Part shown: piece by piece, positions 1-53,870 of the stretch | How positions within the stretch are numbered: position 1 is the stretch's first letter | Layout: each line of letters starts with the position of its first letter | From: a virus | IMG/VR virus record: IMGVR_UViG_3300037842_000514 | Reading direction: 5' to 3' (one strand) | Length of the DNA stretch: 53,870 nucleotides | Notes under the pieces: model-generated | The model's database searches: none | What the model saw: the letters and a program-made list of their open reading frames with translations, nothing else | Told to the model about the DNA's origin: nothing | Position numbers and translations under genes: made by a program

Positions 1-1370
1 AATGTAAATCTCTTTCTAGGTTTCCAGTTTTTTAATGTTGAATCTATATCTCTAACAAAATTATGACACATGTGTTTTGACGACATCCCGCCATCGTCAG
101 ACAATACAAACTCTCTACCAGACAAACCTTTCGATTTTCGGAGATCATGCCCATCATCATACCATTCTTTTAAATTATCAGCTACTTCATCAAATCTACA
201 TCTATCATCAAAAATATATGGTGTTGGAACTGAGCCTTGCAATGACCTACATGAAGGCCACACTGGCTTAACCCATTCACCGCATGTTAAATCTGGGTTA
301 TTTTTCCACTTTGTATCATCATGTAATGTATGAACCCACTCATAATCATCTGACGTTAGGTATTTATCTTTAAATTTAAAACCGCATTGGTCTTGCATGC
401 CACCAGTTACGTTTACTATAATAGGTGTCCCCGCCATAAGACTTTCAGCTGTACCTAACCCAAACCCCTCATTAGAAGCCATATTGACTGTAACGTCTGC
501 TATATTATATAAGAAATTTAAATATTTTGTATCTAATTTCTGATGTGAGAAGATTACTTTACAATCTGGTGCCATTTCTCTAGCAACCTCAGGCAGGTCT
601 GTCCCATTCTTATCAATTGGTTGTGTGTGCATAATTAAAGCGCATTTGGAAGACTGTTCTGGTGTTAGTTGATCGCAGAATGATTTGTATGCTAAAATAA
701 TATCACCTGGAACTTTTCGTCGTATATTTCTATTATTATAGAACATGACAAAATCTACATCAGGGCCTAAAACATTTGTTTTATATTTCTGAAATTCATC
801 CCACTCTTCATGAACTTCATCTAAAGGGTAAAATTGATCTTCGTTGATTCCATGTGGTGAATATGTTACCTGCCACGGTTCATATTCTGATCTAACATTT
901 TTTACAATATCAACAGTTTGTTTGGATATATTGAAAAGTGAATCCACTGAATCGTAATACTCCCTATTCCACATAGGCCATGGCATTGAATCCCATATAT
1001 TATAATACATGATTGGTATATGTTGTCTAATTTCATGCTCCATCTGAAACAACCACACCCAAAAGCGGGGATCAGTGTATATTAAAATACCATCAGGTTT
1101 ATCTACGTTGATCACTTCTCTCAACATTTCTTGATTACCATACCCACTTATAGGGTATATTTTTAAAGACGCATCAGTAATTCCCGTTTCCTTTCTAATA
1201 GCGTCATTCATATCAACTATCTTACCTTCTTCTGGATGTTTTATAGCACCACCCATTTGAACCCAATCGTATTTATGTAATGTGCCCATCACAAATTCTC
1301 TAGACATAGTTCCGACGCCACTGCTCATCCTCAAATCATCAGATAATAGTAATATTTTCTTTTTTGACAT
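1..1370 (-). CDS. GT-B fold glycosyltransferase (GT4-like), truncated at the window edge
   Basis: Absent from the ORF track because there is no stop in the window. Manual translation from ATG 1370: MSKKKILLLSDDLRMSSGVGTMSRE...NRNIRRKVPGD...ASNEGFGLGTAESLMAGTPII; EGFGL-x3-E is the GT4 nucleotide-sugar motif. Confidence 0.8.
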   Translation of the reverse strand, partial: MSKKKILLLSDDLRMSSGVGTMSREFVMGTLHKYDWVQMGGAIKHPEEGKIVDMNDAIRKETGITDASLKIYPISGYGNQEMLREVINVDKPDGILIYTDPRFWVWLFQMEHEIRQHIPIMYYNIWDSMPWPMWNREYYDSVDSLFNISKQTVDIVKNVRSEYEPWQVTYSPHGINEDQFYPLDEVHEEWDEFQKYKTNVLGPDVDFVMFYNNRNIRRKVPGDIILAYKSFCDQLTPEQSSKCALIMHTQPIDKNGTDLPEVAREMAPDCKVIFSHQKLDTKYLNFLYNIADVTVNMASNEGFGLGTAESLMAGTPIIVNVTGGMQDQCGFKFKDKYLTSDDYEWVHTLHDDTKWKNNPDLTCGEWVKPVWPSCRSLQGSVPTPYIFDDRCRFDEVADNLKEWYDDGHDLRKSKGLSGREFVLSDDGGMSSKHMCHNFVRDIDSTLKNWKPRKRFT

Positions 1371-1384
1371 TTATATCCCTTGTT

Positions 1385-1579
1385 TCAAAATCCACTACCG
1401 CTCACTGAGAGTCGGTCGTATTTGTTAATTTCATCTTTAAAATCTTCATCTTCAACATATTTATCCATTGATCTATTTACCAGCTTTTGTAAACTGAAAT
1501 CGTCTTCTATCGATATAGTTTTAAATCTTTTATATAACTCTATTAATATTTTAACTGATGTTAATTTAGTGATGCTCAT
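1385..1579 (-). CDS. small protein, possible ribbon-helix-helix DNA-binding protein
   Basis: 64 aa; strand-helix-helix pattern (LTSVKI / LYKRFK / SLQKLVNRSMDKY); GGGG-type RBS upstream. Confidence 0.45.
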   Translation of the reverse strand: MSITKLTSVKILIELYKRFKTISIEDDFSLQKLVNRSMDKYVEDEDFKDEINKYDRLSVSGSGF

Positions 1580-1616
1580 AGTAACCCCTTAACTTTATAT
1601 ATATATATATATCGAA

Positions 1617-2021
1617 TTAATTTAAAATTACTACTTTTTTATTTAAATCTTCAGCGTATCCTATAGTATTCAGCGTCCCTTTAGACACCTTACCTTCAGG
1701 TATAAACGCTATAATGCAATCACTATATTCAGCGATTTCTTTATTACGTTTAGCATAATACCAAACACCATACGGCTTACCATAATATTTAGATTCATTA
1801 ACACAGTGTTGATTATATGTGTAATGTGCTGGTGGGAATTCTGAGTATTTCATATCAAACTCTAGTGCATATTTCTTAGCTAAACCATCAGCTCCGAACT
1901 TTTGACCACCACTCACTATCTCAACATCATCGCCGAACTTTTCTTTTAATTTAAAGATAAACTCCTTAATCTTCTTACGGTTAGTGTACTCTCTGCTACC
2001 AACAATGCCAACTCTTTTCAT
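1617..2021 (-). CDS. SLOG superfamily (DprA/YspA-like) nucleotide-binding protein
   Basis: RVGIVGSR, IVSGG..GADGLA, RNKEIAEYSD.IIAF and SKGTLNTI motifs. Confidence 0.7.
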   Translation of the reverse strand: MKRVGIVGSREYTNRKKIKEFIFKLKEKFGDDVEIVSGGQKFGADGLAKKYALEFDMKYSEFPPAHYTYNQHCVNESKYYGKPYGVWYYAKRNKEIAEYSDCIIAFIPEGKVSKGTLNTIGYAEDLNKKVVILN

Positions 2022-2035
2022 AACATCCCCTATTT

Positions 2036-2064
2036 AATTTACAACATTATTCTATACAATACAA
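2036..2064 (-). promoter_or_regulatory. sigma70-like promoter TTGTAT-17 nt-TAAATT
   Basis: Intergenic, upstream of the 2021 start; same -10 context (TTG-TAAATT..AAATAG) as the site before polB. Confidence 0.5.
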
Positions 2065-2072
2065 CCATTATT

Positions 2073-2519
2073 TTACACCCCATCATTTCTTTTTTGTTTT
2101 CTCACCTGTTCTTTAGGTGATAGGCAAAACGATGCGCATTTGTTAAATTCTTCTATACCGTTTAAAATCCCATATGCGCCATAAGGTTCGGGATATTTAT
2201 AATTAAATCTAAAGAAAATATTCGAATAATTACATGCATCAGATTCTACATTATACCATACGTAATCACTTCTATCTAATTCATTATTGGGTCTAATTTT
2301 TGTTTTATAATGTAACACTTTTTCATATTTTAACATAAAATCTTTTAGACTAGAATGGGGTATCACGTCATCAGAATCATACCATAAATATAACTTGAAT
2401 TGTGTACTTAAATCTGAATACGACTTGACAATATTATCCATAACAACACTTTCATATGTAGTGTCTATAAAATCAGACAAATTCAATCTTAATGATAAAT
2501 TAATATATGGTGTTTCCAT
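2073..2519 (-). CDS. hypothetical protein
   Basis: 148 aa ORF in the operon, abutting the upstream gene. Confidence 0.6.
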   Translation of the reverse strand: METPYINLSLRLNLSDFIDTTYESVVMDNIVKSYSDLSTQFKLYLWYDSDDVIPHSSLKDFMLKYEKVLHYKTKIRPNNELDRSDYVWYNVESDACNYSNIFFRFNYKYPEPYGAYGILNGIEEFNKCASFCLSPKEQVRKQKRNDGV

Positions 2520-3391
2520 TATCGTTTCCTATCACATAGTTCTGGTTTAGTTTTAAACTCACACCATTTGCAATTCTTTGCAGAAGGTTCTTTTCTGTAA
2601 GTTCCGGTTGTTTTATATTCACCATCAATAAAAGCGTCATCTAAAAAACTATTAAATTGAATCATAGTCTTGTTTATAGATGGAGTTCCATTAGCTGGGG
2701 CGAATATTTGTATTCTCTTTTGCGGAAAATCGACTTTTTCGTACAATTTACGTTTAACTATAAAGAATTCAACATCTATACTATTCAAAGGTACGTTGTA
2801 TTGTTTTGAATAAAATTGCTTATACAACAATAACTGATCGCTTTTTACTTTATCTTGCTTCATCCACTTATTCCACCCAACAGTAGATGTTTTTATATCT
2901 ATAATTTTGATACGATTTCTAAGAGTATCCTTTATAGCTATATCAATAAAACCTCTAAATGAGATGTGGTCTGATACTTGATGCTTCAACTCAATCTCAA
3001 CACCCAATAACTCATATCCTCTTTTAGAAAAATATTTATTCCTATTTTTTTTCAAGTAATCTAATATCGTAACTCCATCGTAGTAAAACTCTACCATTTC
3101 ATCTTGAGTACAAGGTTCTACCCCAGACGAGCTCTTTGTTATATCGATAAACTGCTCTTTCATACTAGCTAACAACATTGCGTTTAAGTCTAGGGCATCT
3201 GCATCTTTAGCAGTTTTAGTATACATTATAGTTAAATACTCTTGTATCACTTCATGAGCTGCACTTCCAAAAAGTGTAAATATATTCCCATGAAATTCTC
3301 GCATATCATCGACATAATTTAGTTTCCACTTCCAAGGGCACTGAACCCATTGTGAGAACTGAGAATAGCTTACAGACTTTATATCACTCAT
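2519..3391 (-). CDS. PD-(D/E)XK exonuclease, RecB/Cas4-like, with a probable Fe-S staple
   Basis: SYSQ..QCPWKW at the N-terminus; GFIDIA...IIDIKTS nuclease motif; QLLLY; C-terminal CKWCEF...C. Confidence 0.8.
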   Translation of the reverse strand: MSDIKSVSYSQFSQWVQCPWKWKLNYVDDMREFHGNIFTLFGSAAHEVIQEYLTIMYTKTAKDADALDLNAMLLASMKEQFIDITKSSSGVEPCTQDEMVEFYYDGVTILDYLKKNRNKYFSKRGYELLGVEIELKHQVSDHISFRGFIDIAIKDTLRNRIKIIDIKTSTVGWNKWMKQDKVKSDQLLLYKQFYSKQYNVPLNSIDVEFFIVKRKLYEKVDFPQKRIQIFAPANGTPSINKTMIQFNSFLDDAFIDGEYKTTGTYRKEPSAKNCKWCEFKTKPELCDRKR

Positions 3392-3801
3392 TTATGCCAT
3401 TTCCCATTCTTTACAATTTGTGCTATTATACCATATACAGCTAAATCTGCAAAAGCATCCATCACCGGTTCAGCTTCACCTTCAACATCTCGTTTGATTA
3501 TAAGATTGATTAATCTATTTACCTTATCATTAATACGTACGACTAATGCTGTGAGTGATAGTTTAACATCAGATGTATCCTTTAGATCAGTTCCCATACT
3601 AATGTTACCTGGGCCGTAATCGTGATGTTTTATCGCGAATAGGTTATATTGTTCTCGTTGAATTCTTCTGAACTCAGCCATCAATTCCGGATATTCTCGT
3701 TCTACCAACTGAATTACGTTATCACTGTCGTGGTTGATATCTGCTTCGAGGTCATCGTTCCCGTATAATATACGTTTACTACCTTCTTTCAAGTTAGTCA
3801 T
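3388..3801 (-). CDS. Nmad1/DUF1599 nucleotide-modification-associated alpha-helical protein
   Basis: LFAIKHHDYG..NI, VRINDKVNRL.NL and DAFADLAVYGII motifs. Confidence 0.7.
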   Translation of the reverse strand: MTNLKEGSKRILYGNDDLEADINHDSDNVIQLVEREYPELMAEFRRIQREQYNLFAIKHHDYGPGNISMGTDLKDTSDVKLSLTALVVRINDKVNRLINLIIKRDVEGEAEPVMDAFADLAVYGIIAQIVKNGKWHK

Positions 3802-4346
3802 TATATTATCCTATCAATTATACCATATTTCAACGATTCTTCTGCTGTTAAATATGTATCTTGTTTACTAACTTCATCCCAGAATGTATGTGATTTGGTT
3901 GTAACGTCACCTAATATTCGATTAATATTCGACTGAAGCTTTTTTAAGTGATCTGCACCCTTCAGCACATCTGACGTCTTCCCAGCTTCAAATGCTGAGC
4001 CTTCATGTATCATCACTGTAGAATTTTCAGTCATAGTTCTCTCACCAGTACCACATGCTAGTATAACTGCTGCAGCTGACATAGCTGTCCCCACAGCATG
4101 GGTATTCACTTTAACTGGTAATGACTTAAAGTAATCAATAGTCCCTAACATTGAATATACATCACCACCATATGATGATATGATAAGATTAAGATCTTCC
4201 CCTCCATTATACTGAGACATTGCATCAAATCTAGACATAATTGAATGTAACTGATCTGAATCAATATCGTATGTTAGATATACTGTATTGGATTTGAGGT
4301 TGATGCCCCATTCTATTTGTTTAAACAGATTGTCTATACTACTCAT
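3801..4346 (-). CDS. clpP: ClpP-family serine protease
   Basis: SSYGGDV, AMSAA (catalytic Ser), MIHE (His), DTYLTAEE.LKYGIID. Confidence 0.85.
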   Translation of the reverse strand: MSSIDNLFKQIEWGINLKSNTVYLTYDIDSDQLHSIMSRFDAMSQYNGGEDLNLIISSYGGDVYSMLGTIDYFKSLPVKVNTHAVGTAMSAAAVILACGTGERTMTENSTVMIHEGSAFEAGKTSDVLKGADHLKKLQSNINRILGDVTTKSHTFWDEVSKQDTYLTAEESLKYGIIDRII

Positions 4347-4355
4347 GTGTTCCCC

Positions 4356-4832
4356 CTATCTTAGATTTAGTTTTTTTAACTCTTTAGGATCAACGCCATA
4401 TTTTGCTAATAAATCGTGAAGTTCAACTTTACCACCTTCAGTCATTAAGAACACTTCTACGTATTCATATGATTGTTTGATACTAACTTCGTAATGTTTA
4501 GAGATTGCCTCTAAAACCCATTGTGGATATTTCATATTATCTTTTTCCTTTATGTATTTAATATATTGTTTACGTTTAGGTATCACGTCTATATATAATT
4601 TATATAATATTTTAGGATCTAGCGTGTACTTTTGAAATTCATTTACAATTACAACCCATTCAGGTTTCATTGATAAAAACCTATTAATCATATAATTAGA
4701 CCATGATTTCTTATCCTCTAATGATAAGGTGTCCCAGTAGTCATTCGTTTGAACCGCTGTTAGGTGGTTCAGGTGTTCGAATAACGTTTTTCTTTTTACT
4801 GAAGATTTCTTCCCAATTTTTTTCCCACTCAT
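4356..4832 (-). CDS. clamp loader small subunit (T4 gp62-like)
   Basis: LF.HLN.L...YMINRFLSM...YIKYIK pattern; lies next to the clamp and large clamp-loader genes. Confidence 0.65.
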   Translation of the reverse strand: MSGKKIGKKSSVKRKTLFEHLNHLTAVQTNDYWDTLSLEDKKSWSNYMINRFLSMKPEWVVIVNEFQKYTLDPKILYKLYIDVIPKRKQYIKYIKEKDNMKYPQWVLEAISKHYEVSIKQSYEYVEVFLMTEGGKVELHDLLAKYGVDPKELKKLNLR

Positions 4833-4885
4833 CCTGTGTTATACCTCTCCTGAGCTTATCACCCTTACCCGCTGTATTTGATTTA

Positions 4886-5143
4886 TTATTCGGCATTATC
4901 TGGAAATACTCCACTTCCCTTTAACAATTTCTCAGGTACAGCACCACAATTCCCACAGCTGTACACCTGAACCGGTATTAGCGATTCTTTCCCTGTAGGT
5001 GACATTATCGCAGAGATCTTCTTTATGATAAATGAGTGGATAAATAGATAATTTCCGCACTTATCACACGATTCTGTATCAGCTTTAGTTAAATCTAACT
5101 CCTGATGTGGTGGTTGAAATTGTTTTTGTGCTTTCATATTCAC
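4886..5143 (-). CDS. hypothetical zinc-ribbon protein
   Basis: CDKC and CGNC pairs. Confidence 0.6.
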   Translation of the reverse strand: MNMKAQKQFQPPHQELDLTKADTESCDKCGNYLFIHSFIIKKISAIMSPTGKESLIPVQVYSCGNCGAVPEKLLKGSGVFPDNAE

Positions 5144-6063
5144 GGTTTTATAACTCCTAGTATTTCTATCATCATAGCCATAGTGTTAATTTCTTTATCA
5201 ACGACCACGACATCAGATTGTTCATATTTTGCTATAATTAATATAACTTCAGCGATATACCCTTTACCATAAGTATCAACACTATCGTATAACAGTCGAA
5301 ATAAATCTGCAAAATCTGTTATCTTACTATCAGCTAATAATTGCCTTATCGTGGTAAATGCTGATTTCTTATCTTGAGTTTGAATCACTTCCAATATCTT
5401 CAACTTGTAGTCGTTTTCAACAACGCTATGTTTATCTATAGACAATAACCCATTAATAGATTGACGTTGTAGTGAATTGATAATCCGTCTTATATCAGGA
5501 TACCCTGAATTGATTATCAAAGCTACATCATCTATACTATAATTGATATTCTCACTATCTAATATATTTGTCGAATGTATAGCTACTTCCCTTTTCGATG
5601 GTGGAATTGTTTGAAATGATTGACATCTACTTTGAATGGGATCTATAATACGCTCGATATAATTACAAGTTAATATAAATCTTGTATGTTTACTGAAAGT
5701 CTCCATTAAATTTCTTAACGCCGCTAGTCCTTGTGGTGTTATAAAATCAGCTTCATCTAATATAACGACTTTTAAATCTTTAAACCCAACAGATGATGCA
5801 AAACTTTTTATTTTAGTTCGTACTACATCTACACTATTCTCATCACTAGCATTAATGTACAAATAGTCACATTCAATATTATTAACGATTAATTTAGCGA
5901 GAGTGGTCTTACCAGTTCCGGCCTTTCCGTATAATAACAAATGCGGTAAGTCACCACTCTCAAGGTAAGCAGATACTTTACTTTTGAGATGATTATTCCC
6001 AATGTAAGTATCCAGTGTATTTGGCCGATACTGTTCTACCCATAATGTATGTTCAGTAGCCAT
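5140..6063 (-). CDS. clamp loader large subunit (RFC/T4 gp44-like AAA+)
   Basis: LWVEQYRP, GKAGTGKT (Walker A), ILDEAD (Walker B), QSRC. Confidence 0.93.
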   Translation of the reverse strand: MATEHTLWVEQYRPNTLDTYIGNNHLKSKVSAYLESGDLPHLLLYGKAGTGKTTLAKLIVNNIECDYLYINASDENSVDVVRTKIKSFASSVGFKDLKVVILDEADFITPQGLAALRNLMETFSKHTRFILTCNYIERIIDPIQSRCQSFQTIPPSKREVAIHSTNILDSENINYSIDDVALIINSGYPDIRRIINSLQRQSINGLLSIDKHSVVENDYKLKILEVIQTQDKKSAFTTIRQLLADSKITDFADLFRLLYDSVDTYGKGYIAEVILIIAKYEQSDVVVVDKEINTMAMMIEILGVIKP

Positions 6064-6064
6064 A

Positions 6065-6781
6065 TTAAGAATGACCCTGCTGAGCTACTAAATAGTACTC
6101 TGATTTAAAATCTCCAAGTTGAAAACTAATATGTAATAATCCACTATTAGATATTTCCATAATCCCTCCAGTACACTCTTTGTTAGCTATTAATATTTCC
6201 TTAAACAATTCAGCGTTAAATGATATATACTCAGGCATGTGTAATTCATTTGTGGATAACGCCATAGTAACTCTATTAGTGTTTGTTGTAGAATATCCAA
6301 TAACAAACTTCAAACCACCCCTATCCATTACAGTAAAAGTTGACGCATCTGGTAATGCTGATTTACCTCGTATAAAAGTTGTAGTAAAGTTATTAGTAAT
6401 ATCAACTCTAGTTTCAAACTCAGGCATATTCTTGAGTTTGGGTGGAGTTGAAATTATAGATAAATCTGCTAATATAAAATTGCAAGTTGAATTGGTATCA
6501 GAAAATGTTAGTGAGATGGGTTTGCCATTTATATCTACCACATCAATTTCCATAGAATTGTCAACTGTATTCAACAACCGTTGTAATTGACTAGTCGAGT
6601 AGACTCCAATATCTGCGTTACAAAACTTAAAATTATCAACTGACACGTTTCCTAGTAAAGATTTACTATCAGTAATAAATGACGTCGATAAAGTGTCACC
6701 TTTACATACCCATTTAACGCTATCAACATTCCCACCTAAATTGTACTTTACGATGAATTGTTCTAATTTATTTTTATCCAC
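6065..6781 (-). CDS. DNA sliding clamp (T4 gp45-like)
   Basis: Clamp-like sequence ending SEYYLVA; next to RFC. The ORF track starts at 6835, but GTG 6781, overlapping the upstream stop, is the more likely start. Confidence 0.75.
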   Translation of the reverse strand: MDKNKLEQFIVKYNLGGNVDSVKWVCKGDTLSTSFITDSKSLLGNVSVDNFKFCNADIGVYSTSQLQRLLNTVDNSMEIDVVDINGKPISLTFSDTNSTCNFILADLSIISTPPKLKNMPEFETRVDITNNFTTTFIRGKSALPDASTFTVMDRGGLKFVIGYSTTNTNRVTMALSTNELHMPEYISFNAELFKEILIANKECTGGIMEISNSGLLHISFQLGDFKSEYYLVAQQGHS

Positions 6782-7196
6782 GTTCTCTAATCCTTTTATC
6801 TTTTGCCCACATTTGTATTCGTTTTTTATTATCATAGGCCGTTATATGTGGATATCTGTCTTTATTAAAAACAGCTTCTCCTTTTTCAGCATATTCTAAT
6901 ATAGACGTTTGTTCTAATTTTAAAACATCTGGATGTGACATCTCAGATGGTTTTACTATCCAACCAACTTCAACTTCTTGAGCTATCGGACCTCTTAAAA
7001 TTTGCCTCCACGATGTCATATTATAAGTAGCACCTCCTCTATTGTAATAAAAGTCTAAATCACCACGTCTATGTGTGTTATCTAACTGAGCTATCGTTTT
7101 TGATGACGATCCTATATACATAACATGACCGGAAATGGTATTTTTATAAGCATAAACTCCACGTTTTATATTATCGCTCATGCCACACCTCACCAT
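6774..7196 (-). CDS. GIY-YIG-like endonuclease
   Basis: GVYAYKN...MYIGSS bipartite motif, followed by Arg and LEQ..I...N. Confidence 0.55.
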   Translation of the reverse strand: MVRCGMSDNIKRGVYAYKNTISGHVMYIGSSSKTIAQLDNTHRRGDLDFYYNRGGATYNMTSWRQILRGPIAQEVEVGWIVKPSEMSHPDVLKLEQTSILEYAEKGEAVFNKDRYPHITAYDNKKRIQMWAKDKRIRERG

Positions 7197-7686
7197 CTTT
7201 CATGTTATAATCACCAGTGTAAATACCTTGTGAATCTGATTCAGCAATAATAAATTGAGCTACACAAGCATCAACTTCTAAATGAGCGGTTCCTATGTGA
7301 TTATATAACATACCGCAAACTGGACCTTCGAACCCTGAATCGTATATACCAGAATGGACAAATAATCCGTTCCGATTTAAAGTTGATCTAGTATGTAACC
7401 ATCCAACATGCCCTTCTGGAACTTTTACATATACATTACTCATAAAATCATATGACCCCGTTCCAATTTCCCAAAGGCTTGACCTACCTACATTATCATC
7501 TACCATTGTAGGTGTTAGCTCTACTCTCGATCTGTGAGTTTTTCCATCTACATTCAACACAAAAACGTCATCTTGAACTTCCCACATCCTTGTCATTGGA
7601 ATATCCACCGCGTTAGGTTGTATACATTTAGACGGTACGTATTGAAGCCAACCATTATCAATCGCTTTTTTTGGATTAATAAACAT
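7171..7686 (-). CDS. trimeric dUTPase/dCTP-deaminase-fold protein
   Basis: QPNAVD, RSTLNRNG, GIYDSGFEG, AQF and C-terminal YTGDY. Confidence 0.75.
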   Translation of the reverse strand: MFINPKKAIDNGWLQYVPSKCIQPNAVDIPMTRMWEVQDDVFVLNVDGKTHRSRVELTPTMVDDNVGRSSLWEIGTGSYDFMSNVYVKVPEGHVGWLHTRSTLNRNGLFVHSGIYDSGFEGPVCGMLYNHIGTAHLEVDACVAQFIIAESDSQGIYTGDYNMKDGEVWHER

Positions 7687-8597
7687 TATCTTAAACCTCC
7701 ATCTACACCTTTATATATAACTGATATCGCATCATGTTTATGTAACGATTCGTGATGTGCACATACTACTACAAAGTCCAAAACCCTCGAATCTCCATCT
7801 AAAGCTTCATATGCAATTCTCCCAGCATCTTCACAAAATAGTAAATTTGAACCATTCAATCTAGCAAACTCCGCTTCATCTTCTCTCTTACACATAACCA
7901 ATACCTCTGTTGGTATAGCTTTACGCATAGTGAGTATTAAATCCTCGATTAGATATGGATCGTCAGGATTCAATTGAATGGTAACTTTTGCAGTACTTCT
8001 CTGTGAATGTGATACTACAGGCTCTCCAGTCTGTTCGTGGACATATTGACCCATTTCATACGAACAAGGACATGCTGACGAATAAATGTATTCGACTGTT
8101 AGAAATAACTTGACGTCGTTATTATGATCCATCTTACCTTCTAATATACACGAGTAATATTGCCATCCTTCTAGCTTAGATCTCAACGACATCTGTTTCA
8201 TTGGATAGTCGAATCTAAACTTTATATACGAATCTCGAGATTCAAGTTTATCTTTATAATCATTCAACACATCATGTAACAACTCAATACTCAAATCTGT
8301 ACTAAGATGATCATAAAGAGTTCTAACCAACCGTGACATGTTAATTCCTTTAGTCTCTTTCGTTAACGACACATATGCTGATACTGTCGTTTTTAACTTT
8401 ATCGCTTTACCTTCTTTTGAAAAATACTTGACTGGTACTTCAACACCTTTTACTCCAACTTTCTGAATATTAGCCTCTGCCCCTCTAGTGGATAGATAAT
8501 TCTGAACATCAGGTAAGTTATCCCAATCAACGTTCTTTGGTAAATCTGATAGTTGTATAGCTGGTCCAGATGATGGACATTGTTTTTCATTACTCAT
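7686..8597 (-). CDS. folE2: GTP cyclohydrolase IB (FolE2)
   Basis: LPDVQ, IQKVG, KGINMSR, SACPCS, HSQRS, NLLFCED, HHESLHKHDA. Likely start is MSNEKQ at 8597. Confidence 0.92.
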   Translation of the reverse strand: MSNEKQCPSSGPAIQLSDLPKNVDWDNLPDVQNYLSTRGAEANIQKVGVKGVEVPVKYFSKEGKAIKLKTTVSAYVSLTKETKGINMSRLVRTLYDHLSTDLSIELLHDVLNDYKDKLESRDSYIKFRFDYPMKQMSLRSKLEGWQYYSCILEGKMDHNNDVKLFLTVEYIYSSACPCSYEMGQYVHEQTGEPVVSHSQRSTAKVTIQLNPDDPYLIEDLILTMRKAIPTEVLVMCKREDEAEFARLNGSNLLFCEDAGRIAYEALDGDSRVLDFVVVCAHHESLHKHDAISVIYKGVDGGLR

Positions 8598-9427
8598 TAT
8601 TTGTTCTCCAAATGTATAGTTTTCCACACTAAAAAGTTATGGTCGACTGTTTCTATTTCTTTTTGATTTAACTTTTTGTCAAAATTTAATTTTTCCATTA
8701 TTATTTCATCTACATATCCATCTTGGATGGAACTTCCATTATACCCATATACGAAAGGCATAGATGTGTCGTTTGATCTTATAAAATCCCAACCATTATC
8801 ATAATAATACATCAATTCATTTACACCTACATTATCAGATCCGAGTAAGTGTAATTCTTTATTAAAGATATCTGGTGTCATTTTAGCTGAAACTAAAGCA
8901 TTTAAACACTTGATACGACCACTACTACAATTTCCACTTTCGTGGTGGTTTCCTATAAAACTCTCTGGCACTGCAAGCTTAGAAAAACCTATAACATCTA
9001 CATCATCAATGCGAATCAACTCTTCATAACACTTCATCCATTCGTCTTCAGATCTACCTTGAGGTATTGCCATAAATTTTGTGTTTTCAAACCCCAACGG
9101 ATTTCGCCGTTTCCAAAACTTCAAGAAGTCTTTTACTGAATCGACAGTGTCACTACCATTAAACAATACATCTATTGCACACACTTCATCTGGATTGATT
9201 TTCATAGCTGCATCATATACTAAATCTAACGATACTCCATGACCTTGTTCTTCAAACTCAAAAGCTGAATTATCCATTATCACGTATTTATTAGACTGCT
9301 TTCCGTAGAACTCAGCATACTTATCATCTTCTAATACTTTATGTGCGAGACACAAATGCCTATCACTTAACGTCGCATGACTATTCAGATGTGGTGTACT
9401 TGTGATGTAACAAATATCAATTTTCAT
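8597..9427 (-). CDS. TIM-barrel TGT/DpdA-like protein, putative 7-deazaguanine transglycosylase or nucleotide synthase
   Basis: VIMDNSAFE (compare TGT DSGGF), MAIPQG, LHLLG and IRSNDTS match the positions of TGT catalytic motifs; located inside the folE2/queD/queE cluster. Confidence 0.6.
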   Translation of the reverse strand: MKIDICYITSTPHLNSHATLSDRHLCLAHKVLEDDKYAEFYGKQSNKYVIMDNSAFEFEEQGHGVSLDLVYDAAMKINPDEVCAIDVLFNGSDTVDSVKDFLKFWKRRNPLGFENTKFMAIPQGRSEDEWMKCYEELIRIDDVDVIGFSKLAVPESFIGNHHESGNCSSGRIKCLNALVSAKMTPDIFNKELHLLGSDNVGVNELMYYYDNGWDFIRSNDTSMPFVYGYNGSSIQDGYVDEIIMEKLNFDKKLNQKEIETVDHNFLVWKTIHLENK

Positions 9428-9806
9428 TTACTATACCTCCTTGTATATTATCTTCAAAAACAGAAACTTTCCAATTTCGTTTAACTTTTTTAAAAAACTT
9501 TTGTTTTCTATATTTTTTCTCCAACTGCTCGAGGATGACTTGTCCAATCATTTCACAACTCGAACTTCCAAACTTCTTTATATATTGGCCTGGATATGTA
9601 TTATCAATAATCTTCATCAACTCCAATCGTAACATTATGAATTCTATCTCTCTATCATCATGCGTTACATTACATTCCACATATATGTGAAAGTCGTGAT
9701 GATGTTCGTATTGTAAGAAACCCACTTCCGGAAAGAATTTATCTACATCAGGCCAATTGTGTGTCCCTAATACGATGTGCTTCACTTTAATTTGTGCACT
9801 ATTCAT
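9417..9806 (-). CDS. QueD-paralog T-fold protein, DpdL-like (putative CDG decarboxylase)
   Basis: FLQYEHHHDF resembles the LxxxHRHxF signature recalled for DpdL; also DREIEFI, SCEM and VSVFED; a canonical QueD is present separately. Confidence 0.6.
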   Translation of the reverse strand: MNSAQIKVKHIVLGTHNWPDVDKFFPEVGFLQYEHHHDFHIYVECNVTHDDREIEFIMLRLELMKIIDNTYPGQYIKKFGSSSCEMIGQVILEQLEKKYRKQKFFKKVKRNWKVSVFEDNIQGGIVNEN

Positions 9807-10377
9807 TTATAATATCCATTAAACTTTTAACATTCGACTGTAAATCTTTCAGCGTTCCTGAATTATCTAACACGTAATCTGCTTTTGTTGGTGAATTTGG
9901 ATCGTTCGATAGATGTTCAGTTATGTGGTTGATTTGATCTACATCTGTTAATGTTGATCGACCACTAATGTATATTATAAATCCACCATTTCGTTTAACG
10001 TAATCCCACTCATTCTGAAATCTAATGTCAGTTACTACTATTTTATCGTGATCATCTACCATCGATTTTACTGACAAATTTATCCAATAATCATCTCCAT
10101 GACGATTCCTCATATCCATTCCATATTCTTGTATAAAGCGTCTAATTGACAAATTGAACACCAAATGTCCGTCCATATAAGGATTGTGTTCGACTACATC
10201 TAAGTCTTTATTTTTATGTGATTCTAACGTTAATCTATCTATTTGTAAGTATCTACACAAATCATCCTTCATAACATCAGCTGATGCAGTTCTACGAAAT
10301 CCTTCAATTTTTAGTAAATCAGAAATGCTATCCTTTCCACAACCAGCTGGTCCTATTAAACCTAACAACGTTTTCAC
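9799..10377 (-). CDS. deoxynucleoside monophosphate kinase (T4 gp1/T5-like)
   Basis: GPAGCGKDS P-loop, RRFIQEYG, DYWI, VVTDIRFQNE. Confidence 0.85.
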   Translation of the reverse strand: MKTLLGLIGPAGCGKDSISDLLKIEGFRRTASADVMKDDLCRYLQIDRLTLESHKNKDLDVVEHNPYMDGHLVFNLSIRRFIQEYGMDMRNRHGDDYWINLSVKSMVDDHDKIVVTDIRFQNEWDYVKRNGGFIIYISGRSTLTDVDQINHITEHLSNDPNSPTKADYVLDNSGTLKDLQSNVKSLMDIINE

Positions 10378-11156
10378 TAAACTTCCCTATCAGTATCAAA
10401 TGCGATTATATGATCTCTACCAGTCATCCTATACCCATGTTCAGCGACCATATCGAACACCTTAGGATACATCTTGATTAATTCTTCTCTACAATCACCT
10501 GCAGGCATGATATAAGTTTTACTTTTTGGAATATTCATTCTCACTCTAAATGCCTCTATTTCTTTTAGGTTGACTATAGTACCATCCCATACTGGTTTGA
10601 AATGATAATCAGTGTGGTATTCTATTAATTCTTCAATTGCATTGTAATTTAACCTAAATCTATCATGTAAGTCAACAAATTTCTGATCGACTACTTTGCC
10701 TTTTGGTGTAATTGCTCCTATAACTGGAACTGAATTACTGAACTTAGGACTGAGACTAATAAGATCAATCGGTAAGTCAGTTATGATCGGATGAGATCCT
10801 TCAGTTTCCATTGTAACTATGATCCCACGTTCACTTGCAAAATACATTAGTTCGTTTACCAAATCAGAATGCATGCTTGGCGACCCACCAGTCAACATCA
10901 TTTCTTTTATGTGTGGATTTTCATCATAAATGTCAATTATATCTTGAAATGTATATTTCCCTTTCTCTGGATGTATAGAATTTTGCCAGCTATCACACCA
11001 CCCACCATCACCGAAGAAGCAGCGATGTGTACAGCCTAAACAACGTACTGCTATAGTAGGTATTCCAAATCTACTACCTTCCGACTGAACGCATCGATAT
11101 AGCTCATTAACTGGTAGCACTTTATCATAATTTGGTATTCTTCCTATTTTTTCCAT
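10377..11156 (-). CDS. queE: 7-carboxy-7-deazaguanine synthase (radical SAM)
   Basis: CVQSEG, GCTHRC-FFGDGGW-CD, LTGGSP, METEG, SLSPK. Confidence 0.88.
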   Translation of the reverse strand: MEKIGRIPNYDKVLPVNELYRCVQSEGSRFGIPTIAVRCLGCTHRCFFGDGGWCDSWQNSIHPEKGKYTFQDIIDIYDENPHIKEMMLTGGSPSMHSDLVNELMYFASERGIIVTMETEGSHPIITDLPIDLISLSPKFSNSVPVIGAITPKGKVVDQKFVDLHDRFRLNYNAIEELIEYHTDYHFKPVWDGTIVNLKEIEAFRVRMNIPKSKTYIMPAGDCREELIKMYPKVFDMVAEHGYRMTGRDHIIAFDTDREV

Positions 11157-11195
11157 TATATAACTCCTTGTTTTTTCAACATATTCACCTGCACG

Positions 11196-11726
11196 TTATA
11201 GTACATCCTCGAATAGATTTTCATTCCATTCTCTATGCCCTTCACGATAAGCCATGTTAGTTTGCGTTTCACGTACTTCTACTCTAAAACACCAAAGTCT
11301 TTCCGCCTCACCTGGCCCCCACATATCTGGAATAAATACTCCATTTACATATTTGTATAATTGATCAGCTATAGATTCACACCCTAAATTTGGTAATATA
11401 CAAAGTCTTGCCAAACCTCGCTTTTCTAATTCTTTATACAGATCCATTTCAGGTTCATCTTCAGCTACTAATAGTGTATGGTCGAATTGATCATCAAGGA
11501 GTTGTTTGAGTTCTCCAAGTCCACCATAATCAGCGGCCCAATTTCTAACATCCAAATCATTTGTACCGAAGTAGAATTTCATACTGAGACTATACCCATG
11601 AATAACATTACAATGACTATCTGCTCTCCATTGCCTATATGCTACTGGGAACTTATCTACGTATTCTTTCGTACTAACATATTTGTATGTTACTGGTGTT
11701 TTATTTTCAATTTGCATATTCTTCAT
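11196..11726 (-). CDS. queD: 6-carboxy-5,6,7,8-tetrahydropterin synthase
   Basis: HCNVIHGY, DYGGL, QFDHTLL, GCE, VEVRET. Confidence 0.88.
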   Translation of the reverse strand: MKNMQIENKTPVTYKYVSTKEYVDKFPVAYRQWRADSHCNVIHGYSLSMKFYFGTNDLDVRNWAADYGGLGELKQLLDDQFDHTLLVAEDEPEMDLYKELEKRGLARLCILPNLGCESIADQLYKYVNGVFIPDMWGPGEAERLWCFRVEVRETQTNMAYREGHREWNENLFEDVL

Positions 11727-11837
11727 TTTAACCTTTCATCTTAGTTCGTTTTTTAGTGTTACATTTAGGTTTTGGATTTATACCCACCACCCATCCTACA
11801 ATTTCTTCACACACTTTTAGTATATCTTTCATTATCA

Positions 11838-14351
11838 TTAGAAGAACCGCTCTAATGAAACTTTAGTATCAATTGGCTCAGTCCACGATAACGCTTCATA
11901 AATAATTTTTACTTTTTTATATAACGCGTTATCAAATATAGTATCATAATCAATATACGTTTTTATAAAATCTAAGATTTCGATCGGATCATCGTATCCT
12001 TTAAAAGCTATAGACTTGTAATTTAAACTATTAGGTTTAAGATATATCCACTTCACTTTTTCTCCACTATTAATCGGTGTATATTCATCGCTGACTTTTA
12101 AATATTTTAACAGATCGTTATATCTCACTGATGATTTTACATGAATCGGTGTTCCTTTATTAAATTCAGTTGCTATGCTATCACTTTTCCTTATAAATTT
12201 CTTTATATTTGATATGCCAGTTGGTGAAGCAATCTCATCTATAGGAAGAGTTTTCATGTGAGATTTAAAACTCATTATATCATTATCTATTTTGGATTTA
12301 TCCACATCTCCCAATATATCAACAAGCACTCCCATCATTAATTTTTGAAAAGATGGAGCAAACGAACTTTTAATAACATCCAAACCTTTAATATCTAACC
12401 TATCACACGCGATACCATTATCATTGATAATTTTTTGAGCATATCGTTTCTTAGTAACCCAAAAAGCTCGTTTAGCTATAACTTCTTGTTTAATATCAAA
12501 TTTATGTGGTCCTTTAATATTTAAAAATCTCTGTGCAAATAGATCATACGAATCATTTAAAAACTTTTGAACATATGATGTGATTCCTAACACTTGACTA
12601 GTCATAAACTGCTCATCTTCATAATCAGCTTTAGGGTATCTGTGCTTAATTATCGGAAGAGCACTTGCAAAAATAGAATCAGTATCTATATACACTACAT
12701 GGTCTTTATCTACATTCAATTCTTTATTATAAATATAATTTACCATCTTCTGTGAATATTTAATTAAATGCTGTCCTGTAAGTGTAATAGCTTCAGAATT
12801 ATCTGTATCGTAAAATCTGAATATCGGTAAACCGAATACTCCATATACTGTATTGAGAAGAATCTTCTGAATATATTGTCTACGATTAAAGTACTCTGAT
12901 TTTGATTGATCGCCAGCATCGTGATATTTTTTAGATAGCTTTCTATATTCTTTTCGTTCATTGAACCATTTTGAGAGAATTGCAGGTATTAATCCAGTTT
13001 TCTCTTGGTTATACATAACTCCAGTTACTGCAATGGATATTTTATTTATGTCTAATAGGGTTTTAACTTCACTTGTATTATACTGTCGTTTAATTTTCCC
13101 ATCGACTATAAAATCATATACTTTATCAGTCCCTTTAAGATATTCATCAATATCCCAACCGTCTAACTTTCCCAATTTCATCTCTGGTGATATATTCATT
13201 GACATTATAATTGACGGATACATTGACGTAATATCTAGATCATATATCCATTTATGTTTACCCGGAATTGGATCTTTTACGTAAGCTCCAACATATTTAA
13301 TGTTAGTAGGGACGTTTGATTTTGGTGCTTTGTTTGGTGCCACTACACCTATTCGTCTCATATACGTTAACATAGCACCTTCAATATATCGACTAGAATA
13401 TACTACATCTTCATATGATATATGACCGAGATGACTAACACCCATAGCTAATGTTATGAAGTCTAACTTCTCGTTCAATTTCACGATCAACTTAACATCT
13501 TGTAAGTTATATTCTATAAATTTATTAATCTCATTTAAATACAAATCAGTTAAGCTTCCATCATAAGACACCTTCTTCTGCCCAACCTCAAGTTCACCAA
13601 TATAGTCTAACCTATAAGATGGTTGTTGTTTAAATGTAAATTTTTTATATAACGTGAGATAATCTAAAACTGAAACACCAGCTATTTTAAATCGTTCTTG
13701 TCTATCGTTGAAATTTACTATACTAATTGGAGATAATGCGTTTGCAATTTCCGATCCCAACACCACCACCGTTCTATTATATAAATACGGTATATCAAAT
13801 CCATCAACATTCCACCCACTTAACACGGTTGGTGCGATTTCAATGTATTTTTGAAAAAACCGTTGCAATAACTCTCCCTCATCAGTAAATAGTTCAACTG
13901 ATACGTTATCTTTAGTGTAAGCAATAGCTTCTGAAGATTGAGTGCAGGTGTATACAAAATAATCATCAGTGGTCTTATCATATAAAGCTATAGATGTTAT
14001 TGGTTGATCTGCAAGTCTCCAATCTGGAAACCCTGCTGATGATTCAGTTTCAATATCAAAGTATAATTCTCTATGCCCTGTAGCAATATCATCAGAATCG
14101 CCGTATTTATCGATTAAGATTCTCGTTTCAATTGGTACGTCACTTTCAAATATCTTGTTTTTTTCGACATCATCATGTGTCCAAAACTGAACTCTCTTTA
14201 AATTATCACCATATAATGATTTATAAGTACCTGCTCCATACTTTTTATAAGCATAACTCTTAACATTAAATTTAGTATATCCAGTCTTATCATCCCAGAG
14301 ATGTACTTCATTGAATTTTTTATGCCGTCTACAGTATATATTCTGATACAA
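11838..14351 (-). CDS. family B DNA polymerase (T4 gp43-like), TTG start
   Basis: ExoI FDIET, ExoII GWNVDGFDIPY, motif A DITSMYPSII, motif B KILLNTVYG, motif C YIDTDS. Confidence 0.96.
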   Translation of the reverse strand: MYQNIYCRRHKKFNEVHLWDDKTGYTKFNVKSYAYKKYGAGTYKSLYGDNLKRVQFWTHDDVEKNKIFESDVPIETRILIDKYGDSDDIATGHRELYFDIETESSAGFPDWRLADQPITSIALYDKTTDDYFVYTCTQSSEAIAYTKDNVSVELFTDEGELLQRFFQKYIEIAPTVLSGWNVDGFDIPYLYNRTVVVLGSEIANALSPISIVNFNDRQERFKIAGVSVLDYLTLYKKFTFKQQPSYRLDYIGELEVGQKKVSYDGSLTDLYLNEINKFIEYNLQDVKLIVKLNEKLDFITLAMGVSHLGHISYEDVVYSSRYIEGAMLTYMRRIGVVAPNKAPKSNVPTNIKYVGAYVKDPIPGKHKWIYDLDITSMYPSIIMSMNISPEMKLGKLDGWDIDEYLKGTDKVYDFIVDGKIKRQYNTSEVKTLLDINKISIAVTGVMYNQEKTGLIPAILSKWFNERKEYRKLSKKYHDAGDQSKSEYFNRRQYIQKILLNTVYGVFGLPIFRFYDTDNSEAITLTGQHLIKYSQKMVNYIYNKELNVDKDHVVYIDTDSIFASALPIIKHRYPKADYEDEQFMTSQVLGITSYVQKFLNDSYDLFAQRFLNIKGPHKFDIKQEVIAKRAFWVTKKRYAQKIINDNGIACDRLDIKGLDVIKSSFAPSFQKLMMGVLVDILGDVDKSKIDNDIMSFKSHMKTLPIDEIASPTGISNIKKFIRKSDSIATEFNKGTPIHVKSSVRYNDLLKYLKVSDEYTPINSGEKVKWIYLKPNSLNYKSIAFKGYDDPIEILDFIKTYIDYDTIFDNALYKKVKIIYEALSWTEPIDTKVSLERFF

Positions 14352-14378
14352 TATGTTAACCTATTTAATTTCTATTTA

Positions 14379-14407
14379 AATTTACAAACATTTATCACTA
14401 AAGTCAA
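14379..14407 (-). promoter_or_regulatory. sigma70-like promoter TTGACT-17 nt-TAAATT upstream of polB
   Basis: Near-consensus -35 element with exact 17 nt spacing in the intergenic gap. Confidence 0.6.
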
Positions 14408-14416
14408 CTATTATTT

Positions 14417-15347
14417 TTAATTAGCGTAATCTTGATCATCGTTATCCCCAGCGATTGGTATTATCTCACAAGTGTCGTTATTACAAAACTTGTCGGGTTC
14501 AGCTTCTTCACCTTCAATACCGGCGAAGCTTAACTTTCCTAATTTCGAAAGCATTTTATTGTATTTTTTTTCATCAATTTCCTCATATGGCATTTGTCTA
14601 TAAGCCCCATACTCATGTCTCGGTAATAATGATATCCCTTTTAACTTGTATTGAAAATATTCAAGTACATGTGGTAGTTGTGTAGATTCAACTGCAGGAT
14701 TAAATGTTGCTGTACAACTTACTTGATTGTCTGCCCAATGTCTCTGTAAGAATGCTGCTAGGCTGAATTGTTCCCATATAGATAGTTCTCCTACAGTTCG
14801 AATTCCTTCACCAATATCAATTGGAACCTCAACAACTACTGTCGAATCTTCACTACCAAATGCTGGTTCTAAATTGTAGTTTGCTTTCTTTAACGACTCT
14901 ATCAATTCTGATTGTTTAGATAATCTCATTCGTCGTATATAAAATCTACTTTCCGGATAGTGCATTCCTGGAGTAGCTCCTACTAATAAACTAACAGTTC
15001 CAGAAGGTTTAATGCTACTCAACTTTATACTTCTTGGTACAGCTAACCAATCTGAGTACATCTTATCCCATTTCGTTAGCTCATTATACCCTTCTTCACA
15101 CCACGTTTTTAAAGAATCCAATCCCCTATTAGTAACAAATTGTGCTATACCACTCATCGATGTACCAATTCTTCTATTTCTCAGCATAACTCGATTGGTG
15201 TCAGGCCAGTGTGTTTTTCCTAATGTAACTGTTTTTGCATATAAGTATGCATACTTTAATGTCTTCTTATAATCTTCTAAGTCGTCGTGGTGGTGTGGGA
15301 AAGTTTCCACAAGACAACATAATTCATAAGATTCTAAACTTTGTTCG
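14417..15347 (-). CDS. nrdJ: class II ribonucleotide reductase, 3' exon (C-terminal part)
   Basis: Frame reads EQSLESYELCCLVETFP...RNRRIGTS...IKPSGTVSLL...C-terminal FCNNDTC; joins to 15523-15635 after intron removal. Confidence 0.9.
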
Positions 15348-15522
15348 CTTTTTACGGATTGTATCAGTAAACTTTCAATCTATAAGGTGGACTGTCGCAT
15401 CTTCATTAGAAGTTTCTCCGCTCAGTCTCTCACGCTGGCTTTACCCTTGCGCCCTGTCGGCGTTTCACTCGCCTTCCAAGTCAATCAGGAGAAATTTATA
15501 CTACCCCGGGACTTGTTAGTTA
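15348..15522 (-). mobile_element. 175-nt group I intron without an ORF
   Basis: The 5' exon ends in U (ACTGCCT) and pairs with IGS GGGTAGT (15500-15506) with a U.G wobble. P3 TTTCTCC/GGAGAAA; P7 GAGACTG/ACAGTC; P8 CTTC-TAAT-GAAG; terminal G. Removal restores the frame TGC CTC GAA CAA (C-L-E-Q). Confidence 0.85.
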
Positions 15523-15635
15523 AGGCAGTTGTGGATTAATATATTATTAGCCACAAAATTGTGATTATTTTCTACACTCAAATCGTATACGTCTTGATTT
15601 TTATCATGTAATATTGTTTTAAGCAATCTTCCCAT
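15523..15635 (-). CDS. split intein C-fragment (36 aa) plus the first extein codons of NrdJ
   Basis: MGRLLKTILHDKNQDVYDLSVENNHNFVANNILIHN/C with blocks F and G; GGAG RBS upstream; too short for the ORF track. Confidence 0.88.
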
Positions 15636-16668
15636 AAGATTTAATCTCCGTTAAATAATTGTTAATTGAACTAAAGTATTTTTCGATACTTTTTTTAGTA
15701 ATCCCAAAGGTTTTTGGAACAGCTTCAGTTTTATTTTTTCTCTCTATTATGATATTATTAATATCAGTAATCTCTTTTATGTTGTATAATTCAAGTAAAA
15801 CCCCATACTTTAACATTTTAGTTTTATATGAATTAATTGAACTATTTTTTGGTAATGGTTTTCGTGGTTTACCAATCAAATTATTGTATCTATTAGTGCA
15901 TCCATTCTTTTTACACGTTTTTCTATCGATATCGCTTACAATCCTGTATTCGAATACATCTCCACAAATAATACAATTAGATACTTTTATTGGATCAGTT
16001 ATATCCTTTCCTTCCCAAAATAATTTACTCTCTTCCTTGCGTTGTGCTGATATTATCTCCCGCCTTTTCATACCATCTGGTGTATTATAAAAAGCACGTA
16101 TAGATTTGCTAAGTCTATCAGTATATTTTTTATCAGATGCCCGTTCGGCTGTTTTTTTTCCAATTTTAAGTTTAGTTTCATCTGAAGATGTCGTGCCGTA
16201 TCTTGGATTGTTTTTACCTCTCATATCCACAGTTTTATGGTTTTTAATAGAAGCTTCAATCCATTCTTTAACACCATTTTCAAGTTTATATTTTTTAACT
16301 ATTTTGCTAATGTGTTTATCCCACACTACCAAATACCGTATTCCGATATTTCCAAACAATTTATTGTATTTATAATAATAATCCATAGCTTCTTTTTTAG
16401 AGCTTTTGACTTCTATAATTGTTCTAATTTTATCATTAACAATATGAAAAAAATCAGGCTTGTAACTTTTACCATCAAATTCGTATATTTTACTTTCATA
16501 TAAAAATGACATATTAGCTATATCCAACCATTTAGCAATAACAAATTCACATTTACTGCGTAAATAATATTTTTTATTATCTTTTGTTGTATAATACCCG
16601 ACATAACTTCTATGATTAGTATCACCTCTCTTAATTTTCCCATGTTTTTGTTCACAATATGTTTTCAT
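15619..16668 (-). mobile_element. free-standing homing endonuclease (TnsA-like PD-(D/E)XK with NUMOD3 and Zn-finger) between the intein halves
   Basis: LRSKCE...YE...YKPDF...IIEVKS; GKNNPRYG..SDETKLKIG; CIICG...C...C. Confidence 0.75.
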
Positions 16669-16701
16669 AATTCATCTCTTTTTAGTGGTTGTTTATCTAA
16701 T

Positions 16702-16710
16702 AATAAATAT
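16702..16710 (-). promoter_or_regulatory. putative late-promoter motif ATATTTATT before the endonuclease gene
   Basis: Same motif recurs 15-45 nt before starts at 22138, 37008, 40611 and 48317. Confidence 0.45.
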
Positions 16711-16746
16711 AATAGAATTAAAAAATAAACACTAAAATTAAAAGAA

Positions 16747-18141
16747 TTATGTTATTATTTTAATATTATCATCTTCAGTTAAATCTTTAGCTTCTACATA
16801 CCCCTTATTGGTTGTATAGACTTTATGGTCAGGGGTACAAGTAAGTTTATAGATATTTCCATCTTCTTCAATCTCTAACGTCATGATAGAAACATCCTTT
16901 CTGCTTAACCAAGCGTTAGTAATAACATTGTATTCTAATGATAGAGTATTTTCATTAAAAGTTAATGCTTTAATTTCTTCACCGTTTTTTACCAGTTCTA
17001 CAACTTCTTCAACGGTTAATTTACCTTTATCAGTATTAACTAATGTATCACCAACTACACATGGATTTCCACCAGCTACCCTATGGTCTTTATTATCACC
17101 ACCATTTTTCATACGAGAATACTTTCTCATATTATCTAACCACGCAATTCCAGGTTCACCATTATCTACTATTCGTTTACATATATCAGTATAATCCATT
17201 CCTAATTCAGCGAATACTGAGTTATTGGAAGTCCATCCGTAATCTTCCCTATGAGGGTTTTTCTTGTAATTCTTTAGATCTAAATATTCTTCTGAGTGTG
17301 GATCTCCAAATACAATCTCAGCTGTGCGCCTTACATTACCGGCCACTACACACTTACCAATCAAATTCATGATGTCCACAATTGTAGTTACTGTAATTGG
17401 TTGTCCTATATTGATGTCTAATATTTTTTTAATTTTATTATTAATTTCCTCTAATGGATCAGGACCACTACTAATTCCCCCAAATCCTTTAATGGGTTCT
17501 CCCAACCCTCTGATTAACGAGTAATCAAATTCTACATCTACAGTTCCTACGAAGTAGCTATCCAACACCATCTTTACAGATTCTACCCAACCTTCTCGTG
17601 TATCTGGAATCCGAAATACATTGGATGTTTGTGATAAGTTTAATTTGGGACCTTTAATAACAATCTCACCAGCACCTTTTGTATCGAAACCGACACCCAC
17701 TCCTAACATAGAAGCGTCCATTAGGAATGTGAATGGTTTAGATAAATCTTCCTTAATAGTCTTAGTTGAAACGAACGCACAATTGTTAAGTGCTGCGTAT
17801 AATTTCTTTTCTTCTGTTATAGCAGTTCCCATTGCCCATAACCCACGACCGGGTGGAAGGAATTTCATACTCCACATTCTCTCGTACATTTCTTGAGCTG
17901 AGTTTTGAGCTTGCCATGGATTCCAACCTAATTGGTGCTGTTCAATCCACTGCTTTTGCATATTGTAAGTACCTTCTACAACTCGTCTAATAGTTTCCCA
18001 CCATCTCTCATTTTTACCATTATCTTTGATACGGGAATATGTTCTCATATAAACTAACTCACCAAGACCATTGAAACCGAATGGTGGTTTTTTTCTTTTA
18101 TATTTATTTATAAATGATTCCGTTAAAACAAACTTATCCAT
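16747..18141 (-). CDS. nrdJ: class II (AdoCbl) ribonucleotide reductase N-terminal part fused to a split intein N-fragment (104 aa, 16750-17061)
   Basis: RTYSR, FLPPGRGLW, LNNCAF, GNVRRTAEI, GGNP|CVVGDT (block A), TCTPDHKVYT (block B), then a stop. Confidence 0.92.
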   Translation of the reverse strand: MDKFVLTESFINKYKRKKPPFGFNGLGELVYMRTYSRIKDNGKNERWWETIRRVVEGTYNMQKQWIEQHQLGWNPWQAQNSAQEMYERMWSMKFLPPGRGLWAMGTAITEEKKLYAALNNCAFVSTKTIKEDLSKPFTFLMDASMLGVGVGFDTKGAGEIVIKGPKLNLSQTSNVFRIPDTREGWVESVKMVLDSYFVGTVDVEFDYSLIRGLGEPIKGFGGISSGPDPLEEINNKIKKILDINIGQPITVTTIVDIMNLIGKCVVAGNVRRTAEIVFGDPHSEEYLDLKNYKKNPHREDYGWTSNNSVFAELGMDYTDICKRIVDNGEPGIAWLDNMRKYSRMKNGGDNKDHRVAGGNPCVVGDTLVNTDKGKLTVEEVVELVKNGEEIKALTFNENTLSLEYNVITNAWLSRKDVSIMTLEIEEDGNIYKLTCTPDHKVYTTNKGYVEAKDLTEDDNIKIIT

Positions 18142-18165
18142 GATTTACGTTCTCCATTAATTTAA

Positions 18166-19536
18166 TTATTCAAATCCAGTTGTAGTTTTAAAGTCTTTAT
18201 ATTTAGTCGCCAACGTCTTTCTAATAACATCATCTCTACTATCCATCTTTTTTTGTGCTATCTTACCACCGGCTGATAAATCCTCATATATATCTATCTT
18301 TCCAATATTAGTGTTCATATTCATCGGATATGTGATACCATCTAGGCCAAATCTATTTTTTATAACGTGTGCTCTTGCAGTATTGCTGATTTTATCATCA
18401 ACTTTTCTACTAATAGATATTATAAAATCCGCCGTCATGACTTTACTATAAGCTTCAGCTACTTTACTTGCATCGATAACATCTTCGTCGAGGGAGCTCC
18501 TGTTTGCTTGAGATGCTGTCCATATAGGACAGTCAATCTCTCCCGCTAATCCTCGTAAATCTTCATATATACTACCCAGTTGATGTCGCATTTCCTTATA
18601 ATTGCTAGTGTCTCTGAGTATGTCAGCATAATCTACTAACACTAAATCAGGATCAATACCTTGTAACTCCATCTGCTTTAAATGTGCTGCTAAAGTTGGT
18701 ACAGTTGCAGATCTAGTTGGATAGTATTTTATTACTAATTTTCCTGATATTGTGTTTATTTTCCGTTCAACTTCTTCTTTATGAAATTTAATATTCGCTG
18801 TTGGAATGCCTGATATTATAGTATCAAATCTCAAACCCACATAATTTTGATTCAATTCCAAAGTATAATAAACTACAGTTAATCCTTTTTTAATCCCATG
18901 AGCTCCTATCGACTGCAATAACCAAGACTTACCTATACCTGCAGGTGCTACTACAACTCCGAGTTCACCCTTACCTAAACCACCATCCATCAATTCATTA
19001 ATAGGATCCCAAGGAGTTTCTACAACATCTCTAGCAGAATTTGCTAATCTCTCATCCAACCCTTCAGTGTAATCGTGCCCTAAATCCCTCTCAGTTCCAG
19101 CCTTCATAGCTTCATCTATTATTTTTTTAATATCATCATATTTTCTGAGCTCTAATAAATTTACAGATTCTAGTATGGCATTTTTCAATACCTGATTCTT
19201 ACAGAATTCTATAGTTTCAGTCTTTACAAATTCTAAATCTGTAGACTCTATATATTTCCAAGCTTCCTTTAAATTCTCAATTACAGACACTTGTAGTATA
19301 TCATCATCCATTGCATTGATTTTAACTTTTAACACTTCAAGCGTTGGAGTTGTTTTATATTCGTGAAAATAATCTCTAATATTTGTAACTAAAAATCTAT
19401 TTGCATCTGAGTCGAAGTATTTTGATTCTAATATGTCAGATATAGTCTGAAAAAACTTCTTATCTAACAATAGAGATGTGATAATTTTAGATTGGAATGT
19501 TGGACCAAATTGTGTTAATGTTGTATTATTCCCCAT
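18166..19536 (-). CDS. DnaB-like replicative helicase (T4 gp41-like)
   Basis: APAGIGKS, VLVDYAD, WTASQANR, KNRFG. Likely start MGNN at 19536. Confidence 0.92.
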   Translation of the reverse strand: MGNNTTLTQFGPTFQSKIITSLLLDKKFFQTISDILESKYFDSDANRFLVTNIRDYFHEYKTTPTLEVLKVKINAMDDDILQVSVIENLKEAWKYIESTDLEFVKTETIEFCKNQVLKNAILESVNLLELRKYDDIKKIIDEAMKAGTERDLGHDYTEGLDERLANSARDVVETPWDPINELMDGGLGKGELGVVVAPAGIGKSWLLQSIGAHGIKKGLTVVYYTLELNQNYVGLRFDTIISGIPTANIKFHKEEVERKINTISGKLVIKYYPTRSATVPTLAAHLKQMELQGIDPDLVLVDYADILRDTSNYKEMRHQLGSIYEDLRGLAGEIDCPIWTASQANRSSLDEDVIDASKVAEAYSKVMTADFIISISRKVDDKISNTARAHVIKNRFGLDGITYPMNMNTNIGKIDIYEDLSAGGKIAQKKMDSRDDVIRKTLATKYKDFKTTTGFE

Positions 19537-19705
19537 ACAATAATCGTCCTCTCTCACTCTTTATTTTTTCCATTTTATTTTTTCTATAACGTGCAATCGC
19601 TTTGGCTCTAATTGTTTTTTTATTGCGCTCGTAATATTCCATTTGCCACTTTAATTGAGCTTCTTTCTTTTCTTCTTTAGTAATATATTTTCGTTTACGA
19701 CCCAT
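19526..19705 (-). CDS. 59-aa highly basic protein
   Basis: Manual translation MGRKRKYITKEEKKEAQLKWQMEYYERNKKTIRAK...; fills the gap and overlaps both neighbours. Confidence 0.6.
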   Translation of the reverse strand: MGRKRKYITKEEKKEAQLKWQMEYYERNKKTIRAKAIARYRKNKMEKIKSERGRLLYGE

Positions 19706-20762
19706 TATATTCTTTAGCTAATCTATTTAACTTAGACCACGATTGATTTAACCAAGATTCGAAATTGGGTATACCATTAAACATTCTATCCTTCATGAAT
19801 TCTAATTGGAAATGTGGTTTATTTAAGATAGGAACCTTCCCTCTAACTATATCATTGATCTTCAATTTTGCATTATTTGATATGTCAACTTCATGTAACT
19901 GCATTAATTTGTAATTTAGTTCTAATTGATCTTTAGAAGCTACAACATTTCTAAATATTTTCAATAAATCTTTATTCTTTTCTGAAAACTCTAAGAGGTC
20001 TTTGATATTAAATGCATTATTCTCATCTAAAATACCCGGAAATCTTTTCTTAATTGTTTTAAATCCTGCACCTTGTACTCCAGGAATATTATCTGATTTA
20101 TCACCTTCCATCACTCTACCCATCAGAAAATTTATGCATGGGATGCCATACTCTTCAAATAAATTGTCAGGCTTATATAACTTTTTCTTAGTAGGGCTCC
20201 ATACACTAATTCTATCATCTACCAATTGTAAAAAATCTTTATCTGAAGACATTAATATAATATTATTATTTGATTTGTTTAAAATTTGTTTAGTGATGTA
20301 AGCCATAGTATCGTCAGCTTCTATATTATCGATAGCTATAGTGCTTATAGGTAAAAACTCTAAATACTTTGATACCATCGATAATTGCATCATCATATTT
20401 TGGCGCTCATCAGCATGAGAATTAAAATTTGATACTCTATTGAGTCTAGATTTAACTTTTCTGTTAGCTTTATAATCTGGATACAATTTACGGCGACGGA
20501 CGGACCCACCCTTACCATCAAATACGATGATACATCGAGTGGGTCCTAATAATTTCACAGCATAACCAACTGATTTTAAAAAACCTACTATTCCCCCAAT
20601 GTGAACTCCATCTTCATTGAGAGTAGGTATAACGCTAAATACTCGTATAAAAGTATTTAATCCATCTATAATCAGTACTTTATCATTAATGTCCCCTGTG
20701 TCGGACTTCCCGCCATGTTTTTTTATTTCTTCTAATATCGATAAATATTTATCATTACTCAT
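19695..20762 (-). CDS. 5'-3' exonuclease/flap endonuclease (T4 RNase H-like)
   Basis: IIDGLN, FDGKGG, YKANR, EADD, SSDKDF, GDKSDNIPGV.G.G.KT. Confidence 0.92.
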   Translation of the reverse strand: MSNDKYLSILEEIKKHGGKSDTGDINDKVLIIDGLNTFIRVFSVIPTLNEDGVHIGGIVGFLKSVGYAVKLLGPTRCIIVFDGKGGSVRRRKLYPDYKANRKVKSRLNRVSNFNSHADERQNMMMQLSMVSKYLEFLPISTIAIDNIEADDTMAYITKQILNKSNNNIILMSSDKDFLQLVDDRISVWSPTKKKLYKPDNLFEEYGIPCINFLMGRVMEGDKSDNIPGVQGAGFKTIKKRFPGILDENNAFNIKDLLEFSEKNKDLLKIFRNVVASKDQLELNYKLMQLHEVDISNNAKLKINDIVRGKVPILNKPHFQLEFMKDRMFNGIPNFESWLNQSWSKLNRLAKEYNGS

Positions 20763-21186
20763 CGCCGGTCACATCTTCAGTAAATTGAACATCATCTATA
20801 CCCAAATTTGCAGTTTTATATTGCAACACCATTTTATCACATATCAAATCATAGAGATAGTTTTTTAGTCCATCAACTTCAGCTAGTTTTAATTCAAACT
20901 CCTTTGATAGAAATTTCACATCTTTACCATTGTAGTTTACAGTATACCACGCTCCACCTTGTTTGATCAAATTATGCTCTTTTAGCACTGTCAACCATCC
21001 ACCGTAATTATCAATTCCTTTATCAAAGTACATATCATAATCTGCATGACGTAGTGGTGGGCCTAATCTATTTTTAATAACTTGAGCTCGACATTTCATT
21101 CCTAGTACGTTCTTCTTAGCGGTATCTTTAATTTGACCCATATTTTTTAATCTAAGTCTAGTAGATGCGTGGAATGGTAATGCTTT
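20755..21186 (-). CDS. recA: RecA/UvsX recombinase, 3' exon
   Basis: KALPFHASTRLRL...KNRLGPP...GAWY; the upstream ATG in the ORF track (21237) lies inside the intron. Confidence 0.88.
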   Translation of the reverse strand, partial: KALPFHASTRLRLKNMGQIKDTAKKNVLGMKCRAQVIKNRLGPPLRHADYDMYFDKGIDNYGGWLTVLKEHNLIKQGGAWYTVNYNGKDVKFLSKEFELKLAEVDGLKNYLYDLICDKMVLQYKTANLGIDDVQFTEDVTGDE

Positions 21187-22379
21187 CAATTTTGTTATCG
21201 TATAATCATTTAAATTATACATCTTATAATTTCTCATAAGTTCGGACTATATCTTTACCAAAATTTTGAATTAATTTTAATACATTCTTCTCTGTTATAT
21301 CAGATCCAAATATACGACATACGTTATATCCACATTCTTTTATTTCATTCAAACGAATATTATCTTTATCCCATACTGATTGAGCTGTTACTACTCTATT
21401 TCCTGGATATTTAATTAATTCATCTGAATCGTATTTCTTTGGATTTGCATGCCAATAATCACCATCCACTTCAAATACTAAATTGAAGTCTGGTAAATAA
21501 AAATCGACATAATATGCTTTTATTTTATCGTATTGATGTATATAGTTTATACCGCTATCTTCCAAAATACTTTTTACTTTTAATTCAATTTTAGTATTTC
21601 TAGAACCGCCAGGTATTTTATTTTTATATTTCCAATTCTGTAATCTTAGATCAGCTTCATCTTTTCCATATTTTTCAAACCACCTTTGCCAATTAGATTT
21701 TCCATAATGGTGATGAGCTGAACCTGTAATTGAACTCCACATTATACTTTCTGGATGATCGTTTACGTATTCTTTCATCACTTTACTGTGATTTTTTCTA
21801 TATTCAGCACTTTGAACTGCTTTTTTTACAGCATCCTTTCTTTTCTGAGAATGTCTACTTATGTCGTTCATTTTACGGCAATGGTTTTTATTACCATCAG
21901 AATAAATCCATTTTGCAAATTTATCGAAATGTGCGTTGGAAATCATTTTTGAATTTGGAAATGATAACTTATATTCATCAGTTGTCATTTTATGTTTAGT
22001 TTTTAAATGTGTATTTGTGATTGATTTAAAATCTGTATTACACAATTCACACTTTATTAATTCACTATTTTGGTATTCAGCGCTCGTGTTATTTTCATCT
22101 TCGTTATACATTTTACTCTCCATTATATCTTTATACATATAAATATAATGAAATGGGAAAACTTTACCCAATTTTTGTATATTAGTTTGAAGATTACTCA
22201 TATTAGTCTCTGAACCTTATTCTCATCACTGAGAGTCTTGGCTGCTGATTGTCCAATCCTACTTTTTTCAAACCGTCACGATTGTCATTACTAACTGCGT
22301 TGTGGTAAGTTAGGCTATCAGGAGTTTCCAGCAATTCACCGAATGTTTTATAGTGGAGGCAAAACATTACTTACGCAAT
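21187..22379 (-). mobile_element. group I intron (1193 nt) in recA carrying a homing endonuclease gene
   Basis: Exon AGTGGTGGT pairs with IGS GCCTCCACT (22352-22360). P GAATTGCTGGAAA, Q AATCAGCAGCCAAG, R GGTTCAGAGACTA (22204-22216), S AAGATATAGTCC (21244-21255), terminal G at 21187. Splicing yields TTSGG|KALPFH. Confidence 0.92.
21224..22111 (-). CDS. intron-encoded Vsr-like (EDxHD) homing endonuclease with an N-terminal C2H2-like finger
   Basis: CELC...H...H; YYVDFY...FEVDGDYWH...DKD. GGAG RBS before ATG 22111 (the ORF stays open up to 22201). Confidence 0.8.
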   Translation of the reverse strand: MYNEDENNTSAEYQNSELIKCELCNTDFKSITNTHLKTKHKMTTDEYKLSFPNSKMISNAHFDKFAKWIYSDGNKNHCRKMNDISRHSQKRKDAVKKAVQSAEYRKNHSKVMKEYVNDHPESIMWSSITGSAHHHYGKSNWQRWFEKYGKDEADLRLQNWKYKNKIPGGSRNTKIELKVKSILEDSGINYIHQYDKIKAYYVDFYLPDFNLVFEVDGDYWHANPKKYDSDELIKYPGNRVVTAQSVWDKDNIRLNEIKECGYNVCRIFGSDITEKNVLKLIQNFGKDIVRTYEKL

Positions 22380-22751
22380 ACCACCACTCGTTGTGTTATG
22401 ATTTACATATCCATTTGCAATATAATTTTCATTATCTTCTACGGATATATCAACAACATTTATTTCATCGTCCACTTTTTTAGCATCTGGATGATTTTTT
22501 AGATGCATGTAGCTATTATCACTACATTTTACTCTATGATTTCCTGTACCTTTTAAATCTCCCAATTTATAATGAGATTTAACTTTAGGTTTAACAAGAA
22601 AATCAAGAATTTGTTTATACTCAACATCACCATCATTATTGACTGATTCTACTTCCAATCCCATACCACTTAAATCTAATGATTCTGGATTATTGTAGTT
22701 CATATCAAATAATTCAGTAAGTTGAGCCATACTAACTGTTTTTTCTATCAT
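22380..22751 (-). CDS. atypically split intein C-fragment (119 aa, 22395-22751) plus a 5-codon RecA exon TTSGG
   Basis: Block B TGNH, block F VVDISVEDNENYIANG, block G HN/T. Confidence 0.87.
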
Positions 22752-23514
22752 TGGTATTCTCCTGTGTCATTTGTTGTAATTTATTATGATATTCACCAAA
22801 AAAAGGTGAATCTTCATCGTATCGTATCTTAATATTAGTTGTTTCAGGATCAACACACCATGGATCTCCAAAGGACACACCTAATTTCTGACGTAGTTGA
22901 TTAGTAAACACTAAAGCTATTTTCTGCCGTCCTATCATTTGAGTAATCTTTCTTAACGCTTTTGAGATAATAATAGCCTTTGCTGTAGCCCAACCATCTT
23001 TATCAAAATCTGCTTCTAATTCTACTTTAGTAGTTGCTGCCGCTAACGAATCCACTAAAATTGTAACTAATCTATCTTTATCGGATTCTCTAACTTTAGT
23101 AACGATTTCTTCAATAGCACTAAATATATCTTCTACAGTTTCCAAATGTAGATAGAGCATATTAGACACATCTACCCCAATAGCTTCCAAAAACTGTTTG
23201 CTAACTGACGTTTCAGTATCCACATAAACTGCCACTCCACCCTTTTTCTGCGTTTCAGTTAGAATATGTGCTCCTAATAGAGATTTTCCACTGGATTCTA
23301 ATCCAGTAATTTCAGTGATTCTACCTACTGCAATACCACCATCTTTCCGATTCGATATTGCTAAATCTAACATCGATGATCCTGTTGAGATAAAATCGCT
23401 AATATCTGTAGGTGTACTATCTGTTCCATCTAGAAAGTATGCAACTTTCATATCTTTAAATTGTTTATTTATATTATCAGCCAAGACATTAGCTAATTCG
23501 TCTCTTATAGACAT
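22732..23514 (-). CDS. recA: RecA/UvsX N-terminal part fused to a short intein N-fragment (41 aa, 22735-22857)
   Basis: GLESSGKS, ILVDSLA, FTNQLRQK.GV.FGDPW|CVDPETT (intein block A), then a stop. Confidence 0.92.
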   Translation of the reverse strand: MSIRDELANVLADNINKQFKDMKVAYFLDGTDSTPTDISDFISTGSSMLDLAISNRKDGGIAVGRITEITGLESSGKSLLGAHILTETQKKGGVAVYVDTETSVSKQFLEAIGVDVSNMLYLHLETVEDIFSAIEEIVTKVRESDKDRLVTILVDSLAAATTKVELEADFDKDGWATAKAIIISKALRKITQMIGRQKIALVFTNQLRQKLGVSFGDPWCVDPETTNIKIRYDEDSPFFGEYHNKLQQMTQENTNDRKNS

Positions 23515-23530
23515 GTAATTCTCCTATAAC

Positions 23531-23558
23531 TAAAATGGGGGGTTATAAAACCCCCCAT
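23531..23558 (-). terminator. intrinsic terminator downstream of ssb
   Basis: 10-bp perfect stem ATGGGGGGTT-ttat-AACCCCCCAT followed by TTTT on the minus strand. Confidence 0.75.
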
Positions 23559-23567
23559 GACTATTGA

Positions 23568-24317
23568 TTATTTATTGAACAAGTCGTCGAACGCTGCAGT
23601 TGCATCTGATGTAGTAGGTGTTGTTGAAGCAATACTTGATTTAGCATCACCAACTTCTTCCTTCTCATCACCACCAGATAACCAAGTCTGTAGAGCTTCA
23701 GCTAGATCGTCGTATGAAAGCTCTTGATAAACATCCATAATGTCCTTTTGATTCTCGATCAAATTCTCAAGAATAGCAACATCATCAGTGATTGGTGATT
23801 GGTTCGGTTTAACTCGAACTGATGTAGATGGAAAATTCTTTCCAGTTTCTTCTGCTGTTTTAAACTCAACGGCAATATCACGACCGTTAATAGGATCTGT
23901 AATATCACCGTAGTCTGGATCCGCCATCACACCAAGTAACTCTTGATATACTAGCTTACCAAAACCCCAAAACTTTACACCTTGAGCTTCCTCACCTCGA
24001 ACTACCATCGGAGCAAAAGTTCTCATTTTAGCTTCTAACTTTTTACCAAGTTTCCAATCATCACGATTCCCTGAAGATTTTAGTTTATTAGCAAATTCTT
24101 CAATTGGGTCTGGACGGCCGAATGATGTTGGTGATAAATAAGTTTTCCCACCCAAATCATAATGAAAGAATAATTCAATAAACGGAATATCCTTACTATA
24201 TTTATTTGGTACTATACGTATTTGAGTCTTTCCTGGTTGAGGTTTCCACAAGTTTGATGTTCTTGTATTGGTTGTTTGTAACTGATTGAGTCGTTTCCTA
24301 ATTGCATCTAAGTCCAT
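23568..24317 (-). CDS. single-stranded DNA-binding protein (T4 gp32-like)
   Basis: WKPQPG...IRIVP, FWGFGK, ITDPINGRDI; acidic C-terminal tail ending AFDDLF. Confidence 0.82.
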   Translation of the reverse strand: MDLDAIRKRLNQLQTTNTRTSNLWKPQPGKTQIRIVPNKYSKDIPFIELFFHYDLGGKTYLSPTSFGRPDPIEEFANKLKSSGNRDDWKLGKKLEAKMRTFAPMVVRGEEAQGVKFWGFGKLVYQELLGVMADPDYGDITDPINGRDIAVEFKTAEETGKNFPSTSVRVKPNQSPITDDVAILENLIENQKDIMDVYQELSYDDLAEALQTWLSGGDEKEEVGDAKSSIASTTPTTSDATAAFDDLFNK

Positions 24318-24419
24318 TAGTTAATCTCCTATATGTTTATTTGTTATTTTGTATTTTTTAGTTACTCCATGTAACCGCTTCTAATATATATATATACTAG
24401 TTTTTTTAAAACAATCGAT

Positions 24420-24818
24420 TTATTTTCCGACGTTTACTATTTTATATAATTTTGTTGCAACTATATGCAATCCACCATCATTCGTTAAAAGTAAACTATT
24501 TGTGTACTTGCTCCAATCTAAAGGAAACGATTTATCTAACTCACCACCATTTGCACTTCTGATAGCTTCATTTAATGCATTAATGGTGTATAGCGTATTC
24601 GTTTGTTTTTTACGGTGTAGTGAAATAGTATCTGTAGTCTCTGCATAATGGTCTTTATCTTCTTCAATATTATAAGTACATATCATTTGATTAGAATCGT
24701 GTTTATTCGAAAATATGTATATTTTATCAAATATGATATCATGACATGCTATTATCAAATCGACTATATCGTCTACCTTATCTTCAGTAGTAAATGTGCA
24801 AAGGAGTTGAGTTTTCAT
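24420..24818 (-). CDS. hypothetical protein
   Basis: 132 aa ORF, QLLCTFT...HRKKQTNTLYTINALN. Confidence 0.6.
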   Translation of the reverse strand: MKTQLLCTFTTEDKVDDIVDLIIACHDIIFDKIYIFSNKHDSNQMICTYNIEEDKDHYAETTDTISLHRKKQTNTLYTINALNEAIRSANGGELDKSFPLDWSKYTNSLLLTNDGGLHIVATKLYKIVNVGK

Positions 24819-24821
24819 ACT

Positions 24822-26075
24822 TTATATTTTTATCTGAAATACTGCACCTTGAGTGCTAGCTTTTGATGTAAAACTAGGTGCAGCTGATATTGATACTTTA
24901 CTTAAAATATTTTGTACATCCTTGTTTTGCACTACAGCCAACTTACCACTTCTATCTAATATTATAATCGTATCGAAACCTTCACCGTCCATATAATGTT
25001 GCATGTTAGCTGATAGTAAATTTGATTTAAATTTTCCATTAGTAGCTTTATCTTTCACAATTCCATCAGATCCCACTTGGTCTATAGCTTTCTTCAAAAA
25101 CCCCAAAGCTTTTCCTTTAATGCCAACGTACATTTGTTCGAGTCCAACCTGCCATATTCGTTTGATATCCTTAGACGTTATGTTTCCCGAACTATTTTTT
25201 ATCAAAAAACTACCAATTTTATCTATAGCCCAATTACCTTTAGTCATATTATACTCAGTTCCACCAGCTTTTGGGATTGCAATACTCTTAGCGTTTTTTG
25301 GATACTTCTTAGCGATGAGAGATTCTAACTCTTTCTGAAAAATACGACCAGCTGTCAATCCTTCTTGAAAACCGTGTTGCCCTCTAAGTCTACCACCAGA
25401 ACCTTTAACTTCAACTGGCTTTCCATGTACTGTAATATCTCCTGCACCAGTAGCCATAGACCCTCCATCTAACAGTATAGCTAATGCAGCTTCCCCTGAA
25501 CCTACTGCAGGTGACCCCACCCATTGATAATTAATCAACCACTTCAAAAAGTCTAAATTTATTCCAGTCGATTTTAATGCTGATTGTAATGTTTTTCCGT
25601 GAAGTGAGCTGATTTTTAAAGATCTATTGTCTATATAAGTTACGAACTTTTCGGGATTTGGAAAAGAAAATGCAGCGTCAGCTACCTCTACAGCATATTT
25701 CTTATCTATATTGACATCGCTGATTTTGTCTATTAATTTATAATATGCTACTTGATCGCGTTGCACTAAACTAAGCATTTGATCTATAATGTTTTGGTCG
25801 AAAATATTATTACTAGTTAAATAATTAATGATATTTTCTATATCTTTACTGCGAGCTTTTTGTATGGGTGATTTTTTATTAGGAGCTTTTGATGATTCTA
25901 CAAATAAGTCTCTAGTTTGCAACGTAGCCACCACTTCTTCAACTACGACAAGGTTCATTCCCATACCAGTCATTACTTTTCGTAAAACGTTAAGATGTAC
26001 TTGATTATCAACATCTGGGGTTCCATCTAGTATTCTATAAGACCATTCGTTTAATATTTTATCTAAAATGTTCAT
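24822..26075 (-). CDS. hypothetical protein with a probable PD-(D/E)XK nuclease domain
   Basis: GSGE...GDITVHGKPVEVKG. Likely start MNILDKILNEW at 26075. Confidence 0.5.
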   Translation of the reverse strand: MNILDKILNEWSYRILDGTPDVDNQVHLNVLRKVMTGMGMNLVVVEEVVATLQTRDLFVESSKAPNKKSPIQKARSKDIENIINYLTSNNIFDQNIIDQMLSLVQRDQVAYYKLIDKISDVNIDKKYAVEVADAAFSFPNPEKFVTYIDNRSLKISSLHGKTLQSALKSTGINLDFLKWLINYQWVGSPAVGSGEAALAILLDGGSMATGAGDITVHGKPVEVKGSGGRLRGQHGFQEGLTAGRIFQKELESLIAKKYPKNAKSIAIPKAGGTEYNMTKGNWAIDKIGSFLIKNSSGNITSKDIKRIWQVGLEQMYVGIKGKALGFLKKAIDQVGSDGIVKDKATNGKFKSNLLSANMQHYMDGEGFDTIIILDRSGKLAVVQNKDVQNILSKVSISAAPSFTSKASTQGAVFQIKI

Positions 26076-26079
26076 ATGT

Positions 26080-26886
26080 TTATTTCCCCAGGAAATGACT
26101 ACTACCCATGAACGTTCCACCAACTTTAGTATATTTCAATACATCTTTTGATGTAAACTTGTTGCCATAATACATATAATCCCCTTTAACAGTTTTAGGT
26201 CCATTTTTACAACTTAAAGTTCCATCACCAGGTGCGAAGTTTCCGTTTATAATACTTGGAACTCCAGTTAAGTCTTTTATTTTAGGTTCAAATGCTACGT
26301 AATAATCATTCCCAACTGACGTAGGACCCCCAACCAATGATGTTAAAACGCGACTTGCGGCGTTGAATGATCCACCAACTTTACTAGTACATCCAGCTAA
26401 CGTTTTATATGATCCAAATACATCCCAATCACCCGGTACCGATTTAGGTGAACCTTTCAATGATGTGATTGACTTATTATGTATACCAAATTTTCCTTTT
26501 ACTTTAACATTAGATAACCCTTCAAGTGATGTTAAACTTTCACAGTATCTGATGTTTAGGGGGCCTTTTATAGTAGTAGGCATACCTTTAAGACTTTTCA
26601 GATTATTATTATCGATGATATTAACATGTCCAGCTGTTTTTGGACTTCCTTCTAAAGTCGTTAATTTATTACACCCATCTATTGTGTACTCTTTTGGGGC
26701 TGCACTCGGAAAATCTGGAATGTCAGTAAGTTTTCCTACATTCTTGTTAATCAGTACCAAGTTTCTTTTTTTCTTCCACTCTGCTGATGAAGGATTCCAG
26801 TAGATTGGCGTTTTAGCTTCATTCAGATTCTGAATTTGAATTTCTTCTCTAATAATTTGTCTCAATTGTGTTTTAGTTATTTTCAT
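26080..26886 (-). CDS. LRR-like solenoid repeat protein with the shared MKITKTQLR leader
   Basis: About 9 repeats of LxSLxGxPxxVxG with ~22-aa period. Confidence 0.65.
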   Translation of the reverse strand: MKITKTQLRQIIREEIQIQNLNEAKTPIYWNPSSAEWKKKRNLVLINKNVGKLTDIPDFPSAAPKEYTIDGCNKLTTLEGSPKTAGHVNIIDNNNLKSLKGMPTTIKGPLNIRYCESLTSLEGLSNVKVKGKFGIHNKSITSLKGSPKSVPGDWDVFGSYKTLAGCTSKVGGSFNAASRVLTSLVGGPTSVGNDYYVAFEPKIKDLTGVPSIINGNFAPGDGTLSCKNGPKTVKGDYMYYGNKFTSKDVLKYTKVGGTFMGSSHFLGK

Positions 26887-26915
26887 AGTTTTAGTTCTCC
26901 GTGATTTAGTTATTT

Positions 26916-27191
26916 TTATAATGATTTCTTTAAAGCTTTGATTAAAGCATTCATCATTCCATCGGTAACTTGTCCTTCAAGTTTTTCAAAGTCACCATCA
27001 GAAAGTCCAGAATCTTCGAAAGGAAACCCTTCCCATAAGAATTCTGTCAAATTATTATGAATATCGTTTGCCCATTGTTTTACAGACTTATTCTTTAATG
27101 GTACCGTACCTTCTTTCACTCGACGTTTAGAGTGTGATTTTGATAGTTCTTCTTTGATCATTTTTCTTAATTGTGTTTTAGTTATTTTCAT
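26916..27191 (-). CDS. hypothetical protein with the MKITKTQLR leader
   Basis: 91 aa; GGAG RBS. Confidence 0.65.
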   Translation of the reverse strand: MKITKTQLRKMIKEELSKSHSKRRVKEGTVPLKNKSVKQWANDIHNNLTEFLWEGFPFEDSGLSDGDFEKLEGQVTDGMMNALIKALKKSL

Positions 27192-28456
27192 AGTATTCTC
27201 TCCATATTATTATAATTAATCCCACGTGATATCTTCACTGGAAATTTACCTGATACTTCTATGATACGTCTAATGTTATTTATAAAATCACTACCATCAG
27301 ATAAATCAACATCAAATAAAAAAGCATCATAATTATATAATACTAATTTACTTCTATAATTATCTAATATAGGAATAAGTTTACTTAACGTCAACATATT
27401 TTGTTCAGTTTCTAAATTCTGAATAATATAATTAAATAATTTATTCTTATTCATGTCAGTTAAATTGTCTTTAAATATCTTCTTACTATAAATATAAGAT
27501 TTTATAAAATCTGACCCTTTTTGGTCGATCCATAGTTGTGCTATATAGTCGTTAACTTTTCCAAAAAATGGTATCTCTTTGGCGATTTTATTAGGAATTC
27601 CTCCATAAAGATACTTGAAAGACATTACTTTACTCTCATCATAACTAACGCCGTAATGTGCTCCCAAATATTCATGAACAGATCCTTCTGGAAAATCATA
27701 TCCTACAACATCAGCTATCAATCTCAAATGGTATGCGTCATAATCCATCTCAACTAACACTCCATCCTTCCCAAATCTACTAATAAATTGTTCACGAGTT
27801 CCGTCTTTTTTATTTAAAGCTGCATAATTAACTCCACCGAACCTGTTGGAAGGTCTGCCTGTTGATGTGTATGGGTTGTATTCGGTATATTTCATTCCGT
27901 TGATTGTGTATATACCATTCTTTTCTATATATGATAGCACGTCAATTACATCGTTATTATATGATGTATGTACTGGTAATGTAGTATACCGTTCTAACCT
28001 ATCAACTAGTTTTCTACAATATTCGAGATGTTTTAATATTGGAATAATTTTATTTACATTACCCACATTATAATACTTATAATTAAAGTACTTATGGGCT
28101 TGTGTGGTTATATCCTCAACTTCTAACGGTTGATTGTACATTATATAATGTTGTAGGTTTACATCAATTACGTTTTCTAAACTAACTAGTTGATTTAACT
28201 GCTTTTTATTATAAGTGTATTTACGCATCTTAGAATGTAATTTATATAAATTCACTAATGGAAGATTCAATGCTTCAGAATGGTTGAATGGTAGAATATA
28301 CTCAGTGCTATCGATAATCTTAACATATAATATACATAGTTCAGTTTCAGATGGATGTTTGCTTTCATCTAACTGCACTGGGATTATAATACTATCGCTC
28401 TTTTTAAATTGAGCTATGAACTCACTAAACTGTTTTTGATTTTCTACTATAACCAT
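27188..28456 (-). CDS. divergent family A DNA polymerase-like protein
   Basis: TSTGRPS, motif A EMDYDAYHLRLIA, motif B KVMSFKYLYG, IQ...E, motif C YNYDAFLFD. Confidence 0.7.
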   Translation of the reverse strand: MVIVENQKQFSEFIAQFKKSDSIIIPVQLDESKHPSETELCILYVKIIDSTEYILPFNHSEALNLPLVNLYKLHSKMRKYTYNKKQLNQLVSLENVIDVNLQHYIMYNQPLEVEDITTQAHKYFNYKYYNVGNVNKIIPILKHLEYCRKLVDRLERYTTLPVHTSYNNDVIDVLSYIEKNGIYTINGMKYTEYNPYTSTGRPSNRFGGVNYAALNKKDGTREQFISRFGKDGVLVEMDYDAYHLRLIADVVGYDFPEGSVHEYLGAHYGVSYDESKVMSFKYLYGGIPNKIAKEIPFFGKVNDYIAQLWIDQKGSDFIKSYIYSKKIFKDNLTDMNKNKLFNYIIQNLETEQNMLTLSKLIPILDNYRSKLVLYNYDAFLFDVDLSDGSDFINNIRRIIEVSGKFPVKISRGINYNNMERIL

Positions 28457-28664
28457 TTTTACGTAACCTTCTCCTAATTATTCTATGGCGTATGAACCCT
28501 ACGACCCAACCAACCAATAACAATATAGCAATTGAAAAACCAACGATACTAAATGATGGTGCTTCTATCACTTTATACATAAATAATACAGCAGTTAGTA
28601 ATTGAATATAAAATTGAATTGCATCTAACCTCCGAAGTTTATGATTCATGCCAATATACCTCAC
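28425..28664 (-). CDS. small membrane protein
   Basis: Two hydrophobic segments and a basic tail. Confidence 0.45.
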   Translation of the reverse strand: MRYIGMNHKLRRLDAIQFYIQLLTAVLFMYKVIEAPSFSIVGFSIAILLLVGWVVGFIRHRIIRRRLRKNGYSRKSKTV

Positions 28665-29343
28665 TCCATATTTTCACAGTTTCGGGATAAATGTCCAACA
28701 TTATTCCCTTTAACACTTCAGCATATTGTTGAATTTCCCACTGCGACGATGGCTCCGCTCTAAGTTCTATAAAATTCATTATAGCTTGAAATGAAGCTGT
28801 CCAATACACTTCAGTATATTGTGATAGTGGTAATAGGATACGAGCTTGCTCTTTAGCGACACCTTTACTTAACAGTGCATCATAGTGTTGTAACGTTAAT
28901 CTCATATGTTCTTCATATATCATGTGAGAATTACTTTGATGAAATCCAGTTAAGTCACCATCACTCGCTTGTTTATTATCATCTGATTGCTTTCTCCAAA
29001 ATTCTGGATAGTAATATTCTTCAACTGGCACATATCTACCTGATATTTCATTCCAAGCGTGATCTTTAGTTGCGCTACTAGATGTAGTTTCAATTCCCAC
29101 TACATGTTTATACCACTGTCGCATAACGAACTCAGGAGCTTTAATGTGAAATTGTACTTGCAAATGTCTAAATGGGCTGAAGTGTTTATGTTTAGCTAAA
29201 TACCTAACTAACTTTTCATCACTAACGTCCCACTTATCTTTTCGTTTACCAAACGATACACGAGCAGAATTAACTACTGTTAAATCATTCCCAAGTGAAT
29301 CTACAACCTCAATGAAGCCTTTGTCAAGGACTTTTTCTTTCAT
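28639..29343 (-). CDS. thyX: flavin-dependent thymidylate synthase
   Basis: VNSARVSF, HFSPF, NEISGRY, EQARILLP, FIELR, QWEI. Confidence 0.92.
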   Translation of the reverse strand: MKEKVLDKGFIEVVDSLGNDLTVVNSARVSFGKRKDKWDVSDEKLVRYLAKHKHFSPFRHLQVQFHIKAPEFVMRQWYKHVVGIETTSSSATKDHAWNEISGRYVPVEEYYYPEFWRKQSDDNKQASDGDLTGFHQSNSHMIYEEHMRLTLQHYDALLSKGVAKEQARILLPLSQYTEVYWTASFQAIMNFIELRAEPSSQWEIQQYAEVLKGIMLDIYPETVKIWSEVYWHES

Positions 29344-29383
29344 AATTTTATAACCTTATTGATGTATATATATAACAAATTTA

Positions 29384-29983
29384 CTATAACATTCCAAGTT
29401 TTTTTAACACGTCATTTTTTGCGGACGGTTTAGGTTTCCAATAACTCAAAGGATCTATTTGATATTTTATACCTACCATTAGTCTATCAGCGTTTTTTAG
29501 TTGTTCTAAATTATACTCGATTGAAGATTCTTTATCACCGTAGATGCTCCACTTTATCTGTAGTTTAGTGTAGAAAGGTGTTATTAGTTTAAAGTGTTTG
29601 TTAGTTATTTCTATGATTTTACCTAAATTGTTATTGGATTGTCGCGCGAAATATCTATTAACAATACCTCTTTCATAATCTTTCTTTTTTAAGTTTAACA
29701 GTGTGTGTTTAAGAAATTTAGTCTTAAATATATTATCATGTTTTGCAGTTGTGTATTCCCCAAAAGAAGTGTATCCTTTTTTTCTGTTTATAATATCAGA
29801 TGTTACATTATAATTATCACCAGTAACATAATATTCCTTTAGACCCTTAGTATATCTAATATGATACACCATATTTTCATCAACATAAGCTCCAGTATCA
29901 TTATACGTAAATTCACCTGTTAGAGTTATACCTGCTCTAGGTATAATTCTATTAGTACGTTTTAGTAGATCTTTCATATTCAT
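29384..29983 (-). CDS. hypothetical protein, distal end of the tail module
   Basis: 199 aa ORF in the tail operon. Confidence 0.55.
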   Translation of the reverse strand: MNMKDLLKRTNRIIPRAGITLTGEFTYNDTGAYVDENMVYHIRYTKGLKEYYVTGDNYNVTSDIINRKKGYTSFGEYTTAKHDNIFKTKFLKHTLLNLKKKDYERGIVNRYFARQSNNNLGKIIEITNKHFKLITPFYTKLQIKWSIYGDKESSIEYNLEQLKNADRLMVGIKYQIDPLSYWKPKPSAKNDVLKKLGML

Positions 29984-29989
29984 GTTATA

Positions 29990-32452
29990 TTAGTCCCTGG
30001 GAATGTTCATCAACACAGGATACAGTAACATCCCGACATTATCGGATGTTTCATCTTGAGACATGGGACCATCTCCAGGTTTACGACTCATTCCGGATTT
30101 CTCCAGGGTTTCTAGTACTTCTTCTTCAGATGGGATGTGTGGTGGCCCGTAAACTTCAGCGCCAGATGTTGTATTATCCCAATTATCATCCAGTATAGCA
30201 CGTACTGTTTGGGATGTACTTAAACCTACTCTCAGCATACCTTTAATTGTAGTAACCCATTCGGATGAGTTTATTGCGTGGGATATATTAGATACTTGAA
30301 ACAATGAATTTCCTTCTAAATGTGTTGGTAAATAATCACTAGTGAAAGTATTACCTGGAAATATTCCTCCTATGCCATCTACCGCAATTTCTAGATCTAT
30401 AGGTATTATGGGGTCTGATGATGCCCACACTGCAGTATCAGGAAGCATTGTTAATATATGCTTCATAGTTTTCAAGTGTTCAGGTTTAATTTTACCATTA
30501 TTGTTATACAATATTCTAGCTTTGTCCGCGAATCCCGCCGAAGTATTATTATTTGCTCTTATTATCGACCCCCATTGCATCTTTTGGCCCCTCTGTTTAG
30601 CTACCAACTCGGCAGATGTTTTAGAGACGTGTGTATTCGATTTCACAGAGCCCTGATCATCAGTATCTAGCTTCATTGTAGTATCTGGTGATATTTTTAC
30701 ATCATATCCCTTATTGGGTCCAAAGTTTTCCCATGTTAAATCTATAGAACCAAAAGCATTAACATCATATGCCATAGTCAACCCATGTAACGACTCATCA
30801 TTTTTAACACTCCTCTGATGTGAGTATGCTGATATTGTAGGGTCTCCAGTGTTTGGTTCAATTGGTGCTGAGCTATTCCCACCATACATTGCAGTAACAG
30901 CCATTGCTGATGGTATCTTAGACGTCATAGTTTGCGATTTAACAATGCCGTCTACATTCCATACGGGGAATGTGTATACTTCGCGAATTGGGTTTGGTTG
31001 TAATGCAGATTCTCGTATCAAAGTGTCTATAGATTTATAGGTCACATTATCATCCACAACTTTCATAATACCGGTGTTGTTATCATCAAATGTTAATCTA
31101 AAGTTCCATATAGGTACTTCTGAATTCAAAGCTCTAAATAGCTTTTGCAATCCAGCTTCTATTGTAGTAGCGTCCTTGAACGAATCTCTCACTAACTCCC
31201 AATGCAAATATATATTCCTCAAAAACCCTTTAGTTTTATCAGACGGCTTTGCGAATTTGGGGAGTTGGATGACATCTGCATTCATATTAGTCAAACCTTC
31301 ATGTGTGGTTTGATTTAAAGGTAATTGTCCTGGAAGTATAAATTTATTAGCGTCAGGGGTAACTAAATATTCATGGTTTGATATTAAGGTTGATTTTCGT
31401 TCAGTCTTATTAGAGTCGTTTGTTGGATATTCATCAAAACTCCTAATAGCTGATATAATAGTATCATCTTTAACTTTCCCTAAAAATTTACTCAAAATAT
31501 TATCTTCCATAAATCCCCAAGATATATAAGGGCCATAAGTTGAATCACCCCAAAGCCAATCACCCTTATGCCTAAAATAAATACCACCATCTACTTGTAA
31601 TTTATCTTTTTTATTACTAAATAAATCATCAGTATCAATTCCGCTGAACGTATCCTTCATCCATTTATCAATCTGACTTACAAAACCCCCTAAAGTTAAA
31701 ACTGGAATTACTTTCTTAGGATCATCTGGTTTTTTCTTAATACCTATATCAGAGTGTGGCTTTGCCTGTTGACTTATAATAGAGACTCCCATTGATGTAA
31801 TATCTGTAGTGCAATCAAATCCACCATCATCTCTATTGGACCATGAAAAATTAGTAATTATACCAGCCATAGCATCATAGTTACCACCATTATTGAAAAT
31901 CCTATCTTGTATACTATTATAAGCCTTGCCATTTTTTATTTCATCAGAACCGAACAATGATAAACTACCATCAATACCTATTAACTGATCTAAAGTGGAC
32001 CACCCATATTCCAATACGACCCCTTTTCCTATAGTCAGAAAATATTTCTCCATATCAGATATATCTAATTTGTCCCAGCATGTCCAATTTATTGTAGCTT
32101 TCCTCAAAGCACTCATAGGGCCTTTATATTCACACGATGCGTCTTTGATACCTGCTATTGGTCTATATGCGTTAGATGAAGCGCCTTGACTAGTAGGCTG
32201 GTGATATAAGTCTCTGAATTTTGATATAAATCCATCACTCTCAGTTAATTCCCCTCCCATCATAACCTTACCTTCACCTACTACAGAAGACATTCTTATC
32301 CACGTTGAAAATGTATGTGAACTTGCCATTGGAGCTATCGATGAATCCGACATGGTCTCGTTTATAGACACATTCCCGCTCTTTGATAGAGCCTGAACCC
32401 TTCCATGTAACGTCTCACGGATCCGTCTATCTATAGGTGATAAATTAATCAT
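29990..32452 (-). CDS. baseplate hub-like tail protein
   Basis: Follows the LysM-like gene; LEYGWS, YDAMAGIITNFSW..DGGFDC, DGIGGIFPGN.F..D.LP. Confidence 0.55.
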   Translation of the reverse strand: MINLSPIDRRIRETLHGRVQALSKSGNVSINETMSDSSIAPMASSHTFSTWIRMSSVVGEGKVMMGGELTESDGFISKFRDLYHQPTSQGASSNAYRPIAGIKDASCEYKGPMSALRKATINWTCWDKLDISDMEKYFLTIGKGVVLEYGWSTLDQLIGIDGSLSLFGSDEIKNGKAYNSIQDRIFNNGGNYDAMAGIITNFSWSNRDDGGFDCTTDITSMGVSIISQQAKPHSDIGIKKKPDDPKKVIPVLTLGGFVSQIDKWMKDTFSGIDTDDLFSNKKDKLQVDGGIYFRHKGDWLWGDSTYGPYISWGFMEDNILSKFLGKVKDDTIISAIRSFDEYPTNDSNKTERKSTLISNHEYLVTPDANKFILPGQLPLNQTTHEGLTNMNADVIQLPKFAKPSDKTKGFLRNIYLHWELVRDSFKDATTIEAGLQKLFRALNSEVPIWNFRLTFDDNNTGIMKVVDDNVTYKSIDTLIRESALQPNPIREVYTFPVWNVDGIVKSQTMTSKIPSAMAVTAMYGGNSSAPIEPNTGDPTISAYSHQRSVKNDESLHGLTMAYDVNAFGSIDLTWENFGPNKGYDVKISPDTTMKLDTDDQGSVKSNTHVSKTSAELVAKQRGQKMQWGSIIRANNNTSAGFADKARILYNNNGKIKPEHLKTMKHILTMLPDTAVWASSDPIIPIDLEIAVDGIGGIFPGNTFTSDYLPTHLEGNSLFQVSNISHAINSSEWVTTIKGMLRVGLSTSQTVRAILDDNWDNTTSGAEVYGPPHIPSEEEVLETLEKSGMSRKPGDGPMSQDETSDNVGMLLYPVLMNIPRD

Positions 32453-32455
32453 ATA

Positions 32456-32758
32456 CTACCAACTACGATTTGAAATTTCTAAAGACTTAATTATTTTTCC
32501 AGTGTGGGATGGAATGCGTAATGTAGTTCCAGCTTTGATACCTAAAGTACCTCCAGGAAGATCATTAGCTTTTGATATAATCCACCATAACGATGAATTT
32601 TTATAATATTTATGTGCTAGTAAATCTGGCCTGTCTCCATTTTTACTTACAATATACACATCGCCATTTTCAACTGGAATTTGTGGGTATACACTTGGGA
32701 CAAATACCCTGTTTCCGTCATCATTACGTTTTACTCTTAAAAATTTATATCTGCTCAT
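32456..32758 (-). CDS. LysM/gp53-like baseplate protein
   Basis: GDRPDLLAHKYY...LWWII..AN...GTTLRIP. Confidence 0.7.
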   Translation of the reverse strand: MSRYKFLRVKRNDDGNRVFVPSVYPQIPVENGDVYIVSKNGDRPDLLAHKYYKNSSLWWIISKANDLPGGTLGIKAGTTLRIPSHTGKIIKSLEISNRSW

Positions 32759-32763
32759 TTTAT

Positions 32764-34512
32764 CTACCCTTGGATTTCGTTAAACATATTCTTGTACTTA
32801 GTGCGGTATGGTTTAGTTTGAGTATGATCTGTTGATGGGTTTTTTGCAAATGTTCCATTACCGTTAGACTCAGTATCACTGAGCCAGTTTAGATCGTAAT
32901 GTTTACCAATACTTGATGGTTGATAATTCCCAATATATGTAAACTCACATGATGCTTTAATATATTTAGGCAACATTAACCCTTTATCCATTTCCCATGT
33001 AGTACCATCTTCGATTGAAATGCTTATACTGTTCAAAAATCCCGGTGTATTTACAAACATATCCCCTATAGTTAAATTTATAAAAGGTGATATCATTCGC
33101 ACGGATTCGGTACCTCCTAGATTTGAATACGATGGATAACATAACCCTACTAAATAATTTAATTTTTCCCATAAGATTGGCAGTTCTTGCTTTGTCTTAG
33201 GGTACACATCAAAACTAAAACTCAATGACCTATTAACTCCTTGATATACGTATACTTTATCAGGGCGGCCCACGTATCTCTCATCACTCCAATCAGCTGT
33301 TACGCTATCAGATATCCCACTGATGAGTGCTCTGAATATGATCCATTTACCGTTAACAATATCTCTAATTTTAAACGGTATCATATCATCATTATTATCA
33401 TTAACTGTAATATCCCCATATATACCACCGTAAGGGTGCATGTTTAATTTATCAGTGAGTTCATTATTATATTTATCGCTAGTTCCTTTATTTATTGTAC
33501 CCAATTCTTTATCAACTAATATACCCTGTACACCTTTACCTTGATCGCCGATTTTATATACAACATTAGATGCTTTCTTCCTCACAGACTGAATATCATT
33601 CGGCGTTGATGATGTGAGCCCACCACCATTTAATTCACTAGGTGATAATAATTCATCACCATATTTTGCAGTTCCGTGTAAACGGCCATATGATAATGTA
33701 GAATAATTTTTTATAGTTTGATCTTTCACTTCATGTGGTAGCGACCTAGGTCCATTTTCAAACGCCTCTAGTATAACAGCATCTACACCCATCTTACCAT
33801 TATATCCAGGCACCATATATGATTTATGAGCTATTGTCGTTCTAAAATCATTATGAGCTTTTACTAAGTTTTCTTCATTTAATTTGTTATCCTTTATTCT
33901 AGCCAAAAGATCTGCTGATTTAGTTAATATTGATACTGGTGCTTTAGTATCGTCCGCATTCCATTCGATGTCATTCAAAGAATCAGCTATCACACTACTA
34001 TACGTTCCCTTTCCGACTGGTCGGCCTAATGCTGTGTATGATGTCAGCCCTGGAGTAGTAAGTATCCTATCAATATGTACCATAGGTGCTATAGATCCCA
34101 ATGATAATGGATTCCAAAGTCTAGTTTCAGGTCTTGCGTTTAATAATTGTAACCCTAACTGCTTAACACCAAAAACTAATCCTTTTGGTGATTTTATAAA
34201 TTTTCCTATTGTAATAACATCTGATACTGTTCTCGATGCTGCAGTTACTACACCACCTCTAACGATACCAGCATCAATTGACCCTAATCCGCCAGGTCCC
34301 CAATTGTCCCCTATTTTTCTAATTATAAAAGGTTGATCATCTTCATTGGTTTTGTATTTTAATTTGGTCCATTGTGCTTTATAATTTGATATCTTTAATG
34401 GCTTTTTAATGATTTTTCTCAAAACCACTGTCGATTTAACGTTACCCTTTGGTTTGTTTTTATTGACACCTGCACCGTATGCTAAATCACTTGTCATTGT
34501 TACTAAAGACAT
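32764..34512 (-). CDS. baseplate/tail-tube initiator-like protein
   Basis: C-terminal FRALISGISDS..W...YVGRPDKVYVY.G..RSLSFSF tube-fold domain. Confidence 0.6.
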   Translation of the reverse strand: MSLVTMTSDLAYGAGVNKNKPKGNVKSTVVLRKIIKKPLKISNYKAQWTKLKYKTNEDDQPFIIRKIGDNWGPGGLGSIDAGIVRGGVVTAASRTVSDVITIGKFIKSPKGLVFGVKQLGLQLLNARPETRLWNPLSLGSIAPMVHIDRILTTPGLTSYTALGRPVGKGTYSSVIADSLNDIEWNADDTKAPVSILTKSADLLARIKDNKLNEENLVKAHNDFRTTIAHKSYMVPGYNGKMGVDAVILEAFENGPRSLPHEVKDQTIKNYSTLSYGRLHGTAKYGDELLSPSELNGGGLTSSTPNDIQSVRKKASNVVYKIGDQGKGVQGILVDKELGTINKGTSDKYNNELTDKLNMHPYGGIYGDITVNDNNDDMIPFKIRDIVNGKWIIFRALISGISDSVTADWSDERYVGRPDKVYVYQGVNRSLSFSFDVYPKTKQELPILWEKLNYLVGLCYPSYSNLGGTESVRMISPFINLTIGDMFVNTPGFLNSISISIEDGTTWEMDKGLMLPKYIKASCEFTYIGNYQPSSIGKHYDLNWLSDTESNGNGTFAKNPSTDHTQTKPYRTKYKNMFNEIQG

Positions 34513-34524
34513 TACATTCTCCTA

Positions 34525-36687
34525 TTAATTTTGACCTTGGCTAACCATTGCGCCATATAATGTTTGATTACCAGCTCCCTGACCACCTATACGTTTTGCT
34601 AATGCTCCATTTGGGCCTAGTGCTGTTAGAAGTGCATCTAATTTTTTATTAGTAGTTTCAAGATCAAACGTACCCACAGTTTCACCTTTATGAACTTTTG
34701 CTAAGCCAGTCTCCTCTATAGTACCCCCACCAGATAATGATGGCGTGGAAGTTGGAATTGGTGTGGTTTCGACATCAGATCCACCCCCAAATCCTAAAAA
34801 CGATCCAACTGAAGATATAGTTTCTTTAATAGCTTTTATAGCTTCCCACGCTAAGAATAATGGCCAAAATGCTAGCATTAATGCTTTTTTAGCTAAATTC
34901 CCAAATCCTCCGAAGTGTTTAGCGAGTAACACCACACCCGCTATTAAAGCCCCAACCCCTTCTTTAATAGCTTTTATAGCTTCCCACGCTAAGACTAATG
35001 GCCAAAATGCTAGCATTAATGCTTTTTTAGCTAAATTCCCAAATCCTCCTAAGTGTTTAGCGAGTAACACCACACCCGCTATTAAAGCCACAACCCCTAA
35101 TACAATCCATGTTATTGGATTTGCTAGAAGTGAAGCTGTAAGCCCCCACGATGCTGCAACCAAGCCCCCCATTGTACTCAGTAATGCCCACGCCCCTGCC
35201 ACCATCATAGGTCCAAATACAACAGCTAATATTGCACCAATCATAGGTAAATATGATACTATTACAGACAGTGCATCTGCTATATATTCCCATAATAATT
35301 GACTTGCCTTTTGTCCAGCATTCATGTTGTTCAATTTTTCCTGATTAGCAACCATCTTAGATAATTCACCTACACCAACACCTATCGATTCAGCTAACGC
35401 TCTTTTTTGGAGTACATTGAGTCTATTAAATTCTTCCACACTACCCATCTGACTCAAAATATCAGCAACTGCACCTTCTATATCGTCATTTAACGCTAAC
35501 CTACGAGCTGCATCATAATTTAAATTTCTACCAATCAACATTGAAGCTTCCATTTGTTTCTCTATTGAAGATTCGAAATCCAACAATGAATCTGCGATTT
35601 TAGTTGAAGTGCCTAGATTCACTCCTAACATTCTTGCTTGAACAGCAGCTCGTGCCATATTTTCACCACCATCTTTAGCGTAAGATGCAAAGGTGTCCAT
35701 ATCACCTGCCATATCTTCTAATACAGCTGCAGGAGCAACACCATTAGCTCGGGCTAATTCACTAGTCATTCTAATAGTACTAAATACTGCTTCATCACTA
35801 CTAGCGCCCATTGCACCCATACTAGCAAGTAATTTTGCACTCGTATCCGCTGACACTCCATACTGAAAGCTTAACATCTTCATGGATATTAAATTTTTAG
35901 TAGTTGCTTTTTCTAACGAACCAACATTATCTAATATGGCCTTAGCTTCGTCTCCAAATAATGCTATACCAGTACCCATTTGATTAAACGCTAATCCAGT
36001 CGACTGCGCGAAATCAAATGCGTTCTTAGCAAGTAATGCAAAGGCGCCTGCTATAGCTAATCCAGCACCACGCATTAGTACCATACGACCTTCACTCGTT
36101 TCTAATAAGTCCCCCCATCTTTTTACTTTGTTCTTTATTTTTTCAATGGCACCAAACATTGATTTATAAGCGTCATCATATTCATCCAAGATATCTTTAT
36201 TATTGCTTTGAAATTCGTTAATGTCGCCCATAACATTTAATTGTTCTTTTAATGGATTTAATTGTTCCGCTAATTGTAACCCTTTAAAACCTTCTGCAGC
36301 TGCTATCGCGTCTTCTATGGCTACTCTTTGTTGCAACTGATCTGTTAAACTAAGCTCACCTGATATAGCGTCGTGTTGAAGCTTTAATTGTTGTTGTTGA
36401 ATTTCAGCTGCAGCTACTCGACTTTTATCACCTAATAATAAATTCTCAGTTATTTGACGTTCTAGATTTCTTTGATTGAAAGTACTTTCTACATCGGATT
36501 GTTGGCGGTCTGATAAACTTCTTTTGGCTTTTAATTGATTTCTATACATGCCAAGCAGTTCTTTATTTGAGTTGGACAGTTTACCTTCTTCCATCGCTAC
36601 TTGTTTAATAGCTGCTACTCTATCTTGTAAAGATTTAATTATCTCTTTATTAGTTTTTATATGATCTTTATCTGATTTTGTAGGCAT
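34525..36687 (-). CDS. tail tape measure protein
   Basis: 720 aa, helical, Ala/Gln-rich, hydrophobic C-terminal segments; located between the chaperone and baseplate genes. Confidence 0.75.
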   Translation of the reverse strand: MPTKSDKDHIKTNKEIIKSLQDRVAAIKQVAMEEGKLSNSNKELLGMYRNQLKAKRSLSDRQQSDVESTFNQRNLERQITENLLLGDKSRVAAAEIQQQQLKLQHDAISGELSLTDQLQQRVAIEDAIAAAEGFKGLQLAEQLNPLKEQLNVMGDINEFQSNNKDILDEYDDAYKSMFGAIEKIKNKVKRWGDLLETSEGRMVLMRGAGLAIAGAFALLAKNAFDFAQSTGLAFNQMGTGIALFGDEAKAILDNVGSLEKATTKNLISMKMLSFQYGVSADTSAKLLASMGAMGASSDEAVFSTIRMTSELARANGVAPAAVLEDMAGDMDTFASYAKDGGENMARAAVQARMLGVNLGTSTKIADSLLDFESSIEKQMEASMLIGRNLNYDAARRLALNDDIEGAVADILSQMGSVEEFNRLNVLQKRALAESIGVGVGELSKMVANQEKLNNMNAGQKASQLLWEYIADALSVIVSYLPMIGAILAVVFGPMMVAGAWALLSTMGGLVAASWGLTASLLANPITWIVLGVVALIAGVVLLAKHLGGFGNLAKKALMLAFWPLVLAWEAIKAIKEGVGALIAGVVLLAKHFGGFGNLAKKALMLAFWPLFLAWEAIKAIKETISSVGSFLGFGGGSDVETTPIPTSTPSLSGGGTIEETGLAKVHKGETVGTFDLETTNKKLDALLTALGPNGALAKRIGGQGAGNQTLYGAMVSQGQN
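34823..35098. repeat. near-perfect tandem duplication, 2 x 138 nt (46 aa), in the tape measure gene
   Basis: GV.ALIAGVVLLAKH.GGFGNLAKKALMLAFWPL.LAWEAIKAIKE occurs twice, with DNA nearly identical. Confidence 0.92.
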
Positions 36688-36703
36688 TTTTAAGTAATCT
36701 TAA

Positions 36704-36964
36704 TTATAAATTTACTAAGGTTTGTAATAATTTATTATTCGATTGAGCTGCTCGGTTCTTAACATCATTTCCTAACCTCTCCATATCACTCGCGGTTTTT
36801 TCAGCTTCTTTCTCTATCCGCAGTACCTGAGCAAGCATATCTTTATCACCAGTCGCTTTTATAGCCTTATATAATTGAGTATGTTGCTTCTTATTGTTTC
36901 CTTTAACAAAAAAATTGAACAATTTCTTCCCCACACCTTCATTGATACTTATTTTTTTAGACAT
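36704..36964 (-). CDS. hypothetical protein
   Basis: Likely start MSKKISINEG with a GAGG RBS; promoter-like motif at 37008-37016. Confidence 0.6.
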   Translation of the reverse strand: MSKKISINEGVGKKLFNFFVKGNNKKQHTQLYKAIKATGDKDMLAQVLRIEKEAEKTASDMERLGNDVKNRAAQSNNKLLQTLVNL

Positions 36965-37023
36965 AATGTGTTCCTCTACTAATTTAAATTGAATATAATA
37001 ACTCAATAATAAATATCAAATTA

Positions 37024-37251
37024 TTAAGTTTTTCGCGATGATGGTGGCCTACTTAACCCCTTATTTTGCTTAGTAGACTTTTCCATTTGCTTCGCCTCTT
37101 CTTTATAACTAAGTTCGAGTTGTTTCAAATAGAACATACGTAAGTATGTGGGCATCATATAAACTTCATTAAATGTGAATCCACCTTTACCGTGGAAGCA
37201 TAGTTGATAGATTTGTTTGTGTATGTTAGGTTTATCTTCTGGTTTTAGGCC
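37024..37251 (-). CDS. frameshift extension of the tail assembly chaperone (GT-like)
   Basis: 75-codon open frame (GLKPEDKPNIHKQIYQLCFHGKGGFTFNEVYMMPTYLRMFY...) starting right at the T7 run and lacking its own upstream start. Confidence 0.6.
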   Translation of the reverse strand, partial: GLKPEDKPNIHKQIYQLCFHGKGGFTFNEVYMMPTYLRMFYLKQLELSYKEEAKQMEKSTKQNKGLSRPPSSRKT

Positions 37252-38017
37252 AAAAAAACTGGACCGTCATTGGGACAGTCACCTCCTCTTCGTACCCACA
37301 AAGGGAGCATTCGAAGTTATAAGACATGTCAATATCAGGAGTCATACATTGTATATATTCTCTAAATGCAAATGAATCTCTTGATAGAAAATCATTATCG
37401 ACAAATTGATTAATTTTTTGTTGGTTAACTTCACCATCAACAGATACTATGATCTTTTTCATACGTGTAGTAACCTCAGAATCTATTCGAGATCCTTTCA
37501 TTATCTTTTTTAACGCGTTCAATTCTTGACTAATTTCACGCTCATCTGCTTGAGTTAAAAACTTAAATTTAATATTACGTTTAGAGTGTGGAAGATTGAA
37601 TTCAAATTCATTTCTACCTTTTTCTAAATCATCAAATTTAACATTTTTATCTTCTAAACTAGTTAGATCAATAGAATCTCGGTTATGCTCAGCACAAGCT
37701 GAACAATTAGTCTCAAAAGCGTATTCTTTACCATAAGCTAATATACGAGCAGCGACCATTATAGCATTCTTATCACCTATAATAATATCATTTAAATTGA
37801 TATCTTTATTCACTACTAATGACTCTAATAATTTATCAATAACGATACCCTTCTTTATCAAATTCTGAGATGTTAGAATATCCTCATCTTTTGCTGTTGG
37901 GTATCTTAGTTCAATTTCCCCACTTACTAATGGACTATCACTGGAATAGAAATACCCTTTAGATGGTAAACTAACAACTTCAGTAGGAAACTGAGGTTTA
38001 TTACTTTGTTCAGACAT
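37232..38017 (-). CDS. tail assembly chaperone / baseplate hub assembly protein (gp26-like)
   Basis: LPSKG.FY, PTAKDEDILT, GDKNAIM.AARI, C..C, ending QFFWP; upstream of the tape measure gene. Confidence 0.7.
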   Translation of the reverse strand: MSEQSNKPQFPTEVVSLPSKGYFYSSDSPLVSGEIELRYPTAKDEDILTSQNLIKKGIVIDKLLESLVVNKDINLNDIIIGDKNAIMVAARILAYGKEYAFETNCSACAEHNRDSIDLTSLEDKNVKFDDLEKGRNEFEFNLPHSKRNIKFKFLTQADEREISQELNALKKIMKGSRIDSEVTTRMKKIIVSVDGEVNQQKINQFVDNDFLSRDSFAFREYIQCMTPDIDMSYNFECSLCGYEEEVTVPMTVQFFWPKTRR

Positions 38018-38103
38018 ATTAATGTCTCCTTATGTTTGGTTGTTTTGGTTAATAACTATTTTCTGTAACTATTAATTACAGTGTACTAAAACTATATGTA
38101 GTT

Positions 38104-38349
38104 TTATTTAATATATTTTTTTATAGCTTTAATAAAATCGTTTTTTGCACCTGGTCCAAATTCAGTTTTAATTAGGAAACCTACAGCACGTGCTGTTTCG
38201 TCCAAATTAGCACCATCTTTCTTATCAGCTTTTTCAAATCCAGCTTTAAGGCCTTTATATATCCAAGTCCAAGTTGATTCATTTTCTTCATTCAGAGTTT
38301 TAATCTCTTCTTTTATCATATTTCGTAATTGTGTTTTAGTTATTTTCAT
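38104..38349 (-). CDS. hypothetical protein with the MKITKTQLR leader
   Basis: Leader followed by TLNE. Confidence 0.65.
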   Translation of the reverse strand: MKITKTQLRNMIKEEIKTLNEENESTWTWIYKGLKAGFEKADKKDGANLDETARAVGFLIKTEFGPGAKNDFIKAIKKYIK

Positions 38350-38380
38350 TTTATTTCATAGTTTTGTAACTAAATACTAA

Positions 38381-38710
38381 TTACATGTTATCGAAATCGA
38401 TTATTTTTGATGCTGGCTGTGCCACCTTAACATATGCTGCTATTTCTTTTTTAAATGATTCGTATGATTTTTCAAGCTTTCCATATTGTTTTAATGCTTT
38501 ATCTATAGGGCCCACACTTTTCCCCTTAATGATAGCTTTTTGTTCTTTTGCATATTCAAAAGTATACCCATCTATATATTCGTCACTTAGAAATGCATCC
38601 AAATCATTCCATATTGAATTAGATATACTTGATACTTTATCTTCATTTAATAGTTCTTCTCTGATAATTTGTTTTAATTTTGTTTTAGTTAATTCCAATA
38701 ATGTCTTCAT
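38381..38710 (-). CDS. hypothetical protein with a leader variant
   Basis: LTKTKLKQIIREELLNE. Confidence 0.65.
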   Translation of the reverse strand: MKTLLELTKTKLKQIIREELLNEDKVSSISNSIWNDLDAFLSDEYIDGYTFEYAKEQKAIIKGKSVGPIDKALKQYGKLEKSYESFKKEIAAYVKVAQPASKIIDFDNM

Positions 38711-38949
38711 TTTATTCTCCCTATTATTTTAGTCAGCCGAGATATCATATCCAACATCCCAGGTACAGTTCTATAGTATTTTTCAGCCCATCCTTCTACT
38801 TTACCTTTATATTTAGTTGCATTGAAAATCTCATTTCTCAACGTATTCAACCCATCAACTAACATCTTAGGTGCATCATCGGGATCTATATAAGCTTCAG
38901 TTACTTCTTCTTTGATTATTTGTCTTAATTGTGTTTTAGTTATTTTCAT
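38707..38949 (-). CDS. hypothetical protein with the MKITKTQLR leader
   Basis: Leader followed by VTE. Confidence 0.65.
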   Translation of the reverse strand: MKITKTQLRQIIKEEVTEAYIDPDDAPKMLVDGLNTLRNEIFNATKYKGKVEGWAEKYYRTVPGMLDMISRLTKIIGRIK

Positions 38950-39134
38950 TTTGATTTCCCCATCATTATTTCATGTCTTAACTTTTCAAGTTTCTTAATC
39001 CACTTATTTAGTGAATCAATCATATAATTCTTATTTATATCTTTGTTTTGTATTTCGGTGTGCCATCGTTTTAATAAAGTAGAAATACTAAACAAAGAGT
39101 CCAAATAGGACTTTTTATTTTCTGTAAAGGGCAT
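38946..39134 (-). CDS. hypothetical protein
   Basis: 62 aa; stop overlaps the next start (ATGA). Confidence 0.55.
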   Translation of the reverse strand: MPFTENKKSYLDSLFSISTLLKRWHTEIQNKDINKNYMIDSLNKWIKKLEKLRHEIMMGKSK

Positions 39135-39142
39135 TTTAGGCC

Positions 39143-39739
39143 TTAATACAGTTTCCCAATTTTATTGGATAATTTCACCAATTTTTCACTAATCTTGCCC
39201 ATGGCTTTGTGAGTGTTTTTCCAGTAGCTTCTGGAATCAATGGACAGCTCGGTTTTTAGTTTGACATTCATCTTAACTAACTTATCTAACTCATTTAGTT
39301 TATCACGGACTTCTCTCATTGACTGACCAATTTTTTGTTTAGCACTCATCGATTCATCATTTCTGTAATCATGATACTTTCCCTCTCTTACTTTTGATTT
39401 GTGATTTTTCATGATACCAGCTAAAGTTGGAAGTGGATCACCGAATTTCCTGTTGGTAAATCCTGGAGTTTTTGATTCGTTTATAGACTCTTTTCTCAAT
39501 TTTGGGTTCTTTGTGACATATAAACCAGTTCCACGAGTTGGTTCTTCGTGACCTTTCGTGTATCCAGCCTTTCCTTTTTTAGTACCCTTTTTATTACTAC
39601 CACTGAAAGCGTGTGGTGTATTATAACTACCACCTACACTTGCAGTTGAATTTGCCTCATCTAATTCTTGTTTAATAAGTTCACGGACGAGTTTTCGTAT
39701 TAGACTTTCCCTATTTAACGACATTTCTAAGTTCTCCAA
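39143..39739 (-). CDS. putative prohead core/internal head protein
   Basis: Downstream of the portal; several (I/L/V)xE sites; LIRKLVRELIKQELDE. Confidence 0.45.
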   Translation of the reverse strand: MENLEMSLNRESLIRKLVRELIKQELDEANSTASVGGSYNTPHAFSGSNKKGTKKGKAGYTKGHEEPTRGTGLYVTKNPKLRKESINESKTPGFTNRKFGDPLPTLAGIMKNHKSKVREGKYHDYRNDESMSAKQKIGQSMREVRDKLNELDKLVKMNVKLKTELSIDSRSYWKNTHKAMGKISEKLVKLSNKIGKLY

Positions 39740-40577
39740 TAAGTGAATAATATCTCATTAGTGATACAACCTGCTTATCTCTAACAATTTTACCTTTTGT
39801 TAGAGTATCAGCTTGTGCTATAGATTCTTTTAACTTAATTTTAGTAATTTTATCAGTAATCTTTGGTAGTGATTTAGTCAAAATCTCTTTTACCTTTTTA
39901 ACTTCACCGTTGATAAATTCTCTTAATGAATTTGTATTAGAAATGTTATTTACATATTCTTTTAATAGATTTCGTTGCATTGAATTAAGAGTTTTATATT
40001 TACCATTAAAATTATCCACCATTAACTGATAAGACAACAATCGTAAATCTGTATCTTCTTTTTTGAATTTAGCAAGAGTTTTATTGTCTGTATTTCTCGG
40101 TTTTGTTTTATTTCGTGTGATGTGTTCCATTATAGTAAATGTACTATTTACTTCATCTGCTGGATCAAATACCGGAGTAGTTTCTGCAAGAAATGACTTA
40201 TATATTGAAGCATATACCTTGTAATTAGGTATTCTCACATTAAAAAAATCTTCTACTTTATAATTTTCTTTAATTTTCTTAATTAAATTATATTTTTCAG
40301 TTCGTAATTTTTTGTTCTGTAGTTTTTCCCTTGACTTTAAAACTACTTCAAGTAATTTTTCAGCTTTCCGTGGTGAATTATAATTTTCCTTTAATAAAAC
40401 TTGATAGAGTTGATTCTCTTTACCTAACTCCGTTCCCTCATTGAAAAATTTCTTTAAAATTTCAACTGATTTGCTTTTCGCATTATCATTCATCACGTCT
40501 ACTGTGATCTGACGAGATAGTAATTCGAAAAGTATCCCAGTATTCTTAATTTTACTATGACGTACTCTTTGACTCAT
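39711..40577 (-). CDS. head-module protein (putative prohead core)
   Basis: Directly after the portal; RHSKIKNTGILFELL.RQIT. Confidence 0.5.
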   Translation of the reverse strand: MSQRVRHSKIKNTGILFELLSRQITVDVMNDNAKSKSVEILKKFFNEGTELGKENQLYQVLLKENYNSPRKAEKLLEVVLKSREKLQNKKLRTEKYNLIKKIKENYKVEDFFNVRIPNYKVYASIYKSFLAETTPVFDPADEVNSTFTIMEHITRNKTKPRNTDNKTLAKFKKEDTDLRLLSYQLMVDNFNGKYKTLNSMQRNLLKEYVNNISNTNSLREFINGEVKKVKEILTKSLPKITDKITKIKLKESIAQADTLTKGKIVRDKQVVSLMRYYSLIGELRNVVK

Positions 40578-40634
40578 AATTTAACTCCTAAATAAGTATA
40601 TTTCTTCATCTATAAATATAAAAACTTCTAATAA

Positions 40635-42494
40635 TCAATCATTTATTTCGTTACTTAACGATGATGATAATTCATTTTTATATTCTTCTTCTACATCACT
40701 AGCTTCAAATAAAATCTTCCTATCTTCTTTACCAATTTTACCTAAACTTTTCTTTAATGTATCGTAGTGTGCTAATGCGAGTCCATATTTCGGACTACCA
40801 CTACTTGCCTTTCTTTTATCATGTGACCCTAATGGATCACGACCTCTGATACTCGAATCTTTACCATATTTTGGACCTTCTTTTGGACGACCACTTCCTG
40901 GCCAACCGTCGTCTGGCATTTCCATATCTAATTCTTTTCCGGTTCTCCCAAATGGACTACCACCACCTTGTTGATCTTGACCTGCCATAGCACCTTGAGT
41001 TCCAACTGCTTCCTCACTTTGAACTGGGTCATTTCCCTCTTGTTCTATCTGATCCCATCTGAATTTACGTTTTTGGTCTTTAATAATACCGAGTCTAACA
41101 TTCTTCTTCTCTTCTTCTGTAAACTTGAAAATGTTATTGTAAATCCATTCTGTATCTGCTATTTTGGAGTCCATCATACTTGACGCAAGACTTTGTTTGT
41201 TGTTCCATAACTCTATCTTTTCTTCTTCGTATATTGTGGATGGGTTTGTAAGTTTCAATTCAAAATTGACTAGGTCAGCGTCAGTATAACCTTGTGCATA
41301 TAAATGAACGATACCAATTTTAGTTAATTCACTTGTTACTATTCGTTGGAGTCGTTCTATTGTTCTTGCGAAACGAACATCTTCGGCTGCAAGAGTAGCT
41401 TTTCCACTTACGTTTTCATCATAACCAAGAAATGGTTTTGGGATTTTTAATGCTGCTAGGAGTTTATTTCTCAAATACTCTATATCGTCCACAGCTTCGT
41501 ATGTAAGACCACTTAAAGTTTCTATTGACGTTCCACTATCGCCACCACGAACAGGGATAAAAAAGTCCTCTGTAAGATTTTGGATGTTGTATTTTAAATT
41601 GTAATCACCAGTTGCTGTATCCATAACTGGAGCTTTCTTCATTTTATTTGTAACTTTTTGCATGAAGTTATCAACTTCTGCAGGTGGGATGTTTCCAATG
41701 TCAAATTTGAAAATTCTCTTTTCTGGTGCTCTCATAATACGATGGATTAACATAGCGTCTTCCATAAGTGAAAGTTGTTTCCAGATTTTACGACCACCTT
41801 CAATCATACTTTTACCATAAGGTAGGAAATTTGAATCTGATAGTAATCTGAAATGTGCCATTTCATAATTTTCCAATTCTTTGTTGCCATTCATATTTGA
41901 ACTATGTCTCGCGTCACCGTGCTCCACTACGAACTGTGTCATGTATGGATTATCTGGATCTTCACCCTCTATACGAGTAACATCATACGCTGAAAGTGGT
42001 ACTATATTTGTAATGCCATATTTTTCCTTAATATCCAAATAAAGATAGAAGTCACCGTATTTGCACATATTACGAACCCATGGCCAGAGATTGAATTCTA
42101 TATTCAAAACATCGTAATATAAATTATGTAATATATCATGAATATTTTCATTTTCAGATCTAATTTCTAACACTTTACCATATTCGGATCGTAACGTACT
42201 TTCATCAGCATAAATATCCAATGCACTTGACAGGATTGCGTCATTATCCATTTCTTCATAATCTTTGAATAATCCAAGACGTTGTGCTTGGAAACTAATT
42301 GCTTGAGCGTGTCCATATCCACCAGTTGTTAAATTGGTGTGTATTCTGGACCATCTGTCCACAAGACTGTTTCTTGTAGCGTTCTGAACTTGGTTTGTAT
42401 CAGCAATTTTTAACTTTTTACCACCAGCGTGTCTAACGATAGCATTTGTGCTGAATAATCGGCGGAGACGGCTCCGTAAACTTTTATCTGCCAT
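40635..42494 (-). CDS. portal protein (T4 gp20-like)
   Basis: CKYGDF, LMEDAMLIHRIMRAPEKRIF.FDIGN, EDFFIP.RG, LAALKIPK, EDVRFA. Confidence 0.95.
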   Translation of the reverse strand: MADKSLRSRLRRLFSTNAIVRHAGGKKLKIADTNQVQNATRNSLVDRWSRIHTNLTTGGYGHAQAISFQAQRLGLFKDYEEMDNDAILSSALDIYADESTLRSEYGKVLEIRSENENIHDILHNLYYDVLNIEFNLWPWVRNMCKYGDFYLYLDIKEKYGITNIVPLSAYDVTRIEGEDPDNPYMTQFVVEHGDARHSSNMNGNKELENYEMAHFRLLSDSNFLPYGKSMIEGGRKIWKQLSLMEDAMLIHRIMRAPEKRIFKFDIGNIPPAEVDNFMQKVTNKMKKAPVMDTATGDYNLKYNIQNLTEDFFIPVRGGDSGTSIETLSGLTYEAVDDIEYLRNKLLAALKIPKPFLGYDENVSGKATLAAEDVRFARTIERLQRIVTSELTKIGIVHLYAQGYTDADLVNFELKLTNPSTIYEEEKIELWNNKQSLASSMMDSKIADTEWIYNNIFKFTEEEKKNVRLGIIKDQKRKFRWDQIEQEGNDPVQSEEAVGTQGAMAGQDQQGGGSPFGRTGKELDMEMPDDGWPGSGRPKEGPKYGKDSSIRGRDPLGSHDKRKASSGSPKYGLALAHYDTLKKSLGKIGKEDRKILFEASDVEEEYKNELSSSLSNEIND

Positions 42495-43275
42495 AACTTA
42501 TATTACTCCTATTTAATTTAATTCGTATAACATCATATCCTAAACTTTCAAGATATGTTTGTCGTTTTATATCCTTCTTTCTTAATTCACCATTCTTAAA
42601 ATGATGACTTTCATCAACTTCTATAATTGTTTTTCTATTTTCATCTAATCCATCTGGATAATATCCACCTATTCTTACTTCACCACCATTTTCTGCGTGT
42701 TGGAAGTTGTAGCCGTTTTCTTTTCCGTAGTTTTCTATTATTTTACAGGCGTCTGGGTTGTAGTTTGGTATCAATTGACCTCCATTTAATTCAGTTCGTT
42801 CAATTCTTCTTATGGCAGATATTCTTTGTTTTTTCTTTGTTTTTTCTGTATGAATGTTTCCAGTATTTGCAATACTTAATTTTTTTCTTGTTTCGTTACT
42901 CACTTCATGACCCATTCTTAATTTACTAAATTCTGGACGTTTCTTTCCATAAAATGGATTATTTTTTCCAGACATTGATATACTTATATTTTTTATATGA
43001 TCTTCAGATAAAATTCTACCTTTCTGTGAGCAACTCCTACACAAACTTTCATTTTTGATTGCTAAGTCTCGTCTATATTTGGTAGTATGTAAAACTTCCA
43101 CAATACATTTTGGACAAAATCTCTCATATTTTTTTTCATTTAAAATTTTCATTTTTCCAATGTGAGAACACGAATTGCAATTAGAATTTATTTTATTTGA
43201 ATAAGTATATCCAGACGTACTTGTATAAGTTAATTTTTTATTACAAGTTGGACAATTTCTTTTATATTCTGCCAT
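42484..43275 (-). mobile_element. free-standing homing endonuclease (Zn-finger, NUMOD3, Vsr/EDxHD-like) between terminase and portal
   Basis: CxxC pairs; GKNNPFYGK; ETRKKLS; YYPDG...IIEVDESHH...KD..RQ. Confidence 0.72.
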
Positions 43276-43287
43276 TTTACCCTCTTA

Positions 43288-44865
43288 TTATTTTATTAAC
43301 CATGTTAAATTTTCTTTTTCTCCAGCAACTTCCATTTCCCAAGAATCATTTCTATTATCCATTGGTTGGTAAACTGCTTCGTAATCTAATGTTCTACTTA
43401 ATACATCTTTCTGTAATGCTATTCCTTCTGATTTTAATCTTAATGCTGTATCTCTAACCCACATACCTATTGCAAGACTGATTGAAAGATCATCATTATA
43501 TCCTTCCATTGCCTGTGCCTTAAAATTGTGGTAAATAAATACAAACAATTCTTCTATCAATCTAGATGAATGAACTATTACAGTTTTTTCTCTAAAATAC
43601 TCTTCTAATTTTGCTATTACTAATGGTCGTGTTTTCATGGTCATACTGAAACCCGGGACCATCTTTTGATCCATATTTCTATATTTATTTGATATTTGAC
43701 GCTGAACATCCACGTAGTGTAAATCCTTACTCGTATAAAACAAATTATCATAATCTCTGTCTATAACTTGCTGTATTGCTGCCCAACCTATTGATGCATT
43801 TTCAATAACGAGTAACGCGTTGTTATATTCTACTGCAGTATTCATACATAAATTACCAAAATCTTTTGTGGATATTTTTCCTTTATATTCCGCTACTTGT
43901 TCCATTTTCTGTACATCTATTACGTGGAATGCTGAAAAGTCATTACCATCACCACGGGCAACGTCAGCACTCAATACATAATCTTGTGTGTAATCTGGTG
44001 GTCTCCATATCCATAAATTACTATCAAATCCCCTTTTTTCCATTGGTTCTTCAATGTGGGTATTTTTATATTCTTCAAGTATAACACCATCAATTACAGT
44101 TTGACCAGATGTGATGAATGAGCAATCACATTCTTGTGCTGCCATTGAAGGACCTAATAGTTTATCTTGGTCATCTCTCCAATCTTGTTCCCTATCTGGG
44201 TGTACTGTCCAATGGAGTTTAATGAAATTCCAATCATTTTTCCCTTCTTCAGCTCCAGCCCATGTTTTATGAAACCAATTTCCTACTCCATTGGGTGTGC
44301 TTAATGCAATACATTGACCACCAGTAGATAAGGTACTTTGTGCCGCTGTCCATATTGCATCAATTTTTGGAATAAATGAGGCTTCATCGAGTATCAATAA
44401 TGATAATGCTTCTGATCTACCACTATCTTCACCACTGGAAATTGCCTTTACTTGTGAACCATTTGAATATTTTAAAGATAATTTATTATCCTCCGTACAA
44501 CTGGATTTTACCCAATTTGGAAGATTAGCATGCATAACTCGTATTTTTGTTACGAGATTTTTTGCTGTATCCTGTTTGGTAGCAATAACCAATATATTCT
44601 TGTCTGTTTGAAAGGTCATCATCCATAATGAATAACCAGCTACGAGAGTGGATATTCCTAACTGACGAGCTTTGAGAATAATATTATAATTGTGCTTATT
44701 AAAATCTTCTAATGTTTTTTCTTGGAAATCATATAAGGAAAATGGAATTTTACCGTCTATTGGATGTTGAATGACAGCATACTTTTTTAGAAAGTATATT
44801 GGGTCTTTAGCACACTTTATGTATTCGGCTTTTATTATTTCTTTTATGTTTTGGCTATTACTCAT
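43288..44865 (-). CDS. terminase large subunit (T4 gp17-like)
   Basis: LKARQLGIST, LILDEA, STPNG, SADVARG.G.D, NDDL. Confidence 0.95.
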   Translation of the reverse strand: MSNSQNIKEIIKAEYIKCAKDPIYFLKKYAVIQHPIDGKIPFSLYDFQEKTLEDFNKHNYNIILKARQLGISTLVAGYSLWMMTFQTDKNILVIATKQDTAKNLVTKIRVMHANLPNWVKSSCTEDNKLSLKYSNGSQVKAISSGEDSGRSEALSLLILDEASFIPKIDAIWTAAQSTLSTGGQCIALSTPNGVGNWFHKTWAGAEEGKNDWNFIKLHWTVHPDREQDWRDDQDKLLGPSMAAQECDCSFITSGQTVIDGVILEEYKNTHIEEPMEKRGFDSNLWIWRPPDYTQDYVLSADVARGDGNDFSAFHVIDVQKMEQVAEYKGKISTKDFGNLCMNTAVEYNNALLVIENASIGWAAIQQVIDRDYDNLFYTSKDLHYVDVQRQISNKYRNMDQKMVPGFSMTMKTRPLVIAKLEEYFREKTVIVHSSRLIEELFVFIYHNFKAQAMEGYNDDLSISLAIGMWVRDTALRLKSEGIALQKDVLSRTLDYEAVYQPMDNRNDSWEMEVAGEKENLTWLIK

Positions 44866-45240
44866 TTACTTTGATACTTCCACAATTTTTATTCCAAAAT
44901 ACGTAGGTATAATTATAGATGCTGCTCCGTATGTGAAATATAGCCATTTATTTTCATACCACGAAGGCTTGGAAAGTTTCACTTGTTTTTCCAATAAATC
45001 ATTACGTTCTTCTAATAATCCAATCTGTTCATCTTTCTTTAATAATAAAGTAGAATCGGTTTTAGCCTGTTCATTATAACCAACCAGTAATTCTTCGTAT
45101 ATTCCAAGTTGCACAGATTTAGTGCTATCAGAATACTGAAGTTCTTTTATTTGATTTGCTATAGCCACTACCTGTTCGTCTGTAAAAGTCTGTTGCCCGA
45201 ACAGAACAGTGGATAATAATACTATCCAAATATATTTCAT
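44866..45240 (-). CDS. protein with signal peptide, coiled coil and C-terminal TM (spanin-like?)
   Basis: Hydrophobic N-terminus; C-terminal WLYFTYGAASIII. Confidence 0.4.
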   Translation of the reverse strand: MKYIWIVLLSTVLFGQQTFTDEQVVAIANQIKELQYSDSTKSVQLGIYEELLVGYNEQAKTDSTLLLKKDEQIGLLEERNDLLEKQVKLSKPSWYENKWLYFTYGAASIIIPTYFGIKIVEVSK

Positions 45241-45241
45241 A

Positions 45242-45520
45242 TTATCTATGTAATACGTAGACTACGCCGGTTTCACCAATTACTACTTTGTTTACTCCAA
45301 TTGGATATAGTGTTTTCGTGTTTAATACTGTCGATGGTAGTGTTCCACCACCTGATCCGTGAACAACCACGTTTGTAGTATTTTCAACTATAAATGCAGC
45401 TCCAGCGTTTGATCCAGTGAATTCTACTGTTGTACTCGATAGTACTTTTGTTATACCATTGTAATCACCAAGCTTTTGGTCTGTTGGTAATGATCTGAAC
45501 ATTGTCCCTGCATCTGCCAT
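45242..45520 (-). CDS. hypothetical protein, beta-rich
   Basis: 92 aa; GGAG RBS. Confidence 0.6.
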   Translation of the reverse strand: MADAGTMFRSLPTDQKLGDYNGITKVLSSTTVEFTGSNAGAAFIVENTTNVVVHGSGGGTLPSTVLNTKTLYPIGVNKVVIGETGVVYVLHR

Positions 45521-45541
45521 TTAATTTCTCCTTATATATAA

Positions 45542-45856
45542 TTATTTACTTTTGGAAAATTTCCTTAAAAATTCTGCTGCATCATCTGCGTCATCATTTT
45601 CAAAGGCTGTTTCCATTTTCTGGACATCTTTTTTAGTTTTAGTCAATTTCCGTTTTAATTTTGTTATTTCTTTCTTGTTTTTCTTCTTATTTTTCTGTAA
45701 AGTTTTTATTTCTTTTAGTACCACTTCTTCTTTTTTCTTGTTCTCTTTAATAACCCTCTTCAACTCTTTGGCTTCTTTTGATTTTTTTGCACTCAGTAAT
45801 GTGCTCAACCCGAAAAGTCCTAAAATCGCAATAATTAACTTCTTTAACCATTCCAT
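45542..45856 (-). CDS. membrane-anchored coiled-coil protein
   Basis: N-terminal TM followed by a Lys-rich coiled coil. Confidence 0.5.
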   Translation of the reverse strand: MEWLKKLIIAILGLFGLSTLLSAKKSKEAKELKRVIKENKKKEEVVLKEIKTLQKNKKKNKKEITKLKRKLTKTKKDVQKMETAFENDDADDAAEFLRKFSKSK

Positions 45857-46164
45857 TATTCCATCTCCATTATTTTTTTATAAGTAGACTTACCTTCTAA
45901 CTTCTTAGTTTTTGACGGTTCATCAAATTCACTATCCATTGGTTCTTTATATTTACCATATCCTTCACTATCACGTTTTATGTCCTCAGTAAAACCTTTG
46001 TCGAAAATATTTACAGTTTTAAAAAGTCTAAATTTAAGTGCTGGGCGATCATTTATCAATAAATCCCCCTTTTCATTCCATTTAATAGATTTAATTACTA
46101 CTGGCTTATTCTTAAATTTACCCATTTTTACAGTGTCGCCTTTTTTAATCGGTAATTCAATCAT
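45856..46164 (-). CDS. hypothetical protein (GDTVKMGKFKN family)
   Basis: 102 aa; start overlaps the endonuclease stop. Confidence 0.6.
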   Translation of the reverse strand: MIELPIKKGDTVKMGKFKNKPVVIKSIKWNEKGDLLINDRPALKFRLFKTVNIFDKGFTEDIKRDSEGYGKYKEPMDSEFDEPSKTKKLEGKSTYKKIMEME

Positions 46165-46952
46165 TTTTTGCTCCTACAATTATTGAAATGATATCGTTTC
46201 ATATTAGTTACTCCTCCAGTTTTATCACAGTTAGGACAAGTATCTATTTTTTGTTTATGTATCCGTCCACAATTTTCAAAATGATATCGATGCATCAAAT
46301 TTATTCCACCAACTACACCACATGATGGGCATTCAACTCTTGAAAATTTCATACCTGTTCTGCCAATGCTCATATTTCGACATCGTTCTTTAGATAATGG
46401 TATGCCCATTAACGCATCACTAATACTTTTACGATGAGATTCTGTTAATTTTTTTTCAGTAAGACCTTTGCTAATATTATTACAATGTTCTTCAGATTTA
46501 GTTACTCCAAACATTGTCTTACTAATATTTTTACGATGTTCATCAGATAAATTTCTACCCAGCAAGCCTTTACTAATATTCATAGAATGTTCTTTAGAAC
46601 GAATTCTTCCTTTTAATGATTTGCCTTTTTTCTTATTTGATTCTTCCGAAAAAATATGATTAAATCCACCATTAGTCATATTATATCCGGTTCCCTCATC
46701 CATAAAAGTATTATATTCTTTAATATAATATGATTCCATTTTATTTAACTCATCCATAGAATTACACTCACATATAATACCCCACTTAAAATTTTCTATG
46801 CCATATTTACGAAGTGCATTATGAAAATAAAAATTTGAATTTCCATTAAATGCGCTCTGGCAATGACCTTTTTTTCTATCTTCCAATGTCTTAATCGTCT
46901 GACCAATATAAGATTTATCATTTATTTCATTGTGTGCTCGATAAATAATCAT
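46161..46952 (-). mobile_element. free-standing GIY-YIG homing endonuclease with NUMOD3 repeats (Seg-like)
   Basis: IIYRAHN..NDKSYIGQT, LNKMESYYI, GYNMT.GG; repeated HxxxISxxL.G units. Confidence 0.85.
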
Positions 46953-46953
46953 T

Positions 46954-47037
46954 TTAATTTCTCCAGCTTATCATGAGATTTTTGAACTTCCCCGTTTTGA
47001 TCACATCTCCCACGGAAACATCTATTGTAATTGCCAT
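46954..47037 (-). pseudogene. 27-codon truncated paralog of the N-terminus of 45856-46164
   Basis: MAITIDVSVGDVIKTGKFKN-LMISWRN* versus MIELPIKKGDTVKMGKFKN. Confidence 0.65.
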
Positions 47038-47717
47038 TATTTTTTCCCCTTTGGTAATAAATCAACTAATTTATTTCCTTTCCATTCTCTACTATCTACT
47101 CTACCACCTATTCTATGGTCTATCCATTTTCCCCATAATTTTTCATTTTTAGCAAATATAGACTGACCACCTTTTTGAACTTGTCTATATCCACTTGCAC
47201 TTCCCATTTCCTTAGAACCCGGTTCTGGTGTTGGATCGATTCCACCACTTTTAGTTCCCTCTGGAGGTGTAGTTGGTTTAATCAAAGTTTCCGACGTTGA
47301 ATGGAAGTTTGAGGTTTCTGGTGGAATTGTATATTCTTGTTTTCTATGAAATCCGTGGATTCCATACATTCTCTGTTTTGGTGCTAATGGTGGAGTGTCG
47401 TCTCGTAATTCATTTGCCATTATTGATGCGTATTCTTCTGGACCACTTAAATAACGATATACCATTGCTTTATCTCGTTCTGCCCGTTTTAAATTATTTA
47501 GACTTCCGTTACCACCGTAAATATTGTCCGATGCTGGAAAATCAATTTGTGTCATACCACGAGTTAAACTTGCAGGTCCCACTACTCGTCTCTCTCCACG
47601 TTTAGTGTAAAGACCGTCTGGCCATCCATCTCCAATTTCACCTAAACCTGTACCATGTCCGCCAGCTGATGACCCTTCATTTATAAGTTTTAACATTTTC
47701 GTTTCAAATTTATTCAT
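47037..47717 (-). CDS. hypothetical protein
   Basis: 226 aa, Gly/Pro-rich; starts ...KLINE. Confidence 0.6.
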   Translation of the reverse strand: MNKFETKMLKLINEGSSAGGHGTGLGEIGDGWPDGLYTKRGERRVVGPASLTRGMTQIDFPASDNIYGGNGSLNNLKRAERDKAMVYRYLSGPEEYASIMANELRDDTPPLAPKQRMYGIHGFHRKQEYTIPPETSNFHSTSETLIKPTTPPEGTKSGGIDPTPEPGSKEMGSASGYRQVQKGGQSIFAKNEKLWGKWIDHRIGGRVDSREWKGNKLVDLLPKGKK

Positions 47718-48287
47718 TCAATCTTCCAATAAGTTAGTCTTCCACCATTCAGGTGATAAATTCTCTACATGAAGTCGCGGTCTACCTCCACTAAATTTTG
47801 GTGATTTCTTTGCGGGGTCTGATGTATTACGTATGTTATCTTCTATACGACCTTCAGCGTCAATTCCAGATGCTACAGGTGGACCAGCAAATAATACATT
47901 CTTATCATCTACTCCCAACCATTTAATTACACTCCAACCTAAATTTTCTATCACATCACGTAATCTGTTTTTATATTTTTTCTTAGCTCCGTATGAAATT
48001 GCTGGAACTTCTCTGTAGTCCATAGTATAATCTTCTTCTGGATCCATTGCACCGTCACTTAAAATATATCCAATTACCTTATATCCTAAATCATTCTGTA
48101 ATTGCTTAACCCAGTCTTTGGTTTCTTGTTTATATTGATCCAATGATTTGTAAAATGTTCCTGGACCGTCATCTACTGGTGCTTTTCTGGTACCTGCACC
48201 TTCTTTTATGATAGAAATTATATCATTTTCTACTATAAAATCTCCTATTTTATCACCACTAAACTCATTTAAAATCTTTTTATGCAA
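47718..48287 (-). CDS. hypothetical protein
   Basis: 189 aa; TTG start after a GGAG RBS and a promoter-like motif. Confidence 0.55.
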   Translation of the reverse strand: MHKKILNEFSGDKIGDFIVENDIISIIKEGAGTRKAPVDDGPGTFYKSLDQYKQETKDWVKQLQNDLGYKVIGYILSDGAMDPEEDYTMDYREVPAISYGAKKKYKNRLRDVIENLGWSVIKWLGVDDKNVLFAGPPVASGIDAEGRIEDNIRNTSDPAKKSPKFSGGRPRLHVENLSPEWWKTNLLED

Positions 48288-48333
48288 TAATCTTCTCCAA
48301 GATATACTTTATCACTTATAAATATCAATTTAC

Positions 48334-48891
48334 TTAACTATTAGACAATTCTTCCTCAACTTCTATTTTCATTTTGAGTAAATCTTTGAGTGCGTCATCT
48401 GCCATTTCTTTTACTTTCTCGTCACTTTGAGTCCATTTCTCTTTCTCTATTTCTACTGACTGGACTCCAACTTGATTGTAAAATTCGGGTGTGGTCTGTG
48501 TTTTCCAATCTTCTACACTTTCTATTTGTTCGTTTAACCATGAAAGTTTATTTTTCAACACTTTTTGATTTTCCCAATCTTCAAATGTTCCATCTACCCG
48601 AAGTTTATTCTCAAATTTTACTTGACAATCAAAACATTGATTGTATAATCTATACATCTTATCATCAAGTTTCAATTTCATTATTTTATCACACTTTGGA
48701 CAAAACCATGGCATCTTTGCTTCTTGTAATACCTCCATTCTTCCATTTATTCTGTCTCTTTCGTCTTGTATCTCTTTTTTACGAGCTTTCTTTTCTTTTT
48801 TATCTTCCGTGACCACCATTATTCTTTTATTTGGCGTTTCATTTCGTAAAATGGATTCTCTTGCCTCTACGTGTCTTTGATGTTCTCCCAT
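48334..48891 (-). CDS. hypothetical protein with a Zn-finger
   Basis: CPKC...CFDC. Confidence 0.6.
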   Translation of the reverse strand: MGEHQRHVEARESILRNETPNKRIMVVTEDKKEKKARKKEIQDERDRINGRMEVLQEAKMPWFCPKCDKIMKLKLDDKMYRLYNQCFDCQVKFENKLRVDGTFEDWENQKVLKNKLSWLNEQIESVEDWKTQTTPEFYNQVGVQSVEIEKEKWTQSDEKVKEMADDALKDLLKMKIEVEEELSNS

Positions 48892-48896
48892 AACCG

Positions 48897-49931
48897 TTAC
48901 CTCAAATGTTTGTTTACTATTTTAACTGCCTCTAAAGCATGTTTTCGTGTTTGCTTTATCATTTCAAATGACTCTGGCGTTTCTGCTTTCTTAAATTTTG
49001 AATTCGATAATTGTTTCTTTGTTTGTTTTGCGTAATTACTTCTAACATTCTTTATGAATTCCTTTGAGTTTTTCATATTACTCAATCCACCTTTACCAAG
49101 AACTCCATTTTGTTCTAATGTCTTTGCCATTCCTATAATTCCAATACAGAAACTTTTTATGGATACATTTTCGGTATCTATTCCCTTATACTTAATAAGT
49201 AGTGGGTCAATCTTTATTTCTTTAATATTTATTTTTGGGTCGTTTAGTTTAACTAAAAAACGAGTTGCGTGATACATAAACTTACCAATATCTGTTGAAA
49301 TTAACTTAAACTCTATTCCTTTTCTATTTCTTGACGTAACTAAAATGTTATTCTTGAATCTTCCCAAAACACCCTCTGTTCCAAATGACATTGTTACTGT
49401 ATTTCCAAGAGCACTATATAAATTTCCAATAGTAAACCCCTTTAATCCATATTGTGGCTTATATCTTCCACTCATCCAGTCTGTATATGGTTTGAATGTC
49501 AATATCAAATCAACTTGACTATAAACTTCCTCTCCCAAATTGAAAATTACTGAATTTCCTTTGGTGTGTAATGTATCAGTAATCTCTACGTTTTTTGGAG
49601 CCTTTGTTTTTACATAAGTAAGAAAAGTTTCAAGATATTTTCGTCTTATTGCATTTTCCTTCTTTCTAAAATCTTTTTGGTCTATAACTGAAATTGGTAT
49701 TTCTACCAACATATCAATATCACCATATATTTTATCAACTTTATGTTTCAAATCATGCTTATAGTAACTTGTAGATCCAACTGGAGTTAATTTACCAAGT
49801 GGTTGTAGTCCACTCGTTTTCAAAAAAACATTAAAATTTTTAACAAACCTCTCAAACTCTTTTACTGACGCCTTCACTATCATTGGAGTTAATTTAGTTT
49901 TCTGGGTTTTTACTGTTTCCCATCCGCCCAT
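48897..49931 (-). CDS. Pol-beta superfamily nucleotidyltransferase-like protein
   Basis: VGST...YGDIDMLV and a third acidic strand SQVDLI. Confidence 0.6.
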   Translation of the reverse strand: MGGWETVKTQKTKLTPMIVKASVKEFERFVKNFNVFLKTSGLQPLGKLTPVGSTSYYKHDLKHKVDKIYGDIDMLVEIPISVIDQKDFRKKENAIRRKYLETFLTYVKTKAPKNVEITDTLHTKGNSVIFNLGEEVYSQVDLILTFKPYTDWMSGRYKPQYGLKGFTIGNLYSALGNTVTMSFGTEGVLGRFKNNILVTSRNRKGIEFKLISTDIGKFMYHATRFLVKLNDPKINIKEIKIDPLLIKYKGIDTENVSIKSFCIGIIGMAKTLEQNGVLGKGGLSNMKNSKEFIKNVRSNYAKQTKKQLSNSKFKKAETPESFEMIKQTRKHALEAVKIVNKHLR

Positions 49932-49934
49932 TTT

Positions 49935-50834
49935 TTATAACTCCTTTGGAATTGGGAATTTATATCTTGTTAGTGTAGTTTTGTATGCATCAAATATTTT
50001 CCTATTCAACTTTTTAAATAAAAAGTCCTTTGACTTCATCAACTTATATAATTTTTCAAATGAATCAATATCTTTAAACGTGCGTTTTGATCCGAATAAA
50101 AATTTTGCTAACTTATCCATATCCCCAATTACTTTTCTTATTTTTAGTTTAACTCGTTTTCCCTTTTCGTTTGTGGTAAAATCAACTAACTCTACACCAT
50201 TTTTCCAATTCATTTGAAATTTTCTCTTAACGTCAGGATCTTTTGTTTTTAATATCGTTTGAGAAAAAATATCTGCAATTAATAAATTACGATATACTGC
50301 TTTGTATTTACTTCTATAATCTGATGCAGAAAGTGCTTTTTTCATGAATTCTAAATCACCAATCATAACATCAATCTGAACATATCCAGGATCACCTAAA
50401 TCATTTCCATCTTTATCTACAGCGTTTAGTTGAGTACCACTTTTATCTACAAGTGGGGTGATGAAGTGAGCCTGTTTTAATCCCTTATTAATTTTATGAT
50501 CCTTAATTTTAGTTCTACCTAAAAACTTATCTAACTCTCCCCAAAATTCAGTTGCTTCACCGTTAAACTTCATAATTTTAGCCATGACTGATACATCTAC
50601 TGCAATATCAATATCCCCTAAAAATGGTTTTTTATAGTTTCCTATGATTGTGTATTTTAATTTTTTTAGACCAGCATCTACGAGAGATTTTTTGATTGTA
50701 GCATCCAGATGTTCACTTGGGACTACTGAATTTACATCACTAAAAACATTACCACCTTCAAGTAATAAACGTTTAAAATGTCTCTTTATTTCTTCTCGTA
50801 TTAATTTTCTTACACTATTTTCCGTTATCATCAA
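49935..50834 (-). CDS. Pol-beta superfamily nucleotidyltransferase-like protein with leader
   Basis: IIGN...LGDIDIAVD and VQIDVM; leader ends LLLE|GGN. Confidence 0.6.
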   Translation of the reverse strand: MMITENSVRKLIREEIKRHFKRLLLEGGNVFSDVNSVVPSEHLDATIKKSLVDAGLKKLKYTIIGNYKKPFLGDIDIAVDVSVMAKIMKFNGEATEFWGELDKFLGRTKIKDHKINKGLKQAHFITPLVDKSGTQLNAVDKDGNDLGDPGYVQIDVMIGDLEFMKKALSASDYRSKYKAVYRNLLIADIFSQTILKTKDPDVKRKFQMNWKNGVELVDFTTNEKGKRVKLKIRKVIGDMDKLAKFLFGSKRTFKDIDSFEKLYKLMKSKDFLFKKLNRKIFDAYKTTLTRYKFPIPKEL

Positions 50835-50842
50835 TTCTCTCC

Positions 50843-52546
50843 CTAATCTACATTACGGTCTAAATACATTTGAGATACAACTTCTGGAGTATTTTTCTTT
50901 AATAAGTTTTTCATATTCTTAATTCTATTAATTGTCAATATTATACTTTTTCGTGTATCTTCACGTTTCTTTGGAATGGTTACTAATTCATCACCATCAC
51001 TTTTAAATTCAGCGGCTATTGATTTAACACTTGCTTCAAGTTTAACCAAATAACCTTCAAGTCCAGTTGGGTCTACCTTAATGCGTTTAACCAACTCTTT
51101 TTCTGCGTTCTGTAAATCATTCATGTATTTCCAATTGCGTTCTTTACGAGCAGTAAACTGATTTTTATCTACTATCTTGACCACATTTCCATCAGGAACA
51201 TATAATACAAGTCCTTCATCTTCTTCACCAAATGCACGTTGAAAATCTACTTTCAATACTTTACCTTTCATCTTTTTACCAATCAAATTTGCTATTCTCT
51301 GTATTTGATATTTGATTTTTTTATGGTGTGGTTTTCTTGCTGGGGTATTTAATAAATTTCCATATTTTTCAATCATCTTACTTAACAAAATTTCATAACT
51401 TTCTTCAAAATGAACTTGTTTTAAATTTACTTTTGGATTTGAAAAGAATTTAATGGTAGTTTTCTTATTTGCTTCTTTAGCAAATACATCGTGAAATGCT
51501 ATTGGAGTTTCTACACCATCAACTATTATTTTAAATAATACTACTATACCATCACCAATTTTTTCTGGATCATATAATACTATATTGTAATCCCATGATG
51601 GTATTGCCTCACATTCAATAGATATGTTTTTAGTATTACCTTCAATGCCAAATTTCTTTGCATATTTATCTACTATTTTCTTATATGGAATTTTCTTTAA
51701 TAATTTATGATACTTTACGAAATCTTCATAAAAATATAATGAAGGATAATCTTTTTCGTGTTTAACAGTTTTAGTTTTTGATCCTGAATAAAACCCTCCA
51801 CCCCTTATTCCAAATTGGAAAAAGTGACCATCTACCTTTTCATTAACTTCAAATTTTGTATTGTCGGCATTCCACAGTTTTAAGAAGTTTAATAAATCCT
51901 TTGGTTTCATATCCTCTATATGTTTAATACCTTCTGTTAAAACTCCCTCTGTGATACCAAATTTCGTCTTAAAGATACCATATACGGACTTATTAACTTT
52001 ACCGTATAGAGTTTTAAATGCATCCTTTGGATTATCACCTTTGAATGCATTTCTAACAACAGTTCCACTAATAGTTTTTCCATCAATTTTCATTTGAAGT
52101 TGTGGGACAGTAATTACATATCCTTTTGTTTCAAAACTTTCCATATCTTTACCTGTATATGGGTTATAATACTTTCCACTTAATCTACCAGCATCCTTTT
52201 CACCGAGACCAACTACCAACGCAGTAGTTTTCTCATCAAACTTAGACTTTATCTCTACAGTATTATATGGATTTTTAACTTGAATGATGTTAGATTTTGG
52301 AACTTTAAACATTTTAGATATTATAGCTTCTTTTTCCTTAAAATCAAATGGTGATTTACCATCAGTTTTATTTGAAGTTCCTATAAATACATTTTTCTTA
52401 CCGAATTTTTTAACTAAGAATTCGTATGCGTGATGATGTCCTTTATGATATGGTTGGAATCTACCGGAGTATACTGCTATGGTTTTTTTTATTTCACCAG
52501 TATCTTCCAATAATTCTTGTATTAACTGTGTTGCTAATTTACTCAT
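50843..52546 (-). CDS. HxGH cytidylyl/adenylyltransferase (NMNAT-like) fused to an ATP-dependent ligase-like nucleotidyltransferase domain
   Basis: YSGRFQPYHKGH and ISGTVVR in the N-domain; NEKVDG (KxDG), EDEGLVL and VVKIV in the C-domain. Confidence 0.65.
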   Translation of the reverse strand: MSKLATQLIQELLEDTGEIKKTIAVYSGRFQPYHKGHHHAYEFLVKKFGKKNVFIGTSNKTDGKSPFDFKEKEAIISKMFKVPKSNIIQVKNPYNTVEIKSKFDEKTTALVVGLGEKDAGRLSGKYYNPYTGKDMESFETKGYVITVPQLQMKIDGKTISGTVVRNAFKGDNPKDAFKTLYGKVNKSVYGIFKTKFGITEGVLTEGIKHIEDMKPKDLLNFLKLWNADNTKFEVNEKVDGHFFQFGIRGGGFYSGSKTKTVKHEKDYPSLYFYEDFVKYHKLLKKIPYKKIVDKYAKKFGIEGNTKNISIECEAIPSWDYNIVLYDPEKIGDGIVVLFKIIVDGVETPIAFHDVFAKEANKKTTIKFFSNPKVNLKQVHFEESYEILLSKMIEKYGNLLNTPARKPHHKKIKYQIQRIANLIGKKMKGKVLKVDFQRAFGEEDEGLVLYVPDGNVVKIVDKNQFTARKERNWKYMNDLQNAEKELVKRIKVDPTGLEGYLVKLEASVKSIAAEFKSDGDELVTIPKKREDTRKSIILTINRIKNMKNLLKKNTPEVVSQMYLDRNVD

Positions 52547-52695
52547 CTTCGTCCACCTTTATCAAAGTCCTTTGAAAACTTCTGTAATTTACCAAATGCT
52601 CTAAACTTTTTCATTTTCTCTTGTTTACTCCATTTCATTTTATCAAATACTTTCATTCTCTCCGTTAGTGGAAGTAGTGATGACAATTTAATCAT
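52543..52695 (-). CDS. 50-aa protein with an MIKLxxLL leader
   Basis: Manual translation MIKLSSLLPLTERMKVFDKMKW...; overlaps both neighbours. Confidence 0.5.
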   Translation of the reverse strand: MIKLSSLLPLTERMKVFDKMKWSKQEKMKKFRAFGKLQKFSKDFDKGGRR

Positions 52696-53212
52696 ATTTT
52701 ACCAACTGTGACTTCATTTTTATATGTGGATATTTCCGTTTTAATTTCTTTACTGCATTTACATTTTTATTGGAATCATCGAAAAATGCTATATCATCGT
52801 ATCCTTTTTTGATTTGGCCTTCTACCCAATCCGCTTTCTTTTGTGGATTTGCATCTGCAAGTGCTACTACAAATACATCTCCGTGGCCACTATCCTTAAA
52901 AAATTGTCTGACTGGTTTATATTTTGATCTGGCTGTAAGTATAGTTAGACGACGATTTCCAACTGCACTATGTATTCTCTTAAATACCTTAAACATACTT
53001 TTTATTTTTTTAGGGTCTATTACTTTATCAAATTCTGAAAAATCTATTTCATCACCTGGTTCTGGTTTATATACTGCGTATAGTCCTGGTGTCATTGTTA
53101 TTTTCTTTCCATTACGCATTAAATAAACTTTAGAATTAGATTTTACTAGTGTATCATCAAAATCAAATACTCGGAGTTTTTTTTCTATTAATAAATCTTT
53201 AAGTTTTATCAC
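52688..53212 (-). CDS. HAD-superfamily phosphatase (PseT 3'-phosphatase-like)
   Basis: VFDFDDTLV, ILTAR, K, FFDDS..N. Confidence 0.8.
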   Translation of the reverse strand: MIKLKDLLIEKKLRVFDFDDTLVKSNSKVYLMRNGKKITMTPGLYAVYKPEPGDEIDFSEFDKVIDPKKIKSMFKVFKRIHSAVGNRRLTILTARSKYKPVRQFFKDSGHGDVFVVALADANPQKKADWVEGQIKKGYDDIAFFDDSNKNVNAVKKLKRKYPHIKMKSQLVKYD

Positions 53213-53302
53213 TACCTAATTCCATCACATAATATAGTATTACAAACACCACCGCACTCAATAATAAAAAATCAAATTTTGCTACTATGAAATCACTAAA
53301 CA

Positions 53303-53665
53303 TTACTTATCTAGCTTCCAACGTTTATCTGCTATTTTCTTCATACTTTTAAGAATAGTTTCTAATGCAACTACACTCTGATAATTATGTTTCCAATTTG
53401 GTTTAACAAAATCTTTATTTGTCCTGTTGGCCGTATTAAATATTTTATTAGCATGACCAAGAACTGTTTTAGCATATATTCTAAATTTTTTAGTTAGTTC
53501 TTCCCTTCCACTTTCACTAATAATCTCTCTAATCTTTTTTCGTAATACTCGTTCTTGTAATTCATCTTTTGCCATCATCATCTCCCGTTTAGATATTTTA
53601 ACTTTTTGTTTTCCGATTTCTCTCGGTTTGTCTATGTGAAATTGTGCTATTATTTTATATCCCAA
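53303..53665 (-). CDS. hypothetical protein
   Basis: Leader-like VLRKKIREIISE; the true start is probably internal. Confidence 0.45.
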   Translation of the reverse strand: MGYKIIAQFHIDKPREIGKQKVKISKREMMMAKDELQERVLRKKIREIISESGREELTKKFRIYAKTVLGHANKIFNTANRTNKDFVKPNWKHNYQSVVALETILKSMKKIADKRWKLDK

Positions 53666-53870
53666 GTTTTAATAGATTTTAAAACATAAGTAAGCGTTCC
53701 AACCTCATAATTAAATGCCTTTGCTAATTTATCATTTTTAAGATGTAAAATCATTGAGTATTTCTTAAATGTTTCTATTGAAGATTTAAGTGTTTTTACT
53801 ATAGCCATTTTATTTCCAGCACCTGCATATTCATTCAAAAGTTCTTCTCTGATGAGTTCTCTTAGTTGTG
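53650..53870 (-). CDS. hypothetical protein with leader, truncated at the window edge
   Basis: The frame is open to the edge: QLRELIREELLNE|YAG. Confidence 0.55.
   Translation of the reverse strand, partial: QLRELIREELLNEYAGAGNKMAIVKTLKSSIETFKKYSMILHLKNDKLAKAFNYEVGTLTYVLKSIKTWDIK

Follow-up and report, generated by a model that had tools for sequence, protein, structure and literature searches.

A QueC-less 7-deazaguanine operon with an embedded nucleotide kinase suggests, without proving, guanine replacement at the nucleotide level in a viral genome

The window analysed here, a 53,870-nt stretch of viral DNA (IMG/VR record IMGVR_UViG_3300037842_000514), carries a 7-deazaguanine operon at 7171-14351, with all ORFs on the minus strand. 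The gene set for substituting 7-deazaguanine for all guanine is already known, and this operon is a distant relative of the system found in the Cellulophaga phage phiST. The kinase and the dNTP-cleaving enzyme within it suggest, without proving it, that the base is swapped on free nucleotides before the DNA is copied, a reading to which we assign a probability of about one half. From upstream to downstream the genes are:

polB, 11838..14351, minus strand: T4-type family B DNA polymerase, 837 aa, TTG start, upstream of the operon
queD, 11196..11726, minus strand: 6-carboxy-tetrahydropterin synthase
queE, 10377..11156, minus strand: 7-carboxy-7-deazaguanine synthase, radical SAM
dNMP kinase, 9799..10377, minus strand: T4 gp1-type deoxynucleoside monophosphate kinase, 192 aa, GTG start
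DpdL-like, 9417..9806, minus strand: T-fold protein, proposed CDG decarboxylase, 129 aa
DpdA3-like, 8597..9427, minus strand: TGT-fold guanine transglycosylase, 276 aa
folE2, 7686..8627, minus strand: GTP cyclohydrolase IB, start probably the in-frame ATG at 8597
DCD/dUTPase-fold, 7171..7686, minus strand: probable dNTP pyrophosphatase
140-aa ORF, 6774..7196, minus strand: overlaps the operon end, operon membership doubtful

ORFs and family matches bear out this order from polB to the dUTPase-fold gene, as proposed in the first-pass annotation, and measurement of the junctions confirmed the overlapping starts and stops in the part that begins with queE. Gaps of 111 nt and 39 nt separate polB from queD and queD from queE, and successive genes, starting with queE and the kinase, overlap by 1, 8, 11, 31 and 1 nt; the fourth overlap would be a single nucleotide were folE2 translated from the in-frame ATG at its codon 10. 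Independent contigs from marine metagenomes (L002, L009 and L013-L015) show the identical gene order, with protein identities of 55-78%, so the arrangement is not due to chance. Its surroundings in the window form a T4-like replication and nucleotide module which includes RNR and thymidylate synthase.

Homology indicates that FolE2, QueD and QueE would together convert GTP to 7-carboxy-7-deazaguanine (CDG). FolE2 covers the whole of PF02649 (4.8e-69) and is in the equivalent position in L009, L011 and L013, whilst QueD (PF01242, 1e-12; phrog_2389, 4.7e-33) retains the motif C-x3-H-G-Y, the catalytic Cys and His of C-x3-H-G-[HY] being invariant in the alignment. QueE matches phrog_2076 (8e-42) and, at the cut-off, PF04055, and is 60% identical to QueE of phiST and of immuto. 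Among isolated phages, its subtype was found only in Cellulophaga, Flavobacterium and Campylobacter phages (tblastn, E<=1e-10), and these lineages are those reported as complete G replacers. The absence of queC held within the 53.9-kb window, where no ORF of at least 80 aa matched QueC in Pfam or PHROGs and the six-frame translation contained no SGGxDS PP-loop motif; queC could lie elsewhere in the genome, beyond the window. With no QueC, the pathway would therefore end at CDG, and preQ0 and queuosine could not be made. This absence had also been taken as a sign of pre-replicative insertion, but it tells us which base is made (DG via DpdL, not preQ0) rather than when it is inserted.

The DpdL-like protein, a putative decarboxylase, is proposed to convert CDG to 7-deazaguanine (DG). 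It has no Pfam match but is 37% identical to phiST DpdL (E 2e-13), and its invariant motif, L-x3-H-x-H-x-F, has Leu where QueD has Cys. The top folds for its AF2 model (pLDDT 88.4) are PTPS/QueD (E 7e-6, TM 0.68), and hhalign pairs it with QueD at a probability of 47% (E 2e-4). DNA of phiST contains 302,000 dDG per 10^6 nt and zero dG (PMC10516641), and Vibrio phage VP1 is a second phage that is fully dDG (bioRxiv 2025.10.29.685425). By analogy with phiST, essentially all dG in the virion DNA is expected to be dDG (2'-deoxy-7-deazaguanosine). Of the two products initially entertained, CDG or decarboxylated 7-deazaguanine, the latter is thus retained, and dCDG is unlikely because DpdL is present. 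The claim of wholesale G replacement is also supported, as the cluster is of the QueC-less type giving complete replacement, as in phiST.

The phiST system consists of FolE, QueD, QueE, DpdL and DpdA3, with no QueC (Cui, Hutinet et al., NAR 2023, PMC10516641). QueD and QueE (33-60% identity), DpdL and DpdA3 are homologous between the two, both lack QueC, and in both the cluster adjoins a replicative polymerase and encloses a P-loop kinase and an NTP pyrophosphatase. They differ in gene order and in several of the parts: the window has FolE2 (type IB) where phiST has FolE, PolB in place of Pol III alpha, a T4-gp1-type DNMK in place of an AAA_18 kinase and a DCD-fold enzyme in place of MazG, the last two pairs having no detectable homology. 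In addition, dDG is the measured product in phiST and the predicted one in the window.

Homology to DpdA3 indicates that the TGT-fold enzyme exchanges G for DG, be it on a nucleotide or on DNA. It is 27% identical to phiST DpdA3 (E 5e-27) and matches phrog_20335 (5e-23), with no match to any Pfam family, TGT included. The AF2 model (pLDDT 90.8) scores higher against ArcTGT (Z 18.2), DpdA 7UI4 (16.9) and bacterial TGT (16.4) than against generic barrels (<=14.3), and each of the best 50 Foldseek matches is a TGT. It comprises the TGT TIM-barrel core alone, without the zinc motif. D52, D86, Q123, G147 and D220 are conserved family-wide; the conserved Asp residues fall where catalytic ones are expected, an equivalence that derives from fold and motif order rather than residue-level superposition. 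The window protein is acidic (pI 4.9, charge -17), although the wider family is not uniformly so (median pI 6.1, up to 9.8). Bacterial DpdA/DpdB and phage DpdA1/DpdA2, which give dPreQ0, dADG or dG+, share the barrel and the two Asp residues; compared with the 413 aa of DpdA (PDB 7UI4), the window enzyme is shorter, acidic, zinc-free and outside the Pfam TGT family. Those enzymes modify at most 30% of G, and do so on DNA.

The embedded kinase matches PF21448 (55 bits, cut-off 27.1), phrog_139 (3.9e-40) and the T4 gp1 structure (PDB 1DEK, E 5e-4), has the P-loop G-x4-G-K-D, and is kept in the equivalent position in L002, L009 and L011-L015. More broadly, of the 12 lineages sampled, 11 have a P-loop nucleotide kinase no further than about 4 kb from the DpdA3-like gene. 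Five mutually unrelated families are represented among these kinases: DNMK (window clade, L011, Vibrio D479, Aeromonas Ahp1), AAA_18 (phiST, MA9V-3), AAA_28 (immuto, L024, with a homologue also in Campylobacter phage F379), Tmk-like (L016, Youna2/BSP7) and AAA_33 (the P0028 locus). In one sampled lineage, L023, none was seen in the 7 kb examined. DpdA3 accompanies the kinase more constantly than any other gene does; in P0174 the two are fused, between MazG and QueD and adjoining DpdL and Pol A, and Aeromonas phage Ahp1 has a divergent dNMP kinase beside DpdA3 as well as a canonical gp1-type kinase elsewhere (E 3e-50).

The DCD/dUTPase-fold protein matches PF22769 (38.4 bits, cut-off 27, E 1.7e-9) and PF00692 (29 bits). 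It retains the motif III Asp, lacks dUTPase motif V and has Met in place of the deaminase Glu, the position at which seven other cluster-linked copies carry M, I, C, S or T. It is probably a dNTP pyrophosphatase, perhaps no more than a dUTPase. In 8 of the 12 lineages the cluster includes an NTP-pyrophosphatase-type gene, which is either DCD-like or a MazG, and the MazG proteins showed no specific link to MazZ. That the kinase and the dUTPase-fold gene belong to the module is borne out by the way in which they travel with DpdA3/DpdL across lineages through non-homologous displacement.

PolB (PF00136, 1.3e-32; PF03104, 3.7e-23; phrog_262, 4e-182) is 55% identical to the L002 PolB in the equivalent position. 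Its adjacency, offered as a pre-replicative sign, proved not to be specific: relatives' clusters carry Pol III alpha or Pol A instead, and partial-modification DpdA likewise adjoins the polymerase of its own phage. While the polymerase varies, the module retains its kinase and NTPase; two partial-modification DpdA clusters, in SeppeHuegi and phiSM, lack both a Walker-A ORF and any homologue of the module's kinases or NTPases within 6 kb.

On the reading that we favour, the DCD-like pyrophosphatase would cleave dGTP to dGMP, emptying the dGTP pool and supplying substrate, and DpdA3 would then swap the base to give dDGMP. The embedded kinase would convert this to dDGDP and host NDP kinase to dDGTP, which the neighbouring replicative polymerase would incorporate. 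The proposed logic (canonical dNTP to dNMP, conversion, rephosphorylation by a phage kinase, exclusion of the canonical dNTP) resembles that of T4 hmC (gp56 dCTPase, gp42, gp1 dNMP kinase), of whose gp1 the window kinase is a homologue, and of the S-2L Z-genome (MazZ, PurZ, DatZ; PMC8342488). Unlike in those systems, the putative converter is a TGT-fold base exchanger rather than a hydroxymethylase or PurA homologue; PurZ and DatZ homologues are absent, and all steps in the window are proposed.

The sole published view on timing is post-replicative and rests merely on the presence of DpdA homologues. DpdA3 would act on polymeric phage DNA, replacing G with DG as replication proceeds or once it is over, whilst the kinase and DCD-like enzyme would serve ordinary nucleotide metabolism (dNMP phosphorylation, dUTP exclusion, dUMP for thymidylate synthase) and merely share an early/replication operon. 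We consider this possible though doubtful. To our knowledge, all characterised TGT-fold transglycosylases act on polymers (tRNA or DNA, and protein for Cap10) and none on a free nucleotide; the fold and Asp pair match such enzymes, and bacterial DpdA and phage DpdA1/2 work on DNA (PMC10164549; PMC10516641). The polymerases beside partial-modification DpdA and the T4-like setting also fit, and T4-like phages commonly carry dNMP kinases and dUTPase-like enzymes for housekeeping. However, RNR and thymidylate synthase sit outside the translationally coupled operon, and this model leaves unexplained the repeated recruitment of non-homologous kinases, the P0174 fusion, the Ahp1 paralogue, the two DpdA1/2-type clusters lacking kinase and NTPase, and the failure of DpdA3 and DpdL alone to yield dDG in E. 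coli (PMC10516641). These points, the NTPase recurrence, the retention of both genes across polymerase changes, the zinc-free, acidic barrel core and the ADG nucleoside that cells infected with CP220 reportedly contain in their cytoplasm (PMC10516641) partly support exchange on nucleotides; L023 and the dispersed genes of F379 count against it. The pre-replicative claim has partial support from its kinase and NTPase evidence, with the base-exchange enzyme still central.

It is unlikely that DpdA3 is dispensable for making a DG nucleotide (a phosphoribosyltransferase acting on DG base, then the kinase and the phage class II RNR, being one such route), or that the kinase acts on a nucleoside, with DpdA3 only correcting residual G in DNA. 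The class II RNR directly upstream of the window's polB would suit such a scheme, as would immuto, whose cluster combines a PRTase-domain gene (PF00156, 1e-8) with a kinase and MazG. No PRTase was detected in the window or its close relatives, however, and the constancy of DpdA3 as a kinase partner, with a fusion in one lineage, speaks against such a route. Immuto resembles the window in DpdA3 (26% identity), QueE and the embedded kinase, and replaces G completely, but it has QueC, QueF, DpdN and Pol A, lacks DpdL and makes formyl-preQ1. We think it very improbable that the operon serves tRNA modification or provides the host with precursors of queuosine or folate, leaving the DNA unmodified: FolE2, QueD and QueE do double as tRNA-queuosine genes, but QueC is missing, DpdL and DpdA3 homologues occur in phages shown to carry dDG, and the operon is tightly coupled to replication genes.

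The Campylobacter Firehammervirus phages (CP220, F379) share the QueE subtype (30% identity). In these, the P-loop homologue of the immuto cluster kinase adjoins a dUTPase and G is fully replaced (PMC10516641); unlike the window, they have dispersed genes, a QueC-like gene and dADG as the product. At the downstream end of the window operon, the 140-aa ORF has no Pfam or PHROG match; in the stretch separating the DCD-like gene from the clamp, L013 has no ORF and L009 has one of 167 aa.

The window is a phage fragment in which all genes lie on the minus strand (G+C ~33%), and it combines a T4-like replication module with myovirus-type structural genes. Its replication side carries a class II RNR that an intein and homing endonuclease interrupt, along with genes for a DnaB-type helicase, a FEN, a RecA/UvsX in split form, gp32, the sliding clamp and its gp44/62-type loader; thymidylate synthase, baseplate genes, a tape measure, portal and large terminase are also present. 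The deazaguanine cluster sits between polB and the clamp.

11838-14351, minus strand: polB (family match)
11196-11726, minus strand: queD (PF01242, 1e-12; Cys/His motif)
10377-11156, minus strand: queE (phrog_2076, 8e-42; 60% identity to phiST QueE)
9799-10377, minus strand: T4-gp1-type dNMP kinase, DNMK (PF21448, 55 bits against a cut-off of 27.1; 1DEK, E 5e-4)
9417-9806, minus strand: DpdL-like protein, 129 aa (no Pfam match; 37% identical to phiST gp040, E 2e-13)
8597-9427, minus strand: DpdA3-like protein, 276 aa (no Pfam match; 27% identical to phiST gp042, E 5e-27)
7686-8627, minus strand: folE2 (PF02649, 4.8e-69)
7171-7686, minus strand: DCD/dUTPase-fold ORF (family match)

Each of the gene assignments made in the first-pass annotation is borne out, as is its description of genes that overlap from queE onward (by 1, 8, 11, 31 and 1 nt); if the ATG at codon 10 is taken as the folE2 start, the 31-nt overlap shrinks to 1 nt.

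The published system closest in content is that of the Cellulophaga phage phiST, which comprises FolE, QueD, QueE, DpdL and DpdA3 without QueC, and the window cluster is a distant member of this family, carrying every feature of it that can be looked for in sequence (FolE/QueD/QueE, DpdL and DpdA3). It differs from phiST in having FolE2, a gp1-type kinase, a DCD-fold NTPase and PolB. LC-MS of phiST DNA gave 302,000 2'-deoxy-7-deazaguanosine (dDG) per 10^6 nt and zero dG (PMC10516641), and Vibrio phage VP1 has since been reported as a second phage with complete dDG (bioRxiv 2025.10.29.685425). Given the phiST-type membership and the phiST LC-MS data, we expect dDG, at or near full substitution, in the DNA of the window phage. 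The nucleoside of 7-carboxy-7-deazaguanine (CDG), which had also been considered as a product, is less likely as DpdL is present. The reported lack of QueC stands for the window: none occurs among window ORFs of at least 80 aa, its PP-loop motif is found in 0/6 frames of the 53.9-kb window, and the complete genomes of phiST, Chryseobacterium phage MA9V-3 and Aeromonas phage Ahp1 contain none.

The operon, with its order kept, recurs in marine metagenome contigs L002, L009 and L013-L015 at 55-78% identity. A single-protein scan of IMG/VR returned one locus. A more distant, 45%-identical clade (L011/L012) keeps queD, queE, DNMK, dpdL, dpdA3, folE2 and the DCD-like gene, with Pol III alpha replacing PolB. 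In this clade a six-gene sugar-nucleotide cassette (2969-8549; a GT2, three epimerase/dehydratases, a DegT aminotransferase and a formyltransferase) separates queE from the dNMP kinase gene within the deazaguanine operon, and a PC4-like ssDNA-binding gene directly precedes dpdA3. In two of the close relatives (L013 2356-5088, L014 646-3378) RNR and PolB lie on either side of an unusual auxiliary gene, for a 910-aa SusC/TonB-dependent-receptor-like protein (CarboxypepD_reg + Plug), that is absent from the window and points to a Bacteroidota host. A scan of the window for sigma-70 promoters and terminators gave uninformative counts, at shuffle level, the host being probably Bacteroidota. The T4-like Vibrio phage D479 and Ahp1 have FolE, DpdL-like, DpdA3-like, DNMK and DCD-like genes together; a protein search with the window QueE as query found no QueE in either genome, and these phages may possess a very divergent QueE or take CDG from the host.

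The 129-aa protein bears the DpdL signature, a Leu in place of the catalytic Cys of QueD. The L-x3-H-x-H-x-F motif is invariant in nine sequences, L-x3-H-[RH]-H-x-F replacing C-x3-H-G-H, and the window clade has His at the R/H position. An AF2 model (pLDDT 88.4) has the PTPS/QueD T-fold (E 7e-6), and phiST gp040 is the protein called DpdL in PMC10516641.

The 276-aa protein aligns to phiST gp042 over 91% coverage and falls in the same PHROG. It lacks any Pfam match at E<=0.01, the TGT family PF01702 included, and its AF2 model (pLDDT 90.8) matches archaeosine TGT (1IQ8, Z 18.2), the DNA preQ0 insertase DpdA (7UI4, Z 16.9) and bacterial TGT (3UNT, Z 16.4), with unrelated TIM barrels at Z <=14.3; the top Foldseek matches are all TGT (E ~1e-8). 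Since PDB searches with two profiles of the family (A1 and A2) gave no sequence link to TGT or DpdA, this kinship is visible by fold comparison only. The window protein consists of the barrel core only, and the Cys motif of the zinc site (C-x-C-x2-C ... H) is absent from its sequence. Across 46 diverse family representatives D52 and D220 are (nearly) invariant, and at the ends of strands the family conserves two Asp, one Gln and one Gly in the order of the D-D-Q-G-D of TGT, a comparison of fold and motif order rather than a residue-level superposition. T94, R171, H193 and N264 are further conserved positions. On this basis the conserved residues may well correspond to the catalytic residues of DpdA, which in the Salmonella enzyme include the Asp residues D95 and D256 as general acid/base and nucleophile (PMC10164549). 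We also considered protein charge as a guide to whether DNA or a nucleotide is the substrate; the DpdA3 proteins of the window and isolates are acidic, but the family is not uniformly so (median pI 6.1, up to 9.8), making this a weak discriminator that holds only within the window's subfamily. Inteins or LAGLIDADG endonucleases interrupt several metagenomic DpdA3-like genes (P0104, P0159, P0132 and P0130), a pattern typically seen in highly conserved enzymes of replication and nucleotide metabolism.

The window kinase has the P-loop G-x4-G-K-D. The product of 7171-7686 keeps the motif III Asp and an aromatic residue and has a C-terminus of Dcd type. The deaminase catalytic Glu after motif III is replaced by Met, and by M/I/C/S/T in 7 other cluster-linked copies, and the window protein lacks dUTPase motif V (R-G-x2-G-F-G-S-[ST]-G), which the true dUTPase of Campylobacter phage F379 has. 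All eight cluster-linked DCD-like proteins (8/8) share this combination of no deaminase Glu, no motif V and a retained motif III Asp, and we therefore rejected dCTP deaminase as their function; judged by these motifs they are most simply putative dNTP pyrophosphatases. From a family with roughly 3,600 representatives we sampled 12 lineages of DpdA3-like genes for kinase and NTPase neighbours.

Kinase and NTPase neighbours of DpdA3-like genes in the 12 lineages surveyed
Window clade: kinase DNMK; NTPase DCD-like
L011/L012: kinase DNMK; NTPase DCD-like
phiST: kinase AAA_18; NTPase MazG
Chryseobacterium phage MA9V-3: kinase AAA_18; NTPase DCD-like
Flavobacterium phage immuto: kinase AAA_28; NTPase MazG/PRA-PH
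Vibrio phage D479: kinase DNMK; NTPase DCD-like
Aeromonas phage Ahp1: kinase DNMK; NTPase DCD-like
L016: Tmk-like kinase, fused to DpdA3; NTPase MazG
Youna2/BSP7: Tmk-like P-loop ORF overlapping DpdA3; NTPase not identified
P0028 locus: AAA_33 kinase at a distance of 3.5 kb, beyond an IS605 insertion; NTPase not identified
L024: AAA_28 kinase, overlapping; contig only 1.7 kb
L023: no kinase in the 7 kb available; no NTPase seen

Eleven of the 12 lineages pair DpdA3 with a kinase and eight of them with an NTP-pyrophosphatase-type gene, and the unrelated families to which these kinases and NTPases belong indicate non-homologous displacement. In lineage L016 an exhaustive profile search found a kinase-DpdA3 fusion (P0174; kinase in residues 1-190, DpdA3-like part in 196-393), whose gene sits between MazG and QueD and adjoins a canonical-motif DpdL and Pol A; a word-index search for longer fused forms of DpdA3 found none, leaving this as the sole fusion. 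The straboviral phage Ahp1 has a canonical gp1 homologue elsewhere (E 3e-50) as well as a divergent DNMK beside DpdA3, which argues for a dedicated kinase. Within 6 kb, both partial-modification control clusters, those of Escherichia phage SeppeHuegi and Cellulophaga phage phiSM, lack a Walker-A ORF as well as homologues of all the survey kinases and NTPases. The phiST kinase had been dismissed by the authors of that study because BLAST gave no homologues in other phages (PMC10516641). As for the cluster-linked MazG proteins, a test for resemblance to the (d)GTP-specific MazZ of S-2L was negative: their matches were confined to all-alpha NTP-PPases of generic type (RS21-C6, for example), or there were none.

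We consider it about an even chance (probability roughly 0.5) that the gene identities, folds, conserved residues and linkage observed here reflect base exchange at the level of free nucleotides. GTP would be converted to CDG by FolE2, QueD and QueE; from DpdL onward we infer the substrates, as we do the level at which DpdA3 acts. DpdL would decarboxylate CDG to 7-deazaguanine, the DCD-like enzyme would hydrolyse dGTP to dGMP, DpdA3 would swap the base on dGMP to give dDGMP, DNMK would phosphorylate this to dDGDP, and host NDK would supply dDGTP for incorporation by PolB. The bolder proposition, which we hold tentatively and at slightly less than even odds, is that DpdA3 is a free-deoxynucleotide transglycosylase (dGMP + 7-deazaguanine -> dDGMP + guanine) rather than a DNA-modifying enzyme, and that, working alongside a dGTP pyrophosphatase and a dNMP kinase that are both dedicated to the task, it provides the third natural way, after those for hmC/hmU and the Z-base, of reaching a fully substituted genome pre-replicatively. 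Our literature search found neither a demonstration nor a detailed proposal of a 7-deazaguanine route at nucleotide level.

The first-pass annotation had already favoured a pre-replicative route, and its reasons fare unequally. The embedded kinase and dUTPase-fold gene make a much stronger argument across the 12 lineages than one window shows. The missing QueC is a weak argument, as QueC decides which base is made and not when it is inserted, and so is PolB adjacency, since partial-modification phages also have DpdA beside polymerases. Several points count against exchange on nucleotides: no TGT-fold enzyme is known to act on mononucleotides, housekeeping roles can explain both accessory genes, L023 has no visible kinase, and the genes are dispersed in Campylobacter phages. 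Post-replicative exchange of G on DNA is a less likely competitor. The published claim for it was based on DpdA homologues being present, and the same authors could not obtain dDG from DpdL and DpdA3 in E. coli (PMC10516641). A mixed or PRTase-RNR route seems improbable, and a tRNA or metabolic role for the cluster highly improbable.

The literature ascribes both the complete replacement of G in some phages and the <=30% reached in others to post-replicative DpdA enzymes. Together the window, its relatives and the fusion define a minimal clonable set (FolE2, QueD, QueE, DpdL, DpdA3, dNMP kinase and DCD-like NTPase) that makes the basis of full replacement directly testable. Were DpdA3 to act on free nucleotides, the post-replicative model would be wrong for all full-G-replacement phages (phiST, immuto, Firehammervirus and VP1), and the TGT fold would gain a new substrate class. 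Exchange at nucleotide level would also represent a new in vivo way to a non-canonical dNTP and would give enzymatic access to 7-deaza-dGTP analogues, compounds already employed in sequencing and PCR. Should the nucleotide route not hold, the window is simply one more marine phage of the phiST-type dDG family, probably infecting Bacteroidota.

Elsewhere in the window, the class II (B12-dependent) RNR at 14417-18141 (minus strand) is split into an N-terminal part that ends in an intein splicing domain (16747-18141), a NUMOD3-containing ORF (15619-16668) and a C-terminal barrel piece (14417-15310); in relatives L011 and L013 the gene is uninterrupted and encodes 666-671 aa. The RecA/UvsX-like recombinase at 20755-23514 (minus strand) is likewise split: its N-terminal part (22732-23514) and the RecA C-terminal piece (20755-21237) flank the C-terminal splicing domain of an intein (22371-22751) and an ORF for a Vsr/HNH-type endonuclease (21224-22201). 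Further homing endonucleases, GIY-YIG among them, occur at 46161-46952 and 42484-43275, and with the split genes they indicate a genome heavily invaded by selfish elements. A ClpP-family protease gene (3801-4346, minus strand; PF00574, 1.2e-32) lies inside the replication module between the clamp-loader small subunit and a nuclease. The genes at 50843-53212 (minus strand) encode a 567-aa protein whose N-terminal domain is cytidylyltransferase-like (phrog_3041/395) and, after it, a 174-aa P-loop protein resembling polynucleotide kinase (phrog_415). A conserved block downstream of the clamp loader (window 3-2021, minus strand; L009 12775-17421; L013 15433-20822), which might have a bearing on the DNA modification through glycosylation or guanine-nucleotide turnover, for instance, consists of a PD-(D/E)XK nuclease, 2-3 glycosyltransferases, one of the 'GT4 in conflict systems' type being cut by the window end (3-1370), and a SLOG-family protein (DprA/YAcAr/cpYpsA-like, 1617-2021), the SLOG/LOG fold being linked to nucleotide N-glycosidase chemistry.

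Follow-up and report, generated by a model that had tools for sequence, protein, structure and literature searches.

The DpdA3 family was named in 2023 by Cui et al., who assigned to it phiST CGPG_00065 (gp042), immuto_2-6A gp206, and a Campylobacter phage protein (PMC10516641). Phages containing DpdA3 replace 100% of G, versus at most 30% for the other DpdAs, and base insertion by DpdA3 was proposed by these authors to be post-replicative (PMC10516641). In the same study, the free ADG nucleoside was detected in CP220-infected cells, and expression of DpdA3 in E. coli, with or without DpdL, resulted in no DNA modification (PMC10516641).

Here we analyzed a 53,870-nucleotide stretch of viral DNA (IMG/VR record IMGVR_UViG_3300037842_000514; hereafter the window), for which a megablast search against phage records returned no match. 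A translationally coupled operon with the gene order QueD-QueE-dNMP kinase-DpdL-DpdA3-FolE2-dUTPase-fold protein was found in the window. The genes of this region are as follows:

7171..7686, minus strand, dUTPase/dCTP-deaminase-fold protein (PF22769, PF00692; NF002598, archaeal-type dUTPase, 67.6 bits, below cut-off)
7686..8627, minus strand, GTP cyclohydrolase FolE2 (PF02649, E 5e-69; NF010200, 261.7 bits, cut-off 215)
8597..9427, minus strand, DpdA3-family guanine/7-deazaguanine transglycosylase (276 aa; predicted active-site residues D52, F56, D86, Q123, L195, and D220; no zinc site)
9417..9806, minus strand, DpdL-like T-fold protein, proposed CDG decarboxylase (129 aa; LQYEHHHDF; phrog_17812)
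9799..10377, minus strand, T4 gp1-type deoxynucleoside monophosphate kinase (PF21448, E 1e-14; phrog_139, E 4e-40)
10377..11156, minus strand, QueE, 7-carboxy-7-deazaguanine synthase, radical SAM (phrog_2076, E 8e-42; PF04055; NCBIfam QueE models below cut-off)
11196..11726, minus strand, QueD, 6-carboxytetrahydropterin synthase (PF01242, E 1e-12; phrog_2389, E 5e-33)
11838..14351, minus strand, family B DNA polymerase, encoded immediately upstream of the genes above (family-B motifs read in the ORF translation)

An earlier note on this DNA had described the 276-aa ORF at 8597–9427 as a divergent TGT-fold enzyme performing the key step of a modification pathway. The ORF lies on the minus strand, from an ATG at 9427 to a TAA at 8599–8597, and all the motifs that had been read in it were located: DNSAFE (residue 52), PQG (122), HLLG (193), and SNDTS (218). 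A Shine-Dalgarno sequence (AAGGAGG) 8 nt 5' of the ATG provides a strong ribosome-binding site, the DpdL-like gene overlaps the start by 11 nt, and the stop overlaps the ATG of the next gene (TAATG). It is at this ATG, at 8597, that FolE2 probably begins, rather than at the GTG at 8627. Close homologs (n = 23) are 45–68% identical to the window protein, and the family has approximately 3,600 representatives in metagenomes (50% identity level) at E ≤ 1e-3. Together with the confident fold, these homologs indicate that the ORF is real, far beyond chance.

No family in Pfam (E ≤ 0.1, so no PF01702) or NCBIfam was matched by the window DpdA3, and a profile from 15 close sequences detected nothing relevant among PDB sequences. 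The AlphaFold (AF2) model has a pLDDT of 92.1 and a pTM of 0.90, and its top Foldseek matches in PDB were all TGTs (E about 6e-9), which bears out the TGT fold assigned earlier. The best match of the model in BFVD was phiST DpdA3 (E 1.4e-19, TM 0.85/0.90, rmsd 2.2). According to this model, the protein is a minimal (beta/alpha)8 TGT-fold barrel without the zinc subdomain. The CxCxxC motif is absent among its six Cys residues (positions 6, 26, 83, 133, 167, and 174), and H263, which aligns with the zinc His of TGT, is not conserved within the family.

Residues were mapped onto E. coli TGT using hhalign. The alignment against this single sequence was not significant alone (Prob <1%) and was used as a colinear residue map only, a use that rests on the colinearity together with the fold match. 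D52, F56, D86, Q123, L195, and D220 correspond to D89, F93, D143, Q187, M244, and D264 of TGT, respectively, and the Asp residues that had been noticed at TGT-like positions (D52 and D220) thus have counterparts in the characterized enzyme. Based on the residue roles used for the TGT/DpdA active site (PMC10164549), six of six positions are kept in the aligned window DpdA3. D52 and F56 are predicted to serve as acid/base and gate, D86 and Q123 in base recognition, L195 in stacking, and D220 as the nucleophile. Across ~137 diverse relatives, conservation reaches at least 90% for each of D52, D86, and Q123 and is complete for D220. R171 is another invariant residue. D220 is followed by only 56 residues. 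These features suggest that the protein may catalyze the replacement of guanine by 7-deazaguanine.

The protein had also been suspected to represent a new DpdA subfamily, which is not what we found. Using tblastn, phiST gp042 (27% identity, E 3e-19) and immuto (E 3e-7) were detected, and a profile built around the window protein matched phiST, immuto, and CPt10 with E values of 3e-72, 1e-57, and 7e-50, respectively. In the phylogenetic tree, the window protein is nested in the DpdA3 clade with phiST, immuto, and CPt10, within a distinct and well-supported subclade for which metagenomes are the only source so far; DpdA1 (9g-type) sequences group apart from it, on a long branch with 100% support. 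Its position inside the DpdA3 clade implies that it is a new member of the family named in 2023. The DpdA3 proteins of Cellulophaga phage phiST, Flavobacterium phage immuto_2-6A, and Campylobacter Firehammervirus CPt10 (gp055) share its size (~260–280 aa), the absence of zinc, and the same motifs. The genomic context in phiST is also similar (FolE/QueD/QueE and DpdL, no QueC), although FolE type I, the AAA_18-type kinase, and the MazG-like protein of phiST are replaced in the window by FolE2, a T4 gp1-type kinase, and a trimeric dUTPase-fold partner, respectively.

Bacterial DpdA (Salmonella Montevideo, PDB 7UI4), a DNA-guanine transglycosylase, is likewise a TIM-barrel enzyme. The similarity is marginal and was detected by profile only (E 1.2e-3). 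In the alignments, D95, F99, D130, and D256 of the bacterial enzyme correspond to D52, F56, D86, and D220, and its HLLG motif to HLLG, including the stacking Leu (L236/L195), whereas His181 is replaced by the TGT-like Gln123. The profile alignment stops shortly past the nucleophile, and Ins8 of bacterial DpdA (128 residues), which contributes a positively charged DNA-binding crescent (PMC10164549), is absent from the window protein. Among the ORFs annotated in the window, no ParB-like ATPase (DpdB type) was noticed. Bacterial TGT (E. coli, Z. mobilis; PF01702) has the fold and the six active-site positions in common with the window protein, for which a double-displacement mechanism is expected. 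In contrast to TGT, the window protein has no CxCxxC...H zinc subdomain, is ~100 residues shorter, lacks the tRNA-recognition insertions, and is encoded in a phage DNA-modification operon.

DpdA1 of Enterobacteria phage 9g (gp03) resembles the window protein in being compact, zinc-less, and encoded beside FolE/QueD/QueE and a DNA polymerase, but Gat-QueC is present at DpdA1 loci and the share of G replaced by DpdA1 is about 30% at most. The short length and the lack of the Cys/His zinc motif of classic TGT had been pointed out in the earlier note. The observation holds, but the traits are not distinctive: phage DpdA1 proteins, which act on DNA, have 300–317 aa and also lack CxCxxC. We therefore rejected the argument that a short and zinc-less protein cannot bind DNA. 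Acidity was rejected as an argument against a DNA substrate as well, since DpdA1 and E. coli TGT are also acidic (pI 4.9 for the window protein; medians of 5.1 for DpdA3, 5.6 for DpdA1, and 5.97 for E. coli TGT). None of the three properties, size, zinc absence, and acidity, separates DpdA3 from DNA-acting DpdA1.

The DpdL-like protein is 37% identical to phiST gp040 (DpdL; E 2e-13). Within the 53.9-kb window, no QueC, QueF, PP-loop motif, or QueA was found. The absence of QueC from the window implies that the genome probably contains 7-deazaguanine (dDG), as in phage phiST, a prediction based on gene content. The presence of FolE2, QueD, QueE, and DpdL in the same operon supports the idea that DpdA3 acts at the key step of the modification pathway, namely the insertion of 7-deazaguanine.

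The neighborhood of DpdA3 was then compared between 41 dereplicated metagenomic DpdA3 loci and 33 DpdA1 control loci, within a distance of three genes. DpdL was located within this distance of DpdA3 in 38/41 loci, the dUTPase-fold protein in 36/41, and a kinase in about 18/41, the T4 gp1-type kinase family adjoining DpdA3 in 12 of the 41. Reciprocally, DpdA3 was found at 37/37 loci of the dUTPase-fold protein. Kinase, dUTPase-fold protein, and DpdL were each absent within three genes at the control loci (0/33), a set that was initially too narrow and after widening is still mostly 9g-like.

The kinases occur beside or fused to DpdA3 in seven lineages and are non-orthologous: DNMK in the window, Ahp1, and D479; AAA_18 in phiST and MA9V-3; AAA_28 in immuto; a Tmk/DNMK-like protein plus an HD/P-loop protein in CPt10; and P-loop proteins in BSTP10 and Youna2. 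In the T4-like phage Ahp1, the canonical gp1 kinase is encoded elsewhere, and a second, divergent copy lies beside DpdA3. One natural kinase::DpdA3 fusion was found. Other long family members were mostly rejected as functional fusions, as they contain intein or LAGLIDADG insertions instead. A complex prediction for DpdA3 and the window kinase gave a score of 0.00, a value given no weight either way as to binding.

The dUTPase-fold protein in the window has Met at the position of E138 of E. coli Dcd, and the catalytic Glu of the deaminase is therefore missing. This position is never Glu in 38/38 members, and R110, S111, R115, D128, and G130 are invariant. In other DpdA3 lineages, MazG/PRA-PH or HD hydrolases replace this protein. 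The dUTPase-fold protein almost obligately accompanies DpdA3 and may act as a dGTP (dNTP) pyrophosphatase.

These gene neighbors suggest that the substrate of DpdA3 is the free nucleotide dGMP, not finished DNA, and we lean slightly toward this reading. It gains support from the linked or fused kinases and the dNTP-hydrolase-type neighbors, which are absent from DpdA1 loci. Action on dGMP, already raised in the earlier note, consequently has substantial comparative-genomic support, but is at odds with the post-replicative insertion put forward in the literature (PMC10516641).

If exchange takes place on dGMP, the dUTPase-fold protein (MazG or an HD enzyme in other lineages) would hydrolyze dGTP to dGMP, draining the dGTP pool. 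The base would be supplied by the same operon, FolE2, QueD, and QueE converting GTP to CDG, from which DpdL, the proposed decarboxylase, would generate 7-deazaguanine. DpdA3 would then convert dGMP and 7-deazaguanine to dDGMP and guanine, using TGT double-displacement chemistry in which guanine leaves and the 7-deazaguanine base enters: D220 as nucleophile would form a covalent deoxyribosyl-enzyme intermediate, D52 would act as general acid/base, and the base would be held by D86, Q123, F56, and L195. The embedded dNMP kinase would produce dDGDP and the host NDP kinase dDGTP, from which the phage polymerase would build a fully substituted genome. dGMP is a known substrate of T4 gp1, and polymerases use 7-deaza-dGTP well. 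In this scheme, dDGTP would need to be used by the family B polymerase that adjoins the cluster.

Such a module would be functionally analogous to gp56 dCTPase/gp42 dCMP hydroxymethylase/gp1 dNMP kinase of T4 and to MazZ/DatZ/PurZ of S-2L (PMC8342488). The logic would be common to all three, with a dNTP hydrolase, a dNMP-remaking enzyme, and a dNMP kinase beside the polymerase and 100% substitution. The kinase encoded in the window is homologous to T4 gp1. The proposal differs in its central enzyme, a transglycosylase that would exchange the whole base, which is not known from any nucleotide-level pathway. More broadly, DpdA3 proteins may be the first TGT-superfamily enzymes acting on a free mononucleotide and the core of a pre-replicative module of dGTP hydrolase, exchanger, and dedicated dNMP kinase, with the dUTPase-fold partner as a new dGTP-directed member of its superfamily; we consider the chances of this full scenario to be even.

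Several points argue against dGMP as the substrate. To our knowledge, all characterized members of the TGT/DpdA superfamily act on a polynucleotide and none on a mononucleotide. It should also be noted that dNMP kinases and dUTPases are common in phages and tend to cluster in nucleotide-metabolism modules, that part of the synteny around DpdA3 may be inherited and not selected, and that the dUTPase-fold protein could be an ordinary dUTPase.

The best-surviving alternative, possible but in our opinion less probable, is that the same chemistry occurs after replication: G would be flipped out of phage DNA and replaced by 7-deazaguanine, and the kinase and dUTPase-fold protein would be ordinary nucleotide-supply neighbors. 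Post-replicative action is published for DpdA, DpdA1, and DpdA2 in addition to being proposed for DpdA3 (PMC10516641), the active site is the same as in homologous DNA- and RNA-acting transglycosylases, the DNA-modifying phage DpdA1 is equally compact, zinc-less, and acidic, and over half of DpdA3 loci have no kinase within three genes. However, this explanation does not account for different kinase families having been recruited repeatedly and independently, for the fusion, for the extra Ahp1 paralog, for the near-obligate dNTP-hydrolase-type partner, or for the absence of both kinase and partner from DpdA1 loci. It also requires base flipping at 100% of G in every context, which is unprecedented among DpdAs (≤30%), by an enzyme that lacks the DNA-binding Ins8 and, expressed heterologously, left E. 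coli DNA unmodified (PMC10516641).

Exchange might instead occur on GMP, GDP, or GTP, with the class II ribonucleotide reductase encoded in the window then reducing the product to a deoxynucleotide. A phosphoribosyltransferase present at some DpdA3 loci indicates ribonucleotide/base-salvage chemistry nearby. We nevertheless regard this route as improbable, considering that the linked kinase belongs to the deoxynucleotide-specific T4 type, that the partner hydrolases come from dNTP-acting folds (dUTPase/DCD, MazG, and HD), and that a 7-deaza-GTP pool would enter RNA too. Finally, the TGT fold would suit a tRNA-guanine transglycosylase that makes queuosine- or archaeosine-like modifications in tRNA of the host or the phage, or an inactive protein, but this is highly improbable given the lack of a PF01702 match, a zinc subdomain, tRNA-binding C-terminal elements, and QueC, QueF, or QueA in the window, the catalytic residues kept across the relatives, and the fully substituted DNA of the phages to which the named relatives belong (PMC10516641).

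The DpdA3 family itself has been known since 2023; what is new here is comparative support for a nucleotide-level route. The context of DpdA3 offers a concrete and testable alternative to the accepted post-replicative mechanism. If exchange on dGMP is true, it would be a new type of reaction for the TGT superfamily and would account both for phages that replace every G and for the failure of DpdA3 alone in E. coli. The minimal gene set for fully 7-deazaguanine-substituted DNA would then comprise a hydrolase, DpdA3, a kinase, and base synthesis. Considering the size of the family in metagenomes, the question matters for many uncultured phages and for the glycosylase-based defenses directed against such DNA.

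The DpdA3 gene of the window lies on a single minus-strand open reading frame (ORF), at the position and with the motifs noted earlier from the sequence alone (DNSAFE at residue 52, PQG at 122, HLLG at 193, and SNDTS at 218). A Shine-Dalgarno sequence (AAGGAGG) is located 8 nt 5' of its ATG, its start overlaps the end of the small ORF before it by 11 nt, and its stop codon and the FolE2 ATG share TAATG, so the gene is real and translationally coupled to its neighbors. PolB precedes the following genes, given in minus-strand order:

11726-11196, minus strand, QueD
11156-10377, minus strand, QueE
10377-9799, minus strand, T4 gp1-type dNMP kinase (PF21448, DNMK)
9806-9417, minus strand, 129-aa T-fold protein (DpdL-like), 37% identity to phiST DpdL, E 2e-13
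9427-8597, minus strand, DpdA3, ATG at 9427, TAA at 8599-8597, 276 aa
8597/8627-7686, minus strand, FolE2
7686-7171, minus strand, dUTPase/dCTP-deaminase-fold protein

The start of FolE2 is more likely the ATG at 8597, which has GGAG 5' of it and overlaps the DpdA3 stop, than the listed GTG at 8627.

The window DpdA3 has no family match in Pfam or NCBIfam, and its PHROGs match is an unannotated family only. We found 23 metagenomic homologs at 45–68% identity, and an exhaustive profile search (E ≤ 1e-3, 50% clustering) gave about 3,600 family representatives, mostly of 250–290 aa. A confident AlphaFold2 model built with 15 homologs (mean pLDDT 92.1, pTM 0.90) has strands alternating with helices. 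In Foldseek searches against the PDB, all top matches were tRNA-guanine transglycosylases (5i07, E 5.7e-9; archaeal and human TGT as well), and the best match among viral models was M4SLA5 of phiST (E 1.4e-19, TM 0.85/0.90, rmsd 2.2 Å). Judged by this predicted structure, the gene product is a genuine TGT-fold enzyme, as the earlier note had supposed.

In an alignment of 137 family sequences, R171, H193, G196, and D220 are invariant, with conservation of 90% or more at D52, N53, E57, D86, Q123, and G124. The profile of this alignment reaches 7UI4, a solved bacterial DNA-guanine transglycosylase (E 1.2e-3): VpQG lies opposite VAHG, the HLLG motifs coincide, and the invariant Asp falls on the nucleophile of DpdA. 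A colinear hhalign map of the window protein onto Escherichia coli TGT gave the following equivalences (window, E. coli TGT, DpdA; DpdA roles according to PMC10164549):

D52, D89, D95, acid/base
F56, F93, F99, gate
D86, D143, D130, base recognition
Q123, Q187, H181, base recognition
L195, M244, L236, stacking
D220, D264, D256, nucleophile

The TGT-like positions proposed for the Asp residues are supported for D52 and D220. The reported lack of a Cys/His zinc motif also holds: CxCxxC was not found among the six cysteines of the window protein, the zinc subdomain of E. coli TGT (C302, C304, C307, H333) is deleted, and only 56 residues follow the nucleophile.

Searching 50,697 phage records with the window protein (tblastn) detected gp042 of Cellulophaga phage phiST (27% identity, E 3e-19), a protein of Flavobacterium phage immuto_2-6A annotated as DNA guanine transglycosylase, and proteins of Chryseobacterium, Vibrio, Aeromonas, and Weizmannia phages. 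Cui et al. (2023, PMC10516641) founded DpdA3 on phiST gp042 (CGPG_00065) together with proteins from immuto and a Campylobacter phage; the family profile matches phiST (3e-72), immuto (1e-57), and Campylobacter phage CPt10 (7e-50). Maximum-likelihood analysis (quick search, 51 rows) separated DpdA1 with 100% support and placed the window protein in a 99%-supported subclade nested among phiST, immuto/CPt10, BSTP10, and a kinase fusion protein. Because of the tblastn matches, profile scores, and nested position, it is a divergent newcomer to DpdA3 rather than the new DpdA subfamily suggested earlier. In the literature searched, the name DpdA3 is used for this protein only by Cui et al. (2023); other uses occur in unrelated yeast papers.

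The DpdA3-like genes of Bacillus phage BSTP10 (gene 071, L174:5899-6687) and its relatives BSTP12 and BSTP5 carry wrong GenBank annotations (polynucleotide kinase, NadR, or integrase). Four homologs (P0102, P0124, P0133, and P0160) are broken by inteins or LAGLIDADG homing endonucleases, as is typical of genes essential to replication and nucleotide metabolism. Elsewhere in the window (14417-18141 and 20755-23514), an intein-splicing domain occurs in the class II ribonucleotide reductase, which apparently lies in parts on either side of a free-standing endonuclease-like ORF (NUMOD3), and RecA/UvsX consists of two ORFs with a Vsr/HNH-like endonuclease ORF between them.

QueC, QueF, and the PP-loop motif were not found anywhere within the 53,870-nt window. 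Cui et al. proposed DpdL as the CDG decarboxylase. For the window we predict 2'-deoxy-7-deazaguanine, the product that takes the place of every G in phiST (PMC10516641). QueC is present in the BSTP10-type Bacillus and Weizmannia phages, which therefore probably make a different 7-deazaguanine. Near the window cluster, a 137-aa ORF weakly matching DUF1599, the nucleotide modification associated domain 1 (3388-3801, minus strand), and a 134-aa SLOG/YpsA-like protein (1617-2021, minus strand) are possible extra nucleotide-handling genes.

The P-loop kinase beside DpdA3 is a DNMK (PF21448) in the window and a DNMK in Aeromonas phage Ahp1 and Vibrio phage D479, AAA_18 in phiST and Chryseobacterium phage MA9V-3, and AAA_28 in immuto. 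In Campylobacter phage CPt10, a dADG phage whose DpdA3 is far from the que genes, DpdA3 lies between a DNMK-like "thymidylate kinase" and an HD-phosphohydrolase/P-loop fusion protein (L175, 5819-8313). In BSTP10 and Weizmannia phage Youna2, a P-loop protein overlaps DpdA3 directly before PolA. These kinases are mutually non-orthologous, which is probably why Cui et al. saw no homologs of the phiST kinase. In one metagenomic protein (P0173, L002:8001-9335), a thymidylate-kinase-like P-loop domain and a DpdA3 domain are naturally fused; on its phage contig, the gene has MazG on one side and QueD-QueE-FolE on the other. The T4-like phage Ahp1 (MT161459.1) has two dNMP kinases (36679-37248 and 210755-211375); the canonical gp1 kinase (168 bits) is elsewhere, and the second, divergent copy is directly downstream of DpdA3, which indicates a dedicated function.

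Viral contigs supplied 41 dereplicated DpdA3 loci. A kinase was present in about 18 of them, more than half having none nearby. Within three genes of DpdA3, DpdL occurred in 38 loci and an approximately 170-aa dCTP-deaminase-fold protein in 36. All 38 members of the latter family have V, A, M, C, or T where E. coli Dcd has its catalytic Glu138, while R110, S111, R115, D128, and G130 are invariant and the triphosphate-binding residues are kept. Its best curated model is the archaeal-type dUTPase (below cut-off) and its nearest solved sequence a dUTPase. Since Glu138 is lost, the triphosphate-binding residues are retained, and dUTPase is nearest, this partner is nucleotide-binding and probably of pyrophosphatase type, not a deaminase. 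An independent search with this protein (members at window 7171-7686, minus strand, and in loci L006-L085 and L179-L256) recovered DpdA3 in 37/37 dereplicated loci, including all 23 whose flanks extend for at least 2.5 kb in each direction. DpdA3 lineages lacking it have MazG/PRA-PH (phiST, the fusion contig, and immuto) or an HD enzyme (CPt10). Kinase, dUTPase-fold protein, and DpdL were absent within three genes in all 33 dereplicated loci of a phylogenetically narrow control, the 9g-type DpdA1. In metagenomic loci, DpdA3 and the dUTPase-fold gene are usually separated by a DUF3310 protein of about 100 aa (L063:7818-8126 and 22 more loci); the window lacks this protein and has FolE2 in that place.

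Pre-replicative base replacement has a characteristic signature: A dNTP-to-dNMP hydrolase, an enzyme remaking the dNMP, and a dNMP kinase, located beside the polymerase, as in T4 (gp56/gp42/gp1) and S-2L (MazZ/DatZ/PurZ). The DpdA3 loci encode candidates for all three roles. Because the kinase and hydrolase neighbors match it, we lean slightly toward base exchange on dGMP, in which DpdA3 would convert dGMP and 7-deazaguanine to dDGMP and guanine. In a minority of the loci (L004:6786-7181, L039:798-1256, and five more), DpdA3 has a phosphoribosyltransferase (PF00156) nearby, which could return guanine freed by base exchange to GTP for the pathway.

The main rival, exchange on DNA after replication, appears rather less probable. 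Some points nevertheless speak against exchange on dGMP: We know of no TGT-family enzyme that uses a mononucleotide, phage nucleotide modules commonly include kinases and dUTPases, and some of the synteny may be inherited and not selected. Cui et al. argued that insertion is post-replicative since every modified phage has a DpdA; they also reported 100% substitution in DpdA3 phages and at most 30% in others, free ADG nucleoside in CP220-infected cells, and no modification in E. coli with DpdA3, with or without DpdL (PMC10516641). In the literature searched, we found no paper that tests a nucleotide-level route. Neither the compact, zinc-less form nor acidity discriminates between the substrates: DpdA1 is likewise compact and zinc-less, and both DpdA1 and TGT are acidic.

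Action on dGMP, as the earlier note envisaged, is unproven but has gained a genomic pattern of kinase and hydrolase neighbors. This pattern around DpdA3 is reproducible and not described in the literature, and the dCTP-deaminase-fold family is apparently a component dedicated to DpdA3 systems and likewise undescribed.

Follow-up and report, generated by a model that had tools for sequence, protein, structure and literature searches.

Organization of the interrupted nrdJ locus

The window analyzed here is the whole 53,870-nt stretch of viral DNA deposited as IMGVR_UViG_3300037842_000514, and its minus strand carries every part of an interrupted nrdJ locus (Table 1). Judging from its domain matches, nrdJ is the gene for a class II (B12-dependent, monomeric RTPR-type) ribonucleotide reductase (RNR) of a phage. 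Searches against Pfam revealed RNR_Alpha (PF17975, 9.5e-44) and RNR-II_ins_dom (PF21995, 3.4e-14), which bears out the class II identity proposed in a first-pass annotation of this DNA, and the N and C parts cover positions 30-389 and 390-696, respectively, of the PHROG 367 (RNR) profile. The same annotation had laid out the gene as NrdJ-N plus IntN, a stop codon, an endonuclease gene, IntC, the extein bases TGCCT, an intron lying 5 nt past the intein junction, and NrdJ-C. This order and the position of the intron proved to be exact to the base, and the presence of IntN and IntC around a free-standing endonuclease gene is confirmed by separate ORFs and domain matches.

Table 1. Features of the interrupted nrdJ locus in the 53,870-nt window.
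Feature	Coordinates	Strand	Evidence
nrdJ exon 1 (N-extein), 360 aa, C-terminus HRVAGGNP	17062..18141	-	PF17975, PF21995, PHROG 367
IntN, 104 aa (CVVGD...KIIT; 17061..16750), with stop codon (16749..16747)	16747..17061	-	NrdJ-1 homology
Spacer between IntN and the endonuclease gene, 78 nt			
Free-standing gene for predicted homing endonuclease, intact, 349 aa	15619..16668	-	Motif and predicted fold
IntC, 36 aa, ends LIHN, blocks F/G (DVYDLSVENNHNFVANNILIHN)	15528..15635	-	Pfam Intein_splicing
Micro-exon TGCCT, 5 nt: Cys+1 codon and first two bases of Leu codon	15523..15527	-	Sequence, 72 homologs
Putative group I-type intron, ORF-less, 175 nt, first base T, last base G	15348..15522	-	Covariation
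nrdJ exon 2 (C-extein), 309 aa from EQSLESYELCCLVE, then stop	14417..15347	-	PHROG 367

The IntC ATG is located inside the endonuclease ORF, giving a 17-nt overlap, and is preceded by GGAG 10 nt upstream. No terminator-like sites were found between the pieces of the locus. Since the intron lies 5 nt after the intein, the unspliced IntC ORF holds two extein codons only; it reads ...HNCLN and then meets TAA (15518..15516), so that the unspliced message ends right after IntC-C-L-N, as had been claimed. On the other side of the intron, base 1 of exon 2 completes the Leu codon and the EQSLESYELCCLVE residues follow. The exon 2 frame has a TGA 7 codons upstream of GAA-CAA, with no ATG, GTG, or TTG in between, and therefore the conserved EQSLESYELCC is untranslatable independently.

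Exteins and split intein

The N-extein shares 73-83% identity with uninterrupted IMG/VR NrdJ proteins, and the C-extein shares 70-94% identity with the C-terminal parts of homologs. The two exteins lie exactly 6 nt (two codons) apart in 72 uninterrupted IMG/VR relatives, 67 of which read GGNPCLEQ with C-L between the exteins (62 as GGNPCLEQSLES and 5 as GGNPCLEQTLES), in agreement with the earlier reconstruction of the junction as GGNP, C-L, EQ. We aligned an uninterrupted homolog (L002) to the Lactobacillus leichmannii RTPR (1L1L; 1.5e-98) and found GGNPCLEQ over GTNPCGEI, with the Cys at C408, the established thiyl-radical Cys of that enzyme. The proposal that the +1 Cys is the thiyl-radical Cys is borne out by this position opposite C408 in the uninterrupted homolog.

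IntN residues 6-101 align to the NrdJ-1 intein (PDB 8UBS; E 5.3e-20, phmmer). Block A provides Cys1 within CVVGD and block B reads CTPDH, and alignment A2 shows no variation at C1 or at T76-P77-D78-H79. On the Pfam Intein_splicing profile, IntN scores 30.3 bits, under the cutoff of 35.8, because only half of the domain is present. IntC covers positions 129-155 of 155 in that profile (PF14890) and matches inteins of solved structure at their very C-terminal ends (e.g., Spl DnaX, 7cfv, 2.5e-5); its C-terminus, NHNFVANNILIHN, ends in His-Asn and is followed by Cys+1. In addition, dN/dS was 0.068 for IntN (against L168), 0.05 for IntC, and 0.133 for the endonuclease, and both the intein halves and the endonuclease are under purifying selection; the low values of the two halves lend indirect support to the predicted ligation of the exteins. 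We infer a canonical class 1 split intein that is predicted to trans-splice.

The split-intein reading of the first-pass annotation thus stands with one refinement: the intein is a homolog of NrdJ-1, yet it is inserted between NP and C, at the position that Dassa et al. 2009 (PMC2677866) call the 'NrdA point'. That paper places the NrdJ-1 insertion one residue C-terminal of this point. The window gene is fractured at its intein, and its endonuclease ORF separates IntN from IntC in the same orientation, which is the arrangement by which PMC2677866 defines fractured genes.

The endonuclease gene

The 349-aa protein encoded between the intein halves has an N-terminal PD-(D/E)xK nuclease domain and a C-terminal HTH-like domain, and residues E58, P71-D72, and E86-x-K88 (E86-V-K88) are invariant in 7 homologs. 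An AF2 model of the N-domain (pLDDT 72-91) found its best PDB match in TnsA (1t0f; Z 8.2, 122 residues aligned), followed by VRR-NUC, Vsr, and I-Bth0305I at Z 5.8-6.2 (5.8 for both Vsr and I-Bth0305I); since a Z of ~8 is common for the structure tool, the fold call leans on the motif too. The sequence also matches PHROG 29037 ('endonuclease'; E 3.8e-4), and it is rare, with only 3 homologs found among 5.8 billion proteins. These data point to a predicted PD-(D/E)xK homing endonuclease with a TnsA-like fold, whose candidate target is the empty-site nrdJ of the L070 type, AATCCCTGTCTGGAACAA.

The 175-nt intron and its RNA family

The intron IGS at 15500-15507 (GGGGTAGT) pairs with exon ACTGCCT. 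In the resulting P1, ACUGCCU faces the guide GGGGUAGU, with a U15523·G pair at the 5' splice site, and the exon strand is made up of the last two Asn-codon bases of the intein, the Cys codon, and CU. The core (P3-P7') occupies 15388-15497 and is followed by P9, R- and S-like elements (AGAGACUG and ACAGUCC) are present, and the intron ends in the terminal G15348. The intron is very short, lacks P2, and has no obvious P10; it may depend on a protein cofactor.

This intron belongs to a phage RNA family with at least 38 distinct cores that share the topology P3-P4-P5-P6-P7-P3'-P8-P7', including the P3/P7 pseudoknot. Across the 38 cores, which were gathered by an invariant 17-mer spanning the end of P3 and P4 and are therefore uninformative in those columns, 97.2% of the cells are paired vs 38-45% when the alignment is slid, and 18 of the 32 family pairs display compensatory double changes (in P3, P5, P6, and P8 and in one P7 pair). 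Five copies from compound loci, i.e., those combining intein, endonuclease, and intron, are 99.1% paired (100% in P1) with compensatory changes in P3, P5, and P9, and a U/C change in their IGS preserves pairing with G. The intron is 90-92% identical across lineages and the flanking coding DNA 64-83%; no other DNA of the nrdJ locus is as well conserved as this spacer.

Our own CM, R1, scored the window intron at 115 bits (E 1e-26); it detected no further member of the family elsewhere in the window or beside any of 80 related inteins. Among proven self-splicing introns, R1 returned no match for those of T4 and Pf-WMP3 and an E of 0.47 for Twort, and so no sequence bridge leads from this family to an experimentally validated ribozyme. 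Rfam RF00028 gave no match at E<=1 (4.5 kb), at E<=10 (231 nt), or at the gathering threshold (whole window). It also misses the other members of the family (twelve family loci searched), and it scores unrelated introns in L110 at 74-113 bits; we read the miss as a sensitivity limit of the Rfam model. The earlier call of a group I intron is therefore supported by the architecture and the covariation, together with the U·G pair and the terminal G, and not by the curated RF00028 model. The single-sequence MFE of the intron is not better than that of shuffles (z 0.15). A blastn search of 50,697 phage records retrieved the intron's sole match in phage CRP-118 (83.8% over 74 nt). We consider the 175 nt a group I-type intron and a putative ribozyme.

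A 5' splice site one base into the TGC codon, right behind its T, is the usual one in the family but was rejected here: it would call for a 3' end other than G, and its product, NPCEQ, would be one residue short in comparison with all 72 homologs. Fusions of IntC to NrdJ-C, as would derive from spliced cDNA, were absent from the best 120 of 1486 protein matches; this absence carries little weight, given that the threshold let through 1486 proteins and that the data consist mostly of DNA assemblies.

Recurrence and mobility of the composite element

In assemblies from JGI, ENA, Logan, and IMG/VR, the intein, endonuclease, and intron layout recurs at about 14 loci, which fall into four sequence lineages and all have the intron at +5. 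One lineage is near-identical to the window (L171/L252/L259), and the others are represented by L168/L169 (endonuclease 81%), L262/L263 (endonuclease C-terminus 64%), and L090/L093/L253 (56%, endonuclease gene decayed). Two long-read 'pilon' contigs with frameshifts (L260 and L261) were excluded as assembly noise. Intron-less relatives with an otherwise identical fractured layout also occur (L182, L174, L183, and L186).

A comparison of metagenome contig L252 with five empty-site contigs (L069-L073) showed 99.98% identity over 4807 nt upstream and 98.9% downstream, with 1737 nt in L252 where the others have 28 nt. This block comprises the intein halves, the endonuclease gene, the intron, and ~60 nt of exon 2, and it is 99-100% identical to that of the window; the N-extein DNA of the window is only 77% identical to that of L252. 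The filled/empty pair L252/L070 also shows a 3' co-conversion tract, which is indirect evidence for site-specific cutting of the empty allele by the predicted endonuclease. The comparison thus indicates en-bloc homing of the intein halves, endonuclease gene, and intron. IntN, the endonuclease gene, IntC, the micro-exon, and the intron appear to be inherited and moved horizontally as one unit. The allele pair by itself does not name the enzyme behind the transfer, which presumably was endonuclease-driven conversion.

Proposed mechanism and alternative explanations

We consider it very probable that a three-part composite selfish element has entered a class II nrdJ at the codons that are conserved best and that the gene is expressed via two steps. 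The anatomy, the junctions, the covariation, the selection, and the allele pair were observed directly; the activities of ribozyme, intein, and endonuclease are inferred from conservation, purifying selection, and signs of recent mobility, and the order of events is a proposal. In step 1, the ribozyme would excise itself from the transcript, joining IntC-Cys-Leu to the 309-aa C-extein. In step 2, NrdJ-N-IntN would meet IntC-NrdJ-C, and protein trans-splicing would yield GGNP-C-L-EQ, with the catalytic thiyl-radical Cys acting as the +1 nucleophile of the reaction. The active-site loop around this Cys (NPC-x-E) would thus take shape only once both steps are complete. The ligated NrdJ would have a mass of ~77 kDa and carry the peptide GGNPCLEQSLESYELC. 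Unspliced RNA would make only IntC-CLN, whose reaction with the N half would leave a dead truncated protein, and efficient RNA splicing should therefore be selected for. The endonuclease presumably spreads the element by triggering the conversion of empty nrdJ alleles.

We also lean, with modest confidence, toward a three-partner cassette in which the endonuclease encoded within the split intein drives homing of both the protein- and the RNA-splicing element, the intron has been retargeted by 4 nt, and RNA splicing gates trans-splicing. The 4-nt move from the family's usual RNR Cys-codon site would have left P1 partly made of intein codons, and the gate would arise because unspliced mRNA gives an IntC-CLN decoy that consumes the N half. 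The same design also appears in another gene of this phage, recA/uvsX, and in another NrdJ type (L176/L177), where the intervening RNA is unrelated, which suggests a recurrent evolutionary outcome rather than a single coincidence.

Three other explanations were weighed against this composite-element reading. The intervening RNA might be removed non-autocatalytically, either as a reduced group I-like RNA assisted by a phage or host maturase or chaperone or by another route. Such a process would suit an intron of only 175 nt that has neither P2 nor a clear P10, has no Rfam match, shows an unexceptional single-sequence folding energy, and belongs to a family whose R1 model is unmatched to validated ribozymes. 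We nevertheless think it unlikely, because the catalytic core keeps its full topology and its P3/P7 pseudoknot, with covariation, and the R-/S-like elements, the splice-site U·G, and the terminal G are all present. The small size is normal in this RNA family, since in the cultured Roseobacter phage CRP-118 a 172-nt relative interrupts the RNR gene, again within this Cys codon.

It is very improbable that the 175 nt stays in the RNA and that NrdJ consists of three non-covalent pieces, or of N+CLN and a separately translated C piece. Gene callers do annotate a 297-aa ORF opened by the GTG at 15310 (P0004 and P0006), and PMC3653736 documents non-splicing split RNRs (Aeh1 nrdA split by mobE into NrdA-a/NrdA-b, and phiYS40 nrdJ-a/b). 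However, that ORF begins 12 codons into exon 2 and loses EQSLESYELCCLV, and with it a Glu and a Cys that stand opposite E410 and C419 of RTPR in the alignment. In all lineages, the frame is open, conserved, and start-free back to the exact 3' splice site, and a spacer that is so well conserved and changes by compensatory substitutions argues against unspliced pieces. We give equally little credence to a decaying pseudogene, in which selfish elements killed nrdJ and the phage uses the host RNR. The exteins are full length and stop-free in all four compound lineages (70-94% amino-acid identity), the intein halves have a dN/dS of 0.05-0.07, and the catalytic residues of the intein and the active-site residues of the RNR are all kept. 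The stops that break the endonuclease ORF of L090/L093 could be counted for decay, as could the proposal, in PMC3653736, that intein-riddled phage RNRs are degenerating in some cases; yet in L090 the intein, intron, and exteins are intact and the endonuclease alone has decayed, which fits a late stage of the homing cycle.

Comparison with known systems

Fractured genes, phage group I introns, and the coincidence of introns and inteins in RNR genes are each already known. The paper by Dassa et al. 2009 (PMC2677866) describes fractured genes (NrdJ-1, NrdA-1..7, and gp41-1) with split inteins around an endonuclease gene, and it mentions group I introns in recA alone, where they host Vsr-like endonucleases, and none in a fractured gene. 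Like these genes, the composite nrdJ is an essential phage-type gene broken at an intein, with IntN and IntC on consecutive ORFs and an endonuclease ORF between the halves on the same strand; unlike them, it has an intron 5 nt after the intein. Its endonuclease, with a classical PD..ExK motif and a TnsA-like best match, is also set apart from those systems.

An intron and an intein share one RNR gene in bnrdE of the B. subtilis phage SPbeta ('Lightning strikes twice', Derbyshire & Belfort 1998; Lazarevic 1998) and in nrdE of Brochothrix phage A9, and PMC3653736 describes these inteins as coding sequences within one RNR gene and not as split halves. In the window, by contrast, the intein is split, the intron is 5 nt away, P1 includes intein codons, and the whole appears to form one mobile unit. 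The SPbeta and A9 inteins reportedly cis-splice at separate sites, and the RIR gene of T. erythraeum is reported to combine four inteins with three group II introns (Liu et al. 2003). The window resembles all three in that RNA and protein splicing would serve one RNR and that conserved active-site codons are targeted.

T4 mobE mobilises the nrdB intron by trans-homing (PMC2790892), and the free-standing F-CphI and an ORF-less psbA intron represent collaborative homing (Zeng, Bonocora & Shub 2009, cited in PMC3984707). The en-bloc transfer seen in L252 vs L070 is like the collaborative homing of mobE and F-CphI, but the endonuclease gene of the window lies inside a split intein, which adds a third, protein-splicing partner. 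Since the intein already interrupts the site, the intron is unneeded for site protection.

The intron of CRP-118 (OR420741) is unannotated, measures 172 nt, and shares with that of the window the core, the RNR hot spot, the lack of an ORF, and a length of about 170-175 nt. Introns of the CRP-118 type lie after the first Cys-codon base (AAUCCGU), use the guide GCGGAUUU, and occur in intein-less genes, whereas the window intron is located 4 nt further 3' and its guide instead matches AAC-UGC-CU.

Our literature search found no description of a split intein in which a ribozyme, 5 nt past the junction, stands between IntC and its extein. In this arrangement, the thiyl-radical Cys would be the micro-exon's Cys codon, a member of P1, and the trans-splicing nucleophile at once. 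The pair of filled and empty alleles is a direct example, open to testing, of three selfish elements that move as one cassette, which would extend 'collaborative homing'. The locus also yields new NrdJ-1-family split inteins with Cys+1 and a minimal native C-extein context, a rare TnsA-like predicted homing endonuclease with a defined candidate target, and group I-type RNAs measuring about 172-175 nt, a family missed by Rfam-seeded catalogues.

Organization of the nrdJ locus and its exon junction

The outer pieces of the interrupted gene were both identified as RNR by Pfam and PHROG, and since the N piece covers 30-389 and the C piece 390-696 of the PHROG 367 profile, the break between them is clean. 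The 104-aa IntN starts with CVVGD, contains CTPDH, and ends at a stop, while residues 1-36 of the IntC ORF end in ...NHNFVANNILIHN and are followed by Cys-Leu-Asn-stop. A TGA lies in the NrdJ-C frame seven codons upstream of 15346, with no start codon between.

Features of the nrdJ and recA/uvsX loci in the window
Feature	Position	Strand	Description
NrdJ-N + IntN ORF	18141..16747	minus	360 aa of a class II RNR ending GGNP, plus 104 aa in frame
Endonuclease ORF	16668..15619	minus	349 aa; 78-nt spacer before the ORF
IntC ORF	15635..15516	minus	39 codons; overlaps last 17 nt of the endonuclease ORF
Exon TGCCT	15527-15523	minus	5 nt
Intron	15522-15348	minus	175 nt
NrdJ-C	15346 to 14417	minus	conserved RNR sequence restarts with EQSLESYELCCLVE
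recA/uvsX compound locus	20755-23514	minus	same design as nrdJ
Vsr/DUF559-like endonuclease ORF	22201-21224	minus	325 aa; inside the recA/uvsX intron

The first-pass annotation had proposed that TGCCT is joined to C15347, and this join gives a gapless match to the junction of uninterrupted relatives. Among 80 IMG/VR relatives of the N piece, 72 have exactly two codons between the N- and C-extein matches, reading GGNPCLEQSLES in 62 and GGNPCLEQTLES in five. Removal of the 175-nt intron is predicted to ligate the exons as ...AACTGCCT|CGAACAAAG... In addition, L. leichmannii RTPR (1L1L) aligned with an uninterrupted NrdJ homolog at E 1.5e-98; GGNPCLEQ of the homolog faces GTNPCGEI of RTPR, so that the junction Cys corresponds to C408 and the Glu to E410. 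C408 is the established thiyl-radical residue of this enzyme.

The split intein and the proposed route of expression

IntN has a match at E 5e-20 to the NrdJ-1 intein of known structure (8UBS), IntC aligns with the 22-30 C-terminal residues of many solved inteins, and Cys1, TxxH, His-Asn, and Cys+1 are all kept. Compared with the L168 lineage of related loci, the window gave dN/dS values of 0.068 for IntN and 0.05 for IntC. The window's intein is inserted at NP|C, whereas NrdJ-1 sits one residue further C-terminal (NPC|S); the former position is the "NrdA point" of Dassa et al., who described fractured genes and reported no intron inside one (PMC2677866).

We propose that all nrdJ pieces would be co-transcribed, and we found no terminator-like site between them. 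Excision by the ribozyme would then join IntC-Cys-Leu to the C-extein, and protein trans-splicing, in which the thiyl Cys serves as nucleophile, would follow. From unspliced RNA the product would instead be IntC-CLN, a potential decoy.

The intervening RNA belongs to a family of putative group I-type introns

An Rfam search with the 175-nt intervening RNA returned no match, and blastn revealed one related stretch, in Roseobacter phage CRP-118, where it lies between a pair of CDSs annotated as "ribonucleotide reductase". This is an unannotated 172-nt group I-type intron (OR420741 approx. 35054-35225; L001:3973-4144) that separates the annotated CDSs gp44 and gp45; it lies between the first and second bases of the thiyl-Cys codon, and exon joining restores GTNP-C-SEIILRPYQFCNL. 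The 17-mer CCTGATTGACTTGGAAG, common to both introns, is present in 86 IMG/VR stretches (L082-L167), in most of which the same ~110-nt group I core continues after it. This large phage RNA family is found in several different genes, namely RNR (where the Cys codon is interrupted), one containing ...QNQDP..., and one under "P22 coat protein" in MW202674. The other RNR introns of the family are inserted 4 nt further 5' than that of the window and differ in guide sequence. RF00028 missed the family at its gathering threshold, and these RNAs would be absent from catalogues seeded with the Rfam model. The viral contig L110 carries two RF00028-positive group I introns (3943-4226 and 6702-6949; 74 and 113 bits) as well as a 17-mer family member at 6226, and therefore its RNR region holds several introns.

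Helices P3, P4, P5, P6/6a, P7, and P8 were written from the window sequence and then tested on 38 distinct cores, where 97.2% of cells pair versus 38-45% with partners slid. Both sides have changed in 18 of the 32 pairs, one of them in P7, which crosses P3. The order P3-P4-P5-P6-P7-P3'-P8-P7' is that of a group I core, in which AGAGACUG and ACAGUCC are similar to classical R and S elements. P1 of the window is formed by the exon end ACUGCCU and GGGGUAGU (15507-15500), has a U·G at the splice site, and takes in the final two bases of the Asn codon of the intein; the last base of the intron is G. Five copies of the compound layout have standard pairs in 99.1% of cells across 46 pairs, with compensatory changes in P3, P5, and P9 and a guide-sequence U/C change that stays paired. 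Since the window intron lacks P2 and a clear P10 and matches no validated intron, the ribozyme may require a cofactor.

The endonuclease and mobility of the compound element

The 349-aa endonuclease has only three homologs among 5.8 billion clustered proteins. E58, P71-D72, and E86-x-K88 are invariant in seven sequences, a set that takes in more distant copies residing in related fractured genes for RNR, and dN/dS was 0.133. Only residues ~21-145 of the AlphaFold model are predicted with confidence; they superpose best on TnsA (Z 8.2), followed by VRR-NUC, Vsr, and I-Bth0305I (Z 5.8-6.2), and the modelled C-terminal 75 residues resemble an HTH domain.

Related contig L252 and loci L069-L073 share 99.98% identity over 4807 nt, through the Cys codon, and 98.9% downstream of roughly the first 25 nt of exon 2; between these flanks lie 1737 nt in L252 and 28 nt in L069-L073. 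Throughout IntN, endonuclease, IntC, and intron, the insert of L252 matches the window at 99-100% identity, and the first 60 nt of its exon 2 are also the same as the window's, whereas the upstream extein is of the L070 type right to the junction, its DNA being only 77% identical to the window. Co-conversion is 3'-biased (<=3 nt left, ~60 nt right). Aligned in this way, the two represent filled and empty alleles whose co-conversion tract is asymmetric, the footprint expected of homing, and the same comparison shows joint transfer of intein, endonuclease gene, and intron into L252.

Recurrence and allele states

The compound layout recurs in four sequence lineages, always with the intron 5 nt after His-Asn: L171, L252, and L259, near-identical to the window; L168/L169 (endonuclease identity 81%); L262/L263 (64% across the endonuclease C-terminus); and L090/L093/L253 (56%), in which the endonuclease ORF is interrupted by stops and a second split intein, without endonuclease, lies at AGNVRR|T. 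Intron identity between lineages is 90-92%, and that of flanking coding DNA 64-83%.

The NP|C site was found in three states among alleles of this NrdJ family: empty (72 loci or more), compound, and contiguous intein, the last comprising an unrelated ~343-aa intein without intron (at least 14 loci: L024, L025, and 12 of 14 search hits) and a further intein at the same nrdJ site in L044. Neither a NrdJ-1-like split intein without intron nor an intron alone was found at this site in the family. Among more distant RNRs, L182, L174, L183, and L186 are fractured genes that carry related inteins and endonucleases but no intron.

RNR genes with both an intron and an intein are known (SPbeta bnrdE and Brochothrix A9 nrdE), but as summarized in PMC3653736 their inteins are coding sequence inside a single RNR gene, whereas the window's intein is in split halves. 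Mobilization of a neighbouring intron by a free-standing endonuclease has been described for T4 mobE (PMC2790892) and, as collaborative homing, in PMC3984707. Our full-text literature search found no report of a split intein with an intron immediately after it.

A second compound locus and related arrangements

In the recA/uvsX locus, RecA-N ends in FGDPW fused to a 41-aa IntN, and a 119-aa IntC ending NHN precedes a 15-nt exon (TTSGG), a ~1.15-kb group I intron, and the resumption of coding at KALPFHAS. This intron, for which Rfam gave no match, has P1 AGUGGUGGU/GCCUCCACU, the canonical R element GUUCAGAGACUAAUAUG and S element AGAUAUAGUCCGAAC, and a terminal G before AAAGCATTACC.

In L252 (2245-7091) and L259 (190-5391), nrdJ is interrupted three times, giving four polypeptide-coding pieces and one RNA splice; the interruptions are an AGNVRR|T split intein that has a 316-aa endonuclease (DUF7487) of its own, the window-type split intein/endonuclease, and the intron. 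DNA polymerase B of L259 is also in several pieces. L176 (2451-4160) and L177 encode a different NrdJ type (SSNP|C...) with a related split intein and endonuclease (45% identity), in which His-Asn is followed by Cys-Gly-Glu-stop and ~240 nt of non-coding DNA before EQFLWPYTSCNL restarts. This stop and gap point to a probable unrelated intron 6 nt past the intein; the ~240-nt stretch has no Rfam match and no obvious group I core. Finally, in L170 (1348-1809), an IntC of the L262 lineage without its terminal Asn (...NNVLAH) runs directly into methyltransferase-like sequence (...FDTIYHEHFFYFS...), a fusion that marks it as either an assembly chimera or a rearranged relic.

Follow-up and report, generated by a model that had tools for sequence, protein, structure and literature searches.

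A compact ORF-less group I intron beside a split intein in a viral class II ribonucleotide reductase gene

Introduction

The smallest natural group I introns underpin studies of ribozyme structure, of folding and of the RNA world. The usual 'small' model is the intron of the Azoarcus pre-tRNA-Ile gene, ~205 nt in length and a member of subgroup IC3. In the classification of these introns, P7.1/P7.2 mark subgroups IA1/IA2, and P2 together with L2/L9 clamps marks IC3. Among phages, the introns of Staphylococcus phage Twort are reported to reside in nrdE, the record annotation giving ORF numbers only. The psbA intron of cyanophage S-PM2 reportedly spreads by 'collaborative homing', and the two intervening elements of nrdE in Bacillus phage SPbeta are said to sit at separate sites, with the intein contiguous. 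The S-PM2 intron has a free-standing endonuclease as its neighbour (Zeng, Bonocora and Shub, 2009, as cited in PMC3984707), and the presence of both an intron and an intein in SPbeta nrdE goes back to Lazarevic (1998) and to 'Lightning strikes twice' (Derbyshire and Belfort, 1998), both as cited in PMC3653736. Fractured genes with split inteins, NrdJ loci included, have been described by Dassa et al. (2009; PMC2677866). Elements of 56–81 nt in fungal SSU rDNA have been presented as degenerate 'putative group I introns', and most introns of fungal nuclear rRNA genes (IC1) exceed 200 nt (Harris and Rogers, 2011; PMC3160393). In the open-access literature we found no description of a complete-core group I intron below 200 nt, nor of the intron family reported here.

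In this study, we analyse a 175-nt element that interrupts nrdJ, the gene of a class II (B12-dependent) ribonucleotide reductase (RNR), in a 53,870-nt viral DNA (IMG/VR record IMGVR_UViG_3300037842_000514; this whole stretch is referred to as the window). The Azoarcus intron resembles the nrdJ intron in its minimal P3–P9 core, its few peripheral elements, its lack of an ORF and the bulged A in P7 before the G-binding pair, and it differs in having P2 and tetraloop-receptor clamps, in its site in a tRNA anticodon loop and in being ~30 nt longer; the nrdJ intron has no P2, lies in a protein-coding phage gene and goes undetected by the Rfam group I model RF00028. The fungal elements are likewise naturally very small and assigned to group I, but they keep only P1, P7 and P10, whereas the nrdJ family keeps a complete core. 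The Twort intron at 128404–128648 shares with the nrdJ intron a 7-bp P1 (AGUCCGU/GCGGACU), an AUAAA directly before P3, and the absence of P2; it is longer (~245 nt), scores 44.9 bits with RF00028 and has a different P4–P6/P7 region.

Three further systems resemble the locus in its arrangement. The S-PM2 psbA intron is also a small ORF-less phage intron (RF00028 match of 203 nt) spread through an endonuclease gene outside the intron. However, that endonuclease is an ordinary neighbouring gene without an intein, and the intron is detected by Rfam at 87.8 bits, whereas at nrdJ the endonuclease lies between split-intein halves and the intron starts 5 nt beyond the intein junction. SPbeta nrdE, in the accounts cited above, likewise combines an RNA-level and a protein-level intervening sequence in one phage RNR gene; at nrdJ the intein is split, only 5 nt separate the two elements, and P1 includes intein-coding bases. 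The fractured genes include the same order of N-extein–IntN, free-standing endonuclease and IntC–C-extein in phage class II RNR, but in the portions of that paper concerned with them group I introns figure only as separate hosts of endonuclease genes, not beside a split intein, and the nrdJ intron begins 5 nt after the start of the intein's +1 Cys.

The split-intein nrdJ locus

All genes in this part of the window are on the minus strand (Table 1). The N-terminal part of NrdJ (18141–17062) ends in GGNP and is followed by IntN (17061–16750, 104 aa), which begins CVVGDTLV and runs into a stop codon. The free-standing ORF between the intein halves carries weak signatures (NUMOD3, E 8.5e-4; PHROG 'endonuclease', E 3.8e-4) and had no match among PDB sequences. 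IntC starts at ATG 15635, overlapping the end of the endonuclease ORF, with GGAG 10 nt before the ATG. The junctions GGNP|CVVGDTLV.. and ..ILIHN|C, the free-standing ORF between them and the Intein_splicing profile on both halves together define a split intein. After IntC comes a 5-nt extein micro-exon, TGCCT (15527–15523), so that the unspliced frame reads ..NNILIHN and then Cys-Leu-Asn-stop. The cysteine of the NPCLE motif at this junction is, we assume, the catalytic residue with the thiyl-radical role.

The closest NrdJ from an isolate is only 48.5% identical, and a megablast search of GenBank phages with the whole locus gave no match; a tRNA scan found none. The GGNP|C site of the homologue P0057 is occupied by a contiguous intein that carries an HNH-type insert, without an intron. 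None of the best 120 near-length homologues had a split intein here without the intron. IntC-fused homologues were considered as intron-free alleles and set aside, as they belong to a different intein site.

Table 1. Features of the nrdJ locus and of its intron, in window coordinates
Feature	Position	Strand	Details	Basis
NrdJ N-terminal part + IntN	16747..18141	(-)		Pfam RNR_Alpha, RNR-II_ins_dom, Intein_splicing
Putative homing endonuclease ORF, free-standing	15619..16668	(-)	349 aa; between intein halves	weak annotation
IntC	15528..15635	(-)	36 aa; ends ..NNILIHN	Pfam Intein_splicing, profile positions 129-155, E 2e-8
P1 5' strand	15523..15529	(-)	ACUGCCU, last 7 nt of exon 1; U15523 is the splice-site U.G partner	
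Group I intron	15348..15522	(-)	175 nt; first base U15522, terminal (omega) G15348	helix map, family models R1/R2, exon join
Internal guide sequence (P1 3' strand)	15500..15506	(-)	GGGUAGU	helix map
P3 domain	15413..15494	(-)	7-bp P3 (15494-88/15419-13) around J3/4, P4, P5, P6, P6a, J6/7 and P7 5' strand	
P4	15480-77/15456-53	(-)		helix map
P5	15473-70/15462-59	(-)	4 bp, 7-nt loop	helix map
P6	15451-49/15435-33	(-)		helix map
P6a	15446-45/15438-37	(-)		helix map
P7 region	15389..15429	(-)	G15429, bulged A15428 and 15427-23 (GACUG) paired with 15394-89 (CAGUCC)	
P8	15412-09/15404-01	(-)	4 bp; inside P7 region	
J8/7	15400-15395	(-)	AUGCGA; inside P7 region	
3' domain	15349..15388	(-)	P9.0 + P9, then AAA before terminal G15348	
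P9.0	15385-82/15355-52	(-)	UUAU/GUAA; stacked on P9	
P9	15380-76/15361-57	(-)	GAUUG/CAAUC; 14-nt loop	
Exon 2, C-terminal part of NrdJ	14417..15347	(-)	begins C|GAA CAA = (L)EQSLESYELCCLVETF	

Borders of the intron and the exon join

An earlier note on this DNA, made from the letters alone, had placed a 175-nt group I intron at 15348–15522 with a terminal G. Excision of 15522..15348, read on the minus strand, joins TGC CT|C GAA, which encodes Cys-Leu-Glu and restores GGNPCLEQSLESYELCCLVET, identical in 119 of 119 uninterrupted homologues (mostly 662–671 aa, 77–84% identical) recovered in a database search with the C-terminal part. Since the join reproduces the motif of every one of these homologues, the coordinates in the note are exact at codon resolution; the terminal G is confirmed too, and the reading of the element as a group I intron is supported. 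The 5' splice site falls directly after U15523 and the insertion point after the second base of the Leu codon, 5 nt past the split-intein junction, with the RNR frame resuming at 15346. Restoration of the gene by exon ligation and an omega G are both marks of group I. RNA joining followed by intein trans-splicing is predicted to yield GGNP-C-L-EQSLESYELCCLVET. A 5' splice site one base later, with an 8-bp P1 (CCUU|), was rejected; with it no in-frame terminal G yields the conserved C-L-E. The intron encodes no ORF, has an in-frame UAA at its bases 5–7 and is ~45% GC, against ~30% nearby.

Secondary structure

P1 with its guide sequence, P3, P7 and P8, the elements that the earlier note had picked out by eye, are all located by the helix map, which adds P4, P5, P6/P6a and P9.0/P9. 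The helices follow the order required for group I, P3-P4-P5-P5'-P4'-P6-P6'-P7-P3'-P8-P8'-P7', and P3 and P7 cross in the classical pseudoknot. In the 7-bp P1, the exon strand is made up of AC from the end of the intein's last Asn codon, UGC for the +1 Cys and CU from the start of the Leu codon, and the helix is closed at the splice site by the U15523.G15506 wobble characteristic of group I introns. The L1 loop has 16 nt (15522–15507), two bases of which, G15507 and C15508, could pair with the CG that opens exon 2 in a candidate P10 of only 2 bp.

P1 is followed by P3 after only 5 nt (AUAAA), which leaves no room for P2, whose absence had been suspected. Likewise, J7/3 has 3 nt, and there is therefore no P7.1/P7.2. 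With P5abc and P9.1 also missing, the intron consists of the universal core and P9.0/P9, which bears out the minimal periphery described in the note. J4/5 is A-rich. The guanosine-binding site is likely the pair G15427–C15390 beside the bulged A15428, by analogy with the Tetrahymena and Azoarcus structures; UGAACGACUAAG and AUGCGAUAGUC of the relatives resemble the classical R and S elements.

Some features count against this model. The P9.0/P9 stack contains an A x C mismatch, and P10 is short, as mentioned above. In single-sequence folding of both strands, the element was no more stable than shuffled sequences (z -0.37 and -0.08).

A family of compact introns in viral genomes

A search pattern composed of two conserved core stretches, taken from the window's own motif, was matched in at least 119 IMG/VR viral contigs, and in only 2 contigs among 185,579 prokaryote genomes, both from metagenome-assembled genomes (MAGs). 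These two contigs with the exact core, one from a Methanobacterium MAG (L137) and one from a Dehalococcoidia MAG (L138), may be of viral or prophage origin and have entered the MAGs through binning. Among GenBank phages, sensitive blastn located the intron core twice. The isolate Roseobacter phage CRP-118 has a 172-nt member between two 'ribonucleotide reductase' CDSs (L001:2973-3144), and MW202674 has the core between two 'P22 coat protein' CDSs. The annotation of MW202674 gives its coat gene as two CDSs plus a small 'hypothetical protein' over the intron.

The sites defined by P1 coincide with ORF breaks in many different genes, and the conserved genes broken at these positions encode class II RNR, NrdD, portal and capsid/coat proteins. 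Individual contigs show anaerobic RNR (NrdD; L039), a P22-like portal (L049), capsid genes (L031/L024) and a P22-like coat gene (L002) interrupted. One viral contig (L072:4045-4556) carries two copies of the family core ~470 nt apart, which suggests two members in one gene or in adjacent genes. Nearly all members have a 7-bp P1 with a loop of 8–23 nt, directly before WWAAA and P3, and some contain an ORF inside P8.

Relatives in RNR genes measure 167–180 nt, with lengths of 167 (three distinct sequences), 170, 172, 174 (two distinct), 176 and 180 nt, so that the 175 nt of the window's intron is ordinary rather than an outlier; larger RNR members owe their size to insertions or an ORF in P8. 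The description of the intron as unusually small holds against the ~205-nt Azoarcus model, but not within its own family. In view of the published degenerate introns of 56–81 nt, 'smallest' can apply only to introns that keep the full P3–P9 core. In many members the insertion point in class II RNR follows base 1 of the catalytic Cys codon (AAUCCGU|..), which makes their exon join unambiguous (NPC-x-E). The 13 small relatives examined all end in G and share one P9.0/P9 layout, in which P7' is followed by 3–4 nt, P9.0, P9 with a ~14-nt loop, P9.0', 2–4 nt and G. In their L9 loops (15375–15362 in the window), UG(A/U)UA(A/C) recurs on the 3' side while the P9 stems are unrelated, and this motif may be a tertiary-contact element.

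For covariation, 49 distinct family members were aligned with plain MAFFT. Across the 49 sequences, 97.7% of cells hold standard pairs, versus 39–46% when the 3' partners are slid by 1–3 columns, and 23 of 37 pairs have changed on both sides; none of 500 shuffles reached the observed values. The covarying pairs comprise 7/7 in P3, 4/4 in P8, 3/4 in P5, 6/7 in P1, one in P6a and both variable pairs of P7. The outer P7 pair across the bulge is A-U in 29 members, G-C in 15, U-A in 4 and C-G in 1, and the inner one A-U in 37 and G-C in 12. At the splice site, 46/49 members have U.G and 3/49 have C-G. These counts are biased, since the window's motif served to collect the family and complementarity was the criterion for choosing the P1 rows. 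P4 and P6 lie within the search pattern and hence show no variation, so that covariation cannot test these two helices, which are consistent with the group I order.

The covariance-model search that the note had proposed gave a divided outcome. RF00028 had no match to the nrdJ intron at the gathering score in the whole window or at E<=10 in the local region, no other Rfam family matched there, and RF00028 found nothing in CRP-118 either. By contrast, the family-specific model R2, built from 47 related sequences with the window and its orthologues excluded, matched 15529..15389 end to end with 124.1 bits (E 2e-27), its only match in the 53.9-kb window. The nrdJ intron scores 124–127 bits on the family models, similar to the 138.6 bits of CRP-118. 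RF00028 did recover its controls, namely T4 (105 bits), Twort (101, 97 and 64 bits, plus weaker matches), S-PM2 psbA (87.8 bits, 203 nt) and Pf-WMP3 (32 bits), as well as the recA/uvsX intron in the same window (43 bits). We read the silence of RF00028 as a gap in sensitivity, because the family-specific model and covariation succeed. The other family model, R1, gave a weak match (19.5 bits) to the 5' part of one Twort intron that RF00028 also detects, its middle failing to align because the P4–P6/P7 region of Twort differs. The nrdJ intron family is large, phage-borne and not captured by curated resources.

Further intervening elements in the window

A second group I intron lies in a recA/uvsX-like gene (22404–21223, minus strand). 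RF00028 matches its 5' core at 22404..22120 (E 4e-9, the 43-bit match mentioned above) and again at 21323..21223 (22.6 bits), and between the two matches is a 325-aa ORF (22201..21224) with the PHROG annotation 'HNH endonuclease'. Neither R1 nor R2 matches this intron, whose type differs from that of the nrdJ intron. Upstream on the same strand are ORFs at 23514–22732 and 22751–22371. The upstream ORF reads ..FGDPW and is followed by CVDPETT.., and a 126-aa ORF in the ORF list ends ..GYVNHN|TTSGGIA just before the intron. To judge from these junctions, recA appears to be split by an intein as well.

Orthologues and mobility

The same insertion site is occupied in two lineages, by a 173-nt intron (identical in L018, L032 and L143) and by near-identical 175-nt copies (L142 and L166). 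Where P1, P5 and P9 of these orthologues differ, the changes are compensatory or of the wobble type, and the structure is kept. In the 173-nt lineage, the guide is GGGCAGU, which turns a G.U pair into G-C, P10 has 3 bp and both strands of P5 have changed; P9 differs between the window and L018 by two compensatory changes (U-A to C-G and G-C to A-U). Other ortholog candidates from pattern scans with the 3' domain and the 5' junction were chance matches, with the exception of L142, L143 and L018/L032, and the contigs of P0222, P0156 and P0185 proved to be frameshifted assemblies rather than intron carriers. The outermost two pairs of P1 use bases of the intein's Asn codon, and the guide thus fits the intein-bearing allele; a family member at this codon position in an intein-less RNR (L076) carries another guide, GGGCAAGG, which matches its own exon.

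Between the window and L166, identity reaches 99.7% in IntN, 100% in the endonuclease, 99.1% in IntC and 99.4% in the intron, with 3 differences over ~1,700 positions from IntN through spacer, endonuclease, IntC and micro-exon to the intron, versus 86% for the C-extein protein. Identity at or close to 100% extends ~140 nt into each extein; beyond that it is ~80%, and ~70% further out. The intron lies well inside the transferred block. A near-identical block within diverged exteins is the pattern that would be expected of recent homing with co-conversion tracts, and the ORF-less intron appears to travel with the IntN–endonuclease–IntC cassette by co-conversion. The cassette is nearly identical in two phages and hence arrived recently, so that selection on this copy cannot be read from its sequence.

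Two of the orthologous loci hold other interruptions. In L018 (positions 1-4090; IMG/VR 3300031227_000265), nrdJ has two split inteins, the extra one at ..GNVRR|C.. / ..VSHN|TAEIVFGDP; within the second intein pair, the endonuclease ORF is in at least three pieces, and the 173-nt intron is intact. In L166 (4696-7602), the gene calls break a family B DNA polymerase into two pieces around a 103-aa ORF, which may reflect another intervening element; in the window this polymerase is one ORF of 837 aa (14351..11838).

Discussion

We interpret the element as a group I intron that is functional, lacks an ORF and belongs to a compact subfamily of phage-borne introns, with a probability of about 0.88 as judged from sequence comparison. 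Its anatomy predicts guanosine-initiated splicing. P1 would form in the transcript of IntC and the NrdJ C-terminal part, between the guide and the 7 final bases of the exon, and an external guanosine held at G15427–C15390 of P7 would attack after U15523. The terminal G15348 would then take the place of this guanosine, and the exons would be ligated to UGC CUC GAA. Translation would produce IntC-Cys-Leu-Glu-..., and protein trans-splicing with NrdJ-N–IntN would rebuild the catalytic motif GGNP-C-L-E (NPCLE). As a result of the UAA at intron bases 5–7, unspliced RNA would give only IntC-Cys-Leu-Asn, and RNA splicing would thereby gate the usable C-fragment. Having no endonuclease of its own, the intron would spread by co-conversion within the IntN–endonuclease–IntC block.

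A variant of this reading, compatible with it, is that the intron is genuine and yet too pared-down to fold alone, and is spliced with the help of a protein, for example a chaperone of phage or host origin, or the adjacent endonuclease in a maturase role. Neither P2, P5abc nor P9.1 buttresses the core, P10 is weak, the nested helices have a predicted stability of -35 kcal/mol versus -42.9 for the unconstrained minimum free energy, and in this lineage the intron always adjoins an endonuclease ORF. On the other hand, most family members, the CRP-118 copy included, have no adjacent endonuclease, and in L018 the intron is intact beside a broken endonuclease ORF. GNRA-type L6a loops in many members and the recurring L9 motif, moreover, would suit RNA–RNA tertiary contacts. 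The scarcity of neighbouring endonucleases and these two loop features mildly favour an RNA-only fold, and we regard a dependence on protein as rather unlikely.

It is far less probable that the intron is an inactive relic, either in an nrdJ pseudogene or in a gene whose fragments work without RNA splicing, for instance through trans-splicing to a truncated N-part plus a separate C-part started at GTG 15310. A homing block can spread even while it damages a dispensable gene. The cassette invaded recently, RNR genes of phages can be dispensable, and there is a precedent for split RNRs that assemble non-covalently in phage Aeh1 (PMC3045599). Against this, all conserved core positions are kept, at a score near that of CRP-118, the exons are intact and in phase, and two diverged lineages (175 and 173 nt) maintain compensatory changes; without RNA splicing, moreover, LEQSLESYELCCL, including the Glu of C-L-E, would be absent from any product. 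Least credible of all is that the GC-rich insert is no intron but a translational bypass element, a miniature mobile element or a regulatory RNA. The lack of any Rfam match and the locally raised GC would fit such an insert, but the helix order, the pseudoknot, the U.G pair, the terminal G and the family-wide covariation are specific to group I, and the family interrupts many different genes exactly at the sites that P1 defines.

In its widest form, the proposal is that this is an undescribed, virus-restricted subclass reduced to the universal core (~167–180 nt, no P2), that no natural group I ribozymes with a complete core are smaller than these, which curated Rfam misses, and that the nrdJ intron is functionally fused with a split-intein/endonuclease cassette, its guide pairing with intein-coding bases and the intron moving inside the co-conversion tract of the cassette. 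We advance this combination tentatively, at somewhat less than even odds. As the Rfam group I model misses the family, interrupted genes are recorded as two ORFs, as in the RNR of CRP-118 and the coat gene of MW202674. A family 30–40 nt below the usual model, with at least 119 contigs and also present in the culturable phage CRP-118, would offer a new minimal model and would show which peripheral elements are truly dispensable. The near-identity of the IntN–endonuclease–IntC–intron block between diverged phages is sequence evidence of an intron hitch-hiking on the homing endonuclease of an intein. If the proposal is true, a single homing event would place three selfish elements together at the catalytic Cys codon, and NrdJ expression would depend on RNA splicing and then on protein trans-splicing.

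Follow-up and report, generated by a model that had tools for sequence, protein, structure and literature searches.

Split inteins with adjoining introns in the nrdJ and recA genes of an uncultured marine phage as candidate compound mobile cassettes

In the uncultured marine phage IMGVR_UViG_3300037842_000514, nrdJ and recA are each predicted to be interrupted by a split intein that is followed, 5 or 15 nt further on, by an RNA intron of the self-splicing type. [quoted passage not shown] Comparison of metagenome contigs shows that the whole nrdJ composite moved in one step between diverged phage backbones, although formally the direction could be loss. Here, the window is the whole 53,870-nt stretch of this phage that was analysed.

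Two phage genes with the same compound layout

All pieces of both genes lie on the minus strand. The nrdJ order is N-extein, IntN, free-standing nuclease ORF, IntC, micro-exon, ORF-less intron and exon 2; the recA order is N-extein, IntN, IntC, micro-exon, intron with a Vsr-like nuclease ORF, and exon 2.

17062..18141, minus strand: nrdJ N-extein, 360 aa, ending GGNP; Pfam RNR_Alpha and RNR-II insertion domain
16750..17061, minus strand: nrdJ IntN, 104 aa, starting CVVGDTLV, with Cys1 and block B TCTPDH; Pfam Intein_splicing
15619..16668, minus strand: nrdJ putative homing endonuclease, free-standing, 349 aa; Pfam NUMOD3
15528..15635, minus strand: nrdJ IntC, 36 aa, ending LIHN; Pfam Intein_splicing 129-155
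15523..15527, minus strand: nrdJ micro-exon TGCCT, 5 nt, the catalytic Cys codon plus 2 nt of a Leu codon
15348..15522, minus strand: nrdJ group I intron as judged from sequence, ORF-less, 175 nt, terminal G at 15348; covarying RNA family
15506..15500, minus strand: IGS of the nrdJ intron
15494..15488 with 15419..15413, minus strand: P3 of the nrdJ intron
15427..15423 with 15394..15390, minus strand: P7 of the nrdJ intron
15412..15401, minus strand: P8 of the nrdJ intron
14417..15347, minus strand: nrdJ exon 2 (C-extein), starting C GAA CAA
22858..23514, minus strand: recA N-extein, 219 aa, ending FGDPW in the L2 loop; Pfam RecA profile positions 8-200
22735..22857, minus strand: recA IntN, 41 aa, block A alone, an atypical split
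22395..22751, minus strand: recA IntC, 119 aa, with block B (GTGNHRV), ending VNHN; Pfam Intein_splicing
22380..22394, minus strand: recA micro-exon ACA ACG AGT GGT GGT (TTSGG), 15 nt
21187..22379, minus strand: recA group I-type intron, 1193 nt, with an ORF between the P7 strands and terminal G at 21187
21224..22201, minus strand: recA intron ORF, putative Vsr-like (EDxHD-type) homing endonuclease, 325 aa; Pfam Vsr at 27.2 bits (cut-off 27), DUF559 and MTES_1575; PHROGs
20755..21186, minus strand: recA exon 2 (C-extein), starting AAA GCA (KALPFHAS); Pfam RecA profile positions 206-262

A Pfam search matched the RNR, RecA and intein-splicing domains each in the expected gene piece. After RNA splicing, the predicted exon junctions are AACTGCCT/CGAACAA for nrdJ and GGTGGT/AAAGCA for recA, and the predicted doubly spliced products, GGNPCLEQSLESYE for nrdJ and GDPW-TTSGG-KALPFH for recA, equal the uninterrupted relatives exactly. 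The sequence-only reading had described a split intein with a downstream intron twice over, with spacings of 5 nt (nrdJ) and 15 nt (recA) that leave micro-exons. This was verified to the base at both genes, and the coordinates agree: position 15348 is the terminal G of the nrdJ intron and 22857 is the start of the recA intein.

Each locus holds one nuclease ORF, inside the intron at recA and between the intein halves at nrdJ. The same reading had assigned each locus a single endonuclease outside the intein, and the number stands; since the nrdJ ORF sits between the halves, which is the fractured gene layout, "outside the intein" needs rewording.

The nrdJ split intein and its intron

By its layout, nrdJ is predicted to carry a split intein of the fractured-gene kind: the halves occupy separate ORFs, Cys1, block B TxxH, the terminal HN and a +1 nucleophile are present, and a nuclease ORF lies in between. 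The N-extein is 75–83% identical at the amino acid level to uninterrupted relatives, 76 loci of which read GGNPCLEQ(S/T)LESYE. IntN, whose stop codon is at 16749..16747, is 63% identical to the IntN of L112 and 42–47% identical to those of the fractured RNR genes L335 and L337. The 349-aa ORF, whose 3′ end is overlapped by the ATG of IntC, has a PD-(D/E)xK-like N-terminus by eye and a weak PHROG match ("endonuclease"); it shares 56% identity with its positional counterpart in L112 and 39% with the ORF within the NrdJ-1-like fractured gene L335. The Cys encoded by the micro-exon is both the catalytic residue and the intein +1 nucleophile, and exon 2 is without its own start codon ahead of the conserved motif. 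Removal of the intron with its terminal G gives the joined product NPCLEQSLESYE, which is that of the 76 uninterrupted alleles, and restores the frame.

On the evidence of P1, core covariation, the terminal G and frame restoration, the 175-nt element is a group I intron, and self-splicing is predicted. P1 (ACUGCCU/GGGUAGU) comprises 7 bp with a U.G at the splice site, and L098 pairs alike with a C-G variant. As had been noticed from the window itself, intein-coding nucleotides are used, the final two bases of the intein Asn codon taking part in the helix; P1 amounts to −9.5 kcal/mol with the intein codon versus −5.6 kcal/mol in the intein-less TGCCT allele, a pairing about 4 kcal/mol stronger.

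The family to which this intron belongs has at least 119 IMG/VR loci, counted as matches to a 28-nt core pattern, and the group I P3/P7 pseudoknot is present. Across 55 sequences, 99.2% of the cells of the P3-P4-P5-P6-P7-P8 core are paired versus 37–52% in slid controls, with P4, most of P6 and four of five P7 pairs being invariant and with P4 and part of P6 fixed by the search pattern. Two-sided changes number 229 versus 20–34 in the controls, and 15 pairs show them. The nrdJ intron had no match to Rfam (Intron_gpI) at E≤10, even on an isolated 216-nt stretch, and the family seems to lie outside the Rfam seed diversity.

The recA split intein and its intron

The recA N-extein is 84–90% identical to 80 uninterrupted relatives, and 79 loci read GDPW-TTSGG-KALPFH, matching the predicted junction; exon 2 has no start codon. 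The split falls between blocks A and B, leaving blocks B, F and G on the IntC fragment, whose ORF has its own GGAG and ATG and overlaps the IntN stop. Homologues of the short IntN occur in L282, L284, L285 and L322. All 17 homologous stand-alone IntC ORFs start M(I/L)EK and end NHN-TTSGG, so that the split is conserved, and a contiguous relative (L289) shows the single intein fold. In the relatives L287 and L288, the split point holds a gene for a Vsr-like nuclease, an arrangement that hints at the origin of the atypical split.

P1 of the recA intron is formed by the last 9 nt of the micro-exon and the IGS at 22360..22352 (AGUGGUGGU/GCCUCCACU, with a U.G pair), and it covaries: in L285, exon AGC is matched by IGS CCGCU, a compensatory change. 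The Vibrio phage 1.232.O capsid gene contains an intron-like gap with 78% identity to the recA intron. The family of this intron has 43 IMG/VR members, in which 20 pairs of the 5′ domain have compensatory changes in 38 sequences. Judged by eye, the recA copies show covariation in P9 and P9.1; P3′, P8 and P7′, split by the 978-nt ORF, are assigned by eye only. An Rfam search of this intron gave no match.

The 325-aa product of that ORF has an N-terminal Ros/MucR-type zinc-finger-like segment and the motif FEVDGDYWH, and the ORF runs into the intron core with its final ~10 codons. It is 51–64% identical to the ORF of the same intron in L282, L285 and L322, and is largely deleted in L284. No match to the solved I-Bth0305I domain was found by phmmer, and in a PDB sequence search neither the 349-aa nor the 325-aa ORF matched a characterised homing endonuclease.

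Transfer of the whole nrdJ composite

The sequence-only reading had proposed joint travel of the intein and the intron. For nrdJ, this is borne out by a natural filled/empty pair of contigs: L413, a metagenome contig with the composite, and L003, a near-identical contig that is uninterrupted at the NP/C site (GGNPCLEQS). The two are 99.98% identical over 4807 nt up to this site and 98.9% identical after it. The composite of 1714 nt is complete in L413 and differs from that of the window at 3 positions (99.8% identity), with 349 of 349 nuclease residues identical, while the flanking exteins of L413 and the window are only 76–84% identical upstream and 80% downstream.

In a three-way alignment, L413 equals L003 through the last codon upstream of the composite, where the intein follows at once on extein of the L003 type, as marked by 9 diagnostic sites in the final 60 nt. 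L413 then agrees with the window at 19 informative sites within the initial 87 nt of exon 2, and L003 sequence resumes at about nt 129. The donor-like tract in exon 2 is thus about 55–87 nt, which provides the co-conversion expected beside the composite. As L413 is L003-like outside the composite and window-like within it and the exon 2 tract, a single gene-conversion event carried over the intein, the nuclease gene, the micro-exon and the intron. A third backbone (L098, L112 and L414), whose exteins are 70% identical at the amino acid level, also has the composite. This fits trans, or collaborative, homing, in which a nuclease-less intron is transferred with a neighbouring nuclease gene and a co-converted flank.

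It is very unlikely that these observations are an artefact, whether through L413 being a chimeric assembly of L003-like and window-like phages, as a downstream switch point within a 38-nt stretch identical in all three sequences might allow, or through the introns, whose splicing is predicted from sequence, being spacers between separately translated pieces: the upstream junction of L413 shares 8 nt with the window flank, an overlap too small for an assembler to bridge, the composite recurs in independent collections (L098, L112, L336, L413, L414), and exon 2 has no start codon in either gene, while the micro-exons hold indispensable codons.

Linkage and separability among relatives

Neither this split intein nor this intron was found at the NPC site in the 80 nearest nrdJ loci, of which 76 are uninterrupted there and 3 have an unrelated contiguous intein; the 80 nearest recA loci likewise gave 0/80 for either element. 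The allele survey thus yielded no single-element intermediates in ~160 close relatives, in line with the earlier claim that the two form one co-homing unit. That claim does not extend to deeper divergence, where the elements occur apart. Intein-only alleles, fractured or contiguous, are common at both sites (L337, L335, L016, L286–L289 and ~46 protein clusters), and members of the nrdJ intron family mostly have no intein beside them and are inserted 4 nt further upstream, within the Cys codon, in other RNRs. The composite is therefore derived and tightly linked, not obligately ancestral. Several of the intein-less copies of this intron carry an ORF whose start is GIY-YIG endonuclease-like by eye.

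These separate occurrences also bear on the possibility that two independent invasions of a hyper-conserved hot spot, by elements with their own nucleases or by reverse splicing, made the adjacency incidental and the mobility not shared. Catalytic motifs do attract both element kinds (PMC2814812), the nrdJ intron often sits intein-less in the same RNR Cys codon, in some cases with its own ORF, intein-only alleles are frequent, and the composite must at first have been formed by two events. Nevertheless, both elements, with the nuclease, the micro-exon and the exon flank, were gained together by L413 or lost together by L003, the L413 composite is 99.8% identical to the window copy although the backbones are 76–84% identical, and the ~160 close relatives hold no intermediates, which leaves this history unlikely.

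At recA, 25 IntC clusters end 1–11 aa past the micro-exon, and at least 19 of these form one clade with the window, ending directly after TTSGG. The break label requires about 6 changes on the IntC tree versus 21 with shuffled labels, and five composite alleles were confirmed in DNA. The intron was preceded by an intein in all sampled loci, and the intron signature was gained or lost at least twice in the intein family. No filled/empty pair was found at recA, and the flanks there showed no co-conversion footprint. Between the window and L282, L285 and L322, the composite parts (51–64% aa identity) are as diverged as the exteins (52–67%), so old vertical linkage fits equally well as homing. Of the proposed co-travel, co-inheritance holds at recA, and joint movement would follow by extension from nrdJ.

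The recA divergence would fit a composite that is ancestral and vertically inherited, its patchiness arising from precise joint loss by gene conversion with empty alleles, with L003 a loss derivative of an L413-like phage; a single L413/L003 pair gives no direction. We regard this as quite unlikely for the phenomenon as a whole. The L413 composite, together with the ~87 nt that begin exon 2, nearly matches the window despite a far more diverged backbone, and such a block requires recent horizontal movement of the nrdJ composite. Even under joint loss, the two elements would still behave as one unit.

A model for joint copying

Under the compound-cassette reading, a double-strand break in an empty allele would be repaired from a composite donor. 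Since the micro-exon lacks the length needed for a homology arm, repair would copy both elements together with some flanking exon. The initiating cut would presumably be made by the resident nuclease, and we infer that the recA composite moves as the nrdJ composite does. The hitch-hiker would be the nuclease-less partner, the ORF-less intron at nrdJ and the split intein at recA. Hitch-hiking of nuclease-less elements has a precedent in the T4 nrdB intron, whose trans homing depends on MobE (PMC2790892).

The cassette would have two self-splicing layers, with the group I intron leaving the RNA and the split intein leaving the protein by trans-splicing. Expression would proceed from RNA splicing through translation to protein trans-splicing, an order that would restore NrdJ with its NPC-LEQ active site and RecA with its L2 loop. 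Both reactions are probably functional.

Comparison with known systems

Fractured genes, in which a free-standing endonuclease gene lies between the halves of a split intein, have been described at NrdJ-1, NrdA and gp41 loci (Dassa et al. 2009, PMC2677866). In nrdJ, the window shows precisely this arrangement, with IntN and IntC 42–56% identical to those of L335 and L337. However, the NrdJ intein of that study lies one residue downstream, after NPC, whereas that of the window is at NP/C, and no intein-adjoining intron was described there, whereas the window has an ORF-less intron 5 nt on with a P1 drawn from intein codons (PMC2677866). In the fractured relatives L335 and L337, unlike the window, IntC is fused straight to the C-extein.

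The cyanophage psbA intron with F-CphI is an example of trans, or collaborative, homing, in which a neighbouring free-standing endonuclease mobilises an intron that is defunct or has no nuclease. The window resembles such systems, including T4 mobE and the nrdB intron (PMC2790892), in the presumed break by a neighbouring nuclease and in co-conversion, the outcome seen in L413 and L003. It differs in that the intein is the partner on the nuclease side, so that a protein-level and an RNA-level element have one nuclease between them, and in a spacing of 5–15 nt rather than hundreds. At recA, the roles are reversed, with the nuclease in the intron and the split intein riding.

The intron and the intein of bnrdE in Bacillus phage SPbeta lie at separate sites and have their own histories. 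This case of both elements in one gene (Lazarevic 1998; Derbyshire and Belfort 1998, as cited in PMC3653736) is not known to involve shared mobility, a split intein or a micro-exon.

I-Bth0305I is an EDxHD, or Vsr-like, homing endonuclease from a recA group I intron of Bacillus phage 0305phi8-36 (PMC3239194). The recA ORF of the window is alike in being intron-encoded in recA and in its putative Vsr-like nuclease with N-terminal DNA-binding-like modules, and by analogy its target may likewise be the L2-loop codons (FGDP...). Their sequence relation is weak, with Pfam Vsr at the cut-off and no phmmer match to the solved domain. The Bacillus phage intron adjoins the FGDP codons, at about the position of the window intein, whereas the window intron lies 15 nt further downstream.

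AceL-TerL and VidaL UvsX/T4Lh are atypically split inteins whose N fragment is very short. The recA intein of the window is alike in its split layout, with 41 + 119 aa divided between blocks A and B.

In haloarchaeal MCM, neighbouring inteins were inefficient at co-homing into an empty allele, and the phylogeny did not support it (PMC10643990). The common question is the joint invasion by adjacent selfish elements; there the partners are two nuclease-bearing inteins, whereas nrdJ of the window has a single nuclease and a spacing of 5 nt, and its two elements are documented to have been transferred jointly.

Organization of the interrupted nrdJ and recA genes

All genes of the region at 14.4-23.5 kb of the window lie on the minus strand, and nrdJ and recA are each distributed over several pieces.

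Pieces of the nrdJ and recA loci (coordinates, strand, feature)
18141..16750, minus: nrdJ (class II ribonucleotide reductase, RNR) piece 1, an ORF running to GGNP plus the 104-aa N half of an intein
16668..15619, minus: nrdJ piece 2, a free-standing 349-aa ORF
15635..15528 (IntC), minus: nrdJ piece 3, the 36-aa intein C half ending LIHN, then TGCCT
23514..22735, minus: recA N-extein ending FGDPW plus a 41-aa intein fragment
22751..22395, minus: recA intein remainder, 119 aa, an overlapping ORF with its own GGAG-ATG, ending VNHN
Following VNHN, minus: recA 15-base micro-exon encoding TTSGG, a 1193-nt insert with a 325-aa ORF, then AAA GCA TTA CCA (KALPFH...)

The frame of the C-terminal two fifths of nrdJ restarts at C GAA CAA, 175 nt past TGCCT. 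Of the outer limits originally proposed for this architecture, 15348 corresponds to the terminal G of the nrdJ intron, and 22857 is where the recA intein begins. Pfam placed the RNR, RecA and intein-splicing domains exactly in the expected pieces, with RecA profile positions 8-200 and 206-262 on either side of the micro-exon. The nrdJ micro-exon holds the catalytic Cys codon, which is also the +1 nucleophile of the intein, and exon 2 of both genes lacks a start codon ahead of its conserved motifs. The predicted ligated junctions join ...AACTGCCT to CGAACAA... in nrdJ and ...GGTGGT to AAAGCA... in recA.

This phage group is abundant, with > 500 relatives in IMG/VR for each gene. The nrdJ site is uninterrupted, reading GGNPCLEQ(S/T)LESYE, in 76 of the 80 closest loci, and the recA site in all 80, 79 of which read GDPW-TTSGG-KALPFH. 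These uninterrupted sequences match, letter for letter, the predicted products of intein removal and exon ligation, which bears out the sequence-only reading of a 5-nt (nrdJ) and a 15-nt (recA) micro-exon between intein and intron.

Both introns also present an in-frame stop two codons past the 5′ splice site (T AAC TAA after the exonic CT of nrdJ, 15522-15511; ATT GCG TAA in recA, 22379-22371). In T4 introns, such an early stop keeps ribosomes away from the ribozyme core. Unspliced RNA, if translated, would yield an IntC extended by 3 or 7 aa, which might be a dead-end partner for trans-splicing.

Two families of phage introns

Rfam returned no group I match at gathering thresholds or at E<=10 for the whole window, the 8.6-kb region or the isolated intron, and the single-sequence fold of the nrdJ intron was no better than shuffles (z = -0.33), leaving covariation alone as informative. 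A 28-nt core pattern, derived from the window copy and the RNR-gene gap of Roseobacter phage CRP-118, matched at least 119 viral contigs in IMG/VR. Across 55 distinct copies, 99.2% of cells in P3, P5, P6, P8 and the pseudoknotted P7 are paired, and two-sided changes number 229, versus 20-34 when partners are slid by 1-3 columns. This core covariation, the U.G pair of P1 at the splice site and the terminal G together identify a predicted family of compact group I ribozymes. The window copy (15348-15522) is 175 nt long and lacks P2; the Azoarcus intron is reportedly longer, at ~205 nt. Members of the family, found in loci L083-L201, many of them in RNR genes at AAT CCG T^GC, are invisible to Rfam 15, and P8 of several copies contains an ORF with a start that appears GIY-YIG endonuclease-like by eye.

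In the capsid gene of Vibrio phage 1.232.O, an intron-like gap shares 78% identity with the 5′ domain of the recA intron. The recA intron has 43 IMG/VR relatives and 20 covarying pairs; among its recA copies, P1 covaries with the micro-exon (AGU/ACU versus AGC/GCU in contig L285), and P9 and P9.1 covary by eye. The 325-aa ORF lies between the P7 strands, its last ten codons overlapping the core. We regard this insert as a group I intron, in which P3′, P8 and P7′ are assigned by eye only. At L284:5709-6134 the recA intron measures only ~426 nt, with the Vsr-like nuclease ORF down to two fragments; this looks like a degeneration stage of a homing cycle in which intein and intron persist. Rfam thus misses two abundant phage intron families.

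The nrdJ intron guide reads intein codons

In the nrdJ P1 helix, ACUGCCU/GGGUAGU, the intein contributes the AC of its terminal AAC codon to the distal A-U and C-G pairs. The duplex has a calculated energy of -9.5 kcal/mol with the intein codon and of -5.6 kcal/mol on an intein-less TGCCT allele, in agreement with the earlier proposal that P1 pairs partly with intein nucleotides. On the consensus empty allele, the best duplex (-4.9 kcal/mol) is out of register. The usual site of this family lies 4 nt upstream (AAT CCG T^GC), where the guide sequence matches AAUCCGU. Because of this usual position and the weaker P1 without the intein, the window intron is best read as retargeted to a site whose optimal form is found only beside the intein.

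Joint transfer of the nrdJ composite

Homologous loci for the nrdJ nuclease and the recA IntC came from alignment-based scans, single-protein locus scans having given none. At the NP(C) site, besides the 76 uninterrupted loci, L016, L017 and L067 carry only an unrelated contiguous ~350-aa intein. Fractured alleles without an intron, comprising a split intein, a nuclease and an IntC fused directly to the C-extein, occur in L337, at the same site between NP and C, in L335 and in the class I RNR loci L338, L340 and L341. In L335 the fracture lies one codon later, at the published NrdJ-1 site of fractured genes (PMC2677866), and its nuclease is 39% identical to that of the window. The full composite is present in the window, L413 and L098/L112/L336/L414; this last group shares with the window 70% aa identity in the extein, 63% in IntN, 56% in the nuclease and 58% in IntC. 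Intein-only and double alleles therefore both occur among relatives of the window, and intron-only RNR alleles (CRP-118 and many others) sit 4 nt upstream; none was found at the exact TGCCT^ site in a metagenome scan for the micro-exon/intron junction, which gave two contigs, both composites.

One of these, L413, is 99.98% identical to the viral contig L003 over 4807 nt, up to the last codon before the site, and 98.9% identical over the rest of the locus starting 26 nt into exon 2, and L003 reads an uninterrupted GGNPCLEQS at the site itself. From intein start to intron end, L413 differs from the window at 3 positions in 1714 nt (nuclease, 349/349 aa), and the two are 76-84% identical in the upstream exteins and 80% identical downstream, beyond nt 130 of exon 2. 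In a three-way alignment, L413 is of L003 type at 9/9 diagnostic sites in the last 60 nt upstream. Between the TGC codon and nt 87 of exon 2 it agrees with the window at 19 informative sites, nt 69 alone being of L003 type, and from about nt 129 it is again of L003 type. Read from this one filled/empty pair, the pattern is the one classically left by homing with asymmetric co-conversion, and the apparent converted block holds the intein halves, nuclease gene, micro-exon and intron. That L413 could be an assembly chimera is implausible, because at the upstream junction the extein is of L003 type right up to the intein and shares only 8 nt with the window flank. At the level of sequence, the pair demonstrates joint transfer of the nrdJ composite in one step. 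The proposal that intein and intron travel as one unit is thereby supported for nrdJ; for recA, the evidence is linkage only.

The flanks of the window and L112 match at 91% against 74% in one 15-codon stretch, and rare codons around the site (CCA TGC CTC ... AGT) are common to the window and the L112 lineage, a likeness that fits the same footprint and is only suggestive. We also considered that the two composites travel together between genomes. This is ruled out by an L112-type contig with the nrdJ composite and an uninterrupted recA, and the composites are therefore independent of each other.

Other insertions were encountered in these phages. At a second nrdJ site, between GNVRR and TAEIVF, where the window is uninterrupted, L003:3229-4683 and L413:3054-4508 carry a fractured split intein with a 317-aa nuclease-like ORF (PD-(D/E)xK-like by eye), and L112:2021-2539 a contiguous mini-intein. 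The DnaB/gp41-like helicase, uninterrupted in the window (18166..19557), contains inteins in L003:1897-2367 (...FANGIYSHN followed by SSLEED) and L413:~230-800, and is broken by two large insertions at L284:7629-12028.

Evolution of the recA intein and intron

The recA L2 site is uninterrupted in 80 loci plus L335 and L338. L289 has only a contiguous mini-intein and L286 only a split intein; L287/L288 lack the intron and carry a split intein whose split point is occupied by a Vsr-like nuclease gene. The composite is present in the window, L282/L283, L285, L322 and L284 (nuclease ORF mostly deleted). As at nrdJ, intein-only and double alleles were found; no intron-only recA allele was found among the surveyed loci. 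The recA intein of the window was found in no cultured phage.

We extended the IntC survey by a full HMMER search of 1.8 billion representatives plus the clusters found earlier. IntC stops 1-11 aa past the micro-exon in 25 clusters, a signature of the intron that in most recA clusters was read from protein ends, not DNA; a further 24 are fused to the C-extein and 23 are contiguous inteins. A recA intein never found without the intron is ruled out by these about 46 intein-only clusters. The closest IntC relatives of the window are P0001-P0005 (81-88% identity). On the IntC tree, 19 of the 25 signature clusters fall in one clade with the window, and the signature requires about 6 changes, of which well-supported branches impose at least 2, versus 21 with shuffled labels. 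In the extein tree the window lies within a well-supported clade of empty alleles, and the other recA composites form their own clade. All 25 signature clusters are split and none of the 23 contiguous ones bears the signature, an association that is not significant given only ~4-6 independent origins. No co-conversion footprint was found in the recA flanks. From the allele survey and the IntC tree, we infer that the inteins are older and often alone, and that the composite arose a few times and stays together once formed.

Six distant recA IntC ORFs (P0020, P0027, P0038, P0050, P0051 and P0066) stop just past (T/S)(T/V)(S/P)GG, and their read-through tails differ (ELLASHAGV, ECYAS, WN...), which hints at other introns at the same GG^ site in intein-bearing alleles. 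A third recA intein site lies in the Walker A loop, where an intein reading C...HN separates TGLE(Q/A) from SGKS; the window recA has none there. It holds a contiguous mini-intein in L285:9048-9449 and L289:~2546-2902, and in L284:4079-4792 an intein split after only ~13 aa, with a small ORF between.

A proposed mechanism of shared homing

The 349-aa nrdJ ORF carries NUMOD3 and, by eye, a PD-(D/E)xK-like N-terminus, and belongs to a family found in fractured RNR genes. In PDB sequence searches it had no match, and the recA nuclease ORF had only a weak Ros zinc-finger match (E = 0.22). We propose that the 349-aa product cuts empty nrdJ alleles near the NPC codons, and that repair from a composite donor would reach out to the nearest homologies that can be used, in the N-extein and exon 2, and copy all that lies between them, since a 5-nt micro-exon is too short to provide a homology arm; the nrdJ intron, which has no ORF, would therefore hitch-hike. 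In recA the roles would be reversed: the intron-encoded nuclease would mobilize its intron, and the split intein 15 nt upstream, which has no nuclease, would be carried with it. A weak sequence relation places this Vsr-like nuclease in one family with I-Bth0305I, an enzyme that cleaves recA at its FGDP codons (PMC3239194). At recA, the nuclease gene is housed by the split intein in L287/L288 and by the neighboring intron in the window; the two Vsr-like domains are 32% identical. L287/L288 suggest that the atypical recA intein split was made by a nuclease gene that was later lost and may have passed into the intron.

Intein and intron would also be interlocked. The micro-exons may be too short for separate gain or loss of either element, and in nrdJ, where P1 relies on intein codons, an exact deletion of only the intein would leave an essential gene with weaker RNA splicing, so that the intein would be locked in place. 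It is possible, although we hold this only tentatively and would not yet favor it, that intein-intron composites are a recurrent class of interlocked, two-level mobile elements in marine phages, with the nuclease in either partner.

Comparison with known systems

Inteins and group I introns are usually seen as separate parasites, each with its own homing endonuclease, and collaborative homing is already known. Here, one cassette with one nuclease gene appears to unite protein- and RNA-splicing elements, twice in one genome, which would extend trans or collaborative homing across the RNA/protein divide. Such a cassette offers an explanation for why ORF-less introns and nuclease-less split inteins persist, and points to a way in which nuclease genes could pass from inteins to introns and back. 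Its parts are compact, including a 175-nt predicted ribozyme whose guide sequence reads intein codons and a 36-aa IntC, and the atypically split 41 + 119 aa intein may serve as a protein-ligation tool.

In our literature search, no report described an intein separated from a group I intron by only a few nucleotides, an intron guide sequence that pairs with intein codons, or the transfer of both elements as a single cassette. Already described are fractured genes (PMC2677866), MobE-driven homing in trans of a defunct intron (PMC2790892), a recA intron that encodes a Vsr-like nuclease (PMC3239194) and, as cited in PMC3653736, the co-occurrence of an intron with an intein in a single RNR gene of SPbeta. 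The composite would thus combine known kinds of element in a new way, a reading that has good support for nrdJ and, for recA, the support of linkage.
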